From a virus (taxonomy: Duplodnaviria; Heunggongvirae; Uroviricota; Caudoviricetes): a DNA stretch of 64,000 nt. Shown here one piece after another: positions 1-64,000 of this stretch (its first letter is position 1; every line of letters begins with the position of its first letter). Both the position numbers and the translations under genes were made by a program. The stretch lies in IMG/VR virus record IMGVR_UViG_3300010162_000009; one strand, given 5' to 3'. The notes beneath the pieces are model-generated. The model saw only the letters and a program-made list of their open reading frames with translations, did no database searches and was not told where the DNA came from.

Positions 1-576
1 AAAAATGAAATAAAAATTGGTGCGAGAGAATGTAAAATAAAAGAAATACCACAAAAAGAGTGTAATTTATTTTTAGATGAATACCACATTCAAAGCAAAG
101 CAACAGGTCAAAAACATTGTATTTCATTGTATTATAATAATGAATTAGTTGGTGTAATGACTTTTGGACAACCTCGTTTCAATAAAAAATATGAATGGGA
201 ATTGGTCAGGTTGTGCTTCAAATCGAACATAACCATTCAGGGCGGTGTATCCAGAATGTGGAATTATTTCAAAACAATGTATAATCCAACGAGTTGTATT
301 TGTTATTTGAATTTGAATCTTGGTGGCGACAACATACATCTTGAGGATTTCAAATTTGTAAAATATAATAAACCAGCTGGTTATTGGATTTGCTTAAAAA
401 CTGGTAGAACAATAACCAACAATTCATTACGTTTCAAGGGTGCGAGTCGATTTATTGGTGATGATGATTTAGTAAAATATCCGAAAGGTATGGATAATCG
501 TGAGATAATGAAGTTGGAGGGGTTTGTGGAGATGTATGATTGCGGAAATGTTGTTTATGAATATCAAAAAAAATAG
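1..576 (+). CDS. Hef-like homing endonuclease, C-terminal part (5' end outside window)
   Basis: Frame is open from base 1 (KNEIKIGARECKIKEI...). Colinear without indels and about 90% aa identical to the C-terminal part of 62250..63761. Confidence 0.75.
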   Translation, partial: KNEIKIGARECKIKEIPQKECNLFLDEYHIQSKATGQKHCISLYYNNELVGVMTFGQPRFNKKYEWELVRLCFKSNITIQGGVSRMWNYFKTMYNPTSCICYLNLNLGGDNIHLEDFKFVKYNKPAGYWICLKTGRTITNNSLRFKGASRFIGDDDLVKYPKGMDNREIMKLEGFVEMYDCGNVVYEYQKK

Positions 577-584
577 TATTTTTA
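569..584 (+). promoter_or_regulatory. AAAAATAGTATTTTTA motif
   Basis: Exact 16-mer also at 2142 (+) and 12435 (-), each just upstream of a gene start. Confidence 0.5.
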
Positions 585-588
585 AGAC

Positions 589-1398
589 ATGATAAAAACA
601 AAATCAATTTTCCGCTACCCTGGTGGAAAAACACGGATGTCTGATATAATATCTGAATATTTCAAAGATTATGATACTATCATAAGTCCCTTTTTAGGTG
701 GTGGTAGTGTAGAATTAAAATTAGGTGATTTAGGTAAAAAAATTATAACGTCCGATATTGACGAACATCTTATTAATTGTTGGCGGAGATTATGTGAAAA
801 CAGAGATGAAATGTACGGATATGCTGAACATTATTATAAATTTTTTCATTCAGATATCCCAAAAGAAGAAAAGAGAAAAATTTTTATAAAAATGAGGGAA
901 GAAGCAGGTATGTTTCTTGATGTAAGCGGAGCAGCAAAATATTGGATAGTAAATAGGTTGAGTTTCAGCGGTCTTGGATTACGAGGCGGATTTAGTGAAC
1001 AAGCAATAAAAGCGGAATTAGGACCGCTTGTTATGAAAAGATTAAAAGAGTGGAATAGACCGAAAGGTTTTGAAATACCTGTTTGTATTAGTTTTGAAGA
1101 ATTATTAAACAAATACCCCGATTTTCCTGTATTTCTTGACCCCCCTTATTATCTTAAAAAAGGTTGGTTATATCCAAATCATAAGGATTTTAATCACGAA
1201 AAACTTGCAGATATTTTGAAAAAAAGAGACACACCTTTTATGATGACTTATAACGATTGTACAGAAGTTAGAGAATTATATTCGCATGAAAATATAACAA
1301 TAGAAGACAAATCATGGTATTATGCAATGTCCAATTCCCGTAGGGGATCAGAGTTATTTATAACTCACAAAATAAAGGGAATCAATCAAAATGAATGA
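589..1398 (+). CDS. dam: DNA adenine methyltransferase (Dam/D12 class)
   Basis: RYPGGK, SPFLGGGSVEL (SAM binding) and FLDPPYY (catalytic) motifs. Confidence 0.9.
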   Translation: MIKTKSIFRYPGGKTRMSDIISEYFKDYDTIISPFLGGGSVELKLGDLGKKIITSDIDEHLINCWRRLCENRDEMYGYAEHYYKFFHSDIPKEEKRKIFIKMREEAGMFLDVSGAAKYWIVNRLSFSGLGLRGGFSEQAIKAELGPLVMKRLKEWNRPKGFEIPVCISFEELLNKYPDFPVFLDPPYYLKKGWLYPNHKDFNHEKLADILKKRDTPFMMTYNDCTEVRELYSHENITIEDKSWYYAMSNSRRGSELFITHKIKGINQNE

Positions 1399-2138
1399 CC
1401 CAAAGAGAAAAAGAATTAAATGTATTATTTAATAAAAATCACATAGTTAGAAATTGGAAATGGGAAGTAAAATTAATCCAACATTATTATATCGGCCCAA
1501 TAGATTACAACCCAAAAATACCGCTACCAGGATTTGCTGTTCCTGGTACATTAATTTCAAATCTAAATGCAGGAATAGGTAAAGGGATACCGAGTTTATC
1601 CTATGCGGTAAATACCGAAAAATATTGGTATGAATATTATAGAAGATGTGGGATAAAATCTTACTATGTAAAAAAAATAGATGGCATTGTTGATGGTTGG
1701 TTGATATGGTATCAAGACACTGAATTACCTGACGATAATATGTATGAATTTATAACAACATATGAACTTTTTTATTTACTTAATGAATGCTATCCACAAG
1801 ATTATAAAGGATATGGTGAAATTAATGAAACTTATCCTAAAGGTGAAAAAAAAGATGAATATGATTGTCTAAAAAAATGTAATTTTAAACCATGGGATGC
1901 TTGGAGTGAAAGAAGATTATTATCACATTTAAGATACCGCAGTAATGATATTGATTGTTACAAGATGGATGAAAACGGTAATCCGATAGAAGTATATGAG
2001 TCAAAAAGAAGTCAACGTGAATTGGAAAGTGCTCTGGTAAAATGTAAAGGACATTACGATTTCAGAAAAATATTTCACAGGGAAATTGAGGGATTAGAAC
2101 TAAAATTCGTAACAGACGATAAAGTTTTTTTGAAATAA
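1395..2138 (+). CDS. Hypothetical protein, possible C-terminal PD-(D/E)xK nuclease domain
   Basis: 247-aa ORF with ATGA overlap to dam; NDID...EVYESK resembles D...ExK. Confidence 0.55.
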   Translation: MTQREKELNVLFNKNHIVRNWKWEVKLIQHYYIGPIDYNPKIPLPGFAVPGTLISNLNAGIGKGIPSLSYAVNTEKYWYEYYRRCGIKSYYVKKIDGIVDGWLIWYQDTELPDDNMYEFITTYELFYLLNECYPQDYKGYGEINETYPKGEKKDEYDCLKKCNFKPWDAWSERRLLSHLRYRSNDIDCYKMDENGNPIEVYESKRSQRELESALVKCKGHYDFRKIFHREIEGLELKFVTDDKVFLK

Positions 2139-2141
2139 AAG

Positions 2142-2157
2142 AAAAATAGTATTTTTA
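2142..2157 (+). promoter_or_regulatory. AAAAATAGTATTTTTA motif
   Basis: Intergenic, 27 nt upstream of ATG 2185. Confidence 0.5.
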
Positions 2158-2184
2158 ATGAAAATAAAATAAAATTTAAATAAT

Positions 2185-2640
2185 ATGAGTAATAGTAATT
2201 TGAAGAAGTTCAAGCACGAAACTTCACAAGATGTTTTTCCTTCTGCAAAGGAACTTGCAATGGAAGCAACAAAATTAGGTGTTACACCACAAGAGTTTGT
2301 AAAACGTTACCACTGGAATATGTTTTATGCTCAGAAGTGGAATACAGCGCAATCATTTATTGCAACGGTTGTCAACGTAAAAATCCAAGAGTTAGAAGGT
2401 GGTCTCAGACAGGCGTATTTAGAGTATGCAGTAAACGCCGGAAAAGAAAACGAAACTAAGGGTGAATTATTGGTAGGTATTTTAGATCCAACCGATAAAA
2501 CAAAACCGGTAAATGCAATGTGTACAAAAATTGTTTCTTTAAAAGGAAACAGGGTGATAGTTTATAAGGGTTATCACATAAAACCAGACGCAGAATTTGC
2601 TATTCTGTTGGATGTAGATGAATTAGTTTCTAATACTTAA
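2185..2640 (+). CDS. Hypothetical protein
   Basis: 151-aa ORF, A-rich start, fits gene packing. Confidence 0.8.
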   Translation: MSNSNLKKFKHETSQDVFPSAKELAMEATKLGVTPQEFVKRYHWNMFYAQKWNTAQSFIATVVNVKIQELEGGLRQAYLEYAVNAGKENETKGELLVGILDPTDKTKPVNAMCTKIVSLKGNRVIVYKGYHIKPDAEFAILLDVDELVSNT

Positions 2641-2654
2641 TACTTTAAAATACA

Positions 2655-3788
2655 ATGGCAAAAGTTCCAATAAAAAAGAAAACCCCAACAGACCTTAAAG
2701 GTATGAGTTGGGAAGATAAAATGAAACTTCTTAAGGAGTTTAAAGAAGAAAATAACATAATCAAGGTTGAAAAGAAACCACAAAAATGGTTAATATTACC
2801 AAAGGCGTTTGAAGATGCTACCGACGTTTGCGGCATCCCTCTTAATACGGTTAGTTGTGTTAAAGGTCATACCAACACCGGAAAATCAACATTTGTGTTG
2901 GAAATAATAAAAGCGTGTCAACATCAGCAAATAATGCCGGTGGTGTTTGATTTAGAAAATTCTATAAAATGGGATCATGCGAAAGAGATAGGTGTCCAAG
3001 TAGATGAAACTATTGACGAAGAAACAGGTGAAATAAGTTATCATCCGGGTGAAAATATGATATATTATGACACAACAACCTTATATGAAAAATACGCTTG
3101 TTATGATCATTCAAAAAGTCAAATGACACCAAAACCAACCAGACCAACCTATGTTATAGAAGACGTTGCGTTATGTATTAGAACAACGATTGAAAGACAA
3201 AGAAATGGAAAATTACCTTTTAATCTAATGTTCATTATTGATAGTATTGGATGTAGCGATTGTTATAAATCCGCCGTCTCAAATGCAAGTAACAACATGT
3301 GGTTTGCAGGTGCACTTTCAATCTCCTTCCAAACAATATTAAACGATTTAATCCCTTCTACGCAAAATGTAACAAGCGAATACGATAATAGTTTGTTTTA
3401 TGTAAATAAGGTTTGGAATGCCATGACACCCAATAATTTGGTTGTTGCTAAAGAAAAAGGTGGGATGAGTTTTCTTTATGCCACCCGTTTCAGTATATTT
3501 TTAGGAAATCAAGGATCTTCTGGATTGAAAAAACAATCTTTTAGTTATAAGGGTGTAAATTACGCATATGGAAATGTCGTTAACATAAAGATAGACAAAA
3601 ATCATATTACCGCTATTGAACATTCAGGTGAAATAGCATCCACAAGAACAGGATTATGTTCAGTGAAAGACTTGGAAGAATACAAAAAAGAACACCGACA
3701 GTTTTTAATGAAAGAGATAAAGGAAAAAACTGGCGTTGATGTTTCAGAAAAAGATCTTGAAGAAGTAGAAACCATAACAGACGAATAA
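2655..3788 (+). CDS. uvsX: RecA/UvsX-like recombinase
   Basis: Walker A GHTNTGKS, FDLENS, Walker B FIIDSIG, GG-x-x-F-x-Y loop, KIDKNH near the C-terminus. Confidence 0.85.
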   Translation: MAKVPIKKKTPTDLKGMSWEDKMKLLKEFKEENNIIKVEKKPQKWLILPKAFEDATDVCGIPLNTVSCVKGHTNTGKSTFVLEIIKACQHQQIMPVVFDLENSIKWDHAKEIGVQVDETIDEETGEISYHPGENMIYYDTTTLYEKYACYDHSKSQMTPKPTRPTYVIEDVALCIRTTIERQRNGKLPFNLMFIIDSIGCSDCYKSAVSNASNNMWFAGALSISFQTILNDLIPSTQNVTSEYDNSLFYVNKVWNAMTPNNLVVAKEKGGMSFLYATRFSIFLGNQGSSGLKKQSFSYKGVNYAYGNVVNIKIDKNHITAIEHSGEIASTRTGLCSVKDLEEYKKEHRQFLMKEIKEKTGVDVSEKDLEEVETITDE

Positions 3789-3789
3789 T

Positions 3790-4014
3790 ATGTCAAAATT
3801 AAATGATGATTTGATTAAATTAGTAAAACAAAATTACAGTTATACAGAGGAAGCTATCCGTTGTGAAAACTGTGAATATATTCATACCCCTGATATGGGT
3901 GAATATTATTGTACTAAAATGCTACCAAAAGAAAAAATTAAAGTTTTTGCAAATGGTAGATGTGAACTTTACTGTAAAAGAGAACCAACACTACCGTATC
4001 TTAAAAAGTTGTAA
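3790..4014 (+). CDS. Small Cys-rich hypothetical protein
   Basis: CENC...YCT...RCELYC; tightly packed. Confidence 0.7.
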   Translation: MSKLNDDLIKLVKQNYSYTEEAIRCENCEYIHTPDMGEYYCTKMLPKEKIKVFANGRCELYCKREPTLPYLKKL

Positions 4015-4018
4015 AACC

Positions 4019-4246
4019 ATGGATATACCCGATGATTATTACGCACCGATATTAAAACATCCAGAAGAAATGGCAGATGAATATTCTAAAACATGGAATT
4101 TGGAAGAGTGTGCGAGAAAATCTTTTTTAGCTGGTTTTGAAGCAAGACAACCGGAAATTGAGTCTTTACATCATAGGATAGATTATTGGGAAAATTTGTA
4201 CTATCAAGAGTTAAACAGAGATAAAAATTTAAATGATAATCAATGA
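4019..4246 (+). CDS. Hypothetical protein (AGxxxRxPE family)
   Basis: Start re-called to ATG 4019 to remove the overlap; contains FLAGFEARQPEIESL. Confidence 0.65.
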   Translation: MDIPDDYYAPILKHPEEMADEYSKTWNLEECARKSFLAGFEARQPEIESLHHRIDYWENLYYQELNRDKNLNDNQ

Positions 4247-4497
4247 CAAAAGAAGATTTTATAAAACAGTATATTGATGAGCATAAATGGTATCAACAGT
4301 GTCAGGCATCAGAAGATGTTATTAGAACAATTTTCTCTGCTGGATATAATTCACGACAACCTGAAATTGATAGATTATTGCAACAATTGATAGACGTGAA
4401 AAATCATATCAAAATGTGTGATACTAGATGTTATATGTTCAGTGCTAGTATGTCGTTATTGAATAATATTAGAAACGTCGAATACGAATACAAATGA
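4243..4497 (+). CDS. Hypothetical protein (AGxxxRxPE family)
   Basis: ATGA overlap; contains FSAGYNSRQPEIDRL. Confidence 0.7.
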   Translation: MTKEDFIKQYIDEHKWYQQCQASEDVIRTIFSAGYNSRQPEIDRLLQQLIDVKNHIKMCDTRCYMFSASMSLLNNIRNVEYEYK

Positions 4498-4853
4498 TAC
4501 TAAAAGAAGAATTGGCAAGAAAATATTCTGGTTGTTATCTGTCTCCAAAAATACCTTGTAGTGAATGCACTTATTATAATAATTGTCATCATATGAAATT
4601 GAAGGATGCGGTTTTATATGGTATAGACCTTGCGGAAGAGTGGACACATGTTACTTGTGAATTACCAGAAATAAACAAGGAAAAATTACTTGTAAGAGTA
4701 GAAGTAGAAAGTGATTCTGTGAAAAAAATGAAGAGAAATGTGTTCGCCAGATATTATACAAACACCGAAGCAAATAATAAAGATGGTTGGCATATAAACC
4801 ATTTGGGTGAAAATTTTAAAGTAGAATGTTGGAGATACGTAAATAAACCATGA
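4494..4853 (+). CDS. Hypothetical protein, DUF551-like W..V..ELPE segment
   Basis: ATGA overlap; N-terminal CSEC..YNNC, then WTHVTCELPE and a terminal WRY. Confidence 0.65.
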   Translation: MILKEELARKYSGCYLSPKIPCSECTYYNNCHHMKLKDAVLYGIDLAEEWTHVTCELPEINKEKLLVRVEVESDSVKKMKRNVFARYYTNTEANNKDGWHINHLGENFKVECWRYVNKP

Positions 4854-5062
4854 AAACAAAAGAAGATTTATCAGTTGATTATGCAAATAGAAATTCCCAA
4901 ATTTTGATTGAGGATTTTACAAAAGTACGAAAAGCGTATATAGCAGGTTGGGAAGCAAGGGATCCGGAGGTTCGTAGATTACAAGAAACAATTGACGAAT
5001 TGAAGGGTGCGATAGTGAAACACACTGTAAAATTAGTTAGAATAGGGTGTAGTAACGACTAA
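4850..5062 (+). CDS. Hypothetical protein (AGxxxRxPE family)
   Basis: ATGA overlap; contains YIAGWEARDPEVRRL. Confidence 0.7.
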   Translation: MKTKEDLSVDYANRNSQILIEDFTKVRKAYIAGWEARDPEVRRLQETIDELKGAIVKHTVKLVRIGCSND

Positions 5063-5105
5063 AATGATTTCACTCACATAAACACACACAGAAACTTCTT
5101 TATAT

Positions 5106-5146
5106 AAAAAAACATCGTTAATATTGAAAAATTAACGGTGTTTTTT
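5106..5146. terminator. Intrinsic terminator-like hairpin
   Basis: ACATCGTTAAT/ATTAACGGTGT stem with an A-run before and a T-run after, following the small-gene cluster. Confidence 0.65.
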
Positions 5147-5168
5147 ATTTTATTAAAAAAATATTATT

Positions 5169-5381
5169 ATGCCAGTAGATTTAACTAAACTATCGTTGGA
5201 AGAACTCCACATTTACAAAACACACGCCTTTCAAACATTGGGTAAATTGGAAAGGTTGTTAGGAAATATGTCGAGAGATGGGACAAGTAATTCCTATGAA
5301 TATAAAGATTTCACTGTCTTCGGTAGCATGTATAAGCAACTCGAAGAAGAGATGAACGACAGAATTATGAAATTATTTTAA
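5169..5381 (+). CDS. Hypothetical protein
   Basis: 70-aa ORF, AT-rich start. Confidence 0.7.
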   Translation: MPVDLTKLSLEELHIYKTHAFQTLGKLERLLGNMSRDGTSNSYEYKDFTVFGSMYKQLEEEMNDRIMKLF

Positions 5382-5382
5382 A

Positions 5383-6426
5383 ATGAATCTAAAAGACAAA
5401 TTAACTCTATATATTGGCGGTTTACTTGCCGGCGGAGATGTTATTATAAATAATAGGAAAGATGACATTCCGGTTGGTATTACTATTACTCAACAGAAAG
5501 AGTTAGGTAGTAAATTAATGCAGTCGCTTGTTAAAAAGGAGGTTACACAAGAGGTTGCTGAACTTCGGTGGCGAATGTATATGTTGGATAGAGAAATGGA
5601 AAACTACACATTGGTCAGAGATCCATCAACAGGAGAATTGAAATCGGTAAAAAAACATCCGGAATTTAGTAAACCAAAAGTCTTTGAAGAAAAAAATAAA
5701 AGAGTTGTTATTGTTCAAAATACAGAACCACTTAAAAGTGGAAGCGATAACGGATTTACCGAAGGAATGAGATTACATGAACTACATAAAATTAAACAAA
5801 TATATCCACTAAAATTTGAAAGAGGTGATATATCAAGGTATGAATTTGATAAATCATGTTACCAAATAGTATTAAAACAAACTGGTAAAAAAAGAATCAA
5901 ATATTATTTAGACTTTTATTTTTATACTATTCCAGATCCGTATGAAAGATCAAGGCGACTCACAACCATGGAATTACAAAAAGCATTCGATAAGAAAATT
6001 CCAATAGAATATGTAGATGATTGGAATAATGTTTCTTTTACAACACATAATTCTTGGGGTGTAGATTCTTGTCTTACATATAAATTAGAAAATAAAAAGT
6101 TTGTTGATATTCATAAATGGGGAACATTTTTTGTTGTGCAATATGAAATAAAAATCCTGGAAAAAATTGACGATATTGAAAAATATTATGAGGAAAATAT
6201 TCAAAGAGAGTATGATAATAAAACAGAACGTAGTGATAGATATATAAACCATTCAATAACAGGTGATAATGATACATATCGTGATGAACGTTGTGATAAA
6301 TGTGGAAAACTAATGGAATTTAAAAAAATTGAAACAGCAGACTATCATTTAACACGAGAAACATTTGGGATAGGTATGTGTGTCAGTTGTTTACAAGAAT
6401 ATTTAAAAAATAAAGAATTGATATGA
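5383..6426 (+). CDS. Hypothetical protein with C-terminal zinc ribbon
   Basis: 347 aa; CDKC...CVSC at the C-terminus. Confidence 0.8.
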   Translation: MNLKDKLTLYIGGLLAGGDVIINNRKDDIPVGITITQQKELGSKLMQSLVKKEVTQEVAELRWRMYMLDREMENYTLVRDPSTGELKSVKKHPEFSKPKVFEEKNKRVVIVQNTEPLKSGSDNGFTEGMRLHELHKIKQIYPLKFERGDISRYEFDKSCYQIVLKQTGKKRIKYYLDFYFYTIPDPYERSRRLTTMELQKAFDKKIPIEYVDDWNNVSFTTHNSWGVDSCLTYKLENKKFVDIHKWGTFFVVQYEIKILEKIDDIEKYYEENIQREYDNKTERSDRYINHSITGDNDTYRDERCDKCGKLMEFKKIETADYHLTRETFGIGMCVSCLQEYLKNKELI

Positions 6427-7016
6427 AAAAGAAAATATACATAGATATAAACGATACTGTTAGAGAATTTTCAAAACAGTATATAAAGTATTTCAACATT
6501 GCTGCAATTGACAATAAATTTAATCCTGATGAAGTCAAATACATAGAAAATGACTTGTATTCACCATTTAATTTTCCTTCAAAAAAAGATAAGGAAGATT
6601 TTGAAATGGATAAATTTGTTTTCGAGGTTTATGGTTGCGCCAAACCAACTCATTCAGCACTACCAGGAAATTTTAACACTTGGTTGAATGATATTCAGGA
6701 TGAAAACCCACAATTGGAAGTATGGTTTATATCTCCTGGTGAATATCATACACAGCGTCAAGCAACGTTATTCTTTTTATCGAAAATATGTTCTAGGGTA
6801 AATGGGGTGTATTTTCCAAAAAGTATTAGAGAAACATGGGAAGAATGTGATATTTTAATTACAGCAAACCCAAAATTTTTAGCAGATATTCCGGAGGGAA
6901 AAAACGTTATTAAAATTAAAACCCTCTATAATAAAAAAATAAAATCAAAATATTCTTCTAATAATTTTATGAATATTATATTGGAAGATAACAATTTAAT
7001 AAAATCACTAATATGA
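6423..7016 (+). CDS. HAD-family 5'(3')-deoxyribonucleotidase-like protein
   Basis: N-terminal IYIDINDT (DxDxT variant) and C-terminal CDILITANP. Confidence 0.65.
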   Translation: MKKKIYIDINDTVREFSKQYIKYFNIAAIDNKFNPDEVKYIENDLYSPFNFPSKKDKEDFEMDKFVFEVYGCAKPTHSALPGNFNTWLNDIQDENPQLEVWFISPGEYHTQRQATLFFLSKICSRVNGVYFPKSIRETWEECDILITANPKFLADIPEGKNVIKIKTLYNKKIKSKYSSNNFMNIILEDNNLIKSLI

Positions 7017-7378
7017 AACAGTTTCAAAGCGGTGTAAATTATTATTTGAATATTGAAAATATTGTAAAATATTGTTCTGGTTCGGATGATGGTAAAGCAA
7101 CACAAACAGATATTACCGAATTATATCGTTACGAAAATGAAAATTTTGATCTTGTACAAAAGCAAATCAATAATAGTACTATAAAGAATGGGCAATTGAA
7201 AACCATAGATACATATAAGTATGATATTGTTAAAGGTTTAATTCAAATGTTATTTCAAGTAGGATTCAACGTTGATGGTACGATGACACGAGAATTTTCG
7301 GTTGGTGAATCAGTTGTCTGGAACACGCTAATTATATATGGATTTTTGACAGAAGTAAAGGAAAAAGTAGATGAGTAA
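7013..7378 (+). CDS. Hypothetical protein
   Basis: 121-aa ORF, ATGA-coupled. Confidence 0.75.
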   Translation: MKQFQSGVNYYLNIENIVKYCSGSDDGKATQTDITELYRYENENFDLVQKQINNSTIKNGQLKTIDTYKYDIVKGLIQMLFQVGFNVDGTMTREFSVGESVVWNTLIIYGFLTEVKEKVDE

Positions 7379-8834
7379 CATTAGAGATAGAAAAGCAGAA
7401 TTATTTGGAAGAATTTCTTCTTGTCGAACATTTAGCGATGCTTATCCTCAATTATTTGAAATAAATTCTTGGAAGAGCGTCAATTCTTCTGGTGATCAAC
7501 TTGAATTTATGGTTGATTTATTTTCCGCTCTTGGATCAATAGACCAACTTCAAAATGCTATTTCAAAAATATTATTAGAGAAGTTGGATGTTATGGAACA
7601 GGAGGTAAAGGAGGCGTTAAAAGCATCTCTAAAATCTAATATATGTTGCAATATTAATCCTTCATTATTTAAGGAGGATATTGACTTTAGTGTATCGGAA
7701 TTTGATTTACTTAATATGTTTCAAATCAACCCTAAATCAGAAGTTGGTAGTAGTAGTTATTTTGATAATTACTCCGGCGAAGAATCAGAAGATATGAATG
7801 TATTTTTATATGAAGTAATAACAAAAAGTGGTGTTAATAGACCATGGTTTCAATATAACCAATTTAATGATTATACAGAACATTTAAAAAGCAGAAGGGG
7901 TGGTATAGGGTGGTTCACATTTAATGAGAACAAAACCGTTGACGGAATAATAAATGAAAATGTTCTTAGTTTAAGTGTGTTACCACCGATAGGTATAACA
8001 TCGCCAAGCGAACCTTATAAAACTCTAAATGATTGGACAAGCGACTACATAGATAGCATTAAATTTTTTGATAAAGAAACGTTTGTAAAACAACTAATGG
8101 CAAAAATATTTGGTGGTTTCGGTGGTAGAGGGTTGTCAAGTGAACAAATTGTATTACAACAACTGTTAGAAGAAATACTTAATAGAATGTCACAATGTCA
8201 AACCGGATCTTCTGAATCAGATGATTCTTTTTTTTCATTTGATAATACGATGTATAGTTTAATGCTTGAAAAAGCAGAAAAACAAAAAGTTGGTGATTAC
8301 GAGTATGATCGATTAACAGGAACTGCTGTAAGAATAACATTGGAGGATATTACAAAAGCGTTTGAGGGATTAGACCAAAAACATAGTTTTGAAGAACAAA
8401 AACAAGTTTTCTGTGATGGTATAGATATTCTTATAGATCAAGCAACCACAGGTAATCCAAATATTAACGAATCAGAAAAACAACAATTTAAAAAAAATCT
8501 TCTGAAAAGTCTTTTAAATGAACTTTCACTTGCATTTGGAATGACATTAATAACACCAAAAATATACATAGTTATATTAGCGAATATGCGATTAATGGGT
8601 ATAAAAACTAATTATGATGCTACAACATTTATTCGAGATAATGTTAATCTTGTAAGTTATATTGTTGGTGCTATTAAAGACAGTATTTTAAAACAAATGT
8701 TGAGAGAAATAAAATCAATGGCAAAAAGATTGATGGGTTTAGTTGTAAAAGAGATGATTAAAGATAATAAAAAAAAATTCACTAAAACACTAAGAGGGTT
8801 ACTACCTGGCGGTAGAAGAAGAAAATTACTGTAA
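7371..8834 (+). CDS. Hypothetical protein, probable virion protein
   Basis: 487-aa ORF leading into the baseplate genes; function inferred from context only. Confidence 0.7.
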   Translation: MSNIRDRKAELFGRISSCRTFSDAYPQLFEINSWKSVNSSGDQLEFMVDLFSALGSIDQLQNAISKILLEKLDVMEQEVKEALKASLKSNICCNINPSLFKEDIDFSVSEFDLLNMFQINPKSEVGSSSYFDNYSGEESEDMNVFLYEVITKSGVNRPWFQYNQFNDYTEHLKSRRGGIGWFTFNENKTVDGIINENVLSLSVLPPIGITSPSEPYKTLNDWTSDYIDSIKFFDKETFVKQLMAKIFGGFGGRGLSSEQIVLQQLLEEILNRMSQCQTGSSESDDSFFSFDNTMYSLMLEKAEKQKVGDYEYDRLTGTAVRITLEDITKAFEGLDQKHSFEEQKQVFCDGIDILIDQATTGNPNINESEKQQFKKNLLKSLLNELSLAFGMTLITPKIYIVILANMRLMGIKTNYDATTFIRDNVNLVSYIVGAIKDSILKQMLREIKSMAKRLMGLVVKEMIKDNKKKFTKTLRGLLPGGRRRKLL

Positions 8835-8847
8835 AAAATAATATGAA

Positions 8848-9234
8848 ATGGGATGTAAATATTCAAATGAAAGAATTACTGGTGAAATAGAAGAAATATT
8901 TAATAGAAATATACCACTTTTTCCGGAAGTACCAACAGCACCTTTAGCGTTTGGTGCAGAAAATAGACCCGGCTTAAATTCAAAAAAAATAAGTTCAGAT
9001 ATAATATCAAAATTTTCTACCGTAGGTATCGAGAACGGAGACAACGTGTGGGAGAAATATACCCATTTGGTTGTTAGTACATTAGTGGATGCTATTGTAT
9101 ACGATTCTTCAGTACAAGTTGGAGTTAAACCTAATGCTATTCAAATGTTAAGTCAAGGGGCAAATGCTGGCGGGCCGGTAGTCAGTGTTGGGCAAAATAT
9201 TACCCCGTTTAGCGCAAGAGGAATTATCTTTTAA
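8848..9234 (+). CDS. Hypothetical protein, probable baseplate/spike-associated
   Basis: 128 aa directly upstream of the gp25-like gene; Gly/Pro-rich beta C-terminus. Confidence 0.65.
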   Translation: MGCKYSNERITGEIEEIFNRNIPLFPEVPTAPLAFGAENRPGLNSKKISSDIISKFSTVGIENGDNVWEKYTHLVVSTLVDAIVYDSSVQVGVKPNAIQMLSQGANAGGPVVSVGQNITPFSARGIIF

Positions 9235-9249
9235 AATCGTTTTTTACCT

Positions 9250-9257
9250 TATTTATA
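9250..9257 (+). promoter_or_regulatory. TATTTATA putative late-promoter box
   Basis: 20 nt upstream of the gp25-like ATG; recurs before many structural genes. Confidence 0.5.
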
Positions 9258-9277
9258 ATAAAAATACGATTTTTAGA

Positions 9278-9670
9278 ATGGCTAGAAATAGAAAGTTTTA
9301 CGATATAAAATTCCCAATCACTCGTGAAGATGAGAGTCAGGGATTTTATCTTGATTTGAACAAAAACAGATACGAGGCAATACGTTCATGTATCACACAT
9401 CTGATTTTTACTCCAACAGGACAAAGATTGAGAAACCCTCAATTTGGTTCAAATCTTGTTAAAATGTTATTTATGCCGAATGATGAACTAACACAATCAG
9501 AAATAAGGGAAGAATTAAACTCTTCAATTAAAAAATTTATACCAATTGTTAATATAAAAGGTATTGAAGGAAAAGTAGACGAAAGTGGAAGAGGATATGT
9601 AATGCACATTGATTACGGAATTAATGAAGGAAATTTTGAAGTCGAAGATAGTATTGATATAACAGTGTAA
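9278..9670 (+). CDS. Baseplate wedge protein, gp25-like
   Basis: IKFP...IRSCITHLIFTPTGQRLRNPQFGSNL pattern; start re-called to ATG 9278. Confidence 0.85.
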   Translation: MARNRKFYDIKFPITREDESQGFYLDLNKNRYEAIRSCITHLIFTPTGQRLRNPQFGSNLVKMLFMPNDELTQSEIREELNSSIKKFIPIVNIKGIEGKVDESGRGYVMHIDYGINEGNFEVEDSIDITV

Positions 9671-9685
9671 TAGAATTTAAATAAC

Positions 9686-11653
9686 ATGCCAGATAATACA
9701 AGAAAAAGGATAAGCGGTCTTGCAAGGGGATACGAACAATTTGTAAATGAATTTTACAAATTTACTAGAGAATATTATCCAGATATAACAGAAACGATAA
9801 ACGATGCTTCAATAGGAGGTTTTTTTATAGACTTAAATGCTTCGATAGGTGATAACCTATCCAATTATATTGACAAAGCATATGGAGAAACACAGTTAGA
9901 TCAGGCATCTACCAGAAGAGCATTATTTTCAATAGCAAGGACAAAAGGATTAAAAATACCAGGAAAAAAAGCGAGTTTAGTTGAAGTTGAAATAAGTTGT
10001 GAAGTACCATTAGATGGAACAGGACCGAATGAAAATTATTATCCTGTTATAAAAAAAGGTGGTCAAGCAACTGGTGGCGGAGCAGCATTTGAGTTATTAC
10101 ATGACGTTAATTTTTCTTTTCAATTCGATCATAATGGCGTTTCCAATAGGATCATAAGACCAAAAGTAGATTCTAATGGAACATTAGTAGGTTATACTAT
10201 TACAAAGAAAGAAATAATGTCGAATTCAACAAGTAAAATATATAAGGTAATAATTAGTCCAAGAATGGTAGTTCCGTTTATGGAAATAATATTACCAGAA
10301 ATAAATGTTTTAGGAGTTGATTCTATTATATGTAAAGAAGGAACTTTTAGTCAATCCCCTTCAATGGCGGAATTTAATGTTTTAGACGAATTTGTAGCTG
10401 ATAAAAAAATATGGCGATATTTTGAAGTTGAAAGTTTATTGGAAGATAAATTATTCTTACCGAAATCAACATATGATTCTAATGTTGATCAATTACCAAA
10501 ACTTGTTGTAGAGGAAGAAGTTATTGAGGATGAAATTACATATAATACAAGTGTTGTTAGAGGAGAATGGCGACCAATAAAACATAAATTTATAACAGAA
10601 TATACAGATAGAGGTTTTTTCAAAGTAATATTTGGAACAGGGGATGTATATCATATTCCGTTAAATCCAACACCAACACAAAAATTAATGACACAAATGA
10701 TCAACAACCAGAATATGGGAATATTACCAAGTGTTGGTCATACTATGTGGATATTATATAGAACCGGTGGTGGAGAAGTATCAAATATTGCTCCACAAAC
10801 AGTAACCAATTTTTCAGCAAAAGAAGTAGAAGTCAAGGGCGATGGTAGTGCTACTATGGATAATAGTATTAAAATGGATAGTGTAAAAAGATCAATATCA
10901 ATCCGAAATACTAGTCCTGCAATGGGTGGTAAAGACGAACCATCTATTGAAGAAATACGATATATGATTAAATATAATAATTTAGCGCAAAATCGTTGTG
11001 TAACAATAAAGGATTATATTGAAAGGATAAATAAAATGCCGGGATTATACGGTACACCATATCGAACATCTATTATTGAAAAAAATAACATCATTTATAT
11101 TTATGTTTTGGGAATTGATCCAAACGGACATATTACTGATATGGTAACAACATCCTTATTAGATAATATTAGTAACTACCTATCAGAATACAAAATGATA
11201 GGAGATTACGTAATAATAAAACCTGGTCGTGTAATAAATGTTCAGGCAGAATGTGATGTGATTATCAATAAAGGGTATGAAAGTAATGCTGTTGTCAGAA
11301 CAATACAGAACGTAATTTTTGATTTCTTTGATACCAACAAACGAAAAATGGGTGAAAATATATTCGTATCTCAATTAATAAAAGAATTAGTATCGGTTGA
11401 TGGTGTTGATAATTTAATTGAAATAAGATTATATAATGTGTATAACGGAGTTTATAATACAAATAGAGTAAATCAACCTGTTATAACAGGAAAAATGAAC
11501 GAGGAAGGTGTTTGGATACCAGTTATAGACAGTTCAAACAGAGTAGAAATAGACTTGAAATCAAGTGATAATATTATGTACGGAAATTCAGATTCAATGT
11601 TTGAAATATTCAGCAAGGACACTGATATAAAAATCAGAGTAAAACAGATGTAA
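9686..11653 (+). CDS. Baseplate wedge subunit, gp6/baseplate-J-like
   Basis: GDNLSNYID, YRTGGG..SNI, GGKDEPSIEEIR, AQNRCVTIKDY motifs; follows the gp25-like gene. Confidence 0.85.
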   Translation: MPDNTRKRISGLARGYEQFVNEFYKFTREYYPDITETINDASIGGFFIDLNASIGDNLSNYIDKAYGETQLDQASTRRALFSIARTKGLKIPGKKASLVEVEISCEVPLDGTGPNENYYPVIKKGGQATGGGAAFELLHDVNFSFQFDHNGVSNRIIRPKVDSNGTLVGYTITKKEIMSNSTSKIYKVIISPRMVVPFMEIILPEINVLGVDSIICKEGTFSQSPSMAEFNVLDEFVADKKIWRYFEVESLLEDKLFLPKSTYDSNVDQLPKLVVEEEVIEDEITYNTSVVRGEWRPIKHKFITEYTDRGFFKVIFGTGDVYHIPLNPTPTQKLMTQMINNQNMGILPSVGHTMWILYRTGGGEVSNIAPQTVTNFSAKEVEVKGDGSATMDNSIKMDSVKRSISIRNTSPAMGGKDEPSIEEIRYMIKYNNLAQNRCVTIKDYIERINKMPGLYGTPYRTSIIEKNNIIYIYVLGIDPNGHITDMVTTSLLDNISNYLSEYKMIGDYVIIKPGRVINVQAECDVIINKGYESNAVVRTIQNVIFDFFDTNKRKMGENIFVSQLIKELVSVDGVDNLIEIRLYNVYNGVYNTNRVNQPVITGKMNEEGVWIPVIDSSNRVEIDLKSSDNIMYGNSDSMFEIFSKDTDIKIRVKQM

Positions 11654-12406
11654 CTACAACTCTGACAACAATAACATTTCTTTATCCCACGCACCCAATA
11701 TTTGATATTGGAAGCAGAATGGTGATTGTGCCAATAAAATTGGATCGCGTTTTCCATCAGCATCTCTAAAATTTTCTGGTGTTGCTATAACATAGAACAC
11801 AGGTTTTTTACTACACAAATCATCTACTTTGGTAGTATATCTTTCCATTACCCTAATAGCATCATCCGGAAATTCAGGAATGAAAATATCACTTGATTTC
11901 ATCACAAGATCGTATTTGTCAAGTAATTTTTTAATTTTTTCTTCCGTAGTATACGGGAATTGTTCAAAGAACTCTTTGAATTTAGAATATTTTTTTCTGT
12001 TTTGTAATCGTTCTTTCAATGCCGTTACTTCCCTTTTTGCGTACTTTTGTTTGATTAAATTTTCCTTGATTTCTAACATCATAATCTTATTATCAAGGTT
12101 AGATAAAGTCCATGGGGTTGGTGATGTTTCTAATTCATTTAGAACATCAATAGGTTTGATTTTTATTTTTGGTGGTAGGGTTGGTTTTTTAATATTATCA
12201 CCACCTTCATTAGTGGTAATAAATATCGCCCCATCTGTATCGCTGTCGCTACCAAACGTTACAATTGAATTTCCGCTTCCGCCAGAAGCATAATTTTTAA
12301 AATCAAAAAGATAATTCTCATAAAACTCCGGAGAATTAACGATTGTAATATTATTACTTTTTTCCTTTTTTTTATTATTCCAGTTTTGGAAAAATTTTTT
12401 GAACAT
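11654..12406 (-). CDS. Hypothetical protein
   Basis: 250-aa ORF ending DPILLAQSPF...ILGAWD; has its own upstream motif at 12435. Confidence 0.85.
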   Translation of the reverse strand: MFKKFFQNWNNKKKEKSNNITIVNSPEFYENYLFDFKNYASGGSGNSIVTFGSDSDTDGAIFITTNEGGDNIKKPTLPPKIKIKPIDVLNELETSPTPWTLSNLDNKIMMLEIKENLIKQKYAKREVTALKERLQNRKKYSKFKEFFEQFPYTTEEKIKKLLDKYDLVMKSSDIFIPEFPDDAIRVMERYTTKVDDLCSKKPVFYVIATPENFRDADGKRDPILLAQSPFCFQYQILGAWDKEMLLLSEL

Positions 12407-12434
12407 GATATTTGAAATTTTATGTAAATTTTAG

Positions 12435-12450
12435 TAAAAATACTATTTTT
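12435..12450 (-). promoter_or_regulatory. AAAAATAGTATTTTTA motif
   Basis: Reverse-complement copy 28 nt upstream of the minus-strand start at 12406. Confidence 0.5.
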
Positions 12451-12492
12451 TATTCAATAACCGTATATTTATAGTAAAATATCTTATGTTGT

Positions 12493-12681
12493 ATGTGTGT
12501 TTGTGAACGTTGTTTTCATAATATAGAAGGTGCACCAAACAGTAACAAAAATATTTGTTTCTTTTGTCCACATAACAAATTATCATCAAAAAGAAGTTCA
12601 ACTTCTTGTATATCCGACACCTCTCTTTCAAGTTTTCGCACAAAATCAGAACTATCCCATCCACAGGTATTGGTAGCGTAG
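12493..12681 (+). CDS. Possible small Cys-rich protein (strand uncertain)
   Basis: Preceded by TATTTATAGTAAAATA (same 16-mer as at 46205), but overlapping minus-strand frames are also open. Confidence 0.35.
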   Translation: MCVCERCFHNIEGAPNSNKNICFFCPHNKLSSKRSSTSCISDTSLSSFRTKSELSHPQVLVA

Positions 12682-12777
12682 GTTGTATTTTGGTGAAAAA
12701 TATCTTTCCAAACTCTCTTAGTATTGGAAAAATTATGGTTTTTTCTATATTTATATCAAAGTTTAAATGATATTAAT

Positions 12778-13188
12778 ATGGCATGCGCGTGTAGAAAAGT
12801 CGAGGAAAAGCAGAAAAGAATAATCGAATTAAACAGGAGAATAGCGGCGACCACAAATCAAACCACTCGCGATTCTCTGATAGCGGAAAGAGAAGTTGTT
12901 GAAAATACAGATGTTGATAACCAAAACAAGGTTGTGAAATTCATTAAGAATTTCTTATTTTTGTTTATAGTTAAAATACCATTTATGACCCTTATAACAA
13001 TATTAGTTATACTTGTATTGTTTTTACGCATGATAATATCAGCAATCGCTAAACATATTTTTAACAAAGAAATAAGTGGGATAAAATCCCCGTTAGACAC
13101 CTACGAAAAGTTAAAAAATAGCGCACTTGCGAATACCGCAAGAAATATGAAAGAAAAAATTGGAAATATTGTAAATGCAACAGAATAA
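12778..13188 (+). CDS. Membrane protein, hypothetical
   Basis: Start re-called to ATG 12778 (MACACRK), TATTTATA at 12748; long hydrophobic segment. Confidence 0.75.
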   Translation: MACACRKVEEKQKRIIELNRRIAATTNQTTRDSLIAEREVVENTDVDNQNKVVKFIKNFLFLFIVKIPFMTLITILVILVLFLRMIISAIAKHIFNKEISGIKSPLDTYEKLKNSALANTARNMKEKIGNIVNATE

Positions 13189-16100
13189 ATCATATCGTAT
13201 TAGAACAACACCAGGATCTGAGGATAACACGAAATTAAATATTACATTAAATCAGGAATATGATTTCATCGATATTCTATCGTTAAAATTAGATCAAAAA
13301 AACGTATATCAATCACCAAGAGCGGAATATGGTTGTATTGTTGGAAGAGTAATAGCAAATGGAGGTGTTGGTGTTCCAAATGCGCGTATATCAATATTCA
13401 TTCCTGTATCTGAAACAACAAAAAGAAATAACGAAAAACGTGTTTTATACCCATATGATATTTCTTCTGATAAGAATTATAAAAATATAAGATATAATCT
13501 ATTTCAAGAAGACAACATTAATGAATGTCATCAGGTAATAGGTATATTTCCATTAAAACGAGCCGTTCTTGATAATAATAATATATTAGAGGTCTTTGAT
13601 GAATACTATAAATATTCAACAGTTACTAACAGCAGCGGAGATTATATGTTATTCGGAATACCATCCGGAAGTAATCAAGTGCATTGCGACATTGATTTAT
13701 CAGATTGTGGACATTTATCACAAATGCCTCGTGATATGTATTATAAAGGGTATTCTGTAGAACAGTTTGAAAGTAGTACACAGTTTAAGAAGGATACTAA
13801 TTTAGATAATTTGGCACAGGTATTTAGCGAGGATACTTCTGTTTATGTTTATCCGTTTTGGGGAAATAGTAATGAAGATGAGGTTGGGATCACTAGACAC
13901 GATATTAATATTTCATACAGGTTTGATACAACTTGTATTTTTATTGGTTGTATTGTAACAGACGGCGACAATGCAACAACATATACTTCTTGTCTTCCAC
14001 AGGATTCATTAGGAAAAATGAAGGATATGACTGCTAAACAAGGAACCATTGAAATGATAAGAATGGAGCCAGATGGTAGAATAACCAACTATAAGATAAA
14101 AGGAAATCAATTAATAGATGGAGATGGTGTGTGGTGTTATCAAATTCCAATGAATTTAGATTATTACACAACTGACGAATACGGTAATGAGGTTTTATCA
14201 GACAACCCCTCTATTGGTATACCAACAAGAACAGATGTAAGATTTAAAATTAAAATTGAACAACCGGAAGAACTACATAAAAAGAAGGCATGTTATTTAG
14301 TACCGCACAACCCAAAATCAGAGGTTGAGGTTAATTATACATTAGGGAAAGACACACCAAAACATTTATTTGTTTCGTTATTTAAAAACAATGTGTACAG
14401 TGTAAAATCATATATCCCACGTATGCAAATAAGTAAATCCACAAAAACAGAAAATCACTTAGGGATTAAAAGTATCCAAGATCATGGGTCAAATTTACCA
14501 TTTCCATATAATGGTTTGAGAGCACATTTACCAACACAGTTTTCAATACTTTGTGCTATTTCAGCAATAGTTATTGAGTTTATGAGAACGTGGAATCAAT
14601 TTTATACAACTTTAACCACAATGACATGTAGATTTCGTCCACAAGTAGGTGTGCGTCTTTTTAACCGATTTATAGGATTCTGTTTTTGTATAGATATTTG
14701 TCGCATGTTAGCAAGTATATTTTGCGGAAAAGAGAGTAGCTGTATGCACATTGATCCATCATGGTGTCAATACACCGACATATTATTATATCCAGGATGT
14801 TTTTATGAAGTAAAAGGTGATAAAGGATGTAGGGATAAAGATGGTAAACTTACGGGAATAAACATAAGATGGGGTGAATGCCCTGACGGTGATGAGGGGG
14901 TACCTACACCAGGATGTCAAGCAATAGAAGATGATATTACACAAACACAAGAAGCACTAGGACCTGATTTAGCATATACAAGAGAAGCGAGTGTTGTTTG
15001 GGATTGTGTTATAACAACATTAGCAGAGGGTATCGGGATAGCATTTTTCAATTTCAGCAATGATTGGATTAACGGAGCTTTATATTTTCCCACTTTTAAT
15101 TACCAAAAAAGAAGAAAAAAAAGAAGACGGATTTTAGGTATATTTGGGAAATACAAAGTAAAACATTATGAAGACGTGTGCTCATACGAAGATGAGGATG
15201 AAATACAAAAAACCTCTGGAACCAATGTTTCAAAAAGTGTTTCACAAGGTATTATGAAAACCAAAATTTTCAAAATGTGTTCACCAAAATTTAAACCTAA
15301 TACTCAACGATTTGAAATGTTCATTGACGACAAACAAAAATATAGATACTGCTATGACAATATGTATGAAAGAACATTTGGTGGAAAAGTAAAATTAGAT
15401 AAAGATGAAAAGGGACCAATAAATCAACAAAGGTGTCATGAAGAAACTAGTTGGCTTCAGATTGGTGAACCATTTATTAATAGAGAAGAAATAGATAAAG
15501 ATGAAAATGGAGAATCAATTTATGAATATTATTATAGACCAATTACAAAAAAACCATCTCCGACCACTGGAATAATAGTTAATCTATTTAAAACTGATAT
15601 TATTCTATTAGGATCATTGGATATTTGTAATAAACATGGTATTTGGGGTTTATATAAAGACTTACCCAATACAACATATCAAATGCCAGGACCATTCTAT
15701 GAAATAGATTTTGTATTAAAAATAGATGGTAATAAAGATGTTTTAGATGCGAATGAAAGTGTATTTATAGCATCTGGAAAAAACTGGGGGTGTTGTGGTG
15801 GAAGAAATCTTGATGCAGTAAAAAGAAGGAGCGAAAAATATCGTTTTCAAAGTATGAATAATTCAGGAGGATTATTTTATGGTGTTGGTTGTACAAGATT
15901 TGAAACAAAAATAAAAACATGTGTTAATTTAGAAAGAATATGTGAAGTTGGGGTTGATTTAGATGTATATTCAGCAATTGAAGGTGTGTGTGATGTTGAT
16001 AGGCATGAAGGAAATACTGAAGTACTAGTAACACCACAAGGGTTTATTGGTAAAGATCAATTAATACGTGGAACGGAAATAAGACAACAATTTGCTACAT

Positions 16101-19100
16101 TAAATCAACACAGATTGAACAGATATAGGTTAGAAGGTGGAGACCCAAAAGATAATCTAATATCACATGAGGGGAAAAAATACTACGATTTTGAATATGT
16201 GTATCCAACAAATTTTGATGGTAAATTATCCGGAATTTTTAACGATAGAGGTTTACCGGAAAATCAAAGACAAACCAATTTAAGATTAGATCATCACAAC
16301 ACACTAAACGAAAGTTATATAGATCCAGAATATTTTTATTTTAGATATGGAACACGCACACTAACACAAAACGTTGCGTTATCTGTCGAACCCGGCAAAT
16401 ATATAGATTTTTTCCAACCGATAAATTCATTTTATTTTTATTTTGGTATAAAATCAGGATCAACCGCAATAGAAAAATTACGACAAAAATTTACCTCAAA
16501 ATGTTTTCAATCAACAGATGATGTAGTTCAAATTCAAGTAAATGTAATAAATCATCCGTACATATGTTATTGTTCAGATAAACCGCTTTCAATACCAGAA
16601 CCAAGTATTAAAATAGAGGTTATAGGCGCAATGACTTCATATAATATTTCTATAAAAAATAGTATGGGTGAAGACCTTAACAAAAATAACTACAAAGGTA
16701 TAATATCTAATAAAGGAACATATAATCACTTTGGTGACAATTTGGAAAAAGTGAATATAAATGTAGATGTATATTCTTTGGTAGTATTACATGATGATTT
16801 CAAAAATGAAGGAACGTTTTTTGTTAATTTTATTGATGAGTATGGTAATATAAGTCAAAGTACATTTACATTAAGATTTCAAAACAAGGTAAATTTTAAT
16901 CTGGTAGAAACTCTTCCTGTATTTGATGAGGTTAGTAGCAGTGTGATTTGCTTACCACCATCAACAAATACACCACCACAACAAACAATATTTGACGAAA
17001 ATGGAAGAGAAACCTGTGCCGTGGTTACGTTGGAAAATATTAATAATATAATAATAAAAAATTGTAAATTAAAAGACTATCAGTTACGTATAATTCGCAG
17101 ACAAATAAATATAGGTAGCGGTGCTATTTTAAATATTAATAATGGGACACACAGTCTATTAAGTAGAGGTTTTAAATATAAAATCGGTGCTTATGGTAAA
17201 ATTGGTAGTGGAGACGCATATCTCAAAGTAACCAACATTAATACAGAAGGTGGTATCACTTCATATACTATAGTTACTGAAGATGATAATCCTACCACTA
17301 TTACACCTGAAACTTATCTTAATGGTAATTATACTGTTGAAAATATGAAAATAGTTACACCTGAAATAGTAGTTTATAGTATTCCAGAAAAATATTATAG
17401 CGAATATGATGATGTTGAAAATTTATCTGATGAAGAAAGGAGAAATTGGAAGAAATTTAAACTATATCTTTGTGAAGGTGAATACACAATATGTTTAGAA
17501 GGAAAGGAAGGTAATTGTATTGGTAAAGATGTATATTGTGATTTTATTACCATAAAAATACAACCAGGAATAAGTTTAGTATTTAAAGGTGGTAAATTAT
17601 TAGCAAAATATTTTAGACCAAAAACAGTAAATGGTATAACATATACACCACAAGATAATATGTGGTGGGATGAATTTTTTAAGTTTTTACGCGGAACAAC
17701 CGGCAAAGAAGATAATGTTCTATTTACAGAATTTAAAGATTGGTACTCCGGTCAGTTTGATGATACCACCGAGGATAATATAAGGGAAAAAATTTCTTTG
17801 TTAAAAGAAATGTGGATGCCAATATGTAGTGATAATATACCAATTGTTCAGTTGGATGGTATAGGGTATTACCCACCAATGAGAACGCTATTATATGGTG
17901 CAGTAAATATTAAACCCCCATTACCATTAACCAATACCTTATTGTGTGCAAGCGACACATATAATTCTCTTAATAAGAATGATGATGCTTACCGTCATAA
18001 TGATATACCATATCAAACACAAAACTCAACATTAACCGGGTTATCAGACGCATATAGAGTACGCAACGATTCAGGTGTTTTATATACAACACCGTCCGCT
18101 GCCAATGCAGCTGCACCAACAAACCATTTAACACCCGAAAAATTAGTATTCACAACATCGCGAATACCAATAAAAGAATATACAAATCAAAGTGGTGTTA
18201 TTAATTATAAACCAGGTGGTTTCTATGCGGGTGTTATAGGACAAAGCGGCGCAGGAAGAGCTGGTGGTTACAATAGTTCATTATCAACAAAAATAAAGGA
18301 ATTACAAACAAACTCATTAAATGAACGTGATTTTCATAAACAAATTTCCGCATTAGAATTATTATATGGTAATATTAATTCAAGCGGATTACTAACAAAC
18401 TGGCCAGCAGATGCTAATAAATATTTATTTAAATTTCATATATTAGACCAAACACTTAAAGTTTTCAAGGATTGGAATAGAATTGCCGCACCATTTTATG
18501 ATTATTATGAACCATATGGATGTGCAAAGAGGGATATACCACCATACTTTGATGTTTTTTATGTGAACGGTCCTCTGGTTGAGTTAACAACAGAAGTAGG
18601 AAACTCCGAATTTGATTTAGTTAATATTACTTCAACTGATAACATTCTTAAACGTGTTATACCGGAAGTTGACTACGCAATAAAAATACTCGAAGAACTA
18701 CCTGAAGATAAAGAACCACCAGAAGGTTTAGTATTTATAACAATAACATCAGTTGTACCTGATTTTAGAACGCATTTGGGTAGTTGTCCATTATTAGTAC
18801 CAAATGCAAGACATATTTATTCAACAAGTAGATACATTGGAGCAGGAAATATTGCTATTGAACAAAGAGAAATAACAATAGACAAAGAAGGTAATGAAGA
18901 GGTAGAAGTACTATGTTCAAACGAAGTAGTACCATCATTAGATTTGGAAGTTGAAAATAGAAATCAAAGAGTATCAACCTTTTTTACTAATCCAAATAAT
19001 TGTTCTAATGTAACAAACTTCTATTCCCACTCTGTAAGAGTACCTGGTATGGATAATGGTATTTTTAATACTATTATTAATGGTGGTAATGTATCCGATT

Positions 19101-21751
19101 TACTTAATTTATATGATCTCTATCACATGAGATATGGAAAACCAACTGCAAATTGTGGTGGTACTGGCGGTACAATACATTGGAGAGTAACCTTTGTAGA
19201 AACAAAACCAAACGGTTTTGAATCTTTTTTTAGTATAAGAAAGAAAAAATCAACAACTAATGAAACTTTAAAATATAATGTTGGTACGTTAATATCACCT
19301 GTGCCGAGGTGGTTTAATATATTAACAAGAGGAAATGGATATAGAATAGGTGAACCATCTGGTGGTTATTCTTTTTTAAGTAATTCAAATAGTAATGACA
19401 ATTCTACACCACCAAATCTGTCAGTACATGTTACAGGTTCGATTGTTGGTGTAAGAATAACAGCACCACCAACCTCAACAACAACTAGATTTACATGGAA
19501 TGGGACTAGTGATCTTAGAATAAGCATAGCAGAAATTACTGGTGGTGGATTAAATGGAAATACCCCAAGCAACACTAATCCGCGTGAAACACATTCAAAT
19601 GTTGGTGCAGGTATTCGCGCAAATTTCAATTGGAGCAATAGACTTGTTAATGCAGGTATGGTAGAATTCGGAACAACGAATGTAACGGTTGGCACCACCA
19701 CTACCACATATTACTATATTACTAAAATTAATATACCAACTGATTTTATTTACGGCAGTGGGTATGTAACTGAACCGGATATTCGTGTTACATTAGAGAG
19801 AAATGATGGTGGAACCAACCCATGGAGAAACGTAATATCTAACCAAATAATAGGTAAAGGTATTCTGGGAAGTAACTTCTTTGATGTTCCGAATCGCTAC
19901 AACCTTATTTTTGGTACCCCAAATACCACATCAAAAGAAACCGCACAAAAAGATATAATCGAAAATGAACAAGCAAGAATACCCAACTTCATACCAGGTA
20001 CAACAACAGAAATGCCGGGCGCTGGCACTATAATAACAGGTGTAGGAAGAGGATTTCAACGTATCCGCGTAGAAGATGAGGATGGTAATGCGGAATACCA
20101 AAATGTGTCAATAGATGGTGCTTTATACAGTTATGCTATTTTTGGTTTAGAAACCAACGACACAGAAAATATAAATATTCTAAACAAAAGAGGACAATTA
20201 TTAAGAGAAAGCAAAGTAAAAAATGGTAAATTCTTTTGGCAGAAAAAAACCACCGTAGAACGATACGATTGGATGAGCGATTTATTTTGTAAGAGACTAC
20301 AAGATTCTGGTATAAATAGCAACAGCACAAATCCAGAGGATTTATTATATTATATGACAGAAGATGATTGGAAATATAGATTTAGTTACCCATTATATAC
20401 ACGAAATGAAGATGGTCGTGATTATAGTTATGCCGACATGAATCCTCGCATTTCTGAACCACCGACAAATTGTTCACCAAGCGAATTAGACGAATTTACC
20501 AATGGTACGACAAAAATAAGTACGGATACAATTTATAGTTTACGTAATACAGGTCAAAGTCTTAACCCAAGAAGTATGGCAACCATGTTTATACCATTCT
20601 ATGGAAACATTTCAAATGTCACATCAGATTCTATAAATACAATGTTTTATACTATTTTACATAATAATGAAACGCATGTAAGAGCATTTTCCCAACCATT
20701 AGATTTTGGAAATTATATTTTTGTAAACGAATCATCAATAACATATACACCAAATCCACTAAATCTGGATAGAAACACAGTAAGTATGGAAATAGAAATC
20801 AGAGGTACAAACGCATACAGATGTTTCGGATATGACATTGTAATAGAAGAGGGGGATTTTCATACATACAGAGACATTGTTCATCCTATTCCAACACTTA
20901 CCACCCCAACCTCAATAGAATCACAAAAAAACAGAGGTTATGAACTTTTTGATACGAACACAAACTCTACAACAGAGATACAAATACCACCAGGGGAATC
21001 CACACCAGGAAATTCTCAAATATCTAGAACAGGACTCATTATTGGTGGTAGATGGATAAAACTGGAGGCACAAATAAAAACATTTATAACCAGAATTGAA
21101 GGAACACCGCAAGGGTCGCCCTTAACACCAAGAATAACTGTTAATCTAACCGACGTGTCATCAACGGATATTAACAGAATAATTCGCATCAGTGCAACCG
21201 ATGCAACCGGACTTGAAATATATACATATATTTCATTATACAGATGGATTGATAAAAGCCCACAAGTAACCCATTGTGTATATAATTGTAATAAGGATAT
21301 TGAAAAAGCGTTGAACACCGGTATTGTAATCGACTTTGAATGGAAGGATAATATTAGTAAACTTATAGGGGATAAGGTTATATACCTAACAAGAACACCT
21401 GTTTTTGAAGGGACACCAACTACCCTAACTGCTATTCCGAATGCTATTATGATGCAAGGTAATAACTTAATTTGTACAAACGCTTTTGGAAATAATCCTA
21501 CAATTAACGCAACATGTACAAAAACATTTAATACAACAGACGGTTGTACGGTATTATCTGATGGCGAAACATTACCAAGAAATTACAGAGGTGATTTGTA
21601 TATATGGTTTGATACAAGATTTGACCCAGCAAGTTTAAATTATGTGGAAGAAGACGAAAGAAGCAAACAATGGTTAAACGATAATATTACACCAAGAAGA
21701 CTTTCGGTTGTTGCTTCATCTTGTTACACATCTTACAAATTCATTTGGTAA
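13175..21751 (+). CDS. Giant virion structural protein (tail/baseplate-associated)
   Basis: 2858-aa uninterrupted ORF in the baseplate module; N-terminal GRVIANGGVGVPNARISIF...TNSSGDYML beta-sandwich-like segment; Thr/Asn/Gly-rich C-terminus. Confidence 0.75.
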   Translation: MQQNKSYRIRTTPGSEDNTKLNITLNQEYDFIDILSLKLDQKNVYQSPRAEYGCIVGRVIANGGVGVPNARISIFIPVSETTKRNNEKRVLYPYDISSDKNYKNIRYNLFQEDNINECHQVIGIFPLKRAVLDNNNILEVFDEYYKYSTVTNSSGDYMLFGIPSGSNQVHCDIDLSDCGHLSQMPRDMYYKGYSVEQFESSTQFKKDTNLDNLAQVFSEDTSVYVYPFWGNSNEDEVGITRHDINISYRFDTTCIFIGCIVTDGDNATTYTSCLPQDSLGKMKDMTAKQGTIEMIRMEPDGRITNYKIKGNQLIDGDGVWCYQIPMNLDYYTTDEYGNEVLSDNPSIGIPTRTDVRFKIKIEQPEELHKKKACYLVPHNPKSEVEVNYTLGKDTPKHLFVSLFKNNVYSVKSYIPRMQISKSTKTENHLGIKSIQDHGSNLPFPYNGLRAHLPTQFSILCAISAIVIEFMRTWNQFYTTLTTMTCRFRPQVGVRLFNRFIGFCFCIDICRMLASIFCGKESSCMHIDPSWCQYTDILLYPGCFYEVKGDKGCRDKDGKLTGINIRWGECPDGDEGVPTPGCQAIEDDITQTQEALGPDLAYTREASVVWDCVITTLAEGIGIAFFNFSNDWINGALYFPTFNYQKRRKKRRRILGIFGKYKVKHYEDVCSYEDEDEIQKTSGTNVSKSVSQGIMKTKIFKMCSPKFKPNTQRFEMFIDDKQKYRYCYDNMYERTFGGKVKLDKDEKGPINQQRCHEETSWLQIGEPFINREEIDKDENGESIYEYYYRPITKKPSPTTGIIVNLFKTDIILLGSLDICNKHGIWGLYKDLPNTTYQMPGPFYEIDFVLKIDGNKDVLDANESVFIASGKNWGCCGGRNLDAVKRRSEKYRFQSMNNSGGLFYGVGCTRFETKIKTCVNLERICEVGVDLDVYSAIEGVCDVDRHEGNTEVLVTPQGFIGKDQLIRGTEIRQQFATLNQHRLNRYRLEGGDPKDNLISHEGKKYYDFEYVYPTNFDGKLSGIFNDRGLPENQRQTNLRLDHHNTLNESYIDPEYFYFRYGTRTLTQNVALSVEPGKYIDFFQPINSFYFYFGIKSGSTAIEKLRQKFTSKCFQSTDDVVQIQVNVINHPYICYCSDKPLSIPEPSIKIEVIGAMTSYNISIKNSMGEDLNKNNYKGIISNKGTYNHFGDNLEKVNINVDVYSLVVLHDDFKNEGTFFVNFIDEYGNISQSTFTLRFQNKVNFNLVETLPVFDEVSSSVICLPPSTNTPPQQTIFDENGRETCAVVTLENINNIIIKNCKLKDYQLRIIRRQINIGSGAILNINNGTHSLLSRGFKYKIGAYGKIGSGDAYLKVTNINTEGGITSYTIVTEDDNPTTITPETYLNGNYTVENMKIVTPEIVVYSIPEKYYSEYDDVENLSDEERRNWKKFKLYLCEGEYTICLEGKEGNCIGKDVYCDFITIKIQPGISLVFKGGKLLAKYFRPKTVNGITYTPQDNMWWDEFFKFLRGTTGKEDNVLFTEFKDWYSGQFDDTTEDNIREKISLLKEMWMPICSDNIPIVQLDGIGYYPPMRTLLYGAVNIKPPLPLTNTLLCASDTYNSLNKNDDAYRHNDIPYQTQNSTLTGLSDAYRVRNDSGVLYTTPSAANAAAPTNHLTPEKLVFTTSRIPIKEYTNQSGVINYKPGGFYAGVIGQSGAGRAGGYNSSLSTKIKELQTNSLNERDFHKQISALELLYGNINSSGLLTNWPADANKYLFKFHILDQTLKVFKDWNRIAAPFYDYYEPYGCAKRDIPPYFDVFYVNGPLVELTTEVGNSEFDLVNITSTDNILKRVIPEVDYAIKILEELPEDKEPPEGLVFITITSVVPDFRTHLGSCPLLVPNARHIYSTSRYIGAGNIAIEQREITIDKEGNEEVEVLCSNEVVPSLDLEVENRNQRVSTFFTNPNNCSNVTNFYSHSVRVPGMDNGIFNTIINGGNVSDLLNLYDLYHMRYGKPTANCGGTGGTIHWRVTFVETKPNGFESFFSIRKKKSTTNETLKYNVGTLISPVPRWFNILTRGNGYRIGEPSGGYSFLSNSNSNDNSTPPNLSVHVTGSIVGVRITAPPTSTTTRFTWNGTSDLRISIAEITGGGLNGNTPSNTNPRETHSNVGAGIRANFNWSNRLVNAGMVEFGTTNVTVGTTTTTYYYITKINIPTDFIYGSGYVTEPDIRVTLERNDGGTNPWRNVISNQIIGKGILGSNFFDVPNRYNLIFGTPNTTSKETAQKDIIENEQARIPNFIPGTTTEMPGAGTIITGVGRGFQRIRVEDEDGNAEYQNVSIDGALYSYAIFGLETNDTENINILNKRGQLLRESKVKNGKFFWQKKTTVERYDWMSDLFCKRLQDSGINSNSTNPEDLLYYMTEDDWKYRFSYPLYTRNEDGRDYSYADMNPRISEPPTNCSPSELDEFTNGTTKISTDTIYSLRNTGQSLNPRSMATMFIPFYGNISNVTSDSINTMFYTILHNNETHVRAFSQPLDFGNYIFVNESSITYTPNPLNLDRNTVSMEIEIRGTNAYRCFGYDIVIEEGDFHTYRDIVHPIPTLTTPTSIESQKNRGYELFDTNTNSTTEIQIPPGESTPGNSQISRTGLIIGGRWIKLEAQIKTFITRIEGTPQGSPLTPRITVNLTDVSSTDINRIIRISATDATGLEIYTYISLYRWIDKSPQVTHCVYNCNKDIEKALNTGIVIDFEWKDNISKLIGDKVIYLTRTPVFEGTPTTLTAIPNAIMMQGNNLICTNAFGNNPTINATCTKTFNTTDGCTVLSDGETLPRNYRGDLYIWFDTRFDPASLNYVEEDERSKQWLNDNITPRRLSVVASSCYTSYKFIW

Positions 21752-21787
21752 TGAACATGTAAAAAAGTATTTTTAAAAAAAAAGAAA

Positions 21788-22000
21788 ATGATGAAGGAAA
21801 TAATATTATTTTTTTTAGTAGTAAGTATAATATTCTTAATAAAAGAATTATATTCATTCATAAAACATTTGTTTTTTGTGCGAATGTTATTTTCAGTTCA
21901 ACCGGAATCAAATACAGATAATAGATATAAAATTTCTGTATTAAGACAATTCGGACTATTATTTACAATTTCATATATAATAACATTTTTAATATCATGA
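21788..22000 (+). CDS. Small membrane protein
   Basis: Two hydrophobic segments; AGTATTTTTA upstream. Confidence 0.65.
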   Translation: MMKEIILFFLVVSIIFLIKELYSFIKHLFFVRMLFSVQPESNTDNRYKISVLRQFGLLFTISYIITFLIS

Positions 22001-22551
22001 ATATTGACATTTTAGGTGATAGGTTTGTTGGGATGTTCAAAGAGGATAGCGCAAATGGAGTTGTTCTTCGCTTGGAGGTAGATTTTACTTCAAAAATAAA
22101 TGGTTTGAAGTGGATGGTTTTTAATAAGAAAGATTCTCGTGAAGTAGATATAATCTACACCATGGAGAAAAATGGAAACAGTAAAAATGATATTTATCAT
22201 GTTATTGGAATGGAAGGTGCGGTGAGTTTTGATGATTTAATAAAACATTCAAAACAAATAATAGAGTTCAATATGGAAGTTGAAGAAAAGAAAATCATGT
22301 TGAAGCAAAAATTCGACGAGTTAGGAGAGTTATTTGCAAAATATCCAATAGAAATTTTACGAACATTAGAATTTAGGTTTGTTGAAACAATAAAAGCAGT
22401 ACCCGCACCACTACCAAAAAAATCTAAAAAACCAAGAAAAAAAATAGAAGAAGTGGTTGAAGCAATCAGTAATGTTTATTTAGAAGAAGCGCAAAAACCA
22501 GAGGATATTGAAAGCGGATTCTTAACAATATCTGCTCAAATAGAAGATTAA
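21997..22551 (+). CDS. Hypothetical protein
   Basis: 184 aa, ATGA-coupled. Confidence 0.8.
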   Translation: MNIDILGDRFVGMFKEDSANGVVLRLEVDFTSKINGLKWMVFNKKDSREVDIIYTMEKNGNSKNDIYHVIGMEGAVSFDDLIKHSKQIIEFNMEVEEKKIMLKQKFDELGELFAKYPIEILRTLEFRFVETIKAVPAPLPKKSKKPRKKIEEVVEAISNVYLEEAQKPEDIESGFLTISAQIED

Positions 22552-22566
22552 TCAAATTTTAATGAT

Positions 22567-22971
22567 ATGATAAAAATAGTAATTTTTTGTTTAATAGTAT
22601 ATACAATATCATTTGCAATTGTATATAAAAAACCATTAATCGCTAAACCTTATGAATGGTTAATGAGGATATTTTGGTTAAAAGGTAGTTTAGATTGTAT
22701 GATATGCACACCATTCTGGATAGCAGGAATAGTATCGGCATTGAATATATTTATTCTACCGGAAATGGATATAACCCCCTCGTTGGTTATATTTGGAATG
22801 CCGGAAGCGTGGTTGGAATATACCGCAAGTATCCTTATGGATATGTTTTCCGTTGCTTCCGTTGTGTTTATTGTAGATCAATTCCTTTTATTTGTAACAG
22901 AAAATAGAAAACTTGATGTTACAATTTGTAAAGAAAAAGATAATTCGGAAACCCAACTTTTACATGATTGA
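22567..22971 (+). CDS. Membrane protein, DUF1360-like
   Basis: Hydrophobic helices with LDCMICTPFW (CxxCxxxW). Confidence 0.5.
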   Translation: MIKIVIFCLIVYTISFAIVYKKPLIAKPYEWLMRIFWLKGSLDCMICTPFWIAGIVSALNIFILPEMDITPSLVIFGMPEAWLEYTASILMDMFSVASVVFIVDQFLLFVTENRKLDVTICKEKDNSETQLLHD

Positions 22972-23231
22972 TTATGGAACCTGAAAAACTTAAAACAGTT
23001 TGGATAACCTCTGGGGAATTACAGATGATGTATGAGTCTGTTAGACAAATTGAACATTATTGCCCTTATTGCTTGGTTGATAGAACATATCCACTAAGTA
23101 ACGGAGAAGTTTTGGATATAACAATGTCTTCACTTGTTTTAGAATGTTTTAAATGTGGAAAAAAATACCACATATCATGGGAAGGCGATCCGAATTTTAT
23201 GAAAGACGAAGAAGATTTTTTACCCTTTTAA
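22968..23231 (+). CDS. Zinc-ribbon protein
   Basis: CPYC...CFKC. Confidence 0.7.
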   Translation: MIMEPEKLKTVWITSGELQMMYESVRQIEHYCPYCLVDRTYPLSNGEVLDITMSSLVLECFKCGKKYHISWEGDPNFMKDEEDFLPF

Positions 23232-23244
23232 ATTTATATATAAC

Positions 23245-23760
23245 ATGTTACGAAAAATTAGAGAAGGTGTGTTTGAAACAAATAGTAGTTCAGTTCACAC
23301 AATAACAATAAGAAAAAGATCAAAAGATATTGATACTATTTTAGTGTCGGATAATATTTTATATCCAGATGTTTTTCATGAATCTGGTACTCCTGTAGAT
23401 CATTTTCTTGGTCCAGGAACACAATGGACTGCTAATTCAATAGCAGAAAAAGCGGCATTATTATTTTTGTATTTGAATCATATTAAAGATTTAGGTACAC
23501 CAGATTACGATATTGAAAAACTTAATGAAGCAATTGATTATCTTAAATCAAAATTACCATATAATAATATTGTAATGGGAGACAAGTACATTGAAACATA
23601 TGAAGGACAAACTTCTCTACCGTTTGATTTTTCACATATGTTCGATGAATACGAAAAAGTATTATTTGAAGATATTAAGAAAAAACTTCTAGATCCGTTT
23701 TTAGAAGTTATTTTAGACGAAGATAGATATATTGTTGTTTGTCAGGGTCAAGATTACTAA
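23245..23760 (+). CDS. FETNSSS-motif protein 1
   Basis: MLRKIREGVFETNSSSVHTITI; body similar to 32186..32740. Confidence 0.85.
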   Translation: MLRKIREGVFETNSSSVHTITIRKRSKDIDTILVSDNILYPDVFHESGTPVDHFLGPGTQWTANSIAEKAALLFLYLNHIKDLGTPDYDIEKLNEAIDYLKSKLPYNNIVMGDKYIETYEGQTSLPFDFSHMFDEYEKVLFEDIKKKLLDPFLEVILDEDRYIVVCQGQDY

Positions 23761-23764
23761 ACCA

Positions 23765-23971
23765 ATGGAAGATACTATTGAAAAACTGGATCAAGATATT
23801 ATGGTTGCTGACAAGCAACTCGAAATAGAAAAGAATATGTTTGCATATACTATTTTACATCATGGTCTAGGTAACAATATGAAGAAGGAATTAGAAAAAC
23901 CACTTTCAAAACGTAAAGTATTTGCATGGAAAATAAAAAACTTTTTTTATAATTTTTTTAGAACAATATGA
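23765..23971 (+). CDS. Hypothetical protein
   Basis: Start re-called to ATG 23765; 68 aa. Confidence 0.65.
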   Translation: MEDTIEKLDQDIMVADKQLEIEKNMFAYTILHHGLGNNMKKELEKPLSKRKVFAWKIKNFFYNFFRTI

Positions 23972-24315
23972 CAACGACAAATTTAGGTTGCATCAAGTCA
24001 GAACAAGATATTGTGTATATCCACAAAAACTTATCTCCAATTATAACAAGATATGATTTGGAAAATATTACTATTACTGAAACAATACCATCATACTATC
24101 TTTTAAAATTGGATGAAGAATTGTGGTTAAAATTTAATCCGGATGTGAAATATTTATTAACCAAAATCGAAAATGAAGAAATAATAATTAAGAGAGGTAG
24201 GGTAACATTTCACTTGAAAGGCGATGGTGATTACGGATATCCAATAAAAGAAGATACATTTGGATTCAAATACATTCAAGAAAATAAAAAAAAAAAGAAC
24301 AATGGTAAAAATTAA
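23968..24315 (+). CDS. Hypothetical protein
   Basis: 115 aa, ATGA-coupled. Confidence 0.7.
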   Translation: MTTTNLGCIKSEQDIVYIHKNLSPIITRYDLENITITETIPSYYLLKLDEELWLKFNPDVKYLLTKIENEEIIIKRGRVTFHLKGDGDYGYPIKEDTFGFKYIQENKKKKNNGKN

Positions 24316-24673
24316 TTTAACACAAGATATTTTAAAAATCCTTCCTTTGGTAAAAATAACAAACAACGAAGAATGGAAAAACCATGTAATTGTTTCAGGT
24401 GACTTGTTCTGGGGTGGAACAGTTATTGAAAATATTATGCAAGCATGGGGTAAATTCGATGAACATATTCCGGGAACAGACTTGTTGGAAGAGGGTAGAA
24501 TGTGGGATATGGAATTGGAAAAAAATGCGTGGGATACATATGAATATATTTGTAATAATCTTTCAGATATTATTAGTATAATATTTTATACCCTTCCGAA
24601 TGTAAAAGAAGGTGTATATACAAGAAAATCAAGAACACCCGGTATATGGGAGTTCAAAGAGTTTGAAAAATAA
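24302..24673 (+). CDS. Hypothetical protein
   Basis: Start re-called to ATG 24302; 123 aa. Confidence 0.7.
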   Translation: MVKINLTQDILKILPLVKITNNEEWKNHVIVSGDLFWGGTVIENIMQAWGKFDEHIPGTDLLEEGRMWDMELEKNAWDTYEYICNNLSDIISIIFYTLPNVKEGVYTRKSRTPGIWEFKEFEK

Positions 24674-24695
24674 GTTTAATCAAAAATAAATAAAA

Positions 24696-26396
24696 ATGAG
24701 CGATGATTATGTAAATTTTTCTGAGGTATTGGAATACATCAGATATGGGTTGGATAATGATTTAACCGCATATCAAACAGCACAACATTTTGGTAAGTAT
24801 AATAACTTCTTTTATGATTATATTAGGAGAGGCGGCGCAAAATCCCTTTCAAAGGGGTCAATAACAGAAGAACAGTATAGAGAACTTCTTGATTTGTATG
24901 AAAAATTAAAAAAGAATGTAAATAAAAATTTTTCACAAAATAAAAATACGGATTATAATAACATCCCACCAGAATATATATCAATAGTTGGTGAACTACC
25001 ATCTGATGTTATTGAAAGTAAAATTTGTCTGGAAGAAGATCCGGAAGAAGATTCCGAAGTTTATGGTATCGCAAAACGTGATGAAAACAACAAAATAACT
25101 CATTACGAATTTTCAATAAGAGGTCGGCGAAAAGAACTTATAAAAGGAACAATTTCCAGAGAAATAATGAATGAAATATTCTTATTATATACCAAAGAAT
25201 CTGGAAACCTTACACAAAGAACAGTAGCACGTGAACTTCTTAATGAACTCAACCTCGATTTTTTCGGTTTTCAGAAAATTCTGAAAGTATTCGCCATTAC
25301 TAAAGCAAGCATTCCAGTTGCTTTTCACGTACTTGAAGAGCAAGATGTGAATTACATTTTAGAAAAATTATATAGAGAAAAAGAAAAGAATTTCTTTAGA
25401 AAACTCGAAGAAACCAGATATAGAAGACTTGAAGATGTAAATCTGAAACTGTTGGAAGAAAATAAAAACCTTAAAGGTTACATCAAAAACACACAAAACT
25501 TTTTATCTCAAATTGATTTCACTAAAATTAAACCATTTGATATAAACGAAGACAACATGTCTTTTGGAAGCAATAAAGCACTGTGTCTTTTTATTGCCGA
25601 CACACACTTTGGCGCAATGGTTGATCAAAATGAAAGTCTATATGATAATGATTATACCATTAAAGAGGTTGAAAAAAGATTTATGACTATCGTTGAAAAG
25701 GTATGTGAAATATCAATGTCGTTATCAGGGTTGGATAGATTAATGATATTTAATTTGGGTGATTTACTTGATGGTGATAAAAATCAAACAGCGAGAGGCG
25801 GTCATTTTCTACCACAATATTTAACCGGCAGACAACAATTCAATTTTGGTGTTTCGTTAATGCAGAGGTTTGTTGATACATTATATTTAAAAAATGTTGC
25901 TAATAAAATTGATTATCTTTCTGTCGCTACTTCTAACCATGATGGTACATTGGGATATGCTGCTTCACGTCTTTTGGTTGAGTATTTCAGAGTGAAATAT
26001 CCCGGAATGTTAGCAACGGTAAGTGAAAAATTTATCGACTGGGTGAAATATGGTGAACATATTATTATGTATTCACATGGAAAAGACCAACAGTTTATGA
26101 CAAAAAATTACCCATTGGTAATAAACAGCGATTTTGAAAACAAAATTAATGAGTTCATTGACTATCATCTCCCAGATGTTTCACACAATAAAAATATTAT
26201 GTTCATAAAGGCGGATTTACATACTTCCGCTACCACATACGGAAAGAAATTCAAATATCGCAGCGTAGGTAGCGTGTTCGGTTCTTCACTGTATTGCCAA
26301 TTGAATTATGGTAACTCTACACCTGTTTGTGAATATTCAGTTATTGACCATGACGATAAATCATTCCAGCAGGATGGTAGAATAATTTTGGTTTAA
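24696..26396 (+). CDS. Calcineurin-like metallophosphoesterase with long N-terminal extension
   Basis: ADTHFG, NLGDLLDG, SNHDG, SHG and DLH motifs in canonical order in the C-terminal half. Confidence 0.8.
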   Translation: MSDDYVNFSEVLEYIRYGLDNDLTAYQTAQHFGKYNNFFYDYIRRGGAKSLSKGSITEEQYRELLDLYEKLKKNVNKNFSQNKNTDYNNIPPEYISIVGELPSDVIESKICLEEDPEEDSEVYGIAKRDENNKITHYEFSIRGRRKELIKGTISREIMNEIFLLYTKESGNLTQRTVARELLNELNLDFFGFQKILKVFAITKASIPVAFHVLEEQDVNYILEKLYREKEKNFFRKLEETRYRRLEDVNLKLLEENKNLKGYIKNTQNFLSQIDFTKIKPFDINEDNMSFGSNKALCLFIADTHFGAMVDQNESLYDNDYTIKEVEKRFMTIVEKVCEISMSLSGLDRLMIFNLGDLLDGDKNQTARGGHFLPQYLTGRQQFNFGVSLMQRFVDTLYLKNVANKIDYLSVATSNHDGTLGYAASRLLVEYFRVKYPGMLATVSEKFIDWVKYGEHIIMYSHGKDQQFMTKNYPLVINSDFENKINEFIDYHLPDVSHNKNIMFIKADLHTSATTYGKKFKYRSVGSVFGSSLYCQLNYGNSTPVCEYSVIDHDDKSFQQDGRIILV

Positions 26397-26447
26397 CTTT
26401 TTTTCTCGCTATTTATTATTAAAATAACATAAAAAAAAGTTAAAGTT

Positions 26448-26624
26448 ATGAGACCAGAAGAAATGCTTGAAGATCAATTTCAAAGTGTTAATATAACACA
26501 CCTGAGAAAAATGGTAAAGAAAAATTTGGATGAAAACGTAAGATGTTGCAAATTTGATGAAGATTTAACAGGCGAAATTTATCCAGTTGGACCAAAAGAA
26601 GTAGTTGAAGAAGAACCGGTGTAA
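26448..26624 (+). CDS. Hypothetical protein (58 aa, below track cutoff)
   Basis: MRPEEMLEDQFQ...VVEEEPV; fills the gap, TATTTATT upstream, terminator downstream. Confidence 0.65.
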   Translation: MRPEEMLEDQFQSVNITHLRKMVKKNLDENVRCCKFDEDLTGEIYPVGPKEVVEEEPV

Positions 26625-26650
26625 CCAACGAAGCAACCAACAAATAATCA

Positions 26651-26689
26651 AAAAAATAATTATTCCATTTTATTGGAATAATTTTTTTG
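26651..26689 (+). terminator. Intrinsic terminator-like hairpin
   Basis: ATTATTCCA/TGGAATAAT stem followed by a T-run. Confidence 0.6.
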
Positions 26690-26713
26690 TTTTAAAATAA
26701 TATTGTAACTTTT

Positions 26714-26995
26714 ATGTGTAATAATAATTTTTTTACTATGTGTGAAATAGATACAAAAAAATGCTGTAAAGAAAGTGGTTGTAAGGATTCCACTTTTTCA
26801 TTAGAGGGGGATTCCGGAGAACTTTACGTAGACGAAGGTGTTTATAAAGAAATAACGCTTCTCGAACCGTTATATACCGCAGATGATTCCGCTGTCGGAC
26901 TGTCATTACACTCAATAGACAGAACGGAAAAACATGAAACTTTTAATAAATTTTTGAATAAAAATGTAAAAATCACCATTTCAATACAGGAATGA
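26714..26995 (+). CDS. Hypothetical protein
   Basis: 93-aa ORF. Confidence 0.7.
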   Translation: MCNNNFFTMCEIDTKKCCKESGCKDSTFSLEGDSGELYVDEGVYKEITLLEPLYTADDSAVGLSLHSIDRTEKHETFNKFLNKNVKITISIQE

Positions 26996-26996
26996 T

Positions 26997-27317
26997 ATGT
27001 TCAATCGAAAGTGGTTAAAGGAAGAAGTAGAATTAAATTCAGAAAAAATACATTCTATTCTAAAATCATATTTTGATGAGAATTGTATATCATCTGGATT
27101 GACTCAGGTTGAGTTGGATAAGGTTTCGTGCTTATTTACAAGTAAGTTATTAAACACCCCTGATTGTGTTAATAAAAATTCTCGTGTTTTAACATATAAT
27201 AATATTTTTGATATATTATTAACCGTTTATGATTCCATTAAAGACGATGATGATGAATTAACGGTTGAATGTTATAAAATCACACAATTTTTTTATGAGC
27301 AATCTGTCCCAAAATAA
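26997..27317 (+). CDS. Hypothetical protein
   Basis: 106-aa ORF. Confidence 0.7.
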   Translation: MFNRKWLKEEVELNSEKIHSILKSYFDENCISSGLTQVELDKVSCLFTSKLLNTPDCVNKNSRVLTYNNIFDILLTVYDSIKDDDDELTVECYKITQFFYEQSVPK

Positions 27318-27323
27318 CTCCAT

Positions 27324-28511
27324 ATGGCAACACAACCCATCAAGAAACACATACTTGAGAACAATCCGTATATTCAACAACATGCTGAAACAGAATATAT
27401 ATTAATTGTTGATGGGAACGGATTGTTAAAAGGTAGTATGATAGAAACCCTAAAAAACCCTAATGGTGTTAGGATTGGGTGGGTTATGAATTTTTTATGG
27501 AAAATAAAAATCTTATTACATAAACGATCATTTTCAAAAGTATTTTGTGTATGGGATGGACAAAATAGTGGTATATTAAGATATGACCTATATCCAGACT
27601 ACAAGAAAGTTAGAAAAAAAAACTATTCCGAATATGATAGAAAAATTAACGCTTTTGTGTTTTCTGTATTGGAAAGAGAAAGATTAAAAAAGGAAGAATT
27701 AGAAAAACAAAAAAACAAAGAAAAATTTCTTCAAACCCAACAAGTAAAGGAACAACAAAACGAAGATTTTGAAAAAACAAAACTTGTTATACAAGAATTG
27801 TTGGAATATTTATTTATTCGTCAAATACAAGACGATGTAGAAGGTACAGAAAGCGATGATATTATCGCCCACATAGTATTAAATAAACTTCCAAACCAAA
27901 AAATATATATCATAACAGGCGATAGAGATATACACCAACTCATTTCAGAAGATGTTGCAATATACAACTACAAGAAAAAAGAAGTATATCATACCGGTAA
28001 CTATATGGAAAAATTAGGAATGCCGGTAGAAAATGTATTAATCGAAAAAATTCTACGTGGTGATACTTCCGACAGTATAAGCGGTGTAAAAGGTTTAGGT
28101 GAAGTAACAATAAAAAAATATTATCCAGAATTATATTCTAATATAATTACTATTGAAAAAATAGTTGAAAAAACTAAATTACTATTAAATGAAACTTCCA
28201 ATAAAAGGGAGTTAAATGTGTTTAATGAAATATTAAAAGAATATGAAGATGGAACTCTTGATTTGAGAGAAAAAATCATTAATCTAAAAAAACCCTTATT
28301 AGGTAAACAAATAAGGGATGAACTGAACGATCTAATAGATTCTCCTCTAGACCCTAATGACAGAGAATTTGATAATGTTTATCAAATAATACTTAGAGAA
28401 GAATTAACAGATCTGCAAGGAAACAAATTTAGTTCGTTTTTCATCCCATTTAAACAAGTTATCGAAAGGGAAAAATTATTTTATAAAAAAAGTGGTTACA
28501 CTGAAATATAG
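27324..28511 (+). CDS. rnh: 5'-3' exonuclease / flap endonuclease (T4 RNase H-like)
   Basis: LIVDGNG, CVWDG, ESDDIIA, ITGDRD and H3TH GDTSDSISGVKGLG motifs. Confidence 0.9.
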   Translation: MATQPIKKHILENNPYIQQHAETEYILIVDGNGLLKGSMIETLKNPNGVRIGWVMNFLWKIKILLHKRSFSKVFCVWDGQNSGILRYDLYPDYKKVRKKNYSEYDRKINAFVFSVLERERLKKEELEKQKNKEKFLQTQQVKEQQNEDFEKTKLVIQELLEYLFIRQIQDDVEGTESDDIIAHIVLNKLPNQKIYIITGDRDIHQLISEDVAIYNYKKKEVYHTGNYMEKLGMPVENVLIEKILRGDTSDSISGVKGLGEVTIKKYYPELYSNIITIEKIVEKTKLLLNETSNKRELNVFNEILKEYEDGTLDLREKIINLKKPLLGKQIRDELNDLIDSPLDPNDREFDNVYQIILREELTDLQGNKFSSFFIPFKQVIEREKLFYKKSGYTEI

Positions 28512-28540
28512 TCAAAGTGATAATTTTAATTTAATTTGTT

Positions 28541-29206
28541 ATGGAAAATTTAGTCATTAACAAAAGAGACAAATCGCCTCAACCTCAAAAAGAAAATTCT
28601 TCGTATGTGAAATACGATTATTCTTTCGAGTTAAAAATCAATAACGACATTATATGTCAAAGATATTTTAATATCAACAAATTCAACCAAGTTAGTTTGA
28701 AAAGTATAAACTTCAAAGAATATTTTGATGATATTTGTGATATTATTCAGAAGGATCTGGAAAGTAAAACAAGAGTTTATTTATACAGCGTTTGTTGTAC
28801 ATTTGCCAGCGAAGATAAATTGAAGGCAAAACAACAAGTCGGTCAAAACAAAAGTGAATTGTATGCACCATCATATGACGAATTTAGTCCTGATTATGTG
28901 AATAATGATAAGAATGATATTACATTTTCATTTTTATATAAGGATGAGGTTATTATGTCAAGAATATGGGATGGAAACACTTATCCACTATATATCCGAA
29001 AAAACATTGATATAGTAAATAATCAGTGGATACAAGTTACACCAACACAGCGTATTTATTTTTCAGACTGTGATGAGGATCGTCTTAAATATGAACAAAC
29101 AATAAAAAAGAAAGTCTTTCAAAATAGAAAAGATTTAATACCACAAATAATCACGTTGTTCAGGGAGGTGTGTTCAATGGAATCCCGTGATTACAAATTC
29201 TATTAA
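28541..29206 (+). CDS. Hypothetical protein
   Basis: 221-aa ORF. Confidence 0.8.
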   Translation: MENLVINKRDKSPQPQKENSSYVKYDYSFELKINNDIICQRYFNINKFNQVSLKSINFKEYFDDICDIIQKDLESKTRVYLYSVCCTFASEDKLKAKQQVGQNKSELYAPSYDEFSPDYVNNDKNDITFSFLYKDEVIMSRIWDGNTYPLYIRKNIDIVNNQWIQVTPTQRIYFSDCDEDRLKYEQTIKKKVFQNRKDLIPQIITLFREVCSMESRDYKFY

Positions 29207-29208
29207 AA

Positions 29209-29454
29209 ATGGATATTCTCATCCAAGTACTTATATTCGTTTTTGGGGTGTCTTCCATATTTTTGGTTGGTTGTCGTAATGAAAAATATAGAAGGTGGGG
29301 ATATGTTACTGGTTTAACAGCACAACCTGTCTGGTTATATTGGGCAGCATCAACAGAATCATGGGGAGTTTTCCTAATGGCGTTATTCTATGCGTATTCT
29401 TGGGCAAGAGGTGTTTATAACTTTTTTATTGTAAAACCCAAAAAAGATGAATGA
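29209..29454 (+). CDS. Small three-helix membrane protein, half-PnuC-like
   Basis: Three hydrophobic segments; WGYVTGLTAQPVWLYW. Confidence 0.5.
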   Translation: MDILIQVLIFVFGVSSIFLVGCRNEKYRRWGYVTGLTAQPVWLYWAASTESWGVFLMALFYAYSWARGVYNFFIVKPKKDE

Positions 29455-29755
29455 TAGTGCGGAAGATAAACAATATGTTGTCTGCCCTGATAAAGAATGT
29501 AAAGGGTTTTGGTCAGAAGACAACGAAGGATTTCTTTGTGACGGTAAATGTCCAAAGGATTGTCAGTTCTATATAATTTGTCCAAACTGCAAACATAAGA
29601 TATACTTCGATCCAAAGTACATTTCAAAACTTCAACGAATAGAATGTAATAATCAAATACCACACCCAACACTTGATGAAAAATACCGTTGTGGGTGTTG
29701 TATTTTTACCAGAATATCATCATCAACTTATAATCTCACTTATCATGAAGACTAA
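29447..29755 (+). CDS. Cys-rich zinc-binding protein
   Basis: CPDKEC, CDGKCPKDC, CPNC, CGC. Confidence 0.7.
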   Translation: MNDSAEDKQYVVCPDKECKGFWSEDNEGFLCDGKCPKDCQFYIICPNCKHKIYFDPKYISKLQRIECNNQIPHPTLDEKYRCGCCIFTRISSSTYNLTYHED

Positions 29756-29972
29756 AACAAAAAAGTGTAATAGATGTAAAAAATCCATTGAGGGTATTGC
29801 AGTAAATGGAGATGGAATGATTCAATGCCGAAATTGTTATTGGTGTAACCTCGAATTTGAACATGATAAAAACATCGTAGTAAATTACACAAAATTTGTA
29901 GATTTGTTGCAGGAATTACTACCTCAATTGAATCCAACAGGAATTGATGAAACCATTAAGACTTTACAGTAG
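29745..29972 (+). CDS. Small zinc-ribbon protein
   Basis: Start re-called to ATG 29745; CNRC...CRNC. Confidence 0.6.
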   Translation: MKTKTKKCNRCKKSIEGIAVNGDGMIQCRNCYWCNLEFEHDKNIVVNYTKFVDLLQELLPQLNPTGIDETIKTLQ

Positions 29973-30141
29973 GGTTTTTCGCAAACCCCCACTTTCTTTT
30001 AACTTTACTGTAAGGGCGCAACCTGAATAACTTTTTGATGCTGTTAGTTACGTTATACCACATGAATACTGGTATCATACATACCATATAAACTGCTGCA
30101 AATACCGCAAACACTAATATAAGGATTGAATTTGTAATCAT
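29956..30141 (-). CDS. Small membrane protein
   Basis: Hydrophobic N-terminus, basic tail; TATTTATA 14 nt upstream on the minus strand. Confidence 0.6.
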   Translation of the reverse strand: MITNSILILVFAVFAAVYMVCMIPVFMWYNVTNSIKKLFRLRPYSKVKRKWGFAKNPTVKS

Positions 30142-30164
30142 ATTTTTGTTTCTGCTATAAATAG

Positions 30165-30175
30165 CGATCAGAATT
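30165..30175 (+). promoter_or_regulatory. (T/C)GATCAGAA motif
   Basis: Variant copy 55 nt upstream of ATG 30220. Confidence 0.45.
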
Positions 30176-30219
30176 TTTTTTATTTTTTATATTAAGAACA
30201 TATTTAAAATAAAAAAGTA

Positions 30220-30417
30220 ATGAATAACATTTGGAAGATATTATTAGGGATTGTAGGTGTAATGCTTATTATTTTTGCGCCGATTATTGGAATAATTGTA
30301 TTTTTATTTCTAATCGGACTATTGTTGAAAGTAACATTTAATATAATTAAATATGTTGCCTATGCAGCAATATGTTTTTTTATAATATGTTTTATTGTAG
30401 GATTGTTTGTATCATAA
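30220..30417 (+). CDS. Small membrane protein
   Basis: Almost entirely hydrophobic 65 aa. Confidence 0.7.
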   Translation: MNNIWKILLGIVGVMLIIFAPIIGIIVFLFLIGLLLKVTFNIIKYVAYAAICFFIICFIVGLFVS

Positions 30418-30430
30418 AAAGTTGAAAGAT

Positions 30431-30622
30431 ATGTATTTAATTATTCCAGAAAACAAAAACAAAGGGGCGAAGATAACCGGCGGCGGATTTGACACCGAAC
30501 TCGCTCTTGATGTACAAAAAGGTTATACACGTGTATTTGATATTACAGATACATGGGAAGTCAAAGAGTTAGTAGTATATTCAACCGAACATTACTCGTG
30601 GGTAAAGGTTGAAATGTTGTAG
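30431..30622 (+). CDS. Hypothetical protein
   Basis: Start re-called to ATG 30431; 63 aa. Confidence 0.6.
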   Translation: MYLIIPENKNKGAKITGGGFDTELALDVQKGYTRVFDITDTWEVKELVVYSTEHYSWVKVEML

Positions 30623-30632
30623 TAAAAAATTG

Positions 30633-30708
30633 TAGCCGATGGGGGACTCCAACCCAAACCATCCTTCGATCCGTAGTCGAAAATTCTATGCTGTTAAACT
30701 AATCGGCC
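30633..30708 (-). tRNA. tRNA-Arg(ACG), atypical
   Basis: GGCCGAT/ATCGGCT acceptor and TTCGA-CTACGGA-TCGAA anticodon arm; D and T loops non-canonical; CCA not encoded. Confidence 0.65.
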
Positions 30709-30716
30709 ATATGTTT

Positions 30717-31001
30717 TTATATTGTTGTATTAAACTTACATGTATGATAGTTTGGTGTTATATCTACATATGTGGTTGTATAATATACTACCGGAACCTC
30801 TGGTATTTTAAGCTCCTCTAAAATCCTCCAACTCTTCATCGTATCTTTGGTATCCCACATTACTTCACCAGTTATAATGTTTCTGTATTTGACAGCGGTT
30901 TCGGATATTTCGATAATAACAACTTCAAATACAACACCCTCTCTTCTTCCTTTTAGTAAGTATCGTTTTCCTACTTGTAAATCCAATTCTTTAAAATCCA
31001 T
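30717..31001 (-). CDS. Hypothetical protein
   Basis: 94-aa ORF upstream of tRNA-Arg on the same strand; TAnnTTTG upstream. Confidence 0.7.
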   Translation of the reverse strand: MDFKELDLQVGKRYLLKGRREGVVFEVVIIEISETAVKYRNIITGEVMWDTKDTMKSWRILEELKIPEVPVVYYTTTYVDITPNYHTCKFNTTI

Positions 31002-31020
31002 AAAAATTACGTATTATTAT

Positions 31021-31028
31021 CAAAAATA
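31021..31028 (-). promoter_or_regulatory. Bacteroidota-type -7 box TAnnTTTG
   Basis: Minus strand reads TTATTTGTATATTTTTG, about 20 nt upstream of start 31001. Confidence 0.5.
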
Positions 31029-31043
31029 TACAAATAAATATGA

Positions 31044-31054
31044 TGATCAGAAAA
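31044..31054 (+). promoter_or_regulatory. TGATCAGAAAA motif
   Basis: 53 nt upstream of ATG 31097. Confidence 0.55.
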
Positions 31055-31096
31055 TTTTTATAAACTTTTATTACAGTAAAATTAAATTTTAATAAA

Positions 31097-31360
31097 ATGA
31101 TAAAATATAATAGTTGGAGTTCAGAAGAAGATAATCTCTTGATAGAATTGTACGGTAAGTTTTACAGAATACAAGATATCCCTATCAAATTTGAACAGGT
31201 GGGATATAAAAGAAGTGTGTCATCTATAAACCAACGTTTAGTTACACTTAGACGATTGGGAAAAATAGAGAAGAGACCAAGATTTTCACCAGACGGATGG
31301 AGACCTTTTGTGTTACCATCTGTAAAAACAGAAGTTGTTGATTGTTTCAAAAAAGTATAG
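31097..31360 (+). CDS. Small Myb/SANT-like HTH protein
   Basis: WSSEEDNLLIELY...RSVSSINQRL. Confidence 0.6.
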   Translation: MIKYNSWSSEEDNLLIELYGKFYRIQDIPIKFEQVGYKRSVSSINQRLVTLRRLGKIEKRPRFSPDGWRPFVLPSVKTEVVDCFKKV

Positions 31361-31531
31361 TAAAATGAGTAAGTTAAAAATCAAACCTATTCACGTTGGA
31401 ATTTTCTTTATCCGGAATTGTCAAGAAGACCCCCACTTTTAAGTGGTTTTTGCTACTATCGTAATGGTAGGTGGGGCATGTGCGATACTATTTGGAATAA
31501 CAGGAAAAAAGTAGTCTATTTAAAAATATAT

Positions 31532-31603
31532 TGTGGGGTGATGCAGTGGCAGCAATTTGGGCTCATAACCCAAAAGTCGTAGGTTCGAATCCTACCCCCG
31601 CTA
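31532..31603 (+). tRNA. Initiator tRNA-fMet(CAT)
   Basis: 1:72 mismatch, three consecutive G-C pairs in the anticodon stem (TTGGG-CTCATAA-CCCAA), canonical TTCGAAT loop; CCA not encoded. Confidence 0.9.
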
Positions 31604-31610
31604 CAAAGTT

Positions 31611-31622
31611 GTTCTTTGACAT
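31611..31622 (+). promoter_or_regulatory. boxA-like antitermination element
   Basis: GTTCTTTGACAT in the tRNA-tmRNA spacer resembles the rrn boxA (E. coli TGCTCTTTAACA, Firmicutes AGTTCTTTGAAA). Confidence 0.55.
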
Positions 31623-31624
31623 AT

Positions 31625-32012
31625 GGGGTCGTTAGGTTTTGATTGCAAATTAGTATGGTAATCAACTCATGTGGTGCAGTCTGTAACACCTAAAAACAGA
31701 CAAACAAATGAGAGGCAATAGTAATATTTCTTCTGTGGAATACGCACTTGCTGCGTAGTTAGGTTATTTGAGTAAGGTCAGTTGTAAAAATTTGTCCTAA
31801 TAAAGACACTGAGTATCTATGCTTGGAAACAGAAAATAGTAAATAGCATCTATGCTTAAAATAGAGGTTTGGGTTTGTTTCAGTTCCACTCCACAGTCTG
31901 GCTGGAAAGTTAATACTGAAAAACAGTTGCCAATTGAGTAAAAATCGGATAAAACATGTAAAAGTTATTATTTGAACATATGCAAGACACAGCTTCGATG
32001 CTGTCGACTCCA
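31625..32012 (+). ncRNA. ssrA: tmRNA
   Basis: GGGGTCG/CGACTCC-A acceptor with G3-U70; T-arm ACAGC-TTCGAT-GCTGT; tag frame 31714-31758 = (A)GNSNISSVEYALAA*. Confidence 0.92.
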
Positions 32013-32020
32013 CAATATCT

Positions 32021-32085
32021 ACGAATGTAGGTTGGTTTGGAAGCAGCCATTCCTTTAAAGTGTACAGTAATCTGTCCGCATTTGT
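32021..32085 (+). ncRNA. 23S rRNA H43/H44 (uL11-binding domain)-like RNA
   Basis: AGGTTGGTTTGGAAGCAGCCATTCCTTTAAAG matches 23S about 1057-1087; hairpin with GTAATC loop matches H44; own closing stem ACGAAT/ATTTGT. Confidence 0.75.
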
Positions 32086-32093
32086 AGTTTTCA

Positions 32094-32168
32094 GGTCCTT
32101 TAGCTCAGTTGGTGCAGAGCATCTGACTCATAATCAGGGGGTCGGGGGTTCAAGTCCCTCAAGGACCA
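32094..32168 (+). tRNA. tRNA-Ile2(CAT, lysidine type), elongator Met not excluded
   Basis: Canonical cloverleaf GGTCCTT/AAGGACC-A; anticodon arm TCTGA-CTCATAA-TCAGG; C4-G69 and C5-G68 as in Ile2. Confidence 0.85.
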
Positions 32169-32185
32169 CTAAAATTTTAAATAAT

Positions 32186-32740
32186 ATGAAAAGGGTAGTT
32201 AGACCAGAGTGTTTTGAAACAAATAGCAGTAGTGTTCACAGTTTGTCGGTAATATCAAAAAGTAGCGCAAATGTTTTGTGTGAGTTGGTAAAAGACAATG
32301 TACTTTATCCGGATGTTTTTTATAATACGGTAAAGCGTTTTCATGGGGATCATGGAATAGATTATATCTACGATGAAGGTAAGAGGTGGTATGCTGTTAC
32401 CAGAGATGAAAAAGCGGCGTTGTTGTTTTTGTATCTGAATTACGTAAAACTTGCATTTGAAGGAGATACAGATTTCGCCAGCGACTCCTTTGATGAAAAT
32501 ATGATTTTAAATGCTATTGAAATAGCAGAGGAATTATTACCATATGATAGCATACATTTTGGTGAAAATTCAATATCACCTTTTCAGGAAGATAAGGGTG
32601 AAATGATAATCAATATTGGTGATGTTCTTAGCAAGTATGGTTCTAAAGACCAAAAGGAATTAGAAAGAATTATCGGTGAGTTTTGTACGCTCATATTAGA
32701 TGATGATAAAATTCTTGATTGTGTTCAGGGGGAAGGTTAA
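32186..32740 (+). CDS. FETNSSS-motif protein 2
   Basis: Start re-called to ATG 32186 (track start lies inside RNA genes): MKRVVRPECFETNSSSVHSLSV. Confidence 0.85.
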   Translation: MKRVVRPECFETNSSSVHSLSVISKSSANVLCELVKDNVLYPDVFYNTVKRFHGDHGIDYIYDEGKRWYAVTRDEKAALLFLYLNYVKLAFEGDTDFASDSFDENMILNAIEIAEELLPYDSIHFGENSISPFQEDKGEMIINIGDVLSKYGSKDQKELERIIGEFCTLILDDDKILDCVQGEG

Positions 32741-32751
32741 TTTTAAATAAA

Positions 32752-32994
32752 ATGGGTTTAGAAGAAGAATTAAGAGTAGAGTATAATACTCGTAGTAGAA
32801 GAAACAACACAATTAAGTTTGTGTTAGGAGATAAGAATGTCAGTGAAATGACATTGAGAGAATATTTTGCCGGGGTTGCGATGAGCGGATCTTCGGCGAT
32901 TGATGGGGCAGACGATGTTAATAGTATTGCTACATGGTCAGTAAGAATGGCGGATGCGTTGTTGGTGGAACTTGAAAAACCTGTAAAAATTTGA
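32752..32994 (+). CDS. Hypothetical protein of the widespread phage MTLRDYFA family
   Basis: MTLREYFAGVAM...ADALL; start re-called to ATG 32752. Confidence 0.7.
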   Translation: MGLEEELRVEYNTRSRRNNTIKFVLGDKNVSEMTLREYFAGVAMSGSSAIDGADDVNSIATWSVRMADALLVELEKPVKI

Positions 32995-32998
32995 AATA

Positions 32999-33319
32999 AT
33001 GATTATAGTAACAGAAAACGGATTGTACGAAGTTTACAGTCAAAATAATGATGGTAGTAATTTCTATTATTTATGCAAAGAAATACTCACACACAAACTT
33101 CACGAAGGTGATACGAAGTTTGTTGCTAGGGGGATACCAAAACCAATCATATTGGGGGTTCCTGACGGTTTGGATAGACACCGCCCATATTTTATAAACA
33201 AAGAAGAAATTATTTTTTTCTTTGATGAAGGTAAAGATGATAAACGATCAGCACTTTCGGAAATGGCGTATAAAAACTGGAAGGAATTTTTTCCGGAATT
33301 ATATTTCGTCGTTAAATAA
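32999..33319 (+). CDS. Hypothetical protein
   Basis: 106-aa ORF. Confidence 0.7.
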   Translation: MIIVTENGLYEVYSQNNDGSNFYYLCKEILTHKLHEGDTKFVARGIPKPIILGVPDGLDRHRPYFINKEEIIFFFDEGKDDKRSALSEMAYKNWKEFFPELYFVVK

Positions 33320-33349
33320 TAATAGCGTTGCGTTCAAATAAATAATAAC

Positions 33350-33754
33350 ATGAAAAAAGTAGTTAGAAAAGCGGTTTTTGAAACCAACAGTAGTAGTGTA
33401 CACAGTATAAGTATTGTACCTGAAAAGATATATAATTTATTCAAGACAGGACAATTACTTTGGGATAGAGATAAAAAGGTATTAGTAGAGTTGTCGTCTA
33501 TACCACAACTTGAACCATCAACCATATGTGGTGTGTGTGGTAAACAGTTCAACGAAGGGGATAACTTTTGTTCCAGTTGCGGAGAAAGAATTGACATGGA
33601 ATATCGAATCAAAGTTTTAACGGATTCCAAATATAATTCTTATGATAATTTTGGGGTATCAAATGGTAGAAGTTATGAAACCTTTGAACACAAACACACA
33701 ACAGAGTTGGGAGAAACTCTTGTTGCGTTTGGATATTATGGATCCGATTATTGA
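33350..33754 (+). CDS. FETNSSS-motif protein 3 with zinc ribbon
   Basis: MKKVVRKAVFETNSSSVHSISI; CGVC...FCSSCG. Confidence 0.85.
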   Translation: MKKVVRKAVFETNSSSVHSISIVPEKIYNLFKTGQLLWDRDKKVLVELSSIPQLEPSTICGVCGKQFNEGDNFCSSCGERIDMEYRIKVLTDSKYNSYDNFGVSNGRSYETFEHKHTTELGETLVAFGYYGSDY

Positions 33755-33777
33755 AAATTTTTTAAAAAAATAATAAC

Positions 33778-34704
33778 ATGAAAAAAAGAATTTTATTAGG
33801 ATCATATGTTAACGGAAACACCTCTGTTGAAATTTACGATGACGGTACAAAAATCCGCACTACGGAGGATGATGAGTTCATTTCGGAGTTTCCAGAGTCG
33901 ATAGATCTAAAAATTACAAATGTCTGTGACAGAGGTTGTTTATTCTGTCACGAGGACTCAAAACCGAATGGAAAACACGCGGATATTCTTAATCCGAAGT
34001 TTTTGGAAACAATTAGACCATATAGCGAGATTGCGATTGGCGGTGGCAATTTATTGTGTCATAATGATATAGAAGAGTTCTTAACAAGGATGAGAGAACA
34101 GAAAGTCATTTGCAATATCACAGTAAATCAACAGCATTTCATGGAAAGTTATGGTAGGATTAGATTATGGTCTGAAAGTAAAATGATATACGGAATAGGA
34201 GTCTCATTAGATTATAATAACCCTGTTTCATCGGAATTTATTGGTATGATACAATCATTACCGAATGCTGTTATTCATATCATTGAGGGGGTAATTTCTC
34301 GTGAACAAATGTTTGGTTTGACCAATAAGAGATTGAAAGTCTTGATACTTGGTTACAAAATGCTTCGTCGTGGCATGAAGTACTTTGACGAAAAGGTATT
34401 GGAAAATAAAAAATGGTTAAAAGAAACAATAGCGGTTTATATCAATAGCAGTATGTTTCAGAACATATCCTTTGACAACTTGGCAATTGAGCATCTTGAA
34501 ATCAAAAAGATATTACCGGAAGAATTGTGGAATGAGTTCTATATGGGCGATGACGGACAACATACCATGTACATTGATTTAGTGAATAAACAATATTCAA
34601 GATCAAGTACATCCACATTACGTTTTGATATTACAGATGATATTGTGGAAATGTTTTCGGTTGTTAAATCTGATGAACATCAATGGCATATGTTAATGTA
34701 TTAA
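33778..34704 (+). CDS. Radical SAM enzyme
   Basis: CDRGCLFCH (CxxxCxxC), IAIGGGN, NITVN; no C-terminal Cys-rich SPASM domain. Confidence 0.9.
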   Translation: MKKRILLGSYVNGNTSVEIYDDGTKIRTTEDDEFISEFPESIDLKITNVCDRGCLFCHEDSKPNGKHADILNPKFLETIRPYSEIAIGGGNLLCHNDIEEFLTRMREQKVICNITVNQQHFMESYGRIRLWSESKMIYGIGVSLDYNNPVSSEFIGMIQSLPNAVIHIIEGVISREQMFGLTNKRLKVLILGYKMLRRGMKYFDEKVLENKKWLKETIAVYINSSMFQNISFDNLAIEHLEIKKILPEELWNEFYMGDDGQHTMYIDLVNKQYSRSSTSTLRFDITDDIVEMFSVVKSDEHQWHMLMY

Positions 34705-34716
34705 TTTTTTAATAAT

Positions 34717-35268
34717 ATGAAAAGAGTAGTTAGAACAGGGGTTTTTGAAACCAACAGCAGCAGCATGCACTCAATAAGTATCAATGGTAGTGATATGATA
34801 TTGAAATCTGAAAGAGAATATATTTTCCCTTTAAGTGAAGATTTTATTGTTCCGACAGATGATTCGGATATAATAATAATACCATTGGAAGATTGTGAGT
34901 ATGGTTGGGGATATGAATACATTACAGATCCGTTTGAAAAATTGAAATATCTTGTGATGATGGTTGTAGAAACCGAATGTAAGAATGTTACATGTATTAA
35001 CGAAATATATGAAACAGAAGGATTCAAATTAATTCAGGCGGAAGTACCACACACTATTGTAATTCTTGATGATTCGTTAGAACAACACTCGTACACCAAC
35101 AAGGAAAATGATGTTGTGTATTATTTATCTCACAGCGGATATATAGATCATCAAAGTCACGAGGATTTTTCAAGTCTGCAAGATTTTTTGAATGATGCAG
35201 ATGTTAATGTAGAAGAATTTTTATACAATAAACAACTTGCAGTTATCATGGATAACGATAACCACTGA
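34717..35268 (+). CDS. FETNSSS-motif protein 4
   Basis: MKRVVRTGVFETNSSSMHSISI; YGWGY..EKLKYL, GYIDHQS, terminal DNDNH. Confidence 0.85.
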   Translation: MKRVVRTGVFETNSSSMHSISINGSDMILKSEREYIFPLSEDFIVPTDDSDIIIIPLEDCEYGWGYEYITDPFEKLKYLVMMVVETECKNVTCINEIYETEGFKLIQAEVPHTIVILDDSLEQHSYTNKENDVVYYLSHSGYIDHQSHEDFSSLQDFLNDADVNVEEFLYNKQLAVIMDNDNH

Positions 35269-35276
35269 TCAGAAAA
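35266..35276 (+). promoter_or_regulatory. TGATCAGAAAA motif
   Basis: 50 nt upstream of ATG 35316; its TGA is the stop codon of the preceding gene. Confidence 0.55.
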
Positions 35277-35315
35277 TTCTTTTTCTTTTATTTTTCAACC
35301 AAATTTTAAAAGGAA

Positions 35316-35750
35316 ATGAAAAAGGTAAAAAAGTGTTATGTAGTTGAAAAATATTTAACCGATGAGGAATGTCCACCTCTTTACATATTAGGTATTTATA
35401 GTACCTCAGAAAAAGCAATAGAGGCAACAAGAACAGCGGTAAAAGAGTTAAATTCATGGGTTGATGATTTACCAATACCATTAGATTTTTTCATTGAACA
35501 TATTAATGAACTTGATATGAGAGATGATCATCATTATCCTTTTCATTTTTTTTGGAAAAATTATTTAGGGTATACTGAAAAAGATTGGCAAGAAACTTAT
35601 TGTTTATATTACAGACGTAGTTATCTTGGTAGATTGTCCGTTTCTGTTTCGGAAAGGTATATGGATGAATATACCGAAGAGTGGGGAGAACGATTTTTTA
35701 CTGAGATAATCGAACCAATCGAAAAAATCAAAGGTTTGGAAAGTCGTTGA
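35316..35750 (+). CDS. Hypothetical protein
   Basis: 144-aa ORF, convergent overlap with the polyvalent protein gene. Confidence 0.75.
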   Translation: MKKVKKCYVVEKYLTDEECPPLYILGIYSTSEKAIEATRTAVKELNSWVDDLPIPLDFFIEHINELDMRDDHHYPFHFFWKNYLGYTEKDWQETYCLYYRRSYLGRLSVSVSERYMDEYTEEWGERFFTEIIEPIEKIKGLESR

Positions 35751-38700
35751 TGAACGGAAATATAGCAGTATCAGAATTAGCAATTTTTGCGGTACCATAA
35801 AGATATTTACCCTTTCTAATAGCATCTAAATATCTTGTTACAGAATTTTTTCCTAAAACAATATATGTTTGTCCAGAAAGCGTAAATTTTCTATCAGGAA
35901 TATCTTTTACTACACCTTTTATTGTTTTTATATTAATGTAACTACCGGTTTCTGGTGGTAATTCTAATATATAATAAAGGTTTTTTATTTTGTTTTTTAT
36001 ATCATTGATTACTAATGTCACATTTTCCCCATTATAAATATAGTTGCGAATAATATAGAAAGACCAATGATCTGAACCTCTTGTAGCATATTTTGATTCT
36101 TCACATGGTGGCGTTTGAAAATATTCTGAAGGAAGTGTTTCTCCTCTCTTAGAAGATACTTGGTAATAACAAACTAAATTATCGTTATCATCATACCATT
36201 CAACAACAGTTCCGGTTTTATCAAATCTATTTGTTTTACTATACACACAATTACTCATATAATCAGGTGCACCATTAGGATCATAGTTAAATATGTAAAT
36301 ATCATTTTCTTTTTGTTCATCATACGGTATTTGAAGTACCTCATTTAATATTTTTCTTATTCTATCCACACCCTCAGTTAACATTGTCTGTTCTACTTGA
36401 ACATTTTCCAATCTTTCCGGGATTTCGATATATATTTCATTTTCAGAAAAATTATTACCATTGAAACTAGTTTCATTAGTGTTATCTTCTATGTATCTAC
36501 TAATGGTTTCTACCCAATCAACAGCATCAAATGGACAATCTGCCTTTAATATAGTATTACCCGAATTTCCCCATATAGAATCTCTGAAACGAACAGCACT
36601 ATCATGACTGAAAGACCATGAATTACCTAACAACTCATCTCTTTTAATATCTGATAATTTATCTACTCTTATACTACGCCATACAGGAAACGGATTTTCA
36701 AATTTAGCAAAATATTGACATATAGAAAGTATTTTTGTTATCATTTGTTTTTCACTCTCAAATGGATAGTTACCATCTTCATCACCATTATCGTCATCAG
36801 AACCAGGATATAAACCATCATATGGTCCGGTATTTCTAATATAATCAATAACATCTTCTACTGTTATTCCTAATTTATTTATAGATTGAATAACATCCAC
36901 TTGTCTTTCGGACATTATAAACCTTTTTGGTTTACTATTTTTTGATTCTGCAAGATTATTATCTTCTATTTGATTTCCATTTAAGTCAAAGACAATTCTC
37001 TCATTTTTATAATCATTATAATAACCAGACATGCTTTTGTAAACAATATATTTGTTTTTTATATCATCTGGTAAAATATCATAATATTCTATTGGAATTA
37101 TTATATTGTTGTTTTTATCTATCACACCTTTTCTTTTACTTTCATCGCTAACAAAATAAACATTGAAGTTATTATAAGGCTCTATTCTATTATATATAAA
37201 TGGAATTATAACATTTCCTTTTACATCAACAACCCCTCTTTTTCCGTTACCATCCAAACTTATAAATTCACCTGGTGTTAAACCATCAGAGTATTTAGAA
37301 TACCCAAATGGCTTTATAACTTCATTATTTAAATTTATTATTCCCTCTTTATTTAAGTCATTTCTTACACGATAAGTATTATCTTTTTCCGGTAGAACGC
37401 CGAGATACTTTATTGGAATAACTATCTCACCGTTTGAATCGAGTACCCCAACAAGATTATTTTGTTTTACACGATACATACCATTTGAATCATATACAAT
37501 CGTATCGTATTCTGGTGGTATTTTAATACTAGTTTTTAGATTTATAATACCAACCTTATCTGTTCGTTGTTTTACGCGAAACAACATACCCTCTACGTCA
37601 ATATTTTCTATTTCTGAATAAATTAGAGGAATAATTTCCTCATCATTTATGTCTATAACACCCTTCCCTTCATTACCGTGTACTATAAATTTATTACCAC
37701 CTATTGGTATTATATCATCATAATACGATGTGAGTTCTTCTTCTTGTCCATTAATAATAACATAACCATCATCATTACTTACCAAATATGTGTTATTATA
37801 TAATAGTTCAATACTACTATATGCATCATAAAAAATTGGTGCACCATTAACATCTAAAAGCATCGCACTATCATTATATTCTCCTGAAACCACAAATGTC
37901 CCGTCTTCAAGTTCAGATATATTATCATATGATAAACCTAACATTTTTTTAACACCAACTCTTTCTTCAAAGAAATCAAATAAACCGCTTGTAGCATTAA
38001 TTTCATCCATAACAGGTTTATATATACTTTCATCAGTTTCATCCATAAATTGCTCACTTTCAAAATGGAATTGATATTTTTCATTGTATCTTTTACCTAT
38101 TACAATGTAAAGAGGACCATTTTTATTGTAATGGTCAAACATGTTATTATTTTCAGCAGCAGTACACCACTGTGTCCCTTTACCATAATATTTTGCCGCC
38201 TCTTCTGTTTTAGGATGAATCACAACAAAGGCATCATCCTCATATAATTTATCAGCACCCTCAACTTTTGTGTGTTTTATTTCTTCACCTTTTGAAGCAA
38301 ATTCTTCACCTTCTAAATAGGGTCTAATAACCGAATATAAACTACTTAATGATATATGTGAATTAATATTATTATTTTCTAATTTACCGGATTTCGATAA
38401 TTTGTCAAATACAGGTAGATATTCTTTTGCTTTGTATAAATCTTCTAATTTTAGTTGTGATTTAACTCTTTTTTTGTCTGTGTATAACCACAACAACCAT
38501 TTTGCATATTTACCCAACTTATCTCTATCTAAATTTGTTGTAACTGTGTCGGCAGAGGCAATCTGTTTGAAAACATCTTCTGGAATATCAGGATAATATG
38601 TTTTATGAATATCCTTTGCAGACATTTCAAACAAATAGTTATAATCTTCACCTACTACTTCTTTAACTAACGATTCTACTGTTCTAAAACGCCCTGACGT

Positions 38701-41700
38701 ATGAGCAATCGCACCAAGTTTTGGTGTTATTTCCTTATCCGATTTTGCAACTTCAGTTGCCCTTCTTAATTCTTCATCAACCCATTTCATCAGTTTATCC
38801 GCCGATATTAACCATGCGTCTTTATCCTGTTCTTCACCACTCATCTGACCGGTATAATTATCTCTCCAATCAACAAGGGTGTACATCCATTTATATGTTA
38901 TTTTTCCTTTTCTTTCAATAATATTTTGAAGTCGTTTATAATTTTTACATAATGTGTATTTAGAAACATCTTTAACTTTATCATATTTAGATTTCAGTTC
39001 AAAATATAATTCTTCTGGTATTTGAAATGTTCTATGTTTTAATTTTTGATTATCTTCGGATACTATTTCACCTATATTAATATCATCACCATTTCTTGCC
39101 GCTAATTGTTGCAGGTGTTGATCAACCAATTTTTTTTGCTCTTTACCTGTTTTGAATAAATCAGGTGCTAATTTTTGAGTTTCGTTAAAAACCATATCTT
39201 GTATATAGGTTTTACTTTCCATTGCATTTCGTGTTAATACATTTCTGGTAGTAATAACGTTTGATAGTTTTTCCATCATATCACGTAGTTCCATTCTTTG
39301 TGCACCAGACATACCAGACTGGTCTACTTGGTCTAATATAAAGTTATAAATATAAACCTTACTTCTCTGTGTTGTTAACCTTGTTTTAATAATATTTGCA
39401 GCATCATTTATTTTTCCAACGTATTGACTAATAAAACTCAAATTCACACTAGTATCACCAAGAATATACTTCAATATCAAAAAACTCTCAGTAGCACCTT
39501 TTGTTTTGTTATTAATAACATCAATAAGTAAATCAATTTTATGTTCATCTATTTCTTCCATTCTATCGTCAGGATCAGCATTATCATCATCTTCTTCAAA
39601 GGAAATATCGCGCAAGGTATCTGCATTATCGGCAGCGGTTTTTTTCTGTTGTTTAAGAGGTGATAATTGAATTTCATTCAAATAATCTTGAATGGTATCT
39701 TTAATTGTATTTTCATGCGTTTTTTTTAAACCATCTTCACTTTTTTTCCAATTTTCAATATATTCGTTAATAGTATCTCCTCTTATTGGTAATCTTAAAT
39801 CTTCATCAAAAAAACTATTATCTCTTGAATTGAAAATTATATTTTTTTCTTTTGATCCAATATAACGAAAATTATCATATTTAACTTCATAAAAACGACA
39901 TTTATAATCACAATTTTCCTTATTATTTCTATAATCATAAGAATTAGTAATACGTATGGGTTTTACCGTATCAAATAGAAATTTTCCATTTGGATCAATT
40001 ATATTATCACAATTATCTTTTACGTTTCTACATAATGTATAACCATACTTATCCGTATCTGGTGTTTCATCATGATTTTCAAACGGAATCCAGTTATTAA
40101 ACATCATTGTTCCATCTGTTTTTCCAATATTATATGTTTTGTCTAAAAAAAGAATAAACGTTTTACTTACTTCATTATATCCACTATGTGATGTAAACCC
40201 ATGTTCATATTCAGGAAACAACAAAGAATAACAACCGCTGTTCGGATCAATAATATTACCCTTATCATCGCCAATTAGAACATTAAAACGTTTATTTTTA
40301 TAAACAATCCACCATACTTCATCTAACCCTTTTATTCTATTTAATCGTATATCACCATGATATAGATCATCTATTTTAAAAAGTTCATTCAAATTATCTT
40401 CTCTAAAATATTTTAATTTTTCTTTTTTAATGTGTAATTCTTCTTCTGAATATGGTTTAAAGACACTATAAAAATTTCTACCAATCAAATCACTTATCTG
40501 CTCCGTGTTCATACTATTGTCGTTTCCCCCATTGTCATGGTTATATCTTGTCGTACAAGTGTTCAGCGAACCATCATCGTTAATACCAACCGCAATCATA
40601 CTTAATCCATAATCATCTAATGGATTACCCTCCTCTTTACTTTCTTCACCAATGTTTTCCCAACCCTCGTTTAATAGAAAATAAAATCGACCCAAACCGT
40701 CTTTGGTGTATGTGTTATAGTTATTTTCAGATTGAGCAACACACCATGGTGCATATTCATAATATTCACGAGCATCTTCATAACTGTCAATGGGGATTAT
40801 TGTGTATCTATTGTTTTTATCATTATATCGTTTTTGATTTATTTTATTTTTATCTGTTTCCAAATGTTGTTGACCAACTGTTTGAAAACGATTAACCAAT
40901 TCTTCTGCTGATAAACCATTCAAATCTTCGTTATAATCATCATGCCCTTCTAAAAATTTTAATGATTTATTTAAATCGTTAATTATAGTATAATCTTTTA
41001 GTTGATTAGATACATACATTCTCACAATTCCTAACATGTATTTACATTCTGCAACTCTGGAATTAGAAATGTTAGTTCTAATATTATCCAGAATTCTCTG
41101 TGTTTGTTCTTGAGACATTTCATGAACATCTTTAAGGTATTTTCTTGCTTTGGATAGGTTTTTACTTTCTTTACTTTCGGACAATATATCTTTAACAATG
41201 TCAGAAATTTTTAATGTGGTTTCATCTAATGTTTCTTCATTCATTTCTATACCTATTTTGTATTTTTCACTACCGGGTTCCGCACTACCTATTACACCAT
41301 GGTATGGACTGATTACTGAACTTAATTCTATAATATTTTGTTCTGCTAACGATTTGTAAAAATATATTGCTTTTCGTTGTTTTTTATTTTTATGTGAATT
41401 TAGCCACACTTTGAATATTTCAATATCTACTTCGGTTATATATTTAAATCCATTCCACCCTTTTTCATAATTTGATAAATATGCTTTTTTTGCTTCTTTT
41501 GAATTATTGAAACCCATCATAACTTTGGTTTCATCAAATTCGTTTCCTTTGTATTGGTCAATACAGAATATTTTATCAGAATCAAGATTATCACCAATAA
41601 AAACATCAACAGCATCACCATCTATCGCTTTACTTTGGACAAAATAACCATATGTGTTATTCATCTTGGTTTTCCATTCCCTACCAGTGTCGTCTACTCC

Positions 41701-41883
41701 CTTTCGATAACTACCCTTAGGGTTTTCTATTGCAATTTCAAAACCATGAATATTTACCCTACCCTTTTTGTAATTACCTGCTTCCTTCTGTCCTTGGGTT
41801 GGATTTGTATTGGTTTCCTTTTCCGCTTTTTTTAGTTCTTGCTTGATGGTTTCTTCTATGATTTGACTGATATTCATGAACAT
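35728..41883 (-). CDS. Large polyvalent protein: InPase-like domain, two WC-motif domains, WG-like repeats, ADP-ribosyltransferase-like domain
   Basis: QKEAGNYKKG..IAIENPKGS..YGY..DGDAVDVFIG; APWCVA and TQWCTAA; repeated GxI(D/N)xxGxxIIP; VWRS..SWSF..ENE. Confidence 0.8.
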   Translation of the reverse strand: MFMNISQIIEETIKQELKKAEKETNTNPTQGQKEAGNYKKGRVNIHGFEIAIENPKGSYRKGVDDTGREWKTKMNNTYGYFVQSKAIDGDAVDVFIGDNLDSDKIFCIDQYKGNEFDETKVMMGFNNSKEAKKAYLSNYEKGWNGFKYITEVDIEIFKVWLNSHKNKKQRKAIYFYKSLAEQNIIELSSVISPYHGVIGSAEPGSEKYKIGIEMNEETLDETTLKISDIVKDILSESKESKNLSKARKYLKDVHEMSQEQTQRILDNIRTNISNSRVAECKYMLGIVRMYVSNQLKDYTIINDLNKSLKFLEGHDDYNEDLNGLSAEELVNRFQTVGQQHLETDKNKINQKRYNDKNNRYTIIPIDSYEDAREYYEYAPWCVAQSENNYNTYTKDGLGRFYFLLNEGWENIGEESKEEGNPLDDYGLSMIAVGINDDGSLNTCTTRYNHDNGGNDNSMNTEQISDLIGRNFYSVFKPYSEEELHIKKEKLKYFREDNLNELFKIDDLYHGDIRLNRIKGLDEVWWIVYKNKRFNVLIGDDKGNIIDPNSGCYSLLFPEYEHGFTSHSGYNEVSKTFILFLDKTYNIGKTDGTMMFNNWIPFENHDETPDTDKYGYTLCRNVKDNCDNIIDPNGKFLFDTVKPIRITNSYDYRNNKENCDYKCRFYEVKYDNFRYIGSKEKNIIFNSRDNSFFDEDLRLPIRGDTINEYIENWKKSEDGLKKTHENTIKDTIQDYLNEIQLSPLKQQKKTAADNADTLRDISFEEDDDNADPDDRMEEIDEHKIDLLIDVINNKTKGATESFLILKYILGDTSVNLSFISQYVGKINDAANIIKTRLTTQRSKVYIYNFILDQVDQSGMSGAQRMELRDMMEKLSNVITTRNVLTRNAMESKTYIQDMVFNETQKLAPDLFKTGKEQKKLVDQHLQQLAARNGDDINIGEIVSEDNQKLKHRTFQIPEELYFELKSKYDKVKDVSKYTLCKNYKRLQNIIERKGKITYKWMYTLVDWRDNYTGQMSGEEQDKDAWLISADKLMKWVDEELRRATEVAKSDKEITPKLGAIAHTSGRFRTVESLVKEVVGEDYNYLFEMSAKDIHKTYYPDIPEDVFKQIASADTVTTNLDRDKLGKYAKWLLWLYTDKKRVKSQLKLEDLYKAKEYLPVFDKLSKSGKLENNNINSHISLSSLYSVIRPYLEGEEFASKGEEIKHTKVEGADKLYEDDAFVVIHPKTEEAAKYYGKGTQWCTAAENNNMFDHYNKNGPLYIVIGKRYNEKYQFHFESEQFMDETDESIYKPVMDEINATSGLFDFFEERVGVKKMLGLSYDNISELEDGTFVVSGEYNDSAMLLDVNGAPIFYDAYSSIELLYNNTYLVSNDDGYVIINGQEEELTSYYDDIIPIGGNKFIVHGNEGKGVIDINDEEIIPLIYSEIENIDVEGMLFRVKQRTDKVGIINLKTSIKIPPEYDTIVYDSNGMYRVKQNNLVGVLDSNGEIVIPIKYLGVLPEKDNTYRVRNDLNKEGIINLNNEVIKPFGYSKYSDGLTPGEFISLDGNGKRGVVDVKGNVIIPFIYNRIEPYNNFNVYFVSDESKRKGVIDKNNNIIIPIEYYDILPDDIKNKYIVYKSMSGYYNDYKNERIVFDLNGNQIEDNNLAESKNSKPKRFIMSERQVDVIQSINKLGITVEDVIDYIRNTGPYDGLYPGSDDDNGDEDGNYPFESEKQMITKILSICQYFAKFENPFPVWRSIRVDKLSDIKRDELLGNSWSFSHDSAVRFRDSIWGNSGNTILKADCPFDAVDWVETISRYIEDNTNETSFNGNNFSENEIYIEIPERLENVQVEQTMLTEGVDRIRKILNEVLQIPYDEQKENDIYIFNYDPNGAPDYMSNCVYSKTNRFDKTGTVVEWYDDNDNLVCYYQVSSKRGETLPSEYFQTPPCEESKYATRGSDHWSFYIIRNYIYNGENVTLVINDIKNKIKNLYYILELPPETGSYINIKTIKGVVKDIPDRKFTLSGQTYIVLGKNSVTRYLDAIRKGKYLYGTAKIANSDTAIFPFINDFPNL

Positions 41884-41915
41884 ATTTTTGTATAAATAGA
41901 ATTAAATGATTTCTT

Positions 41916-41923
41916 CAAAGATA
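41916..41923 (-). promoter_or_regulatory. Bacteroidota-type -7 box TAnnTTTG
   Basis: Minus strand reads TTATTTGTATCTTTG upstream of the polyvalent gene. Confidence 0.55.
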
Positions 41924-42027
41924 CAAATAATTTTTATTTTCGTTTTTATTCTTTTAATTTGATTTTTTTTCAAAAAAAATGTGTATTTATAATTATAAAT
42001 AATAGAACTCACAAAGATATTACAGAT

Positions 42028-42618
42028 ATGTTAATACAGCAGATAACACATAAGGGAACACCAGGTTTCTGGGAAATTATAGAAGGGGATCTTCCAGTTG
42101 GTTTGGATATGGATCCGGAAACCGGGGACGTAAGCGGTTATCCTAGAGAATATGGAGATTTTGAAATCAGAGTTAGGTTTAGTAATAGTTGCGGGTCGGT
42201 TGAAAAAGATATTATTGTACGTGTTTGCACATCACCGGAAATAATGTCAGAAGGGTTGACATTTGAAATTGAGGAAGAATCTGGTAATACAGTGTATGCC
42301 GGTGGATTACAGCAAACGACACCACCAACAAGCGATTTAGAAATTCAAGAATTGACAACAATAATTTATAATGCTGAAAAAGGTCGTAAATTTAATTTTG
42401 AAGCACCTGTTGGATCAATGATGGTTTGTATAGCGGTACCTATTGGGTTTGAACCACCAGCCGAAATAAGAAATCGCGATTGGGGATATAATATGGATGA
42501 TGAATTTCAAAAATCTAACATATTGGTAACAGTGGATAGCGAAGTATATGAAATATTCTATCACTACACGGTACCTTTAGTGTTTGTAGAACCAATGGAT
42601 TTGGAAGTTACTTTATAA
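42028..42618 (+). CDS. Virion protein with putative Ig (He_PIG-like) domain
   Basis: GDLPVGLDMDPETGDVSGYP; start re-called to ATG 42028. Confidence 0.75.
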   Translation: MLIQQITHKGTPGFWEIIEGDLPVGLDMDPETGDVSGYPREYGDFEIRVRFSNSCGSVEKDIIVRVCTSPEIMSEGLTFEIEEESGNTVYAGGLQQTTPPTSDLEIQELTTIIYNAEKGRKFNFEAPVGSMMVCIAVPIGFEPPAEIRNRDWGYNMDDEFQKSNILVTVDSEVYEIFYHYTVPLVFVEPMDLEVTL

Positions 42619-42640
42619 TCAATATATAAAACAGAATAAA

Positions 42641-43177
42641 ATGGGTAAACCACTTACAAAAAGAATACAGAGGAGATATCCGGAAGCACTTGATATAACA
42701 GAAGTTCATCCTGATAGATTAGATGCGGAAGATTATGCTTTAATCAATCCAACATCTTATACAGGACAGATTCTTTCATTTACAGAAAATGGTGTTACAA
42801 GAGCAGGTATTATACAACCAGATAAAAGAATATTTGATATAACACCGGTAACATATATTTGGAATGCTACTTTCAACAATCAAAACCCGGCAATTAGGGA
42901 TGGTACAGTTACCGTTCATACCGTATATAATACAAATCCGATAAGAAGGGTTGCAGATGTTCATCTTAGGGTTAATATAACAAGCGGTACCACAACAATA
43001 TATTTACCATTTCCAGCAGATAATAGTAGAACAACACAAATATTATCTGTAATTACTGCTGAACAAGGAAATAACAGATTTCAATATTTTCAATTAACAC
43101 AAACCGGATTACCAATTAGCGGTCTTTCCGCAGGATATATTACAGTATTTGGGAGATATTCAATTCTAAATTATTAA
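42641..43177 (+). CDS. Probable tail-fibre/virion protein
   Basis: 178 aa, Thr/Asn-rich beta character; context only. Confidence 0.6.
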   Translation: MGKPLTKRIQRRYPEALDITEVHPDRLDAEDYALINPTSYTGQILSFTENGVTRAGIIQPDKRIFDITPVTYIWNATFNNQNPAIRDGTVTVHTVYNTNPIRRVADVHLRVNITSGTTTIYLPFPADNSRTTQILSVITAEQGNNRFQYFQLTQTGLPISGLSAGYITVFGRYSILNY

Positions 43178-43179
43178 TA

Positions 43180-43431
43180 ATGATAAAAAGAAGAAATAAA
43201 GAAGGTGACGACATGATTAGATTAGTAGACCTAAACGAAGATTATGTTACAATAATAAATAGAGTAGATGGTGTTGTAACAATTCCAAACTCAGAAGACG
43301 GAAGACATGTTTTAGAAGATTTTCATTTATTACCAAACGATTTATTACATGATGTAATGGATGTTTTTGGTGAAGAAGCAACAGTTGAAGATCCTATTAT
43401 AGAACCGCCACAAGGTGAAGAAGAGGAATAA
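43180..43431 (+). CDS. Hypothetical acidic protein
   Basis: 83-aa ORF. Confidence 0.65.
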   Translation: MIKRRNKEGDDMIRLVDLNEDYVTIINRVDGVVTIPNSEDGRHVLEDFHLLPNDLLHDVMDVFGEEATVEDPIIEPPQGEEEE

Positions 43432-43436
43432 TTATT

Positions 43437-43841
43437 ATGTTCAAATTATTGAAAATAAGCGATAGAAGAATAATTTTTATTCTTATAGCACTTTTTTCTT
43501 TAGTGTTATTCACCAGTTTTAATGGTAGTAACAAACAAGAACCGCGCAATCAGATAGTAGAAATAACTGATTGGGAATTACATTATTACTCACAATTACT
43601 TAAACACTGTCAAACTACTGTAGATCGGCGATTGGTCGCATTTATTATGGATGATCTTATGGGTTATATTGAGGATAGAAAAATCAACTATAGTGAATAT
43701 ATTACAGTACTACACAAAATAGACGAACATCTAAAATTAAATATTAATAAACTGCGCGACTTTGATAAAAGTAAAGTCGCTGCTTACGTTAAAATAGTCA
43801 AAGAATCAGACGTTATTTTCAATTTTATACCACATCAATAA
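43437..43841 (+). CDS. Hypothetical protein with N-terminal membrane anchor
   Basis: RRIIFILIALFSLVLFTSF. Confidence 0.7.
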   Translation: MFKLLKISDRRIIFILIALFSLVLFTSFNGSNKQEPRNQIVEITDWELHYYSQLLKHCQTTVDRRLVAFIMDDLMGYIEDRKINYSEYITVLHKIDEHLKLNINKLRDFDKSKVAAYVKIVKESDVIFNFIPHQ

Positions 43842-43853
43842 TGTAAATATCAT

Positions 43854-44036
43854 ATGTCCAACTCCTTATATATAGGATTAATGGATGTACCGCAAGAAGT
43901 TTCAAAAACTCAAAACGATACGGATTTGTCGTCAAATAGCGATATGGGTGAGGATTGTGTTTCAAGAGCGTCTAACAAAGAAAAAGAGGATGATATGATC
44001 GCCCAAACACTGGTCAATTTCCTTAAAAGTATCTGA
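43854..44036 (+). CDS. Hypothetical protein
   Basis: 60-aa ORF. Confidence 0.55.
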   Translation: MSNSLYIGLMDVPQEVSKTQNDTDLSSNSDMGEDCVSRASNKEKEDDMIAQTLVNFLKSI

Positions 44037-44090
44037 CAACTATACGAAAATTTTTCCTTTTATTTATATTATATTAAAAAAGAAATATAG

Positions 44091-46178
44091 ATGGAAGAAG
44101 CCCCAAGAGAAATTAGTAGATACAGCATAGCCTTTGCAAAAGCGAACCACAAATGCGGAACAGTAGTTCAATTTTATGATAATGATATTTTATATCCGGT
44201 TGGAAATGTTTCTGCAAACAGATTTTTAGCTGGGGTTGAAATTGTTAATTCTGGTAGTGGTTATACAACACCGCCAACAATAACATTTAGCGGCGGTGTT
44301 AGTTGCGCTTCCGCTATTGTTAAAGTAAACGGTGGTAGTATATCAGAGGTATTGGTTATAAATCAAGGAATTGGTACTAACAACGATCCGATAATATTGA
44401 CAATAGGTGGAACAAATCAAACTGCAATATTAAGACCGATAGAGGGGGGTTGTGTTATAAAACAAAAAGATACAATCAAATTAGATTATACAAACGAAAA
44501 TTACCTATCACCAACAGAGTTTCCAAAAGTTCCGCCGTATCCAAATATTGGTGGATCGGTACCAAATTCTGACGAATATATAACAGGAAGCGAATATATA
44601 ACAATGGTTGGTGATGGAAGTGGTAGTCCGGGACAATTGGGTACAGGAAAAAGATTAACAGACCTACCTAGTTGTATAGCAACCCCATTAAGAGTTGATA
44701 TTATTCCTTCAATAGAAAAAATGTCTTATTATAAACCTGGTGGAAGGTGTATAAAAAACATAATAGTAGAAGAAGGTGGAAGTGGGTATGTGGTTGGTAA
44801 CATAAATATAACCATCGAAGACCCACCAGATTCGGACAATAAACCTGTAATCGGTAATATTATAATTGATGGTGACGGAGCAATATTAAGCGTTGATGTT
44901 ATTAGTGGCGGAATGGGGTATATAACACCACCGATTATTACGGTTAATATCGGAGTAACACAAGCAAAACTTATAGCAAATTTATGCGCGGGTGAAGAAG
45001 ATTCAAGAATATTTAATGCTTATGTTTTTGGAGGAAACAATCCTTCTCAACTTATTACGTGGGAGTCGCAACACGGTTCATTTACAACAACACATCGTAC
45101 ATCAGGAGGAGTTGTTCTTTCTGATACAGGGATATTTAAACCATATAAAACAGTAGAATTAGCAAGAATACCAATTATAGCAAAAATGTATTCTACACCA
45201 ACAATATTTGGTGAAGCAACCCTATATTTAGAACCACAAATAATGTCCGACTGGCCAACCCCTGAAAAAGGATATACGAGCGGTAAAAACATGGTAATAA
45301 AATTCTGGGTATTTGGAGGGGGTACTAACCAAAATCTAAATATAGTAGTTAAAAACTCTTCAACAACGCCGAGTTCATCTACTTTTAATACTTCAACAAA
45401 CACATTAACTGTTGGTAATAATGAAATGTCTAAATATCTTATTCTTGAAGTAACATCAAATTCATCACCACAATTAGACCCGCTTATTCTAAACGTTTAT
45501 AAAAAATACATTCAACTAACATCCGACGAAGACGGAAATAATATTGTTGAATACCATATAATATCAGCTGGATATAATTGTGGTGATGAAATACAATTAT
45601 ATTCATGGTTAAGAATTGATGATAGAACAGAATATGAATCATTTAATTACACAAGACAAGAAGTTACAACACTATCAAATTGGTCAATAAGTGGAAATAC
45701 ATTACCAGAAACAAAAATTGAAGATGGGTTATTAACTTTAGGTATTAGAGACACGGTTTATCAATCAGGTTTTGTAATACCAAGCGGACAATTCATTTAT
45801 ATACCGGGTGATGGTGAAATAACAAGTATTAAAATAATCAATGGTGGAGAAAACTACGATTCAGATTTTCAAGCGACAATAACAGCATCAAATGGGAATG
45901 TTATTGAATTGGAATTGGAAGTCGATGATGGTAAAATAATCGGGGTAACTATTTCAGATGGTGATAATAGTGGTTTTACTCCGTTGGATGAAATTGAAAT
46001 AATATTACCAGATCCTATACCAGATCCTCTACCAACAGGTTTTAAATATGAGTTAGTAATAGACGAGCATTTAGAAGTTGATGGTATTCCAACAGTATTT
46101 ATACGAGAATGTGAGAAGGGAAATATTAGAATCAATGTTAATTATGACGGAGTGATAGGTAGTACAAGAACCCCATAA
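44091..46178 (+). CDS. Virion/tail protein with repeated (I/V)xxxxGGxGY motifs
   Basis: VEIVNSGSGY, IIVEEGGSGY, VDVISGGMGY, IKIINGGENY; TATTTATA upstream at 44061. Confidence 0.75.
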   Translation: MEEAPREISRYSIAFAKANHKCGTVVQFYDNDILYPVGNVSANRFLAGVEIVNSGSGYTTPPTITFSGGVSCASAIVKVNGGSISEVLVINQGIGTNNDPIILTIGGTNQTAILRPIEGGCVIKQKDTIKLDYTNENYLSPTEFPKVPPYPNIGGSVPNSDEYITGSEYITMVGDGSGSPGQLGTGKRLTDLPSCIATPLRVDIIPSIEKMSYYKPGGRCIKNIIVEEGGSGYVVGNINITIEDPPDSDNKPVIGNIIIDGDGAILSVDVISGGMGYITPPIITVNIGVTQAKLIANLCAGEEDSRIFNAYVFGGNNPSQLITWESQHGSFTTTHRTSGGVVLSDTGIFKPYKTVELARIPIIAKMYSTPTIFGEATLYLEPQIMSDWPTPEKGYTSGKNMVIKFWVFGGGTNQNLNIVVKNSSTTPSSSTFNTSTNTLTVGNNEMSKYLILEVTSNSSPQLDPLILNVYKKYIQLTSDEDGNNIVEYHIISAGYNCGDEIQLYSWLRIDDRTEYESFNYTRQEVTTLSNWSISGNTLPETKIEDGLLTLGIRDTVYQSGFVIPSGQFIYIPGDGEITSIKIINGGENYDSDFQATITASNGNVIELELEVDDGKIIGVTISDGDNSGFTPLDEIEIILPDPIPDPLPTGFKYELVIDEHLEVDGIPTVFIRECEKGNIRINVNYDGVIGSTRTP

Positions 46179-46224
46179 TCTAGTTTGAAAAAAGAATTTT
46201 TTCTTATTTATAGTAAAATAGATA

Positions 46225-49110
46225 ATGGAGAATAACTATCAGATATTATTAGGGTCATCAAAATCAAAGGAATCTGTTGTAGAGGATAATTTTTTGAATA
46301 TTGTTCTGGAAGGAAACAATACTTTTATTCAGAAAACTGAAATTCAAGAAACCATTGATCTAAATGAACAATATATAAAAGAACGCGATAGTTGTACCAA
46401 TTACAGACTAACAATTACCATAAACCCAATTTGCACTAACGTTTTGTGTAATCCAACAAGTACTATTATTGAAAGAAATAGAGCGTCTGATGGTAATGAT
46501 ATGTTGATTACCAATAAGAGTAATGTGAACGAAGGTACACAAATGACAAAATACATATATAATCCAATTAAATCAATTGGAAATACAAATGTTGAATATT
46601 TTATGGGATATGATATTTTTGACAATGTATATTTTAGAACAAAAAGTATAAGACTTGGTAAATATATGGATGATACCGTTGATACACCAATGGGTACAAA
46701 AGATAGCAATGGTGTTCCAATGCCTATAAAAGAATATGCGTATTTAAAAGATAATATAAACGGATATGATCAAGCAATCAGAGACAATTTACATGAACAT
46801 AATGGTTGGATACAATGTGTAAACCCTTCAAGAATAATGTTATGGAAAAAAAATACTGATGAGAGTTATTCACTTTCTGAAGATTCTAAAATAAGTTTTA
46901 TAAAAGGTGGAAATTGTGAGAAAACCGATTTATTTCCCACTAGAGAAATGTTATTATTTAACACATTATTCAGGTATAATAGCGTTGGTAGATTAACCAA
47001 TGAAGAAAATTGGTCATATTTCTTATCTTATCCATATAAGAATATTTATGATCATTGGTTGGTATACACACCAAAAGATGACACTTCATCAGAAGATTAT
47101 TCTTCTCATGGTATACCAATAATTTATATTGAAAATCTTGAAGAGGGTAATGAAAAAAACCCATTCACTAAATCATGTTTGTTATTTCAAACACCATATC
47201 CAAATAAACTTAAAAATTTTAATAAAATAAGATTTTATTATAAAGGCGATAATAATGAATCAAAACCGTTTATAGATTTTACAGTTCAAAGGGTTGTGAA
47301 TGAAACAAAGTTTTACATATTTAAAAACGAAACCCAAGAAGATTTTTTTAGTGGAGGTAATTTAAAAGAAAATTTTAAAAATGCGCGTATTAAAAAAATT
47401 GTTAATGGTATCCCTTGTGATTATTATATAAAAGAATTTAGAAAAATACCAAATTGGAAATTTGAAAACGAAAAAATTACACCGGATAATATAATAGAAA
47501 AAATTAAAACAAATAATCAATCATTTAACAGTGAAAAATATAATCTATCATACGGTAAAAACATTTTTAATGATAAAATAATTCAAATATCATTTACAGA
47601 TAGCGTTGATATTAATATGTTGAAAGATAATCTTGGTCGCCCGATAACAAAAATATTTTTAACAATATATAAAAATAATGAACATGAAGTAGATTGGGAA
47701 GACTATTTTGCAAGTAATTCAAGTAGTTTTCAACCGCATTTTCAAGATGTTGGTACAAAAAAAACAAGATATGAAACAGATTTTCAACGCTATTGGAGTA
47801 AAAATTCTGTTGGATATGAGTTAGTTTATACACCAACACTACCAATCGAAAACTCTCGTGATGATATAGGGGTGTTAGAATATCAAAAAAATTATCCAAA
47901 TATTTATTGCATGCATAACGTTAAAAACGAATCCACTGATTTTTATCCCGATATAACAGTTAAATATGATAATAGGTATAATAGCAGTATTCTTGCAGCA
48001 GAAAAGTTAGATTTCAAGTGGCCATGTCCTCCAAATAGTATTCAGAATAATATTGAAGATGAAACAGAGCAATATTTTTATGGGGATATTTGCGAATTTG
48101 ATAAATCAACTTTTACAGAAACAGTATTATCTAAATGCCAATATAGATTTAACACAGTAAATAGGGAAAGTAGTTTATTTCATGATAAATGTATTGTAAT
48201 ACACAGTATAGCACTATTTTCAAGCGACGGTATTTCATCATTAGATACACATCCGGCACCAAACGAAGATGGTCAATACAAACCGGCAACAGGAGTAAAT
48301 ACCTTTCAGACAGGTGAATCAAATTTCTTTTTTGGGAACGATTCACTTCCTTTTGATTGTGATAATATTAAAGACAATGGAAATAAAATGATATACAGGG
48401 CACTGGTTCAAGCAGGACCAAGACCAGAAGGATATTATTATCAATCACATTATCCAATAACATTGAAATGGTATGAAAGTGAGTTACAATATAAATCTTT
48501 TCCGAGAATATATTTTATTTCAGATATTAATGGATATATTATTAGTAATGCGGGATACTTTAATATTAAAATAGAAAAGTGTGAAATTGGTGGTAAAGAA
48601 TTTGATTTTATACAATTTTTCACACATAGTAGACATAGATTACTTCAAAATACAATACTTAAACTTATATGGATACACAAATCAATTGAATATGAAAAAG
48701 GATTTGTAATAAAAACTATTAGAACAGATGAACATAAAATATTAATACCATATGATGAAGATTTAATTAATTATATGAGAAGTACAACCTCTTCTGGTGT
48801 AGAAGAAAAAATTAATAATATTCAAGTGTACGTTTATGATTATGATACCCCACTATGGGCGAAACATATTAACTTTGGTAGATTTGTTTGGAGAAACATT
48901 ATGTCAGCAGATGACGCGGCAATACGCTCACGAGAAGAATACCCATTCACAAATGGAAATATTTATGTTCATAAACAAATAAATTTCTTCTTGAGAAGAC
49001 AATCTATCGGTTGCCCAGCTATGTTATTTAATAGATTTCCAAGTGATGTGAACGTGGCAATGAAAGTTAATATGACTGAATTATATGAAGATATAAACGA
49101 AATATGTTAA
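46225..49110 (+). CDS. Probable virion structural protein
   Basis: 961 aa; TATTTATA at 46205; structural context. Confidence 0.7.
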   Translation: MENNYQILLGSSKSKESVVEDNFLNIVLEGNNTFIQKTEIQETIDLNEQYIKERDSCTNYRLTITINPICTNVLCNPTSTIIERNRASDGNDMLITNKSNVNEGTQMTKYIYNPIKSIGNTNVEYFMGYDIFDNVYFRTKSIRLGKYMDDTVDTPMGTKDSNGVPMPIKEYAYLKDNINGYDQAIRDNLHEHNGWIQCVNPSRIMLWKKNTDESYSLSEDSKISFIKGGNCEKTDLFPTREMLLFNTLFRYNSVGRLTNEENWSYFLSYPYKNIYDHWLVYTPKDDTSSEDYSSHGIPIIYIENLEEGNEKNPFTKSCLLFQTPYPNKLKNFNKIRFYYKGDNNESKPFIDFTVQRVVNETKFYIFKNETQEDFFSGGNLKENFKNARIKKIVNGIPCDYYIKEFRKIPNWKFENEKITPDNIIEKIKTNNQSFNSEKYNLSYGKNIFNDKIIQISFTDSVDINMLKDNLGRPITKIFLTIYKNNEHEVDWEDYFASNSSSFQPHFQDVGTKKTRYETDFQRYWSKNSVGYELVYTPTLPIENSRDDIGVLEYQKNYPNIYCMHNVKNESTDFYPDITVKYDNRYNSSILAAEKLDFKWPCPPNSIQNNIEDETEQYFYGDICEFDKSTFTETVLSKCQYRFNTVNRESSLFHDKCIVIHSIALFSSDGISSLDTHPAPNEDGQYKPATGVNTFQTGESNFFFGNDSLPFDCDNIKDNGNKMIYRALVQAGPRPEGYYYQSHYPITLKWYESELQYKSFPRIYFISDINGYIISNAGYFNIKIEKCEIGGKEFDFIQFFTHSRHRLLQNTILKLIWIHKSIEYEKGFVIKTIRTDEHKILIPYDEDLINYMRSTTSSGVEEKINNIQVYVYDYDTPLWAKHINFGRFVWRNIMSADDAAIRSREEYPFTNGNIYVHKQINFFLRRQSIGCPAMLFNRFPSDVNVAMKVNMTELYEDINEIC

Positions 49111-49116
49111 ACCAAT

Positions 49117-51495
49117 ATGCAGAGATACACAATAACAAATAAAGATTTAGAAACAACAATTAAAGAATATTCGTTGTTTGATAACACGTTCAACTCTGCT
49201 ACGGATGAAGGTAATGGGTATTTAGAATTTTATTTAAAATACCCACACAACTTTATTGAAGGGGAAACAATTAATGTAAACTTTAAAGATATTAACCTTG
49301 CTAATGATATTCCAATATCATTAAGACGTAAAGTAATGATAGGATTGGCAATAGGAAATACTACAGCACAACCAATAAAATATTTTTGGTGTTATGAAGA
49401 TGATATATCTATGTGGTATGAAATACCAATTTCCGGTGTATTAACTGGTTATCTTGATACTATTGAAGATTATATTGATAATAGTAAAATATCAGATGAT
49501 ACAACAACATGGGAAAAAACATTTAGAACAGTTGAGATAGATATAAACGGTAATAAAATAAAAGAAAAACGTTCAAATACGTGGCAGGAATTGACATCAA
49601 ACAAAATTAGTCTTGATTGTGGAATAGCGTCAGGAATGTCTATTGCATATACCTGTGTTTTATTAGACACATATTTTAGAATACCGTATATAGATTTAAA
49701 AACAGATGTTAATGTAATAAAAAGTGGTTGGGATGACGAAAATAAAGAATTTACGGTAACAACCGATTATGGTTATGATTATAGTAAGTCCGAGTGGTTT
49801 GATAAATTAAAAGATGATGTAGAGAATGAATATGAGTTATGTATGAATGTTTCTTATACCACACCTTTTTATATACAGCAATCTAATAACATCCTACCAT
49901 TTATAAATAATAATACAAACAATTTGTTTTCATATCATGAAGAAACAGTAAAAAACGAAATAAATAAAATTATATATTGTGGTTTATCTATAACACTTAA
50001 AGAATCTTGTTTTGATAATGAAATAGAATATGATTTTATATTAAATTATCATGATAACAATCATGGTATTCAAAGAATAGAATTAAACTGTACGGGTGAA
50101 AATTATGTTGATGGTAGTTATGATTTAAAATTCGAACCAGTTGGAGCAGCACAGGGTTATTATACGGTAAAAGACGGAATGGTAATGGATGTTGTTTTAA
50201 TAAGTGGAGGATCATATGTAAATATTACACCAAAAGTAGATTTAACATCAACAACAGGTGCAGGTGCAATGGCATCCGCAATATTATTTAAAGATGATTT
50301 TATTAACATTACTGATATGTTTTTAAGATATAAAAAAGAATATTTAACTTTTTATAAAACAATATCAAACTATTCCATTAATGTAAGTATCGGACAAGAT
50401 TTTACATTAGATTCAATTCGCACAGAACTTGTAAACACAAAATTCATAGAAGTTGAAACTGAAAAGGCAATAAATAAAATATTAGATAATGAGCGTATCA
50501 GATTTCAACCGGTTTTTAGAACAACCCAGAACTTTAATACAAGTACCGGACAACCTATAATTATTAATAGATATTACCCTATTAATTGGATAAGTTACCA
50601 ATTTCATTTTAATGATAAAAATAAACTACCGGAAAAAGAACATGATATAGAAATAACAAAATTAATAGATTTAGGGTTTAATGATAACGATGTACAATAT
50701 AAAAAGAAAAGGTTGTCCAGAACTTTTTGTCGCCATTCATTTTACAATGGTTTTAACCCAACACAACATAAATTAGAGTGTTTTAATAGTGTTTTTATCA
50801 ATATTGACATGTTATATAGCACTTATATATTAAACATTGCTAGTGTTAGTGGTAATGAAATTAATAGTATTCCAATGTTAAGTGATAAAATGACCACTGA
50901 ATTTAATATTTTTAATCCGTTATTGGAAAAATTTGTTAATATATATAAAGATACTTCAACAGCAACAACCAAAGAAACTCCGGTTGAATATATACAAACC
51001 TCTTCCAGTGAAGGGTATTATTTATATCTGTTTGGTGAAGAATACAAACAACTAAAACCTCAAAAATTGTATATGAAAACAGAGTTTAACAACGCATTAA
51101 GTGGTAAACGGACATTATTTTTTAATAGAGGACATAGTAAGGTACCATTAAACAACATATTTTTTGAACAGAATGGTGAAAGACAATATATGTATACAGA
51201 AATAGAAGTTTGTGGGGTAAAAGTAAAATGGGATAATGTTCGCAAAGTATATAGAGAAGCAAGAGAAACCGACAACACATTTGAAGTTAAATATTTTTGG
51301 TATCCAGTTTTATCAAACTACCCACGCATAAACGAAATAAATAACAGAGGAACGGTTATGAACACACCATTTCAAGATACAAAATATGAAAATATCGAAT
51401 GGGGAAATAAACTAGTTAATAAAGGTGATGGTAAAACATACATTGAAGATCCAAACAAACTAATAATAAAATTCTACGAAGCAAACGTATTATAA
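49117..51495 (+). CDS. Probable virion structural protein
   Basis: 792 aa, tightly packed operon. Confidence 0.7.
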   Translation: MQRYTITNKDLETTIKEYSLFDNTFNSATDEGNGYLEFYLKYPHNFIEGETINVNFKDINLANDIPISLRRKVMIGLAIGNTTAQPIKYFWCYEDDISMWYEIPISGVLTGYLDTIEDYIDNSKISDDTTTWEKTFRTVEIDINGNKIKEKRSNTWQELTSNKISLDCGIASGMSIAYTCVLLDTYFRIPYIDLKTDVNVIKSGWDDENKEFTVTTDYGYDYSKSEWFDKLKDDVENEYELCMNVSYTTPFYIQQSNNILPFINNNTNNLFSYHEETVKNEINKIIYCGLSITLKESCFDNEIEYDFILNYHDNNHGIQRIELNCTGENYVDGSYDLKFEPVGAAQGYYTVKDGMVMDVVLISGGSYVNITPKVDLTSTTGAGAMASAILFKDDFINITDMFLRYKKEYLTFYKTISNYSINVSIGQDFTLDSIRTELVNTKFIEVETEKAINKILDNERIRFQPVFRTTQNFNTSTGQPIIINRYYPINWISYQFHFNDKNKLPEKEHDIEITKLIDLGFNDNDVQYKKKRLSRTFCRHSFYNGFNPTQHKLECFNSVFINIDMLYSTYILNIASVSGNEINSIPMLSDKMTTEFNIFNPLLEKFVNIYKDTSTATTKETPVEYIQTSSSEGYYLYLFGEEYKQLKPQKLYMKTEFNNALSGKRTLFFNRGHSKVPLNNIFFEQNGERQYMYTEIEVCGVKVKWDNVRKVYREARETDNTFEVKYFWYPVLSNYPRINEINNRGTVMNTPFQDTKYENIEWGNKLVNKGDGKTYIEDPNKLIIKFYEANVL

Positions 51496-53579
51496 TGGAT
51501 AAAATATTAAAAAATATAAATTTAAATGACTTTAAGAATTATAGTTTAAATCCAAATTTATGGGTGTGGTATTTAAATTATGTTAAACCTGTATTAATAC
51601 CAAATGATAAAAATCTTCTTATAAAGGAAACAGATAAAGATAATAATGTAAAATATTATTATATAAGTGAAGGTGTTAAAATAGAAATTGATTTTACTTA
51701 TTTCACTATTAATGCTGAACTAAAAATAATATTTAACCCATATAATCCATATTATAAACTACCCACAGGATTTTCATATCTCTCATTTTATGATTTAAAT
51801 ACATTCTTCAATGATTTACATACTTATCAAACTACCGCAAATTACATTTGCTCTCTTTGTTCTTTAAATAAAAATCAATTGAATCAGGGAGATTTATCTA
51901 TTTTCATAGATTCTTCTGAAAATTGGTATTATAAAGAGGGTGATAGATTATATCCATTTCTTTATTTTTTACTAACAGATAAATTTAAGGAAGAAGAAAA
52001 CGAATATATTTTTGATAATTTAACATATTACAAAATAAACACATGTTTTTTTACTGATTTTATTAACTCTTTCACAAATGGTATATGGATAAATATATTT
52101 AACGAGAGATTAAATATAACAAGATTTGACAATTTAAATAATTATATAAATGATTTTATAAAAGATTATACAACAACAGAAGGAAAATTAGGACAAATTA
52201 TAGATTTAATTTACGACTATCTTATAAATGAATCAACACAACTAACAAATGCTATTTCAAATATTAGTGAATATGATATTTATTCTGACATTAAAAATCA
52301 ATGTTATGATTTTGTATTTGAAAAAGCGTTTGAATTTTTTGTAAAATATTTTTCATGTGAAACACATACAATTATACACGATAAATTCGTAACAGATTAT
52401 AAAGGAAAATATGAATTTAATCTTGAACCACCGAAACTAAAAATACCAATATTATTTAGTACTAATATTGATGACATTGGAATATTAACCAATACAGCGA
52501 AGGAATGGGTACCAGGTCAAAGATATTATTTTAATGATGTTGTTATATATGATGAACAGTTATATATTCTTAAAGATGTTGGTCCTGGTGGATATGCGGG
52601 TATGTTTAATTATATTGAAAATGTTATTTATTTTGATGATTATAATCCAGATAGTTATGGTTTCTTTGTTGATTTTAAAACAACTGCTGATGGTCAATTG
52701 ACTAATTGGAAATTTACTGTAGATAATTGGTGTATAATAGGGTTGATAAATAGTACTACCGGTAGTTTATTATACACACTAAAGGGATTGGTACCAAACT
52801 CTACCATACCTAACTTTTTTGATGTTGAGGGAAAATACGTGGCATCCACACTACGCAATATATCCGAAATAAAAAGAGTTGGTAGTATAGTAGAATATTA
52901 TGCAAGTCGTATTATGAATATTAGTGGAATAAGATATTATGATGGTAATAATATATTAGTAACAATTGATATTGATGAAAATATTGTTAATGGTATTATA
53001 ATTAAAAGAGAAATAGTATATCAGTATATTATAAATGAGGTATACAGAAACTCTACTTTACAAACAGGTACTGGAATTATGTATACCGATACAATTACAT
53101 CCGAAGTAACAAACGGAGCAGCATTTGAATGGTCTAATTACACAATATTAACAAATTCACAATATACTACACGTTCATTTAGGTATTTGGTTCCACATTA
53201 TTCAGAAAGAACAAATTCACTAACCGCAACACCAACTACTAATGCGGCTCGGTATCATATGAATAATCTTATTTGGGCAAATGCTCCATTGATTAAAGAA
53301 GAATATCTGTTTGGTATAAATGGCGGAAAACCAATAGTCGAAGATAATATAAACATTGAAAGAGGTATAGTTTATTCTCAGGATAAACACTTGGCATTAG
53401 GGGAAATAAAGACATTTAATCAATTATTAACATATAATAACGGTTCTTTTTGGAAAATTTATGATAACACTAAAGAAAATAAAGAAGATGATATTATTGA
53501 TTATCATGGTGTTGTAGAGGGCATGCCGTTAGATGAAGAAGAAGTAAAAGAATTTGAATATGGACAAAAAGATTTTTAA
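51495..53579 (+). CDS. Probable virion structural protein
   Basis: 694 aa; TAATG overlap with the previous gene. Confidence 0.7.
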   Translation: MDKILKNINLNDFKNYSLNPNLWVWYLNYVKPVLIPNDKNLLIKETDKDNNVKYYYISEGVKIEIDFTYFTINAELKIIFNPYNPYYKLPTGFSYLSFYDLNTFFNDLHTYQTTANYICSLCSLNKNQLNQGDLSIFIDSSENWYYKEGDRLYPFLYFLLTDKFKEEENEYIFDNLTYYKINTCFFTDFINSFTNGIWINIFNERLNITRFDNLNNYINDFIKDYTTTEGKLGQIIDLIYDYLINESTQLTNAISNISEYDIYSDIKNQCYDFVFEKAFEFFVKYFSCETHTIIHDKFVTDYKGKYEFNLEPPKLKIPILFSTNIDDIGILTNTAKEWVPGQRYYFNDVVIYDEQLYILKDVGPGGYAGMFNYIENVIYFDDYNPDSYGFFVDFKTTADGQLTNWKFTVDNWCIIGLINSTTGSLLYTLKGLVPNSTIPNFFDVEGKYVASTLRNISEIKRVGSIVEYYASRIMNISGIRYYDGNNILVTIDIDENIVNGIIIKREIVYQYIINEVYRNSTLQTGTGIMYTDTITSEVTNGAAFEWSNYTILTNSQYTTRSFRYLVPHYSERTNSLTATPTTNAARYHMNNLIWANAPLIKEEYLFGINGGKPIVEDNINIERGIVYSQDKHLALGEIKTFNQLLTYNNGSFWKIYDNTKENKEDDIIDYHGVVEGMPLDEEEVKEFEYGQKDF

Positions 53580-53610
53580 AAAAATTATTATTTATAAAAA
53601 ATAAGAGAAT

Positions 53611-54525
53611 ATGGCAGTAGGTGTTACAGGTACAAATAGATTAGCAAATATTGATATTACTACGGATATTGATATATTTTATCATTATAGACCTGGTAGA
53701 AATGCAACAGATGTTACTTTTGGAGACGACTTCAAAAAAGTTGTAAATCCGAGCGAGTGGTTTAGCGCAAGTACGTATGAAAAGACGAATGAACCGGTTA
53801 ATAACATATTGAATGGTATTTACACCCTTAATCTACCAGTAAAAATTTTTAATAAAAAGGGGATATATACCGTTTTAATTACACCAAGACGATATTATTG
53901 TTTGATTGAAGATGTGCAAGTTTTGTCAGCGTTACCAGATGTAAGGGGAATTGTACTTAAAAGTAGCTCAACCGGACTTTCTTCACCACAAATGGCTAAT
54001 ATGGCATTAAGTGGTTGGCGTGTTGAATATTTTAATATTAGTGGACAACAACAAGATGATTTTAAAATAATAACATCTAATAATAAGTGTGAAGCAGTAA
54101 TGGACAATCTATCTCAAGTTACTGAAAAATCAATGTCATATAGATTGACAGACAATGGTAGTCTCATATTTTGTACAGTATCCCCAAGTTCTACTTCACA
54201 TGTAAGAGCAAATGTTTTACCATATATAGGAACTAAAGATGAACAAATTGCCCTTGTTAATACGAAATTTAATTCACAATTATTAGAAATTGATATGGTT
54301 GATACAGATTTATCAATGTTAGCAACAATGTTGAGCGGTGATCAAGCGTTGAATCTTGATAAGGGATTGATGACAACGTATAATCCAGATCAAACAATTT
54401 TATCCCAAACTGAAATAGTACAAGTTAAAGACGCTTATACGAATAAACCAACATACACAATACGACGTAACAGAACTAATGTTGTAGATAAATCAGAGTC
54501 GTGGAATAATGTAATGAATTATTAA
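53611..54525 (+). CDS. Probable virion structural protein
   Basis: 304 aa; TATTTATA at 53589. Confidence 0.7.
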   Translation: MAVGVTGTNRLANIDITTDIDIFYHYRPGRNATDVTFGDDFKKVVNPSEWFSASTYEKTNEPVNNILNGIYTLNLPVKIFNKKGIYTVLITPRRYYCLIEDVQVLSALPDVRGIVLKSSSTGLSSPQMANMALSGWRVEYFNISGQQQDDFKIITSNNKCEAVMDNLSQVTEKSMSYRLTDNGSLIFCTVSPSSTSHVRANVLPYIGTKDEQIALVNTKFNSQLLEIDMVDTDLSMLATMLSGDQALNLDKGLMTTYNPDQTILSQTEIVQVKDAYTNKPTYTIRRNRTNVVDKSESWNNVMNY

Positions 54526-54527
54526 TC

Positions 54528-57500
54528 ATGTCAGTTGAAAAAACAATACAAAGAACATTATATACAAACCGCAGGTATCATCAACCATTATCAGGTAGTA
54601 ATACAGGATCGATTTTTGATACTTCATGGTCCACCGTACAAAACTCACCAATATTTTCAAACTATGTTGATGGCGTAAATGTTGGTAGTTTTCAGGTACG
54701 ATTCAATGACGGTCAAAACAATAATGCACTAGTTCATTCAAATGGAAATTGGATACCACCAAAAACCGGATATGATTGTTTTATAAATATAATTGAGGTT
54801 GATACAAAAGGTAGAATAACTGATATTGTAATTTCTGATGGTGGAGTTGGATATAAGGTTGGTGACAGGTTTAGTATTATTTCATTAGGTGCTGTTAATG
54901 GTTTGGTAGAAGTTAAAAAAACTGATTCAAATGGTAAAGTTGAATCAGTAGAAATAATCAATGGTGGTATGGGATACCAAACAACCACAAATATTGAGTT
55001 AAATGATTTATTTTGGACACTACAAGAAGTTTTAACTAACGCAGAATCTGGTGAAGAAATAATAACTAATATAATAAATCCACTCGATCAAGAATGGAAA
55101 TTAAAATTAGATAATAAAAATTTAACAAGTTTTGCCCTATACGGAAACCTTGTCGAACTAATAAAAGCAAGTTTTCTTGGTATTGTTAATAATTTTCCAG
55201 CATCGTTATGGTTATTAAGAAAAGAATATTATTCAGAAAGTATATTAGAATGGTATTATGAAGTTAATAATCCATTTAATATCAATATCTTTACATCGGA
55301 TGAAGACCCATATATAGATGATATTAGAGTATTTCAACAAAACCATAATAGATATGAAATTATTGAAGCAAAAAATTCTGAAAGAGTTGATGATAATTGC
55401 ATTGATGATTATACGGGAATACAATTAACCGAAAATAGATATGATATAGATTCAGTAACAGCAGTATATAAACATATTTATATAAAGAAACCGGGATTTA
55501 TAGGATTCGTTGGTAAAATAGACGGAGTTGACTATACGCTTGATAATAATGATTTGATCACCATAAGACTACCAAAACAACCAGATGTTTTAACAAAACA
55601 GGAAGTTTTTACATTTGATAAAGATGGAAATACAATAAAAGAAAATGTCGGATGTGTTGCTGATCATTATTATACTCCAATAAGATTAATAGACGGAATG
55701 GTTATAAGTTATAATAATAAAACAAATATAATTAACATATTATTTAACTATGATGATAAACATAATCCTTGCACATTAATCAATTATGTGGCAGACATAG
55801 ATAGTGATGTATTTGGATTCCATATTAGACCAAAGGAAAAATATATAAATGATTTCTTTAATAATTTAAGTGATTTTCAAAACATAATATTAAATAGAAA
55901 TACCGTACCAACATATACTTCAACATTTTATGTTCCAATGAAAGATAGCGATGGAAGTTATACTGGAATGTATACTAACGAAGACTTTACATTAGAAACA
56001 GAGGATGGGTGGAACATAGATTTATCTTCTACAAGTTATCAAAGAATGATGAAAACACTCTTAGATGCCGCTGAATATATGGATACAATGAAATGTGATA
56101 ACATTTATCGTATGTTAACACATGATAGTATAAAAAACCTTGACTGGTCATTGAATAGGGTTGAAGATGAAGCATTGGCGGAATCACATATTATTGGCGG
56201 AACATTTCTTAAAAAAGTATTAAGAATATATGGAAGATCATATGATGAAATAAAAAAATATATTCGAGGTATTGAGGTTATCAATAACTTAACATACAAT
56301 CAATTAGACAATTATCCAGATGCTATTTTAAAAAATGAGGTTGATATTGCTGGGTGGAAACCTGTGTCGGTTATCAATTTCGATAATTTTGGCGTAACAA
56401 CCGAACAATTATATTATGGATGGCAACAGAAATATAATTCTATTGACATTGAAAATGAATTTTATAGAAGATTATTACTTAATTCTTCATACATAGCGTC
56501 ATGGAAAGGAACTAAGCATGGTATTGAAATGTTGATGAATTTATTCGGTATAGATAGAAATAAATGGGGATTAAACGAAATTGTATACGTAGCAAATGGT
56601 AGTAGTTATGGTCCAAATAAAGATACAAATGACATGATACCAGATGAAGTTTCCCCAATAAATTCAGATAATATAGTTGAAGGTTATACATACGATGTGT
56701 ATTCATCAAATCCTACTGGTTCAATAACATATAATGGTATAAAATATATGAGTGGACAAGAGTTTGTGGGTATTAAATCTGTAACAGAATTTACACCAGA
56801 TTTGGGTGCACAGGTTTATTTTTATCCATTCAAAAATATACTGTTATTAAACAAAACTACCCCATATACAGAAAATGGTTCAGATTTTAGTATGACCGAA
56901 GGAACAGCATTTGGTAGAGAAGTTGGAGAAGGAGAAGAAGTCTTACCTATACCAATAACAAAATACTATTATGGTGATTATATTGATTGTAAAAAATGTA
57001 GTGGTAAAGGATATACTAACGAAAGATCAATATGTTACCAATGTAACGGATTAGGAAAAGTAAGACGTTATCATGGTGTACCGTTTTTTCATGGAAATAC
57101 TGAACGTCTATATTATCAACAATACGGTGGTTGGTATCAAGATACGCAAGCAGAATTAAGAATGGTTGAAACGATAGAAGATTTGAAATCCATGATCATA
57201 AGATTGGGTCAAGAAGAGGGTACACTAGTGTTTGTCAGAAACGATTCTCAATGGAAAGTCAATGATGGAAAAAAATATTCAAATTATTGGGTATTAACAG
57301 ATTCAGATAAATCAGTAAATAAGGACGGGTGGCACAACCTAACCGAAGACGAAACGTCAGAACCATTTACTATAACAACCGAAAGCGGTGTATCAGTTAC
57401 AATAAATATTCAAGCGTATTTCCAAATAACAACAACAAATGAAGGTAACAACCCACACACAGGAGGAACATTGGGTTATGATTACGGAAACAGTTATTTA

Positions 57501-58190
57501 CAAAATATAGGTTATGATGTTATCAACGCAGCAAAAACCTCTATTACCCCACCACTTTCCATAAAAAAAGGAAATGTTAATAATACAAACGGAATATTCA
57601 ACTATACTTTAAATAATAGTCCTGATTGTATGTGGGATAAACCACAATTCTATTTGTTAGAAAATGTTGGTTTCAAATTAGAAGGATATGTAGATAACAA
57701 AGGGTGCTGGCCGGTTTATAGAAATGAAGGTTATATAAGAAGAAAATTTGTGTCAGAACCAAAAATATATAAAGAAGATGTTCTAATGATAGATCCATCA
57801 TATTCAATTTATAATACATATACTGATTTGTCTGGATGCACACCTAAACTATTAATAGACAAAGAAACAAATACAAGATATGTTGAAAGAATACCAGAAA
57901 ATACAGAATTTTATAGAATAGTGAACTGTAAAAATATAGTATTTAGATATAATTCTGAAGATGGTTCGGAAGAATATTTTTTCATTAATAATATTATGCC
58001 GTATCTTGAGAATCTAATTCCAAGTACGAGTATATTAGATATTGCTTTTGCGTCTCCAACACTTTGTGGGATTGGTGTTATGAAAATGCGTGAAGAAGAC
58101 GCAGAAGGCGATCAGTGCGAAGAAGTTGCTGGTGATCATACAGCAATAAATCGTGTTGCTAAATTCAGAAATGTTCCAAATTTTTCATAA
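54528..58190 (+). CDS. Baseplate/tail protein (P2 gpI / T4 gp7-like segment) with DnaJ-type zinc finger
   Basis: FYRRLLLN...WKGTKHGIEMLMNLFG; CKKCSGKG...CYQCNGLG. Confidence 0.7.
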   Translation: MSVEKTIQRTLYTNRRYHQPLSGSNTGSIFDTSWSTVQNSPIFSNYVDGVNVGSFQVRFNDGQNNNALVHSNGNWIPPKTGYDCFINIIEVDTKGRITDIVISDGGVGYKVGDRFSIISLGAVNGLVEVKKTDSNGKVESVEIINGGMGYQTTTNIELNDLFWTLQEVLTNAESGEEIITNIINPLDQEWKLKLDNKNLTSFALYGNLVELIKASFLGIVNNFPASLWLLRKEYYSESILEWYYEVNNPFNINIFTSDEDPYIDDIRVFQQNHNRYEIIEAKNSERVDDNCIDDYTGIQLTENRYDIDSVTAVYKHIYIKKPGFIGFVGKIDGVDYTLDNNDLITIRLPKQPDVLTKQEVFTFDKDGNTIKENVGCVADHYYTPIRLIDGMVISYNNKTNIINILFNYDDKHNPCTLINYVADIDSDVFGFHIRPKEKYINDFFNNLSDFQNIILNRNTVPTYTSTFYVPMKDSDGSYTGMYTNEDFTLETEDGWNIDLSSTSYQRMMKTLLDAAEYMDTMKCDNIYRMLTHDSIKNLDWSLNRVEDEALAESHIIGGTFLKKVLRIYGRSYDEIKKYIRGIEVINNLTYNQLDNYPDAILKNEVDIAGWKPVSVINFDNFGVTTEQLYYGWQQKYNSIDIENEFYRRLLLNSSYIASWKGTKHGIEMLMNLFGIDRNKWGLNEIVYVANGSSYGPNKDTNDMIPDEVSPINSDNIVEGYTYDVYSSNPTGSITYNGIKYMSGQEFVGIKSVTEFTPDLGAQVYFYPFKNILLLNKTTPYTENGSDFSMTEGTAFGREVGEGEEVLPIPITKYYYGDYIDCKKCSGKGYTNERSICYQCNGLGKVRRYHGVPFFHGNTERLYYQQYGGWYQDTQAELRMVETIEDLKSMIIRLGQEEGTLVFVRNDSQWKVNDGKKYSNYWVLTDSDKSVNKDGWHNLTEDETSEPFTITTESGVSVTINIQAYFQITTTNEGNNPHTGGTLGYDYGNSYLQNIGYDVINAAKTSITPPLSIKKGNVNNTNGIFNYTLNNSPDCMWDKPQFYLLENVGFKLEGYVDNKGCWPVYRNEGYIRRKFVSEPKIYKEDVLMIDPSYSIYNTYTDLSGCTPKLLIDKETNTRYVERIPENTEFYRIVNCKNIVFRYNSEDGSEEYFFINNIMPYLENLIPSTSILDIAFASPTLCGIGVMKMREEDAEGDQCEEVAGDHTAINRVAKFRNVPNFS

Positions 58191-58273
58191 AATTTAAAAA
58201 ACTCTTACACTTTTTATTTTAAATATTGAAAAAACATTCTTTATTATTATTTTAGTTAATAAAATGAAGAATT

Positions 58274-58912
58274 ATGTTCGATAGTGTATTTGAAGAAAAA
58301 TGGTTTGAAGAAAAAAATAAATCAGTCGGTCACTTAGTAACCCTTATTAAGAAGGCACCTGCAATATTAAAGAAATACAAGTTTGATAAAATTCAATCTG
58401 AAATTATTTCTAAATTATTAAAATCTAACGATGATTTTTGGCGTTATATTGAAGAAAGTACTGAACAAAGTCGTAAAGTAAGAACGGTAATAGACGATAT
58501 TGAAGAAAAAGTAAATACTTTAACAGAAAAAATACTTAAAGAAAAAGTAAGTGAATTTCCAAATCAGGATGTAATAGATATGTTGATGGGTGAACTTGAA
58601 TATATCAAAGATAATTTTGATCCTGATACAAATATTCTTGTTACATATGAAGAAGTTAATAAAGATTATGATGATACCGAATTAGTATTTTTCTTTATTG
58701 ATAATGCCGAAAAAATAGACAAACTTCTTGAAAATACCATGAACAAGGAAGGTGGTTTTTTCAATAAAGATGAATTGTTTTTAGGATACTTTTTAAAATT
58801 GTTTGCTCTTAGTATGAATAATTTTGCAATAGAAATTAAAGATACGGAGATAGTATTGAAAGCAATTGTTGATGAACAAGATTTTGAAGCGTTTAAAGAA
58901 CTAAGTAGTTAA
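58274..58912 (+). CDS. Hypothetical protein
   Basis: 212-aa acidic helical ORF. Confidence 0.8.
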   Translation: MFDSVFEEKWFEEKNKSVGHLVTLIKKAPAILKKYKFDKIQSEIISKLLKSNDDFWRYIEESTEQSRKVRTVIDDIEEKVNTLTEKILKEKVSEFPNQDVIDMLMGELEYIKDNFDPDTNILVTYEEVNKDYDDTELVFFFIDNAEKIDKLLENTMNKEGGFFNKDELFLGYFLKLFALSMNNFAIEIKDTEIVLKAIVDEQDFEAFKELSS

Positions 58913-58939
58913 TATAATCAAAAAAATAGAGAATTACAT

Positions 58940-59722
58940 ATGAAAAATTTGACGGTAATTATACCCCTTTTAGAAGGTTATGACAGAACAAACTTGTTGA
59001 AAGCAACAAGAACAATTAAAGACCAAACAATGCAACCAGCAACCATTATACTTGCAATGTCAAATAAAGTGGATGAAGAGGAAAATTATAATTTAAGCAT
59101 AAAAGAGGTTTTAGATGAAGGAAATATTGAAGTAAGTAAAGCAGTATATAGAGAAGGAGATACCCCAACAACAGCGGATTTAATCAATTACGCAGTTTCT
59201 ACTGTAGACACAAAATATTTTATGGTAATGGAACATAATGAGGGTCTAACCGGTAAAACTTGGTTTGAAACAATTGAAAGATATATTTCAAAATCTTATG
59301 ATTATTCAATTTACCTACCATTAACGAAGGTAATAAACAGCGAATCTCAATTTCATCATTATTTAAATGAACAGTGGTTTGCACTTGGATTTACCGATGA
59401 AGAACTTGGCGTAGTTTCCGAAGAAGGTTTGAAAAATCTATATGAAATGAATATCACCGGCGGTGTAATAGACAAAGAAGACTTTCTTGAAGTCGGTGGT
59501 CTGAAAAACAATATTCCACATTTCTATTGGTATGAATTTGCTATTAGAATGTGTTTTAACAAAAAGGGTATTTATGTCATTCCAAAATCATTATATACCG
59601 TTCCGATGAAGAATTTTGATGGTATTTCCAGAGAAGAGTATCAATTCTATTACGAAGCGGCTCAACAGGAATACTTCTTTAAAACTCAACGTGAATTAAG
59701 TTTTTCAAATGACAGAAAGTAA
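58940..59722 (+). CDS. Glycosyltransferase family 2-like (GT-A) protein
   Basis: LTVIIP, LINYAV..VDTKYFMVM, GGVIDKEDFLEVGGL, YEFAIRM. Confidence 0.65.
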   Translation: MKNLTVIIPLLEGYDRTNLLKATRTIKDQTMQPATIILAMSNKVDEEENYNLSIKEVLDEGNIEVSKAVYREGDTPTTADLINYAVSTVDTKYFMVMEHNEGLTGKTWFETIERYISKSYDYSIYLPLTKVINSESQFHHYLNEQWFALGFTDEELGVVSEEGLKNLYEMNITGGVIDKEDFLEVGGLKNNIPHFYWYEFAIRMCFNKKGIYVIPKSLYTVPMKNFDGISREEYQFYYEAAQQEYFFKTQRELSFSNDRK

Positions 59723-60524
59723 AGAAAAAGATACCCCCAAAAGGGGGCGTGGGAGACCTAGAAAACACGAAATAACAAGTGCTACTGGCGATTATTTTCG
59801 TGAATTTGAGGATTCGATTCTCATATATAATACTTCTGAAAACCAAGCGGAAAAGGATAAACTTTTCAGAGAGAAAATGTATACCCCACTTCGCTTAATG
59901 GTACAAACAATATTAAGAAGATATTATAGAAGCAGAGGATTCCCCATTGATATGAGTGATGAAGAACTTATCGTTGAAACAATGTCATTCATTGTCGGAA
60001 TACTTCATAGATTTGATAGCACCAGAGGAACAAAATGTTATTCCTATATCCAAACTGTTATTAAACATTACTTTGAAAGCGTATTCAGAGGTTATTTTAA
60101 ATTTAATTTCAAAGAGGAACATAGGGGCGATACAAGCGATATTGTTCAAAGAATGTATCGTTTAGACGAAGTTCCACACCTGTCAAATTCAACATCAAAT
60201 AATGACGATAATGAACAGGTTGAACTAGTAAACCTTATTATAAGAGCAACAATAACAGACATTGATAATTCAATTAAAAACAGAGAACAATCTGATTTGA
60301 ATGAAAATGACTGTTTGGTTGGTACAGCAATAATGGATATATTATCAAATTATGAAGAAATTTTCGGTAATGAAAACACAACAAATAAATTTAATAAGTC
60401 TATTATTCTGTGCAGAATATCTGAAATGACGCTATTAAATCATAAGACTATTAGAATATCATTGAAGAAATATAAAGAGATTTATAAAACATCTAAACAA
60501 AACCTTTTATCAAGATACGTATGA
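59709..60524 (+). CDS. Sigma-factor-like protein (T4 gp55-like) with N-terminal AT-hook
   Basis: PKRGRGRPRK; region-2-like LHRFDSTRGTKCYSYIQTVIK. Confidence 0.6.
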   Translation: MTESKEKDTPKRGRGRPRKHEITSATGDYFREFEDSILIYNTSENQAEKDKLFREKMYTPLRLMVQTILRRYYRSRGFPIDMSDEELIVETMSFIVGILHRFDSTRGTKCYSYIQTVIKHYFESVFRGYFKFNFKEEHRGDTSDIVQRMYRLDEVPHLSNSTSNNDDNEQVELVNLIIRATITDIDNSIKNREQSDLNENDCLVGTAIMDILSNYEEIFGNENTTNKFNKSIILCRISEMTLLNHKTIRISLKKYKEIYKTSKQNLLSRYV

Positions 60525-60757
60525 ATATAACAACAAAATTTAATCTAAAAGAAGCGGTCATAACCATTGTTAAAAATAGAATATCAGGTTTTAAAGTGGT
60601 TGGTATTGATATTAAAGTTAATGAAAGCAATATAATTGATATACTATACACATTAGAATACGGAGATGAGAAATATGTAGAATATGAATACAACATATTT
60701 TCAACTATTGGAGAAGCAGAAGTTTTCTTTGATAGATACGAAATAAATAAAAAATAA
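60521..60757 (+). CDS. Hypothetical protein
   Basis: 78 aa, ATGA-coupled. Confidence 0.7.
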   Translation: MNITTKFNLKEAVITIVKNRISGFKVVGIDIKVNESNIIDILYTLEYGDEKYVEYEYNIFSTIGEAEVFFDRYEINKK

Positions 60758-60776
60758 TTCAAAAAAAACAAATAAG

Positions 60777-61220
60777 ATGCCAAACAAAAAAGAATTAGAT
60801 TTTTTAAAAAAAAATCAAGAATTTGTACAACAAATGATGTCTGAAAGAGATGAAGATTTGAATAAATCTGATGAAAAATTGACCGAACCGGTACAAGAAA
60901 CCAATGAATTTCCTGTATTTCCGGAACATGAACTTGAAATAAGTTCTGCTCTATTAAAATACTTAAAGGAAATGAATGATTTGATATTTGAAAAAACAAA
61001 AGAAATCATTAGATCAGAAACGAAAATTGAAACATTAGGACAACGTGTTCTTGAATTAGAAAACCTATGTTCAAGTTGTTGTTCAGGCGGAAAAGAGGAA
61101 AACGTTAATATTGGAAACGTTAAATTTCCTGGTGTTAAAGGTGGATTAATGCCACCAAAAGGTGAACTTAAATTTCCTCCAAAAACCGGTTCATCGTCAA
61201 ACTTCTACCGATCACCCTAA
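60777..61220 (+). CDS. Hypothetical coiled-coil protein
   Basis: 147-aa ORF. Confidence 0.75.
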   Translation: MPNKKELDFLKKNQEFVQQMMSERDEDLNKSDEKLTEPVQETNEFPVFPEHELEISSALLKYLKEMNDLIFEKTKEIIRSETKIETLGQRVLELENLCSSCCSGGKEENVNIGNVKFPGVKGGLMPPKGELKFPPKTGSSSNFYRSP

Positions 61221-61633
61221 TTTCTCGAATACGCTATTTTGAAACGAAACCCCCATTGATTAGTTGTTTTTGAAATGAAATCGTTGACGAGGGTTTGAAC
61301 ATGTGGTTGTATCATATCAAACGATATAACCTCATGTTTTTGCTTTACCGTTAATGTAGTTACCAAACAACTTGCTTTATCTTTCTTTACCTTTGTAGAA
61401 GCAAAGGAGGTTTTTTGAATAAACCTTTCGGAAAATATACTATCTTCCGGCATCTTATAAGAATCAATAGAATCCAATATAATATTAGAATTTATATTAT
61501 CATCTAATGGTGTAATATAAGTCTGTAATTTTATGTAGAATGTTATGGGATTCTTAACGTCAAACGTACCATAACTTATCTTCCAACTATTATCTAAATG
61601 TAAGGGAAGGGATTTGCCTTTTCTGGAGATCAT
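61217..61633 (-). CDS. Hypothetical protein
   Basis: 138-aa ORF; TATTTATC upstream on the minus strand. Confidence 0.75.
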   Translation of the reverse strand: MISRKGKSLPLHLDNSWKISYGTFDVKNPITFYIKLQTYITPLDDNINSNIILDSIDSYKMPEDSIFSERFIQKTSFASTKVKKDKASCLVTTLTVKQKHEVISFDMIQPHVQTLVNDFISKTTNQWGFRFKIAYSRN

Positions 61634-61718
61634 AAAAAAATGCTTATTGATAAATAAACAGTTTTTTTATGATTTTCCGCAATAATACCCATTTTGAAAG
61701 TATTAATGATTCTCTAAC

Positions 61719-62084
61719 CTAAAGTCTACAAAAATCAGATCTAAAACTTACACCAGATTTATTTTTAATCAATCTTACTGCACCCATTAATTCTCCAGTA
61801 TAAGCAAGTATATCTTCAAAACGACGTGTGTTTTCTTTCAATACTTCATTACCTTCACCATGTCTAAACATAGACATAAATTCTAATCCAGCTTTCTGTA
61901 ATTTTGCTCCTGCCATATAAATGTCTTGAAAGGCACCATAAAAACCACCCGGATATACAGAAAGATATCTATCCTCTTCTTCTTCATTCAATTTTCTTTT
62001 ATTGACATGAAAATTTGCCATATTCCTTTTTACACTTTCTTCTATTATCCGGTGTAAATCTGACTTTGTTATTGTTTTTGTCAT
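61719..62084 (-). CDS. Probable head-internal protein
   Basis: MTKTITKSDLHRIIEESVKR...KLNEEE leader; TATTTATA upstream (62117-62124). Confidence 0.6.
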   Translation of the reverse strand: MTKTITKSDLHRIIEESVKRNMANFHVNKRKLNEEEEDRYLSVYPGGFYGAFQDIYMAGAKLQKAGLEFMSMFRHGEGNEVLKENTRRFEDILAYTGELMGAVRLIKNKSGVSFRSDFCRL

Positions 62085-62185
62085 AGTATTTTTCTAATAT
62101 TAAAACTTATTTTTAATATAAATAGTTGATTTTTTTTTTGTTACGTTCAAGTATTGATTTTGTGTCAGGGGTTTTTTTGCTGACA

Positions 62186-62196
62186 TGATCAGAAAA
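62186..62196 (+). promoter_or_regulatory. TGATCAGAAAA motif
   Basis: Upstream of the endonuclease gene; a TATATTTG (-7 box) follows at 62215-62222. Confidence 0.55.
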
Positions 62197-62282
62197 ATAT
62201 TTTAAGATTTTATTTATATTTGTGAATCTAATAATGTATATTGATTTTTATGCCAAAAAGAAATATTAGAGTAGAAGATTAT

Positions 62283-62506
62283 CCAATGGTATTAGATTGG
62301 GGTGGGTATGAAACCACTTATTCAAAATTACCATGTAAATGTGAAAAATGTGGTAATACACTATTTAAATCCATTAATAAGTTAGACCAACATAAAACTT
62401 GTTTTTGTAAAAAATGTAGTTATAAAATTAGAGGATTAAAAAAAAGAAGAATTATCAATCATTCCGACTACCCAATGGTATTAGATTGGGGTGGGTATGA
62501 AACCAC
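62283..62506 (+). repeat. Intragenic tandem duplication, 189-nt period
   Basis: 35-nt identical core CCAATGGTATTAGATTGGGGTGGGTATGAAACCAC at 62283 and 62472. Confidence 0.9.
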
Positions 62507-63158
62507 CCATTCAAAACTACCATGTAGATGTGAAGGGTGCGGTGATACTGTTTTTAAAACAATACATGATTTAGATATGGAAAAAACATGTTTTTGCAGA
62601 AAATGTGGAAACACAATTAAACTAAAACAGAATAATCTTGAAAAATATGGGGTTGAACACACTGCTTTATTAAAAACAGTTAAAGAAAAAAGAATAAAAA
62701 CTAATCTTAATAGATATGGTGTTGAAAACACATTTCAGTCTTCTGAAATAAAGAAAAAGATAAAAGATATAGTTTTTGAAAAGTACGGTGTTCCCTATTC
62801 TTGTATGTTAGAAGTTTGTCGAAAAGCAGCAAAAACAATATCAAAATACAATTCATATTGGTTTGAATTAATCAAAAAAAAACTAGGTGTTGAATCTAAA
62901 TTTGAATATTCGATTAACAAAACTTCATTTGACTTAAAAATAAATAATATTCTTATTGATATTAACCCAACCTTTTCACATAATTCAACGTACAGTTATG
63001 CTTATGCAGCAGGAAAAACAAATGAAAATAAACCGTTTCCATCAACACACCACTTTAATAGATGGAAATTAGCAAAAGATAACGGATACACCCTAATATC
63101 TATTTTTGATAACATGGATGAAAATAAAATATTGAACATTATCCGCTCAAAGATAAAT

Positions 63159-63722
63159 AAAAACGAAATACGAATCGGTGCGAGAGAATGTAAAATAAAA
63201 GAAATATCGCAAAAAGAGTGTAACCTGTTTTTAGATGAATATCACATTCAGAACAGAGCATCTGGTCAAAAACACTGTATTGCGTTGTTTTTTGAAAACG
63301 AATTAGTCGGTGTGATGACATTCGGACAACCGCGTTTCAACAAGAAATATGATTGGGAATTGGTCCGGTTATGCTTCAAACCTAATATAACTGTTCAGGG
63401 CGGTGTATCTAAAATGTGGAATTACTTCAAAACCACGTATAATCCAACGAGTTGTATTTGTTATTTGAATCTAAATCTTGGTGGTGACAACATACATCTT
63501 GAAGATTTTAAGTTTGTAAAATACAATAAACCGGCAGGTTATTGGATACATCTGAAAACCGTAAGAACAATAACCAACAACTCTTTACGCTTTAAGGGTG
63601 CAAGTAGATTTATAGGAGATGAAGATTTAGTAAAATATCCGAAAGGTATGGATAATCGTGAGATAATGAAGTTGGAGGGATTTGTGGAGATGTATGATTG
63701 TGGCAATGCGATATACGAATAT
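63159..63722 (+). repeat. Diverged direct repeat of window bases 1-564
   Basis: Colinear without indels; most differences at third codon positions. Confidence 0.9.
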
Positions 63723-64000
63723 TTAGAATCCCACCAAATTTCTCAAATTCTGATTAAATGAACCATATGCTGTTTGAGGATTAATATTTTCTATGTCAGA
63801 TTTACGTAAAACATATTCTTTTTCACCATCACCTTCACCATCCGGATAAATATCATATTTATCACCACCAGGTCTTTGTTTCCAATAATCTTCAACCGTT
63901 TGTCCGTAAGGTTCGCTAAAAGTTCTTCTACCTTTAAGTTTTTCAACTTCAGTAGGTACGCGTTGTGCCAAATCAGACTTTACGGATTGAAGTTCTTGGT
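63723..64000 (-). CDS. Hypothetical protein, C-terminal part (5' end outside window)
   Basis: Frame stays open to the window edge (QELQSVKSDLAQRVPTE...); 3' end overlaps the endonuclease gene by 39 nt. Confidence 0.7.
   Translation of the reverse strand, partial: QELQSVKSDLAQRVPTEVEKLKGRRTFSEPYGQTVEDYWKQRPGGDKYDIYPDGEGDGEKEYVLRKSDIENINPQTAYGSFNQNLRNLVGF

Follow-up and report, generated by a model that had tools for sequence, protein, structure and literature searches.

A cassette of RNA genes in a large phage

The window, the whole 64 000-nt stretch of DNA that was analysed, corresponds to positions 7150–71149 of an IMG/VR record (G000) of 135,149 bp with a G+C content of 31.5%. CheckV estimated this record to be 37% complete, which suggests that the phage genome is probably ~350 kb. 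A compact RNA-gene cassette was located on the plus strand of the window between 31532 and 32169; this consists, in order, of a tRNA(CAU), a tmRNA, a 65-nt element resembling the GTPase-associated centre (GAC) of 23S rRNA and a second tRNA(CAU). The first tRNA has the hallmarks of an initiator (a U1xU72 mismatch and a GGG/CCC anticodon stem) and the second has a paired 1:72, indicating an elongator Met or Ile2 type. The tmRNA, which was missed by ARAGORN, contains a tag frame reading GNSNISSVEYALAA and then a stop codon, the tag ending ...VEYALAA. The GAC-like element starts 5 nt past the end of the tmRNA match and finishes 8 nt ahead of the second tRNA, and no terminator-like site was found between the RNA genes of the cassette. 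A preliminary description of this DNA had placed the element between two tRNA-like processing units, and it does sit between two units of the RNase P type, the tmRNA and the tRNA-Met(CAU).

The next gene after the cassette encodes a 184-aa protein of no known family (32186–32740, plus strand). Two further open reading frames overlapping the cassette, one of 32060–32740 with a GTG start and one on the minus strand at 31759–32013, were rejected as by-products of ORF listing, the real downstream gene starting at 32186. The 184-aa protein has a paralogue elsewhere in the window (P0007), and in the genomes of related huge phages (contigs of 270–370 kb; P0002, P0005 and P0010) its family is present as multiple copies. 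No GAC copy was found near the homologues of this protein. The 135-kb record contained no LSU rRNA match or rRNA gene, and neither a uL11 gene nor any other obvious partner was found in it, at 37% completeness. Outside the window, at genome positions 78074–78148, a 75-nt tRNA with the anticodon UCA was observed in a second tRNA cluster and is a possible opal suppressor. L11 affects release factors, and a link between the element and stop-codon recoding was considered. This idea was dropped because the coding density under the standard code was already 81% and TGA ended 19 of 94 long frames; there was no sign of genome-wide recoding.

Sequence and secondary structure of the GAC-like element

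The plus-strand sequence at 32021–32085, which is exactly as previously quoted, was confirmed at the level of sequence as a free-standing copy of helices H43/H44 of 23S rRNA, equivalent to E. coli positions 1051–1108. The Rfam model LSU_rRNA_bacteria (RF02541) aligned to 32023–32083 over its positions 1092–1149 with a score of 17.6 bits (E 3.6e-4, 69-nt stretch); these 58 model positions have a consensus that reads as E. coli 1051–1108. There were zero non-standard pairs among the modelled pairs in this alignment. A covariance model (R1) that drew on four further compact copies and on seven segments of true rRNA, with the window excluded, matched the element with 53.9 bits (E 1.7e-12, all 64 kb, filters off), and the next best match scored 11.3 bits. 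The 32-nt Bacteroidota sequence for H43 and the junction matched 32029–32060 at 29 of 32 positions (3 mismatches), and a comparable match was generated by none of 100 shuffles of the window. The coordinates of the element, its parts and the associated features are presented in Table 1.

Table 1. Coordinates of the RNA cassette, the GAC-like element and the other compact copies (positions are those of the window unless a contig is given)
Feature	Position	Strand	Basis or remark
Variable island with RNA cassette	29237..35700 (approx.)		Unrelated genes replace it in L234
Initiator-type tRNA(CAU), opens cassette	31532..31604	+	ARAGORN and Rfam, 54.5 bits
Phage tmRNA	31625..32015	+	Rfam RF00023, full length (1-374), 52.3 bits (gathering score 47)
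Whole GAC-like RNA element, 65 nt, ~ E. coli 23S 1051-1108	32021..32085	+	Rfam LSU model, model R1
Closing stem, 5' strand, in place of H42 end	32021..32028	+	Pairs with 32078-32085
H43 mimic (1057-1081)	32029..32054	+	G at 1067, extra U after A1077
Three-way junction UUAAA (1082-1086), same as rRNA	32055..32059	+	Invariant in alignments
H44 mimic (1087-1102)	32060..32077	+	R1 and Rfam LSU model alignments
Closing stem, 3' strand	32078..32085	+	Complementary to 32021-32028
Second tRNA(CAU), tRNA-Met(CAU)	32094..32169	+	ARAGORN and Rfam tRNA, 70.6 bits
L027 copy, same sequence as L222	L027:8982-9050	-	102-kb record, 29% complete
L067 copy	L067:2610-2679	+	159-kb record, 22% complete
L220 copy	L220:1841-1909	+	Metagenome contig Ga0247841_10017584
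L221 copy	L221:1165-1233	+	Metagenome contig

The two ends of the element form a closing stem with the successive pairs A-U, C-G, G-U, A-U, A-U, U-A, G-C and U-G. The preliminary description had considered this to be a non-rRNA stem of 6 bp; its non-ribosomal character stands and its length does not, as seven Watson-Crick or G-U pairs and a terminal U-G give a total of eight. The sequence of the stem is unrelated to rRNA or H42 with the exception of G32027, which is equivalent to G1055, the pair G1055-C1104 being retained. An equivalent of this pair was present in all nine aligned sequences, and in ribosome structures it receives A1085 in an A-minor triple (PMC1919483). The H43 part has 3+3 pairs around an internal loop and a 9-nt terminal loop, UUGGAAGCA, at 32037–32045. 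Both this 1067 loop (UURGAAGCA) and the junction UUUAAAG are identical to those of Bacteroidota 23S rRNA, in keeping with the original observation that they had been kept, and the U1082-A1086 pair is present.

The H44 part reads, in order, G-C, bulged U, G-C, bulged U, A-U, C-G, an added A-U, G-C and a UAAU loop. Compared with the ribosomal 1095 hexaloop (G-UAAY-A), the element keeps the UAAU core and C1092-G1099, gains an A-U pair and has G-C in the place of G.A. The added pair, together with the replacement of G.A1098 by G-C, displaces the 1095 loop of the element. Position 1088 (32061) is U in the element, whereas all the other phage copies and rRNAs examined have A; the loss of A1088 that had been noted is real, and it is unique among all members seen. 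The tertiary pair U1060-A1088 is part of the U1060-A1088/1078 triad that locks H43 to H44 (PMC1919483), and the loss of one member of this triad may weaken the compact fold of the element and its affinity for uL11.

Divergence of the element preserves secondary structure

The core of the element differs from the Bacteroidota consensus by 9 substitutions and one inserted pair, and all 10 core pairs are standard. U1058G with A1080C (U-A to G-C) and G1091A with C1100U (G-C to A-U) are compensatory. C1064U converts C1064-G1074 to U-G, U1101C converts G-U to G-C and A1098C replaces the sheared G1093.A1098 with G-C. The remaining changes are C1097U in the loop, A1088U and the added A-U pair. This list of substitutions bears out the compensatory changes at 1058-1080 and 1091-1100 and the additional H44 pair recognized earlier. 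When 9 random substitutions were simulated, all ten core pairs survived in 2.2% of trials, and at least five changes in paired columns with none broken occurred in 0.06% of trials (6e-4). It follows that the divergence of the element has been filtered for secondary structure.

Covariation was assessed in an alignment of nine sequences, comprising the five compact copies and four rRNAs, fitted to the model. In this alignment 98.5% of cells were paired, both sides had changed in 6 of 15 pairs and the covariation score was equalled by none of 500 shuffles; slid registers were not close either. A model-fitted alignment leans towards the structure of the model, and the closing stems, which were checked by hand, concur with it. 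The covariation and self-closure on which the preliminary description had relied are thus upheld. Folding of the element by minimum free energy (MFE) gave a z of -1.1. True rRNA GACs scored 12–15 kcal/mol above their own MFE, making MFE folding uninformative as a test.

An ENA contig (ERZ27257295, 10.8 kb) and a Logan contig (SRR5215144, 1.8 kb) showed 100% identity with the window along 4039 and 1808 nt, respectively, with the element included in both. The neighbouring protein has also been recorded on contigs of 180 and 269 kb, and the adjacent 184-aa gene (P0001) is present in ERZ27257304 and SRR10512951 too. The agreement of two independent assemblies excludes an assembly chimera involving host rRNA, an origin that the preliminary description had wished to see addressed. 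The probability that the element is either a chance resemblance or such a chimera is considered to be negligible: the shortness of the element is all that favours it, and against it are the shuffles and the R1 E value above, flanks that consist of phage RNA genes, a sequence that is unlike every rRNA seen and the agreement of the independent assemblies.

Host-type signatures in the element

When a single genome of each prokaryote species was scanned, GGAAGCAGCCAUUCNUUUAAAG emerged, among the matches listed, as the signature of Bacteroidota 23S rRNA. The G1067 and the extra U near 1078, given in the preliminary description for Bacteroides, were the Bacteroidota 23S consensus in at least 120 genome matches, all those listed lying in a true rRNA context, and the names of these at least 120 signature loci were mostly of Bacteroidota. 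The E. coli 1057–1087 string, also quoted there, was correct in that it matched a true E. coli-type 23S fragment (L081). The element carries both of the Bacteroidota signatures, G1067 and the extra U, and among the matches listed the rRNA of Hymenobacter has the G1058-C1080 pair of the window too.

The nearest cultured kin of a neighbouring 566-aa nuclease gene are Cellulophaga phages, which have a Bacteroidota host. This kinship, together with the rRNA-type signatures that fit it, suggests that the phage probably infects Bacteroidota. The copies correspond in rRNA type to the putative host, which fits either a recent capture or selection for fit to a host protein.

A family of GAC-like RNAs in phages

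Further copies were sought with an exact-pattern scan of IMG/VR for GAAGCAGCCAU-N2-4-UUUAAAG. The scan gave 99 loci, made up of 1 true rRNA, 13 chance matches in coding DNA and 85 others. These 85 free-standing loci represent 61 distinct copies, 53 of which have a recognizable H44 piece and are split by an insert of 48–341 nt between U1090 and G1091. The order in a split copy is the 5' closing strand, H43, UUUAAAGAGU, the insert, UUUG-GCGUAAYAGC-ACA and the 3' closing strand. Although they vary between copies, the two closing strands remain complementary throughout the family. A recurrent block, CACCCCGGARACGGUAAGGC or CAGGGGAAGGACAAGUACAGUUUGUA, was seen in a number of the inserts (L003, L045 = pf16, L060, L064, L073; L007, L010, L075, L099), and the recurrence of these two blocks suggests that there are conserved sub-domains within the inserts. 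Many copies lie inside tRNA arrays (14 phage loci scanned). The element in the window has in common with this family an H43 and junction core outside an rRNA gene, a non-rRNA closing stem and a place among tRNA genes in a large-phage record.

Cultured phages are among the carriers. These include the Pseudomonas phages pf16, Astolliot and Milchi, Aeromonas phage 4_4572, Paenibacillus phage Pd_22F, Xanthomonas phage XacN1, Cronobacter phage GAP32, Pectobacterium phage CBB, Serratia phage BF, Yersinia phage fHe-Yen9-04, a Vibrio phage and Erwinia phage pEa_SNUABM_12 and its relatives. Most GenBank records of the cultured phages have no feature annotated beneath the GAC match; the copy was within an unannotated gap in three records that were examined, and in pf16 it fills the 253-nt gap from tRNA-Asn to tRNA-Pro. 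Rfam scans of the window, the 14 phage loci, L220, L221 and pf16, at both gathering and permissive thresholds, matched the GAC copies with LSU models only, and hence no named family fits them. Rfam 15 contains no family for such phage RNAs, and no description of one was found in the full-text literature, the papers on jumbo phages and ornate RNAs included. The earlier statement that no phage RNA of this kind had been described agrees with these searches. To our knowledge, a functional ribosomal RNA domain encoded as a stand-alone copy has not been known from any virus.

Only five distinct copies were free of an insert, these being the window copy and the four additional copies in Table 1. All five are of the Bacteroidota type and each has its own closing stem. 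The pair A1091-U1100 (32064/32075 in the window) is present in all five, and G-C occupies this place in every rRNA and split copy; the A-U pair may be a derived state common to these copies, or selection may have favoured a departure from the ribosomal site. At 65 nt the window copy is the smallest member of the family seen, and it is the most divergent of the compact copies. The copies in L067, L220 and L221 have no adjoining tRNAs, and within 3–90 nt downstream of each lies a hairpin that resembles a terminator and carries a U run. These three compact copies, with their hairpins and away from tRNAs, indicate that the GAC-like RNA is an independent unit.

The L220 contig looks like bacterial DNA with an integrated element. 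It was observed to carry an ABC exporter, a TsaD equivalog and, beside a tRNA, a large serine recombinase, and the GAC copy itself adjoins a gene for a 174-aa methyltransferase that is weakly similar to protein-lysine N-methyltransferases. As uL11 is a heavily lysine-methylated protein, this neighbour may deserve attention. No informative Pfam match was obtained for the ORFs of the island in the window or for the neighbours of the copies in L027, L220 and L221.

The cassette lies in a variable island

The nearest related contig examined (L234) is collinear with the window over 16784–29236 and 38647–44894, with amino-acid identities of 48–80%. No tRNA, tmRNA or GAC copy was found in this contig; the interior of the window between the collinear blocks has no counterpart there, and other genes are present instead. 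The absence of the RNA cassette from the matching site shows that the cassette, and the element with it, is accessory. A 2051-aa InPase-domain gene beside the variable island is inverted relative to L234.

No GAC copy was found in the parts searched of a more distant relative, a 360-kb contig (L236), or of the nearest INPHARED record, MT835492.1. None was found in a further contig of 67% identity (L235), which ends short of the matching site. Protein-pattern scans of IMG/VR returned no close phage relatives. The preliminary description had named a lack of homologues in related phages as grounds for refutation, and this applies in part: the nearest relative is without a copy. Many unrelated phages do carry homologues.

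Proposed function of the element and alternative explanations

The 58-nt domain 1051–1108 is the complete high-affinity binding site of uL11 and also binds thiostrepton, and the kink-turn of H42 is required by the uL10 stalk. The compact copies appear from their sequences to keep the minimal uL11 domain only, made up of H43 and its loop, the junction together with the pair that receives A1085, and the loop of H44, with H42 and its kink-turn replaced by arbitrary stems. The targets put forward for a decoy in the preliminary description were uL11/uL10, the translational GTPases, RelA-type sensing or an rRNA-targeting defence nuclease, all of them putative. Since the domain is its complete high-affinity site, uL11 is the prime candidate for a ligand. 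The conservation of the 58-nt module, the arbitrary stems in place of H42 and the match to host-type rRNA lead us to favour, tentatively and with slightly less than even confidence, a role as a trans-acting decoy of a ligand of the GAC, with uL11 as the first candidate.

The expression, processing, tertiary fold, binding and host effect that follow are those we infer for such a decoy. The element would be a small-RNA gene, co-transcribed with the tRNA-fMet-type gene, the tmRNA and the tRNA-Met(CAU), and, to judge from its position, an RNA of ~65–80 nt would be released by the processing enzymes of its neighbours. RNase P, cutting at 32093/32094, would define its 3' end, and its 5' end would be freed when the tmRNA is trimmed at the 3' side. 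Once released, the RNA would fold like the GAC of host 23S rRNA, with H43, the three-way junction, H44 and a generic stem replacing H42. It would act in trans as a free copy of a ribosomal site, binding a factor that normally recognizes the GAC. Capture of free or exchanging uL11 may thereby alter how host ribosomes handle translation GTPases, release factors and RelA during infection. The loss of A1088 weakens the case that the window copy folds and binds like the ribosomal domain.

Several other explanations have to be weighed against the decoy of a GAC ligand. The element may be a passive piece of captured host 23S rRNA, serving as a stable hairpin spacer or as a processing or stability module with no function in trans. 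The tight fit between two processed RNAs, the absence of the element from the nearest relative and the loss of A1088 would all be consistent with such a passive element; however, its divergence preserves structure, each copy has evolved a different closing stem and there are stand-alone copies with terminator-like hairpins away from tRNAs. The unpaired loops and the junction, which would be needless in a spacer, have been kept exactly, and we consider a passive element to be improbable. It is very doubtful that the RNA is instead a direct bait for EF-G, IF2, RF3, BipA, HflX or RelA-type alarmone synthetases that acts without uL11, by which the availability of a factor would be tuned or the stringent response blunted. 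The 1067 and 1095 loops, which the factors contact on the ribosome, are the best conserved parts, and among 59 inserts of the family there is one convincing case of a motif like the sarcin-ricin loop (L023). However, the binding of these factors to the GAC is weak when the sarcin-ricin loop, stalk proteins and remainder of the 50S subunit are missing; such inserts are rare, and no mimic of the sarcin-ricin loop was found in the 65-nt copy or in the 135-kb record.

A counter-defence role, in which the RNA is a decoy or pseudo-substrate that sequesters or inhibits an effector, from the host or from a competitor, attacking the GAC (such as an ADP-ribosyltransferase, a nuclease or a methyltransferase) and so spares the ribosomes during infection, appears unlikely rather than remote. 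A toxin for exactly this site exists in Tre23, which ADP-ribosylates nucleotides 1095–1098 of H44 and blocks the GTPase of EF-G (PMC8661411), and an anti-phage RNA ADP-ribosyltransferase is known in CmdT (cited in PMC13768812). The differences from rRNA are clustered in H44 (U1088, A1091-U1100, the added pair and C1098), as might be expected in a bait that cannot be modified. The element is within a variable, accessory island, and the copies of other phages lie in tRNA arrays, which are discussed as a putative anti-defence system in PMC12803027. Against this, a substrate decoy would titrate a catalytic toxin poorly, and no toxin or antitoxin gene was seen near the copies. We know of no GAC-directed defence system in phage immunity.

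The decoy of a GAC ligand can be extended into a broader proposal, that large phages infecting many phyla use host-matched GAC copies as an RNA sponge, through removal of uL11 or as bait for an effector, to reprogramme the control of translation. We regard this generalization as speculative and on the whole rather unlikely. If it were true, RelA-dependent stringent signalling, for example, would be silenced, and the 65-nt copy would identify the bare core of the GAC as the active unit. Should the RNA bind uL11 or another ligand of the GAC, it would represent a new mode of phage interference with translation or with its surveillance, and would join phage tRNAs, tmRNAs and ribosomal proteins. 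The system is readily approachable, the RNA being of 65 nt with a very well-studied ribosomal counterpart and with homologues in the culturable phages pf16, GAP32, XacN1, CBB and Serratia BF. The compact host-type copies amount to a natural experiment, indicating that 1088, 1091-1100 and the length of H44 are changeable while the element is kept.

Comparison with known systems

The element can be compared with other phage-borne non-coding RNAs of cryptic role, GOLLD and ROOL. GOLLD occurs in the tRNA arrays of Mycobacterium (reference cited in PMC12286853), and one ornate RNA of the GOLLD/ROOL group was present among tRNA genes at one of the loci scanned here (L015). GOLLD and ROOL differ from the element in being homo-oligomeric cages of 400–800 nt, and have no relation to it in sequence or structure. 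Action in trans by imitating the nucleic-acid ligand of a protein, as is proposed for the element, has been either proposed or demonstrated for 6S RNA, a mimic of the open promoter that sequesters RNA polymerase, and for the phage antitoxin RNAs ToxI and pseudo-ToxI, the latter a counter-defence RNA borne by phages. The folds and the targets are different in these cases.

Imitation of an rRNA site by an RNA outside the ribosome is a property shared with the leaders of ribosomal protein mRNAs (such as the L10 leader RF00557 and the L1, L20 and S15 operators). These leaders are cis-acting, lie upstream of their own ribosomal protein gene and imitate the rRNA site loosely. In contrast, the virus-encoded element copies its site almost exactly and is upstream of no ribosomal protein gene, being followed by a tRNA and then by the gene for the 184-aa protein in a record with no L11 gene.

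The GAC of bacterial 23S rRNA and the element have the same three-way junction, UUUAAAG, 1067 loop (except for the host-type G1067) and UAAU core of the 1095 loop, as well as the G1055-C1104 pair receiving A1085. The element differs in being free-standing, 65 nt in length and phage-encoded between tmRNA and tRNA genes, with an 8-bp stem for H42, U1088, A-U at 1091-1100, an extra H44 pair and G-C for the sheared G1093.A1098. The element also resembles the split GAC RNAs of phages such as pf16, GAP32 and XacN1, with which it shares the H43 and junction core and a covarying non-rRNA closing stem. The split RNAs, which lack the extra U and have A at 1067, keep A1088 and G1091-C1100 and contain their insert of 48–341 nt, whereas the window copy has no insert and is of the Bacteroidota type. 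To the family as a whole the window adds its smallest form seen (65 nt, insert-free), a host-type version of the Bacteroidota kind, natural variants at 1088, 1091-1100 and H44, an association with a phage tmRNA and with an initiator-type tRNA, and evidence of accessory status.

Follow-up and report, generated by a model that had tools for sequence, protein, structure and literature searches.

A radical SAM enzyme and its N-terminally tagged partner proteins form a candidate maturation module of large phages

A stretch of 64,000 nucleotides from a phage of the Caudoviricetes (IMG/VR record IMGVR_UViG_3300010162_000009; hereafter the window) encodes a radical SAM (rSAM) enzyme together with small proteins that open with the same N-terminal tag (Table 1). 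We lean towards the view that these genes form a self-contained two-component system of the phage, in which the dedicated rSAM enzyme would mature otherwise unrelated small acidic clients through their shared tag. Judging from sequence searches, the same uncharacterised pair recurs in thousands of large phages.

Table 1. The rSAM gene and the tagged genes of the window
Feature	Coordinates	Strand	Characteristics
Tagged partner, class 2 paralogue	23245-23760	+	171 aa, pI 4.75; about 10 kb 5' of the rSAM gene
Tagged partner, class 2	32186-32740	+	184 aa, pI 4.5
Tagged partner, class 1	33350-33754	+	134 aa
rSAM enzyme	33778-34704	+	308 aa
Tagged partner, class 0	34717-35268	+	183 aa, pI 4.3

The tag and the genes that carry it

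The original prediction named four genes (23245, 32186, 33350, and 34717) that open with the tag and share Phe at residue 10. The list of ORFs and a six-frame regular-expression scan of the 64-kb window confirm this: the start M-x-[RK]-x-[VI]-R-x3-FETNSSS-x-H is present in exactly four ORFs, residue 10 is Phe and residue 11 is Glu in each of them, and the scan returned no further in-frame occurrence of the tag. Two of these genes flank the CxxxCxxC rSAM gene, as had been noted, at distances of 24 nt and 12 nt, and a third (32186) ends about 1 kb 5' of it. This class 2 gene starts at an ATG directly after a tRNA-Met gene (32094-32169); a longer GTG ORF from position 32060 was rejected as its start, as it merely reads through the tRNA. 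Between 31 and 36 kb, promoter-like sites are at chance level, and the seven terminator-like sites (1.7 expected) do not give a clear operon boundary. A late-promoter-like box, CTATTTAT, immediately precedes the start of an adjacent gene, that of the polyvalent protein. The whole phage record (135 kb, 37% complete according to CheckV) adds three tagged genes to those of the window and has no second rSAM gene, bringing the jumbo phage to one rSAM enzyme and at least seven small acidic tagged proteins.

When the seven tag regions of this genome are aligned as DNA, synonymous changes are seen at Thr (ACA/ACC), Asn (AAT/AAC), Ser (AGT/AGC/TCA/TCC), and His (CAC/CAT). The conserved entity is thus the peptide and not a DNA repeat, and the proposal that the tag is selected as a peptide stands. 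The general client tag reads M-K-x-x-[IV]-R-x-x-V-F-E-T-N-S-S-S-x-H-[ST] and is register-locked at the N-terminus. Ser14 and Ser15 are kept even in the most divergent tags examined. The tag logo contains no invariant Gly, position -3 being Gly in only 51% of unique tags.

The radical SAM enzyme

The enzyme of the window displays the features of the radical SAM superfamily, with a cluster motif, a partial TIM-barrel fold, and a glycine-rich SAM motif. It consists of an N-terminal three-strand beta mini-domain (residues 1-34), the CxxxCxxC motif at C50/C54/C57, and an AIGGGN SAM-motif region in which E84, A86, and G88 are conserved. It corresponds to PHROG 16999, annotated as 'Fe-S oxidoreductase' (E 2e-46), and has 6,426 relatives at E<=1e-5; its Pfam match to Radical_SAM (PF04055) is weak (E 2e-4, below the gathering score). 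The AF2 model (pLDDT 91.4) shows alternating beta/alpha elements, and Foldseek relates it with a probability of 1.00 to many rSAM structures. Its nearest folds in the PDB are SuiB (E 2.7e-8), CteA, SkfB, EpeE, anSME, and ChlB, which are peptide- or protein-modifying rSAM enzymes; matches to the RiPP rSAM folds range from E 2.7e-8 to 1e-4, with TM values of 0.5-0.65.

The three cysteines of the CxxxCxxC motif are invariant in 37 aligned relatives and are the only conserved ones, the cysteines of SPASM/twitch auxiliary clusters being absent; in SPASM/twitch enzymes, a cysteine-rich domain at the C-terminus holds one or two such Fe-S clusters. Two more Cys of the window enzyme, at positions 94 and 112, are not conserved, and no conserved Cys able to act as H-donor is present in the enzyme family. 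No RRE domain, the winged-helix domain that recognises leaders, was matched by Pfam or NCBIfam, and the N-terminus is modelled as a 34-residue three-strand sheet. Two further observations concern the architecture of the enzyme family: homing inteins occupy the two catalytic motifs, and a P-loop AAA_33/KTI12-like kinase is found fused to the rSAM enzyme.

The bodies of the tagged proteins

Behind the tag, the proteins of the window differ as the original prediction described, 23245 and 32186 being paralogues, 33350 a zinc-ribbon protein, and 34717 a member of a GYIDHQS/DNDNH class. Overall, at least five classes of client body can be told apart, and homology between the classes is not detectable; clients span 90-330 aa, and their bodies are confidently folded in models. 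In class 0 (34717), an alpha/beta body follows the tag; G63-W64 and Y142-IDHQS-147 are invariant in it, as is DNDNH at the C-terminus. The proteins of class 1 (33350) are short: the tag leads into an E-Y-x-x-W-x-x-G segment and then a variable linker, and the C-terminus is formed by a conserved ...ETF...YTT..G..VAFGYYG.D hairpin. The zinc ribbon (Cx2C...Cx2C) is carried by the linker of 33350, and the Pfam zinc-ribbon matches to it are weak (best E 6e-4, below the gathering cut-off). In class 2 (32186), LYPDVF and a W.A.T.DEKAALLFLYLN helix come after the tag, and the C-terminal half is acidic.

Comparison of the tagless class profiles by hhalign gave probabilities of <=5%; with the tag kept, in global mode, the score stems mainly from the tag. 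A weak extra hhalign signal between classes 0 and 2 corresponds to a W...(D/E)xK(L/A)xxL helix. In the monomer model of the class 0 protein, tag residues 1-13 have a pLDDT <50 and lie outside the fold. The unrelated tagless profiles and these unpacked residues contradict the idea that all bodies share one fold in which the motif is an ordinary core strand.

Database searches gave few leads. Apart from the zinc-ribbon matches of 33350, Pfam, NCBIfam, and PADLOC returned no match for the tagged proteins of the window, and PHROGs returned only weak matches, to phrog_28997, a family without assigned function. For the class 0 model, a Foldseek search of the PDB gave no solved-structure match (best E 0.2), VIA-align a best Z of 4.1 against 48,161 chains, and a profile search of PDB sequences no match; in AFDB clusters and the Atlas only uncharacterised viral proteins were returned. 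Likewise, gene 34717 had no tblastn match among 50,697 phage records, yet the regular expression finds the tag in Lak, Ma-LMM01, and RM378, which indicates that BLAST is too insensitive for the client bodies. Resemblances to the HAD motif I, Toprim E...DxD, the flavodoxin phosphate loop, the 2H phosphoesterase HxS/T, and LipA RSSY were considered and dropped because their registers misfit and a fold match was absent.

Family scans of the longer tagged proteins and of the fusion bodies were blank except in one case, a class-0 tagged protein with a C-terminal Tad2-like domain (L041:9998-10783, E 1e-7, 32.8 bits, cut-off 25). Tad2 is Thoeris anti-defence 2 (PF11195/DUF2829). The group carrying this fusion is encoded on phage contigs of about 43-200 kb, several of them near 68 kb, and forms an Atlas cluster of 62 members. 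Pfam finds no PF11195 domain in the four tagged proteins of the window. This link is a fusion in one lineage only, and it says nothing on the chemistry of the tag.

Distribution of the pair

The enzyme and the tag are associated far beyond the window. Among viral loci anchored on a tagged protein, 71 of 80 have an rSAM gene within 10 kb on the same strand. Of five apparent orphans tested, four carry an rSAM gene at another place on their contig; the remaining one is a fragment 38% complete. In the reverse direction, 79 of 80 rSAM-anchored loci carry one to three tagged ORFs, and tagged ORFs accompany 71 of 80 rSAM loci from genomes and MAGs; one rSAM locus (L115) lacks a tagged ORF under codes 11, 4, and 15. 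The co-occurrence expected from the original prediction is thus found and is close to obligate whichever partner serves as anchor; proteins with the motif do not often occur without the enzyme. The pair is also present in the Lak-A2 and Lak-B7 megaphages (those checked), in the Microcystis phage Ma-LMM01 (gp130/gp128), and in the Rhodothermus phage RM378 (p106/p108). These two phages are culturable, as is Eubacterium plexicaudatum ASF492, one contig of which, perhaps a prophage, has the pair too. Its carriers include phages of Bacteroidota, Bacillota, cyanobacteria, Rhodothermus, and candidate-phyla bacteria with TGA=Gly, as well as contigs binned with methanogenic archaea.

Across the neighbourhoods of 53 rSAM lineages, only the two families of the pair recur (in 51 and 43 lineages), the next family being found in 9; these neighbourhoods contain no conserved third gene or pathway beside the pair, and no linked protease or transporter. 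Thg1, RNA ligase, dUTPase, and NAD synthase are neighbours in some lineages, and replication and nucleotide genes surround the module. About 16 natural fusions were found, all in the order tag-body-rSAM with the tag at residue 1. A profile made of the tag only retrieves 7,421 protein clusters (50% identity) with the tag at the extreme N-terminus. Glu is at residue 10 or 11 in 146 of the top 150 of these clusters, and three of the remaining four have a miscalled start, an internal Met being present where the true one would be expected. A literature search (ETNSSS motif, phage rSAM, Ma-LMM01 Fe-S oxidoreductase, inteins, huge phages/Lak) did not yield any account of the module.

Predicted complex between the enzyme and the tag

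The complex was predicted from the rSAM alignment, a 4Fe-4S cluster, SAM, and the alignment of the class 0 client 34717, together with three controls. The ipSAE was 0.88 (runs at 0.88, 0.91, and 0.79) vs 0.02 for the best of the three controls. In the calibration, 58 of 80 solved complexes and 2 of 110 mismatched pairs attained this ipSAE mark; the counts apply here only roughly because the calibration set was devoid of riding ligands and user alignments. At least 60% of the contacts agree between runs, and the pLDDT of the partner is 73-75. On the partner side, the interface is made by residues 1-20 only. On the enzyme side, it involves residues 20-34 plus residues 84, 86, 111-115, 138-141, 163-167, 187-191, 229-235, 252-259, and 276-277 of the barrel, and takes in most invariant positions of the rSAM family. 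The prediction thus places the tag in the active site of the enzyme, against the N-terminal beta-hairpin and the invariant residues that line the barrel, an arrangement in keeping with the original prediction.

Maturation of the tag and its alternatives

According to the reading that we prefer, residues 1-9 of the tag would act as a minimal leader, forming a beta-strand that pairs with the N-terminal hairpin of the enzyme (residues 20-34). This pairing would thread F10-E11 and T-N-S-S-S-x-H into the lumen of the TIM barrel, beside SAM and the [4Fe-4S] cluster, where the 5'-deoxyadenosyl radical would take a hydrogen from a tag residue. The product would be a post-translational change needed for the function of the client. 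A pattern of one enzyme and many clients would fit the body classes without detectable homology that are found under one tag. The original prediction held that one maturase modifies the motif and thereby activates several clients. Its first element, recognition of the shared motif, agrees with the linkage of the genes, their natural fusions, and the predicted docking; as for the second, we infer that the tag is a substrate, and likewise which residue is attacked, what the product is, and what role the system plays. This role is possibly counter-defence or nucleotide-related, given the client lineage fused to a Tad2-like domain and the position of the module among replication and nucleotide genes. 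More broadly, and at somewhat less than even chances, the module could be a phage-wide maturation system crossing domains of life, in which a single-cluster rSAM enzyme installs a novel modification or protein-derived cofactor in E-T-N-S-S-S-x-H and so arms a changing set of effectors, some of them for counter-defence.

The docked tag could equally be the arm of a permanent subunit. In such a two-part enzyme, which we regard as rather unlikely but as a serious contender, the tag would complete the active site of the rSAM enzyme as a permanently docked arm, and the bodies would be interchangeable specificity subunits: E, T, N, S, S, S, and H would bind ligands or take part in catalysis, and the bodies would each supply different substrates (small molecules, nucleotides, or RNA) to the one catalytic core. 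The docking prediction fits this adaptor role just as well, and its score is a model confidence obtained with author-made alignments and riding ligands. The tag-body-rSAM fusions are of the subunit type, and enzyme-substrate fusions are less common than subunit fusions. The invariance of the polar tag residues is typical of catalytic or phosphate-binding residues. Moreover, class-0 bodies have an invariant polar pocket of their own, with IDHQS and DNDNH, so that catalysis might reside in the body, the tag contributing to a composite site. The kinase fusion and the neighbouring Thg1, RNA ligase, dUTPase, and NAD synthase genes add a nucleotide/RNA flavour. Three more points weigh against maturation, namely the lack of the auxiliary clusters that the closest structural relatives of the enzyme use, the absence of a conserved Cys suited as H-donor, and the rSAM locus without a tagged ORF. 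An adaptor role for the bodies is itself at odds with several observations. The modelled tag occupies the lumen of the barrel, the place expected for a substrate; class-1 partners make poor substrate-binding modules, since besides the tag they have hardly anything but a variable acidic linker and a hairpin; the pair has no conserved third gene or pathway; and the nearest folds of the enzyme are peptide modifiers.

It is improbable that the enzyme is an activase that installs a stable protein radical in the tag and turns the clients into radical enzymes. One activase serving several clients, and a client loop in the activase barrel, would resemble PFL-AE/PFL and NrdG/NrdD, and the docking prediction fits. 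However, the tag lacks the conserved Gly, an RVxG-like motif is absent from the tag and from the class alignments, and we know of no stable Ser, Thr, or Asn radicals. The module is also found in phages of aerobic or oxygenic hosts (Rhodothermus, Microcystis), where stored radicals would be fragile, and class-1 clients are too small for enzymes.

It is very improbable that the N-terminal 10-11 residues, up to V-F-E, are a capsid-targeting sequence of the T4 type, cut after Glu by a prohead protease to yield internal packaged proteins. The T4 prohead protease cleaves after L/I-x-E, which the hydrophobic-x-Glu of residues 9-11 recalls, and the N-terminus is register-locked, but the fit is one of form only. 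Neither the near-obligate linkage and fusion to the rSAM enzyme nor the invariance of TNSSSxH beyond the putative cut is accounted for, the tag is kept across phages as distant as Lak, Ma-LMM01, RM378, and those of archaeal-MAG contigs, and the box CTATTTAT is not upstream of any module gene. Equally hard to credit is the alternative attached to the original prediction, self-cleavage at a Ser-Ser site into a pyruvoyl or N-terminal-nucleophile enzyme independently of the rSAM enzyme: its sole support is Asn-Ser-Ser-Ser, which resembles the serinolysis sites of pyruvoyl enzymes, whereas sequence and fold searches do not link the proteins to any pyruvoyl or Ntn family, the bodies that bear the tag are unrelated and some are too small for enzymes, and the rSAM enzyme is left unexplained.

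Comparison with known systems

Returning to maturation of the tag, the closest parallels are the rSAM maturases of RiPPs (SuiB/SuiA, CteA, SkfB/SkfA, EpeE, ChlB/ChlA), which include the best structural matches of the enzyme model. As in these systems, a conserved N-terminal segment is the predicted recognition element, through modelled strand pairing, with the reaction segment beside SAM, and several paralogous 'precursors' adjoin one enzyme. By contrast, the phage enzyme has neither a SPASM/twitch auxiliary cluster nor an RRE match, and its 34-residue beta mini-domain appears, in the model, to recognise the tag. Whereas RiPP precursors are short peptides whose leader is cleaved off and whose core ends up as a secreted product, the phage clients are folded proteins of several unrelated classes; their conserved part includes the presumed reaction site, and the variable part is a whole protein. 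Also unlike RiPP systems, the module is phage-borne, with no protease or exporter linked to it.

A second parallel is anSME/AtsB, which makes a catalytic residue from a short Ser/Cys motif in sulfatases. The folds match (4k37, E 1e-4), and both cases, as proposed here for the phage, would involve an rSAM enzyme acting on a short Ser/Cys-type motif near the N-terminus of folded clients, with one maturase for many clients. Nevertheless, none of the four tagged proteins of the window has the client motif (C/S)xPxR, the clients are not sulfatases of the alkaline-phosphatase fold (no sulfatase Pfam match and no fold match), and the phage enzyme lacks both auxiliary clusters. Finally, the glycyl-radical activases PFL-AE and NrdG are also small single-cluster rSAM enzymes that receive a client segment in the barrel, as modelled for the phage enzyme, and their genes are adjacent to those of their clients; phages are known to carry NrdG/NrdD. 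The phage module differs from them by the absence of a glycine radical motif, by the location of the tag at the extreme N-terminus instead of a site near the C-terminus, and by clients that are small acidic proteins without a matching solved fold.

Significance

Few rSAM enzymes modify whole proteins; they comprise the glycyl-radical activases, the sulfatase maturases, and a handful that act on ribosomal or methanogenic proteins. The family described here is very large and phage-specific, with enzyme clusters in the thousands and no fewer than 7,400 clusters of tagged proteins, and its clients have no Pfam model, no solved fold, and no paper that we could find. Up to seven clients per genome, homing inteins in the catalytic motifs of the enzyme, and one client lineage fused to an anti-defence domain argue that the module does something important for large phages. 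Owing to its compactness, two genes and a 20-residue tag, it is directly testable, and it could provide a new enzymatic chemistry for protein tagging. If the broader maturation system outlined above proves true, the module would represent a new class of protein modification by radical SAM enzymes, and large phages would activate their effectors on a new principle.

The tag and its genomic neighbourhood

Exactly four open reading frames (ORFs) of the window, all on the + strand, begin with the tag (ORF list and six-frame regular expression), and they are named here by their start coordinates: 23245, 32186, 33350, and 34717. All four N-termini follow the consensus M-x-[RK]-x-[VI]-R-x3-F-E-T-N-S-S-S-x-H-[ST]-[IL] with phenylalanine as residue 10, which confirms the shared start described in the original prediction. 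Selection on this motif as a peptide, also proposed there, is upheld by an alignment of the tag DNA from seven regions of the phage record, in which synonymous changes are seen at the Thr, Asn, Ser (both AGY and TCN), and His codons. The radical SAM enzyme (rSAM) gene carries the cluster motif C50-x3-C54-x2-C57 and is indeed directly flanked by two tagged genes, with gaps of 24 and 12 nt. Gene 32186 starts 16 nt past the end of the second tRNA-Met; a longer GTG ORF from 32060 is an artefact that merely reads through this tRNA. The module is located among genes of replication and nucleotide metabolism, including a 5'-3' exonuclease. The 135-kb record containing the window (37% complete according to CheckV) harbors seven tag matches and a single rSAM gene, i.e. 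seven clients for one enzyme in the available sequence.

Features of the module and its surroundings
Feature	Coordinates	Strand	Remarks
5'-3' exonuclease / FEN-type nuclease	27324-28511	+	PF02739, E 1e-22
tRNA-Arg(ACG)	30632-30708	-	
tRNA-Met(CAT), first	31532-31604	+	
tRNA-Met(CAT), second	32094-32169	+	before tagged gene 32186
rSAM	33778-34704	+	
2051-aa protein, phage 'polyvalent' type	35728-41883	-	N-terminal InPase domain PF18823, E 2.5e-49; WG beta repeats
Late-promoter-like box CTATTTATA	41891-41899	-	just upstream of the polyvalent protein gene start
Tandem class-2 pair and one class-1 tagged gene	G000:C1:85446-, 85970-, 102215-		same phage, outside the window (loci L089, L090, L091)
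Kinase-rSAM fusion at another locus	L172:2118-3962		two tagged genes directly upstream

Downstream of the tag, the bodies differ, as had been claimed. The 158 tagged ORFs of the first collection, compared without the tag, divide into five or more classes, among which no homology was detected (profile-profile probabilities ≤5%); with the tag included, the score is almost wholly due to the tag, plus a weak signal over one helix in classes 0 and 2. Class 0, with its GYIDHQS and DNDNH motifs, includes gene 34717 and gp130 of Microcystis phage Ma-LMM01. In the short class 1 proteins, the tag is followed by E-Y-x-x-W-x-x-G, then by a variable acidic linker and, at the C-terminus, a conserved hairpin; the linker of gene 33350 is taken up by a zinc ribbon. 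Class 2 comprises genes 23245 and 32186 and two further copies in the same genome. The pI of the window proteins is 4.3-4.8 for classes 0 and 2, and 5.9 for the class-1 protein.

Conservation of the tag and of the enzyme

The tagged proteins have no match among Pfam, NCBIfam, and PADLOC models. The family of gene 34717 counts 328 relatives (E≤1e-3), with R6, E11-T12-N13-S14-S15-S16, H18, G63, Y78, Y142-I-D-H-Q-S147, and D181-N182 being invariant. A tag-only profile of 34 columns, for which the N-termini of 63 diverse tagged proteins were used, matches 7,421 representatives of 50%-identity clusters among 1.84 billion proteins (E≤1e-3). A glutamate is found at residue 10 or 11 in 146 of the 150 best matches, and in three of the other four the start was miscalled, an internal Met being present at the correct distance. 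Two top matches (P0317 and P0318) have two tags each because neighbouring tagged genes were joined in one gene call. Counting from the tag Glu, conservation in 104 unique tags is 99-100% for R(-5), E, T, N, S, S, S, and H(+7), and 92% for F(-1), with W in 5%. In the most divergent tags checked, such as L-S-T-N-S-S-S-S-H in Rhodothermus phage RM378 and E-T-S-S-S-S-A-S-A or E-I-N-S-S-Y in some fusions, any position may vary apart from the first two serines.

The class-0 model is of high confidence (pLDDT 84.7, pTM 0.82) outside residues 1-13, which fall below pLDDT 50, and its first strand begins at residue 16. It matched no solved structure (best Foldseek E 0.2, best VIA-align Z 4.1) and, in AFDB and Atlas, only uncharacterised viral proteins, one Atlas neighbour being a 261-aa cluster that carries PF11195.

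The rSAM itself is matched by PHROG 16999 (E 2e-46), and only weakly by the Pfam Radical_SAM and NCBIfam models. Its 6,426 relatives (E≤1e-5, 90%-clustered protein collection) are nearly all 290-300 aa long. In the predicted structure (pLDDT 91.4), the rSAM barrel is preceded by a three-strand sheet at the N-terminus. The best PDB matches of this model, namely SuiB (E 2.7e-8), CteA, SkfB, EpeE, BlsE, anSME, and ChlB, are mostly peptide- or protein-modifying enzymes. Only three cysteines are conserved, however, and the enzyme thus lacks an auxiliary cluster.

Linkage of the enzyme and the tagged proteins

Relatives of the rSAM are encoded by Prevotella Lak megaphages (44% identity), Ma-LMM01 (39%), and RM378 (26%), and tagged ORFs adjoin each of them: five in Lak-A2, four in Lak-B7, gp130 in Ma-LMM01, and p106 in RM378. 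The predicted co-occurrence of motif and enzyme holds in both directions. Starting from tagged proteins, 71 of 80 viral loci have an rSAM on the same strand at no more than 10 kb, in most cases as the adjacent gene; four of five 'orphan' loci tested have an rSAM elsewhere on the contig, including both 100%-complete records, and the fifth is a 38% fragment. Starting from the rSAM, one to three tagged ORFs are present in 79 of 80 viral loci, the sole exception (L115) lacking any within 10 kb when translated with code 11, 4, or 15. A scan of 185,579 prokaryotic genomes (one per species) returned only 143 stretches with the pattern, mostly on contigs of gut MAGs, a few being from isolates, and tagged ORFs are present in 71 of the 80 loci retained. 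Across 53 rSAM lineages, ORF clustering of the viral loci showed that only the rSAM and tagged-protein families recur (51 and 43 lineages), the next best reaching 9, so that the module consists of these two components alone. Otherwise the neighbourhood is made up of common phage genes for replication, nucleotides, or RNA repair.

On one viral contig, an rSAM homologue (L043:9166-10008) has 12 in-frame TGA codons where relatives have Gly, e.g. in AIGGGN, which suggests that this phage uses genetic code 25 (TGA=Gly), the code of Absconditabacteria/Gracilibacteria. The module is also present on a MAG contig labelled Absconditabacterales (L185). Two contigs binned with Methanomassiliicoccaceae archaea (L233 and L245) encode an rSAM and one to four tagged genes (...FETNSSSEH...); unless the binning is wrong, the module may also occur in archaeal viruses.

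Natural fusions were found as well. About 16 of the longer rSAM relatives have the order tag-body-rSAM, with the tag still starting at residue 1. In two other clusters (P0284 and P0285), an AAA_33/KTI12-like P-loop kinase (E 5e-22) precedes the rSAM; Pfam did not recognise the middle region, which bears an H-H-D motif. A class-0 tagged protein (L041:9998-10783) carries a C-terminal Tad2-like domain (PF11195, E 1e-7, 32.8 bits for a cut-off of 25), and the same fusion is found in eight loci (L041, L025, L028, L033, L036, L037, L046, and L060) on related phage contigs, whose lengths range from about 43 to 200 kb, with several close to 68 kb. Inteins usually interrupt important enzymes at their catalytic motifs. 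About fifty rSAM homologues (among P0241-P0299, 620-705 aa) contain LAGLIDADG/Hint inteins, located in the 13 examined either right after C57 or in the AIGGGN region of the SAM motif (about residues 88-97).

Predicted docking of the tag

Complex prediction favours binding of the tag by the enzyme. From inputs comprising the alignments of the enzyme and of class 0, together with a 4Fe-4S cluster and SAM, the pair scored 0.88 (runs 0.88, 0.91, and 0.79), whereas the highest-scoring of three controls reached 0.02. In the calibration, 58 of 80 solved complexes and also 2 of 110 mismatched pairs attain that mark, counts that are approximate here given the authors' own alignments and the riding ligands; the score expresses model confidence in a predicted interface. 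At least 60% of contacts are common to the runs, with a partner pLDDT of 73-75. To our knowledge there is no similar complex, so that the prediction is unlikely to have passed by reproducing a known structure. The confidently predicted interface is restricted to partner residues 1-20. Residues 2-9 would lie against enzyme residues 20-34, with the invariant D22-G23-T24 hairpin, and F10 and E11 are predicted to contact residues 84, 111, 113, 138, 139, and 163 within the barrel. Together with the further modelled contacts (165-167, 187-191, 229-235, 252-259, and 276-277), they cover most of the invariant positions of the rSAM family. In the lineage with E-T-S-S-S-S-A-S-A tags, the enzyme has changed at N234T, S231A, and N117H, and in a fusion lineage with shortened leaders hairpin positions D22/G23 differ; these changes are compatible with the interface, each representing a single evolutionary event.

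Possible mechanism

The most economical reading is that the module is a dedicated protein maturase. By pairing as a strand with the enzyme hairpin, the 9-residue leader would set the register and place the F-E-T-N-S-S-S-x-H segment in the active site, where the 5'-deoxyadenosyl radical would attack one of its residues. Ser14 and Ser15 are the best candidates because they are conserved in every divergent tag checked. Possible products are an oxidized serine, as with anSME, a crosslink, for instance within F-E-T as in three-residue cyclophanes, or an epimerized residue, each of which is unusual for an enzyme with neither an auxiliary cluster nor a conserved H-donor cysteine. In the main rival reading, the tag is an arm that permanently belongs to the active site, with the bodies serving as specificity subunits; both the tag-body-rSAM fusions and the polar invariance of the tag also fit this. 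Activase and autoprocessing models are weaker, as is capsid targeting, against which stands the absence of the late-promoter-like box upstream of any module gene.

Novelty and biological role

rSAMs that act on proteins through a recognition motif are already known, and literature searches found no published description of this module. What is new is the rSAM/client family, its register-locked N-terminal tag on unrelated folded proteins, and the absence of auxiliary clusters. As to the role of such a maturase, its position among replication and nucleotide genes, the acidity and multiplicity of its clients, and the Tad2-like fusion point, loosely, to host takeover or counter-defence.
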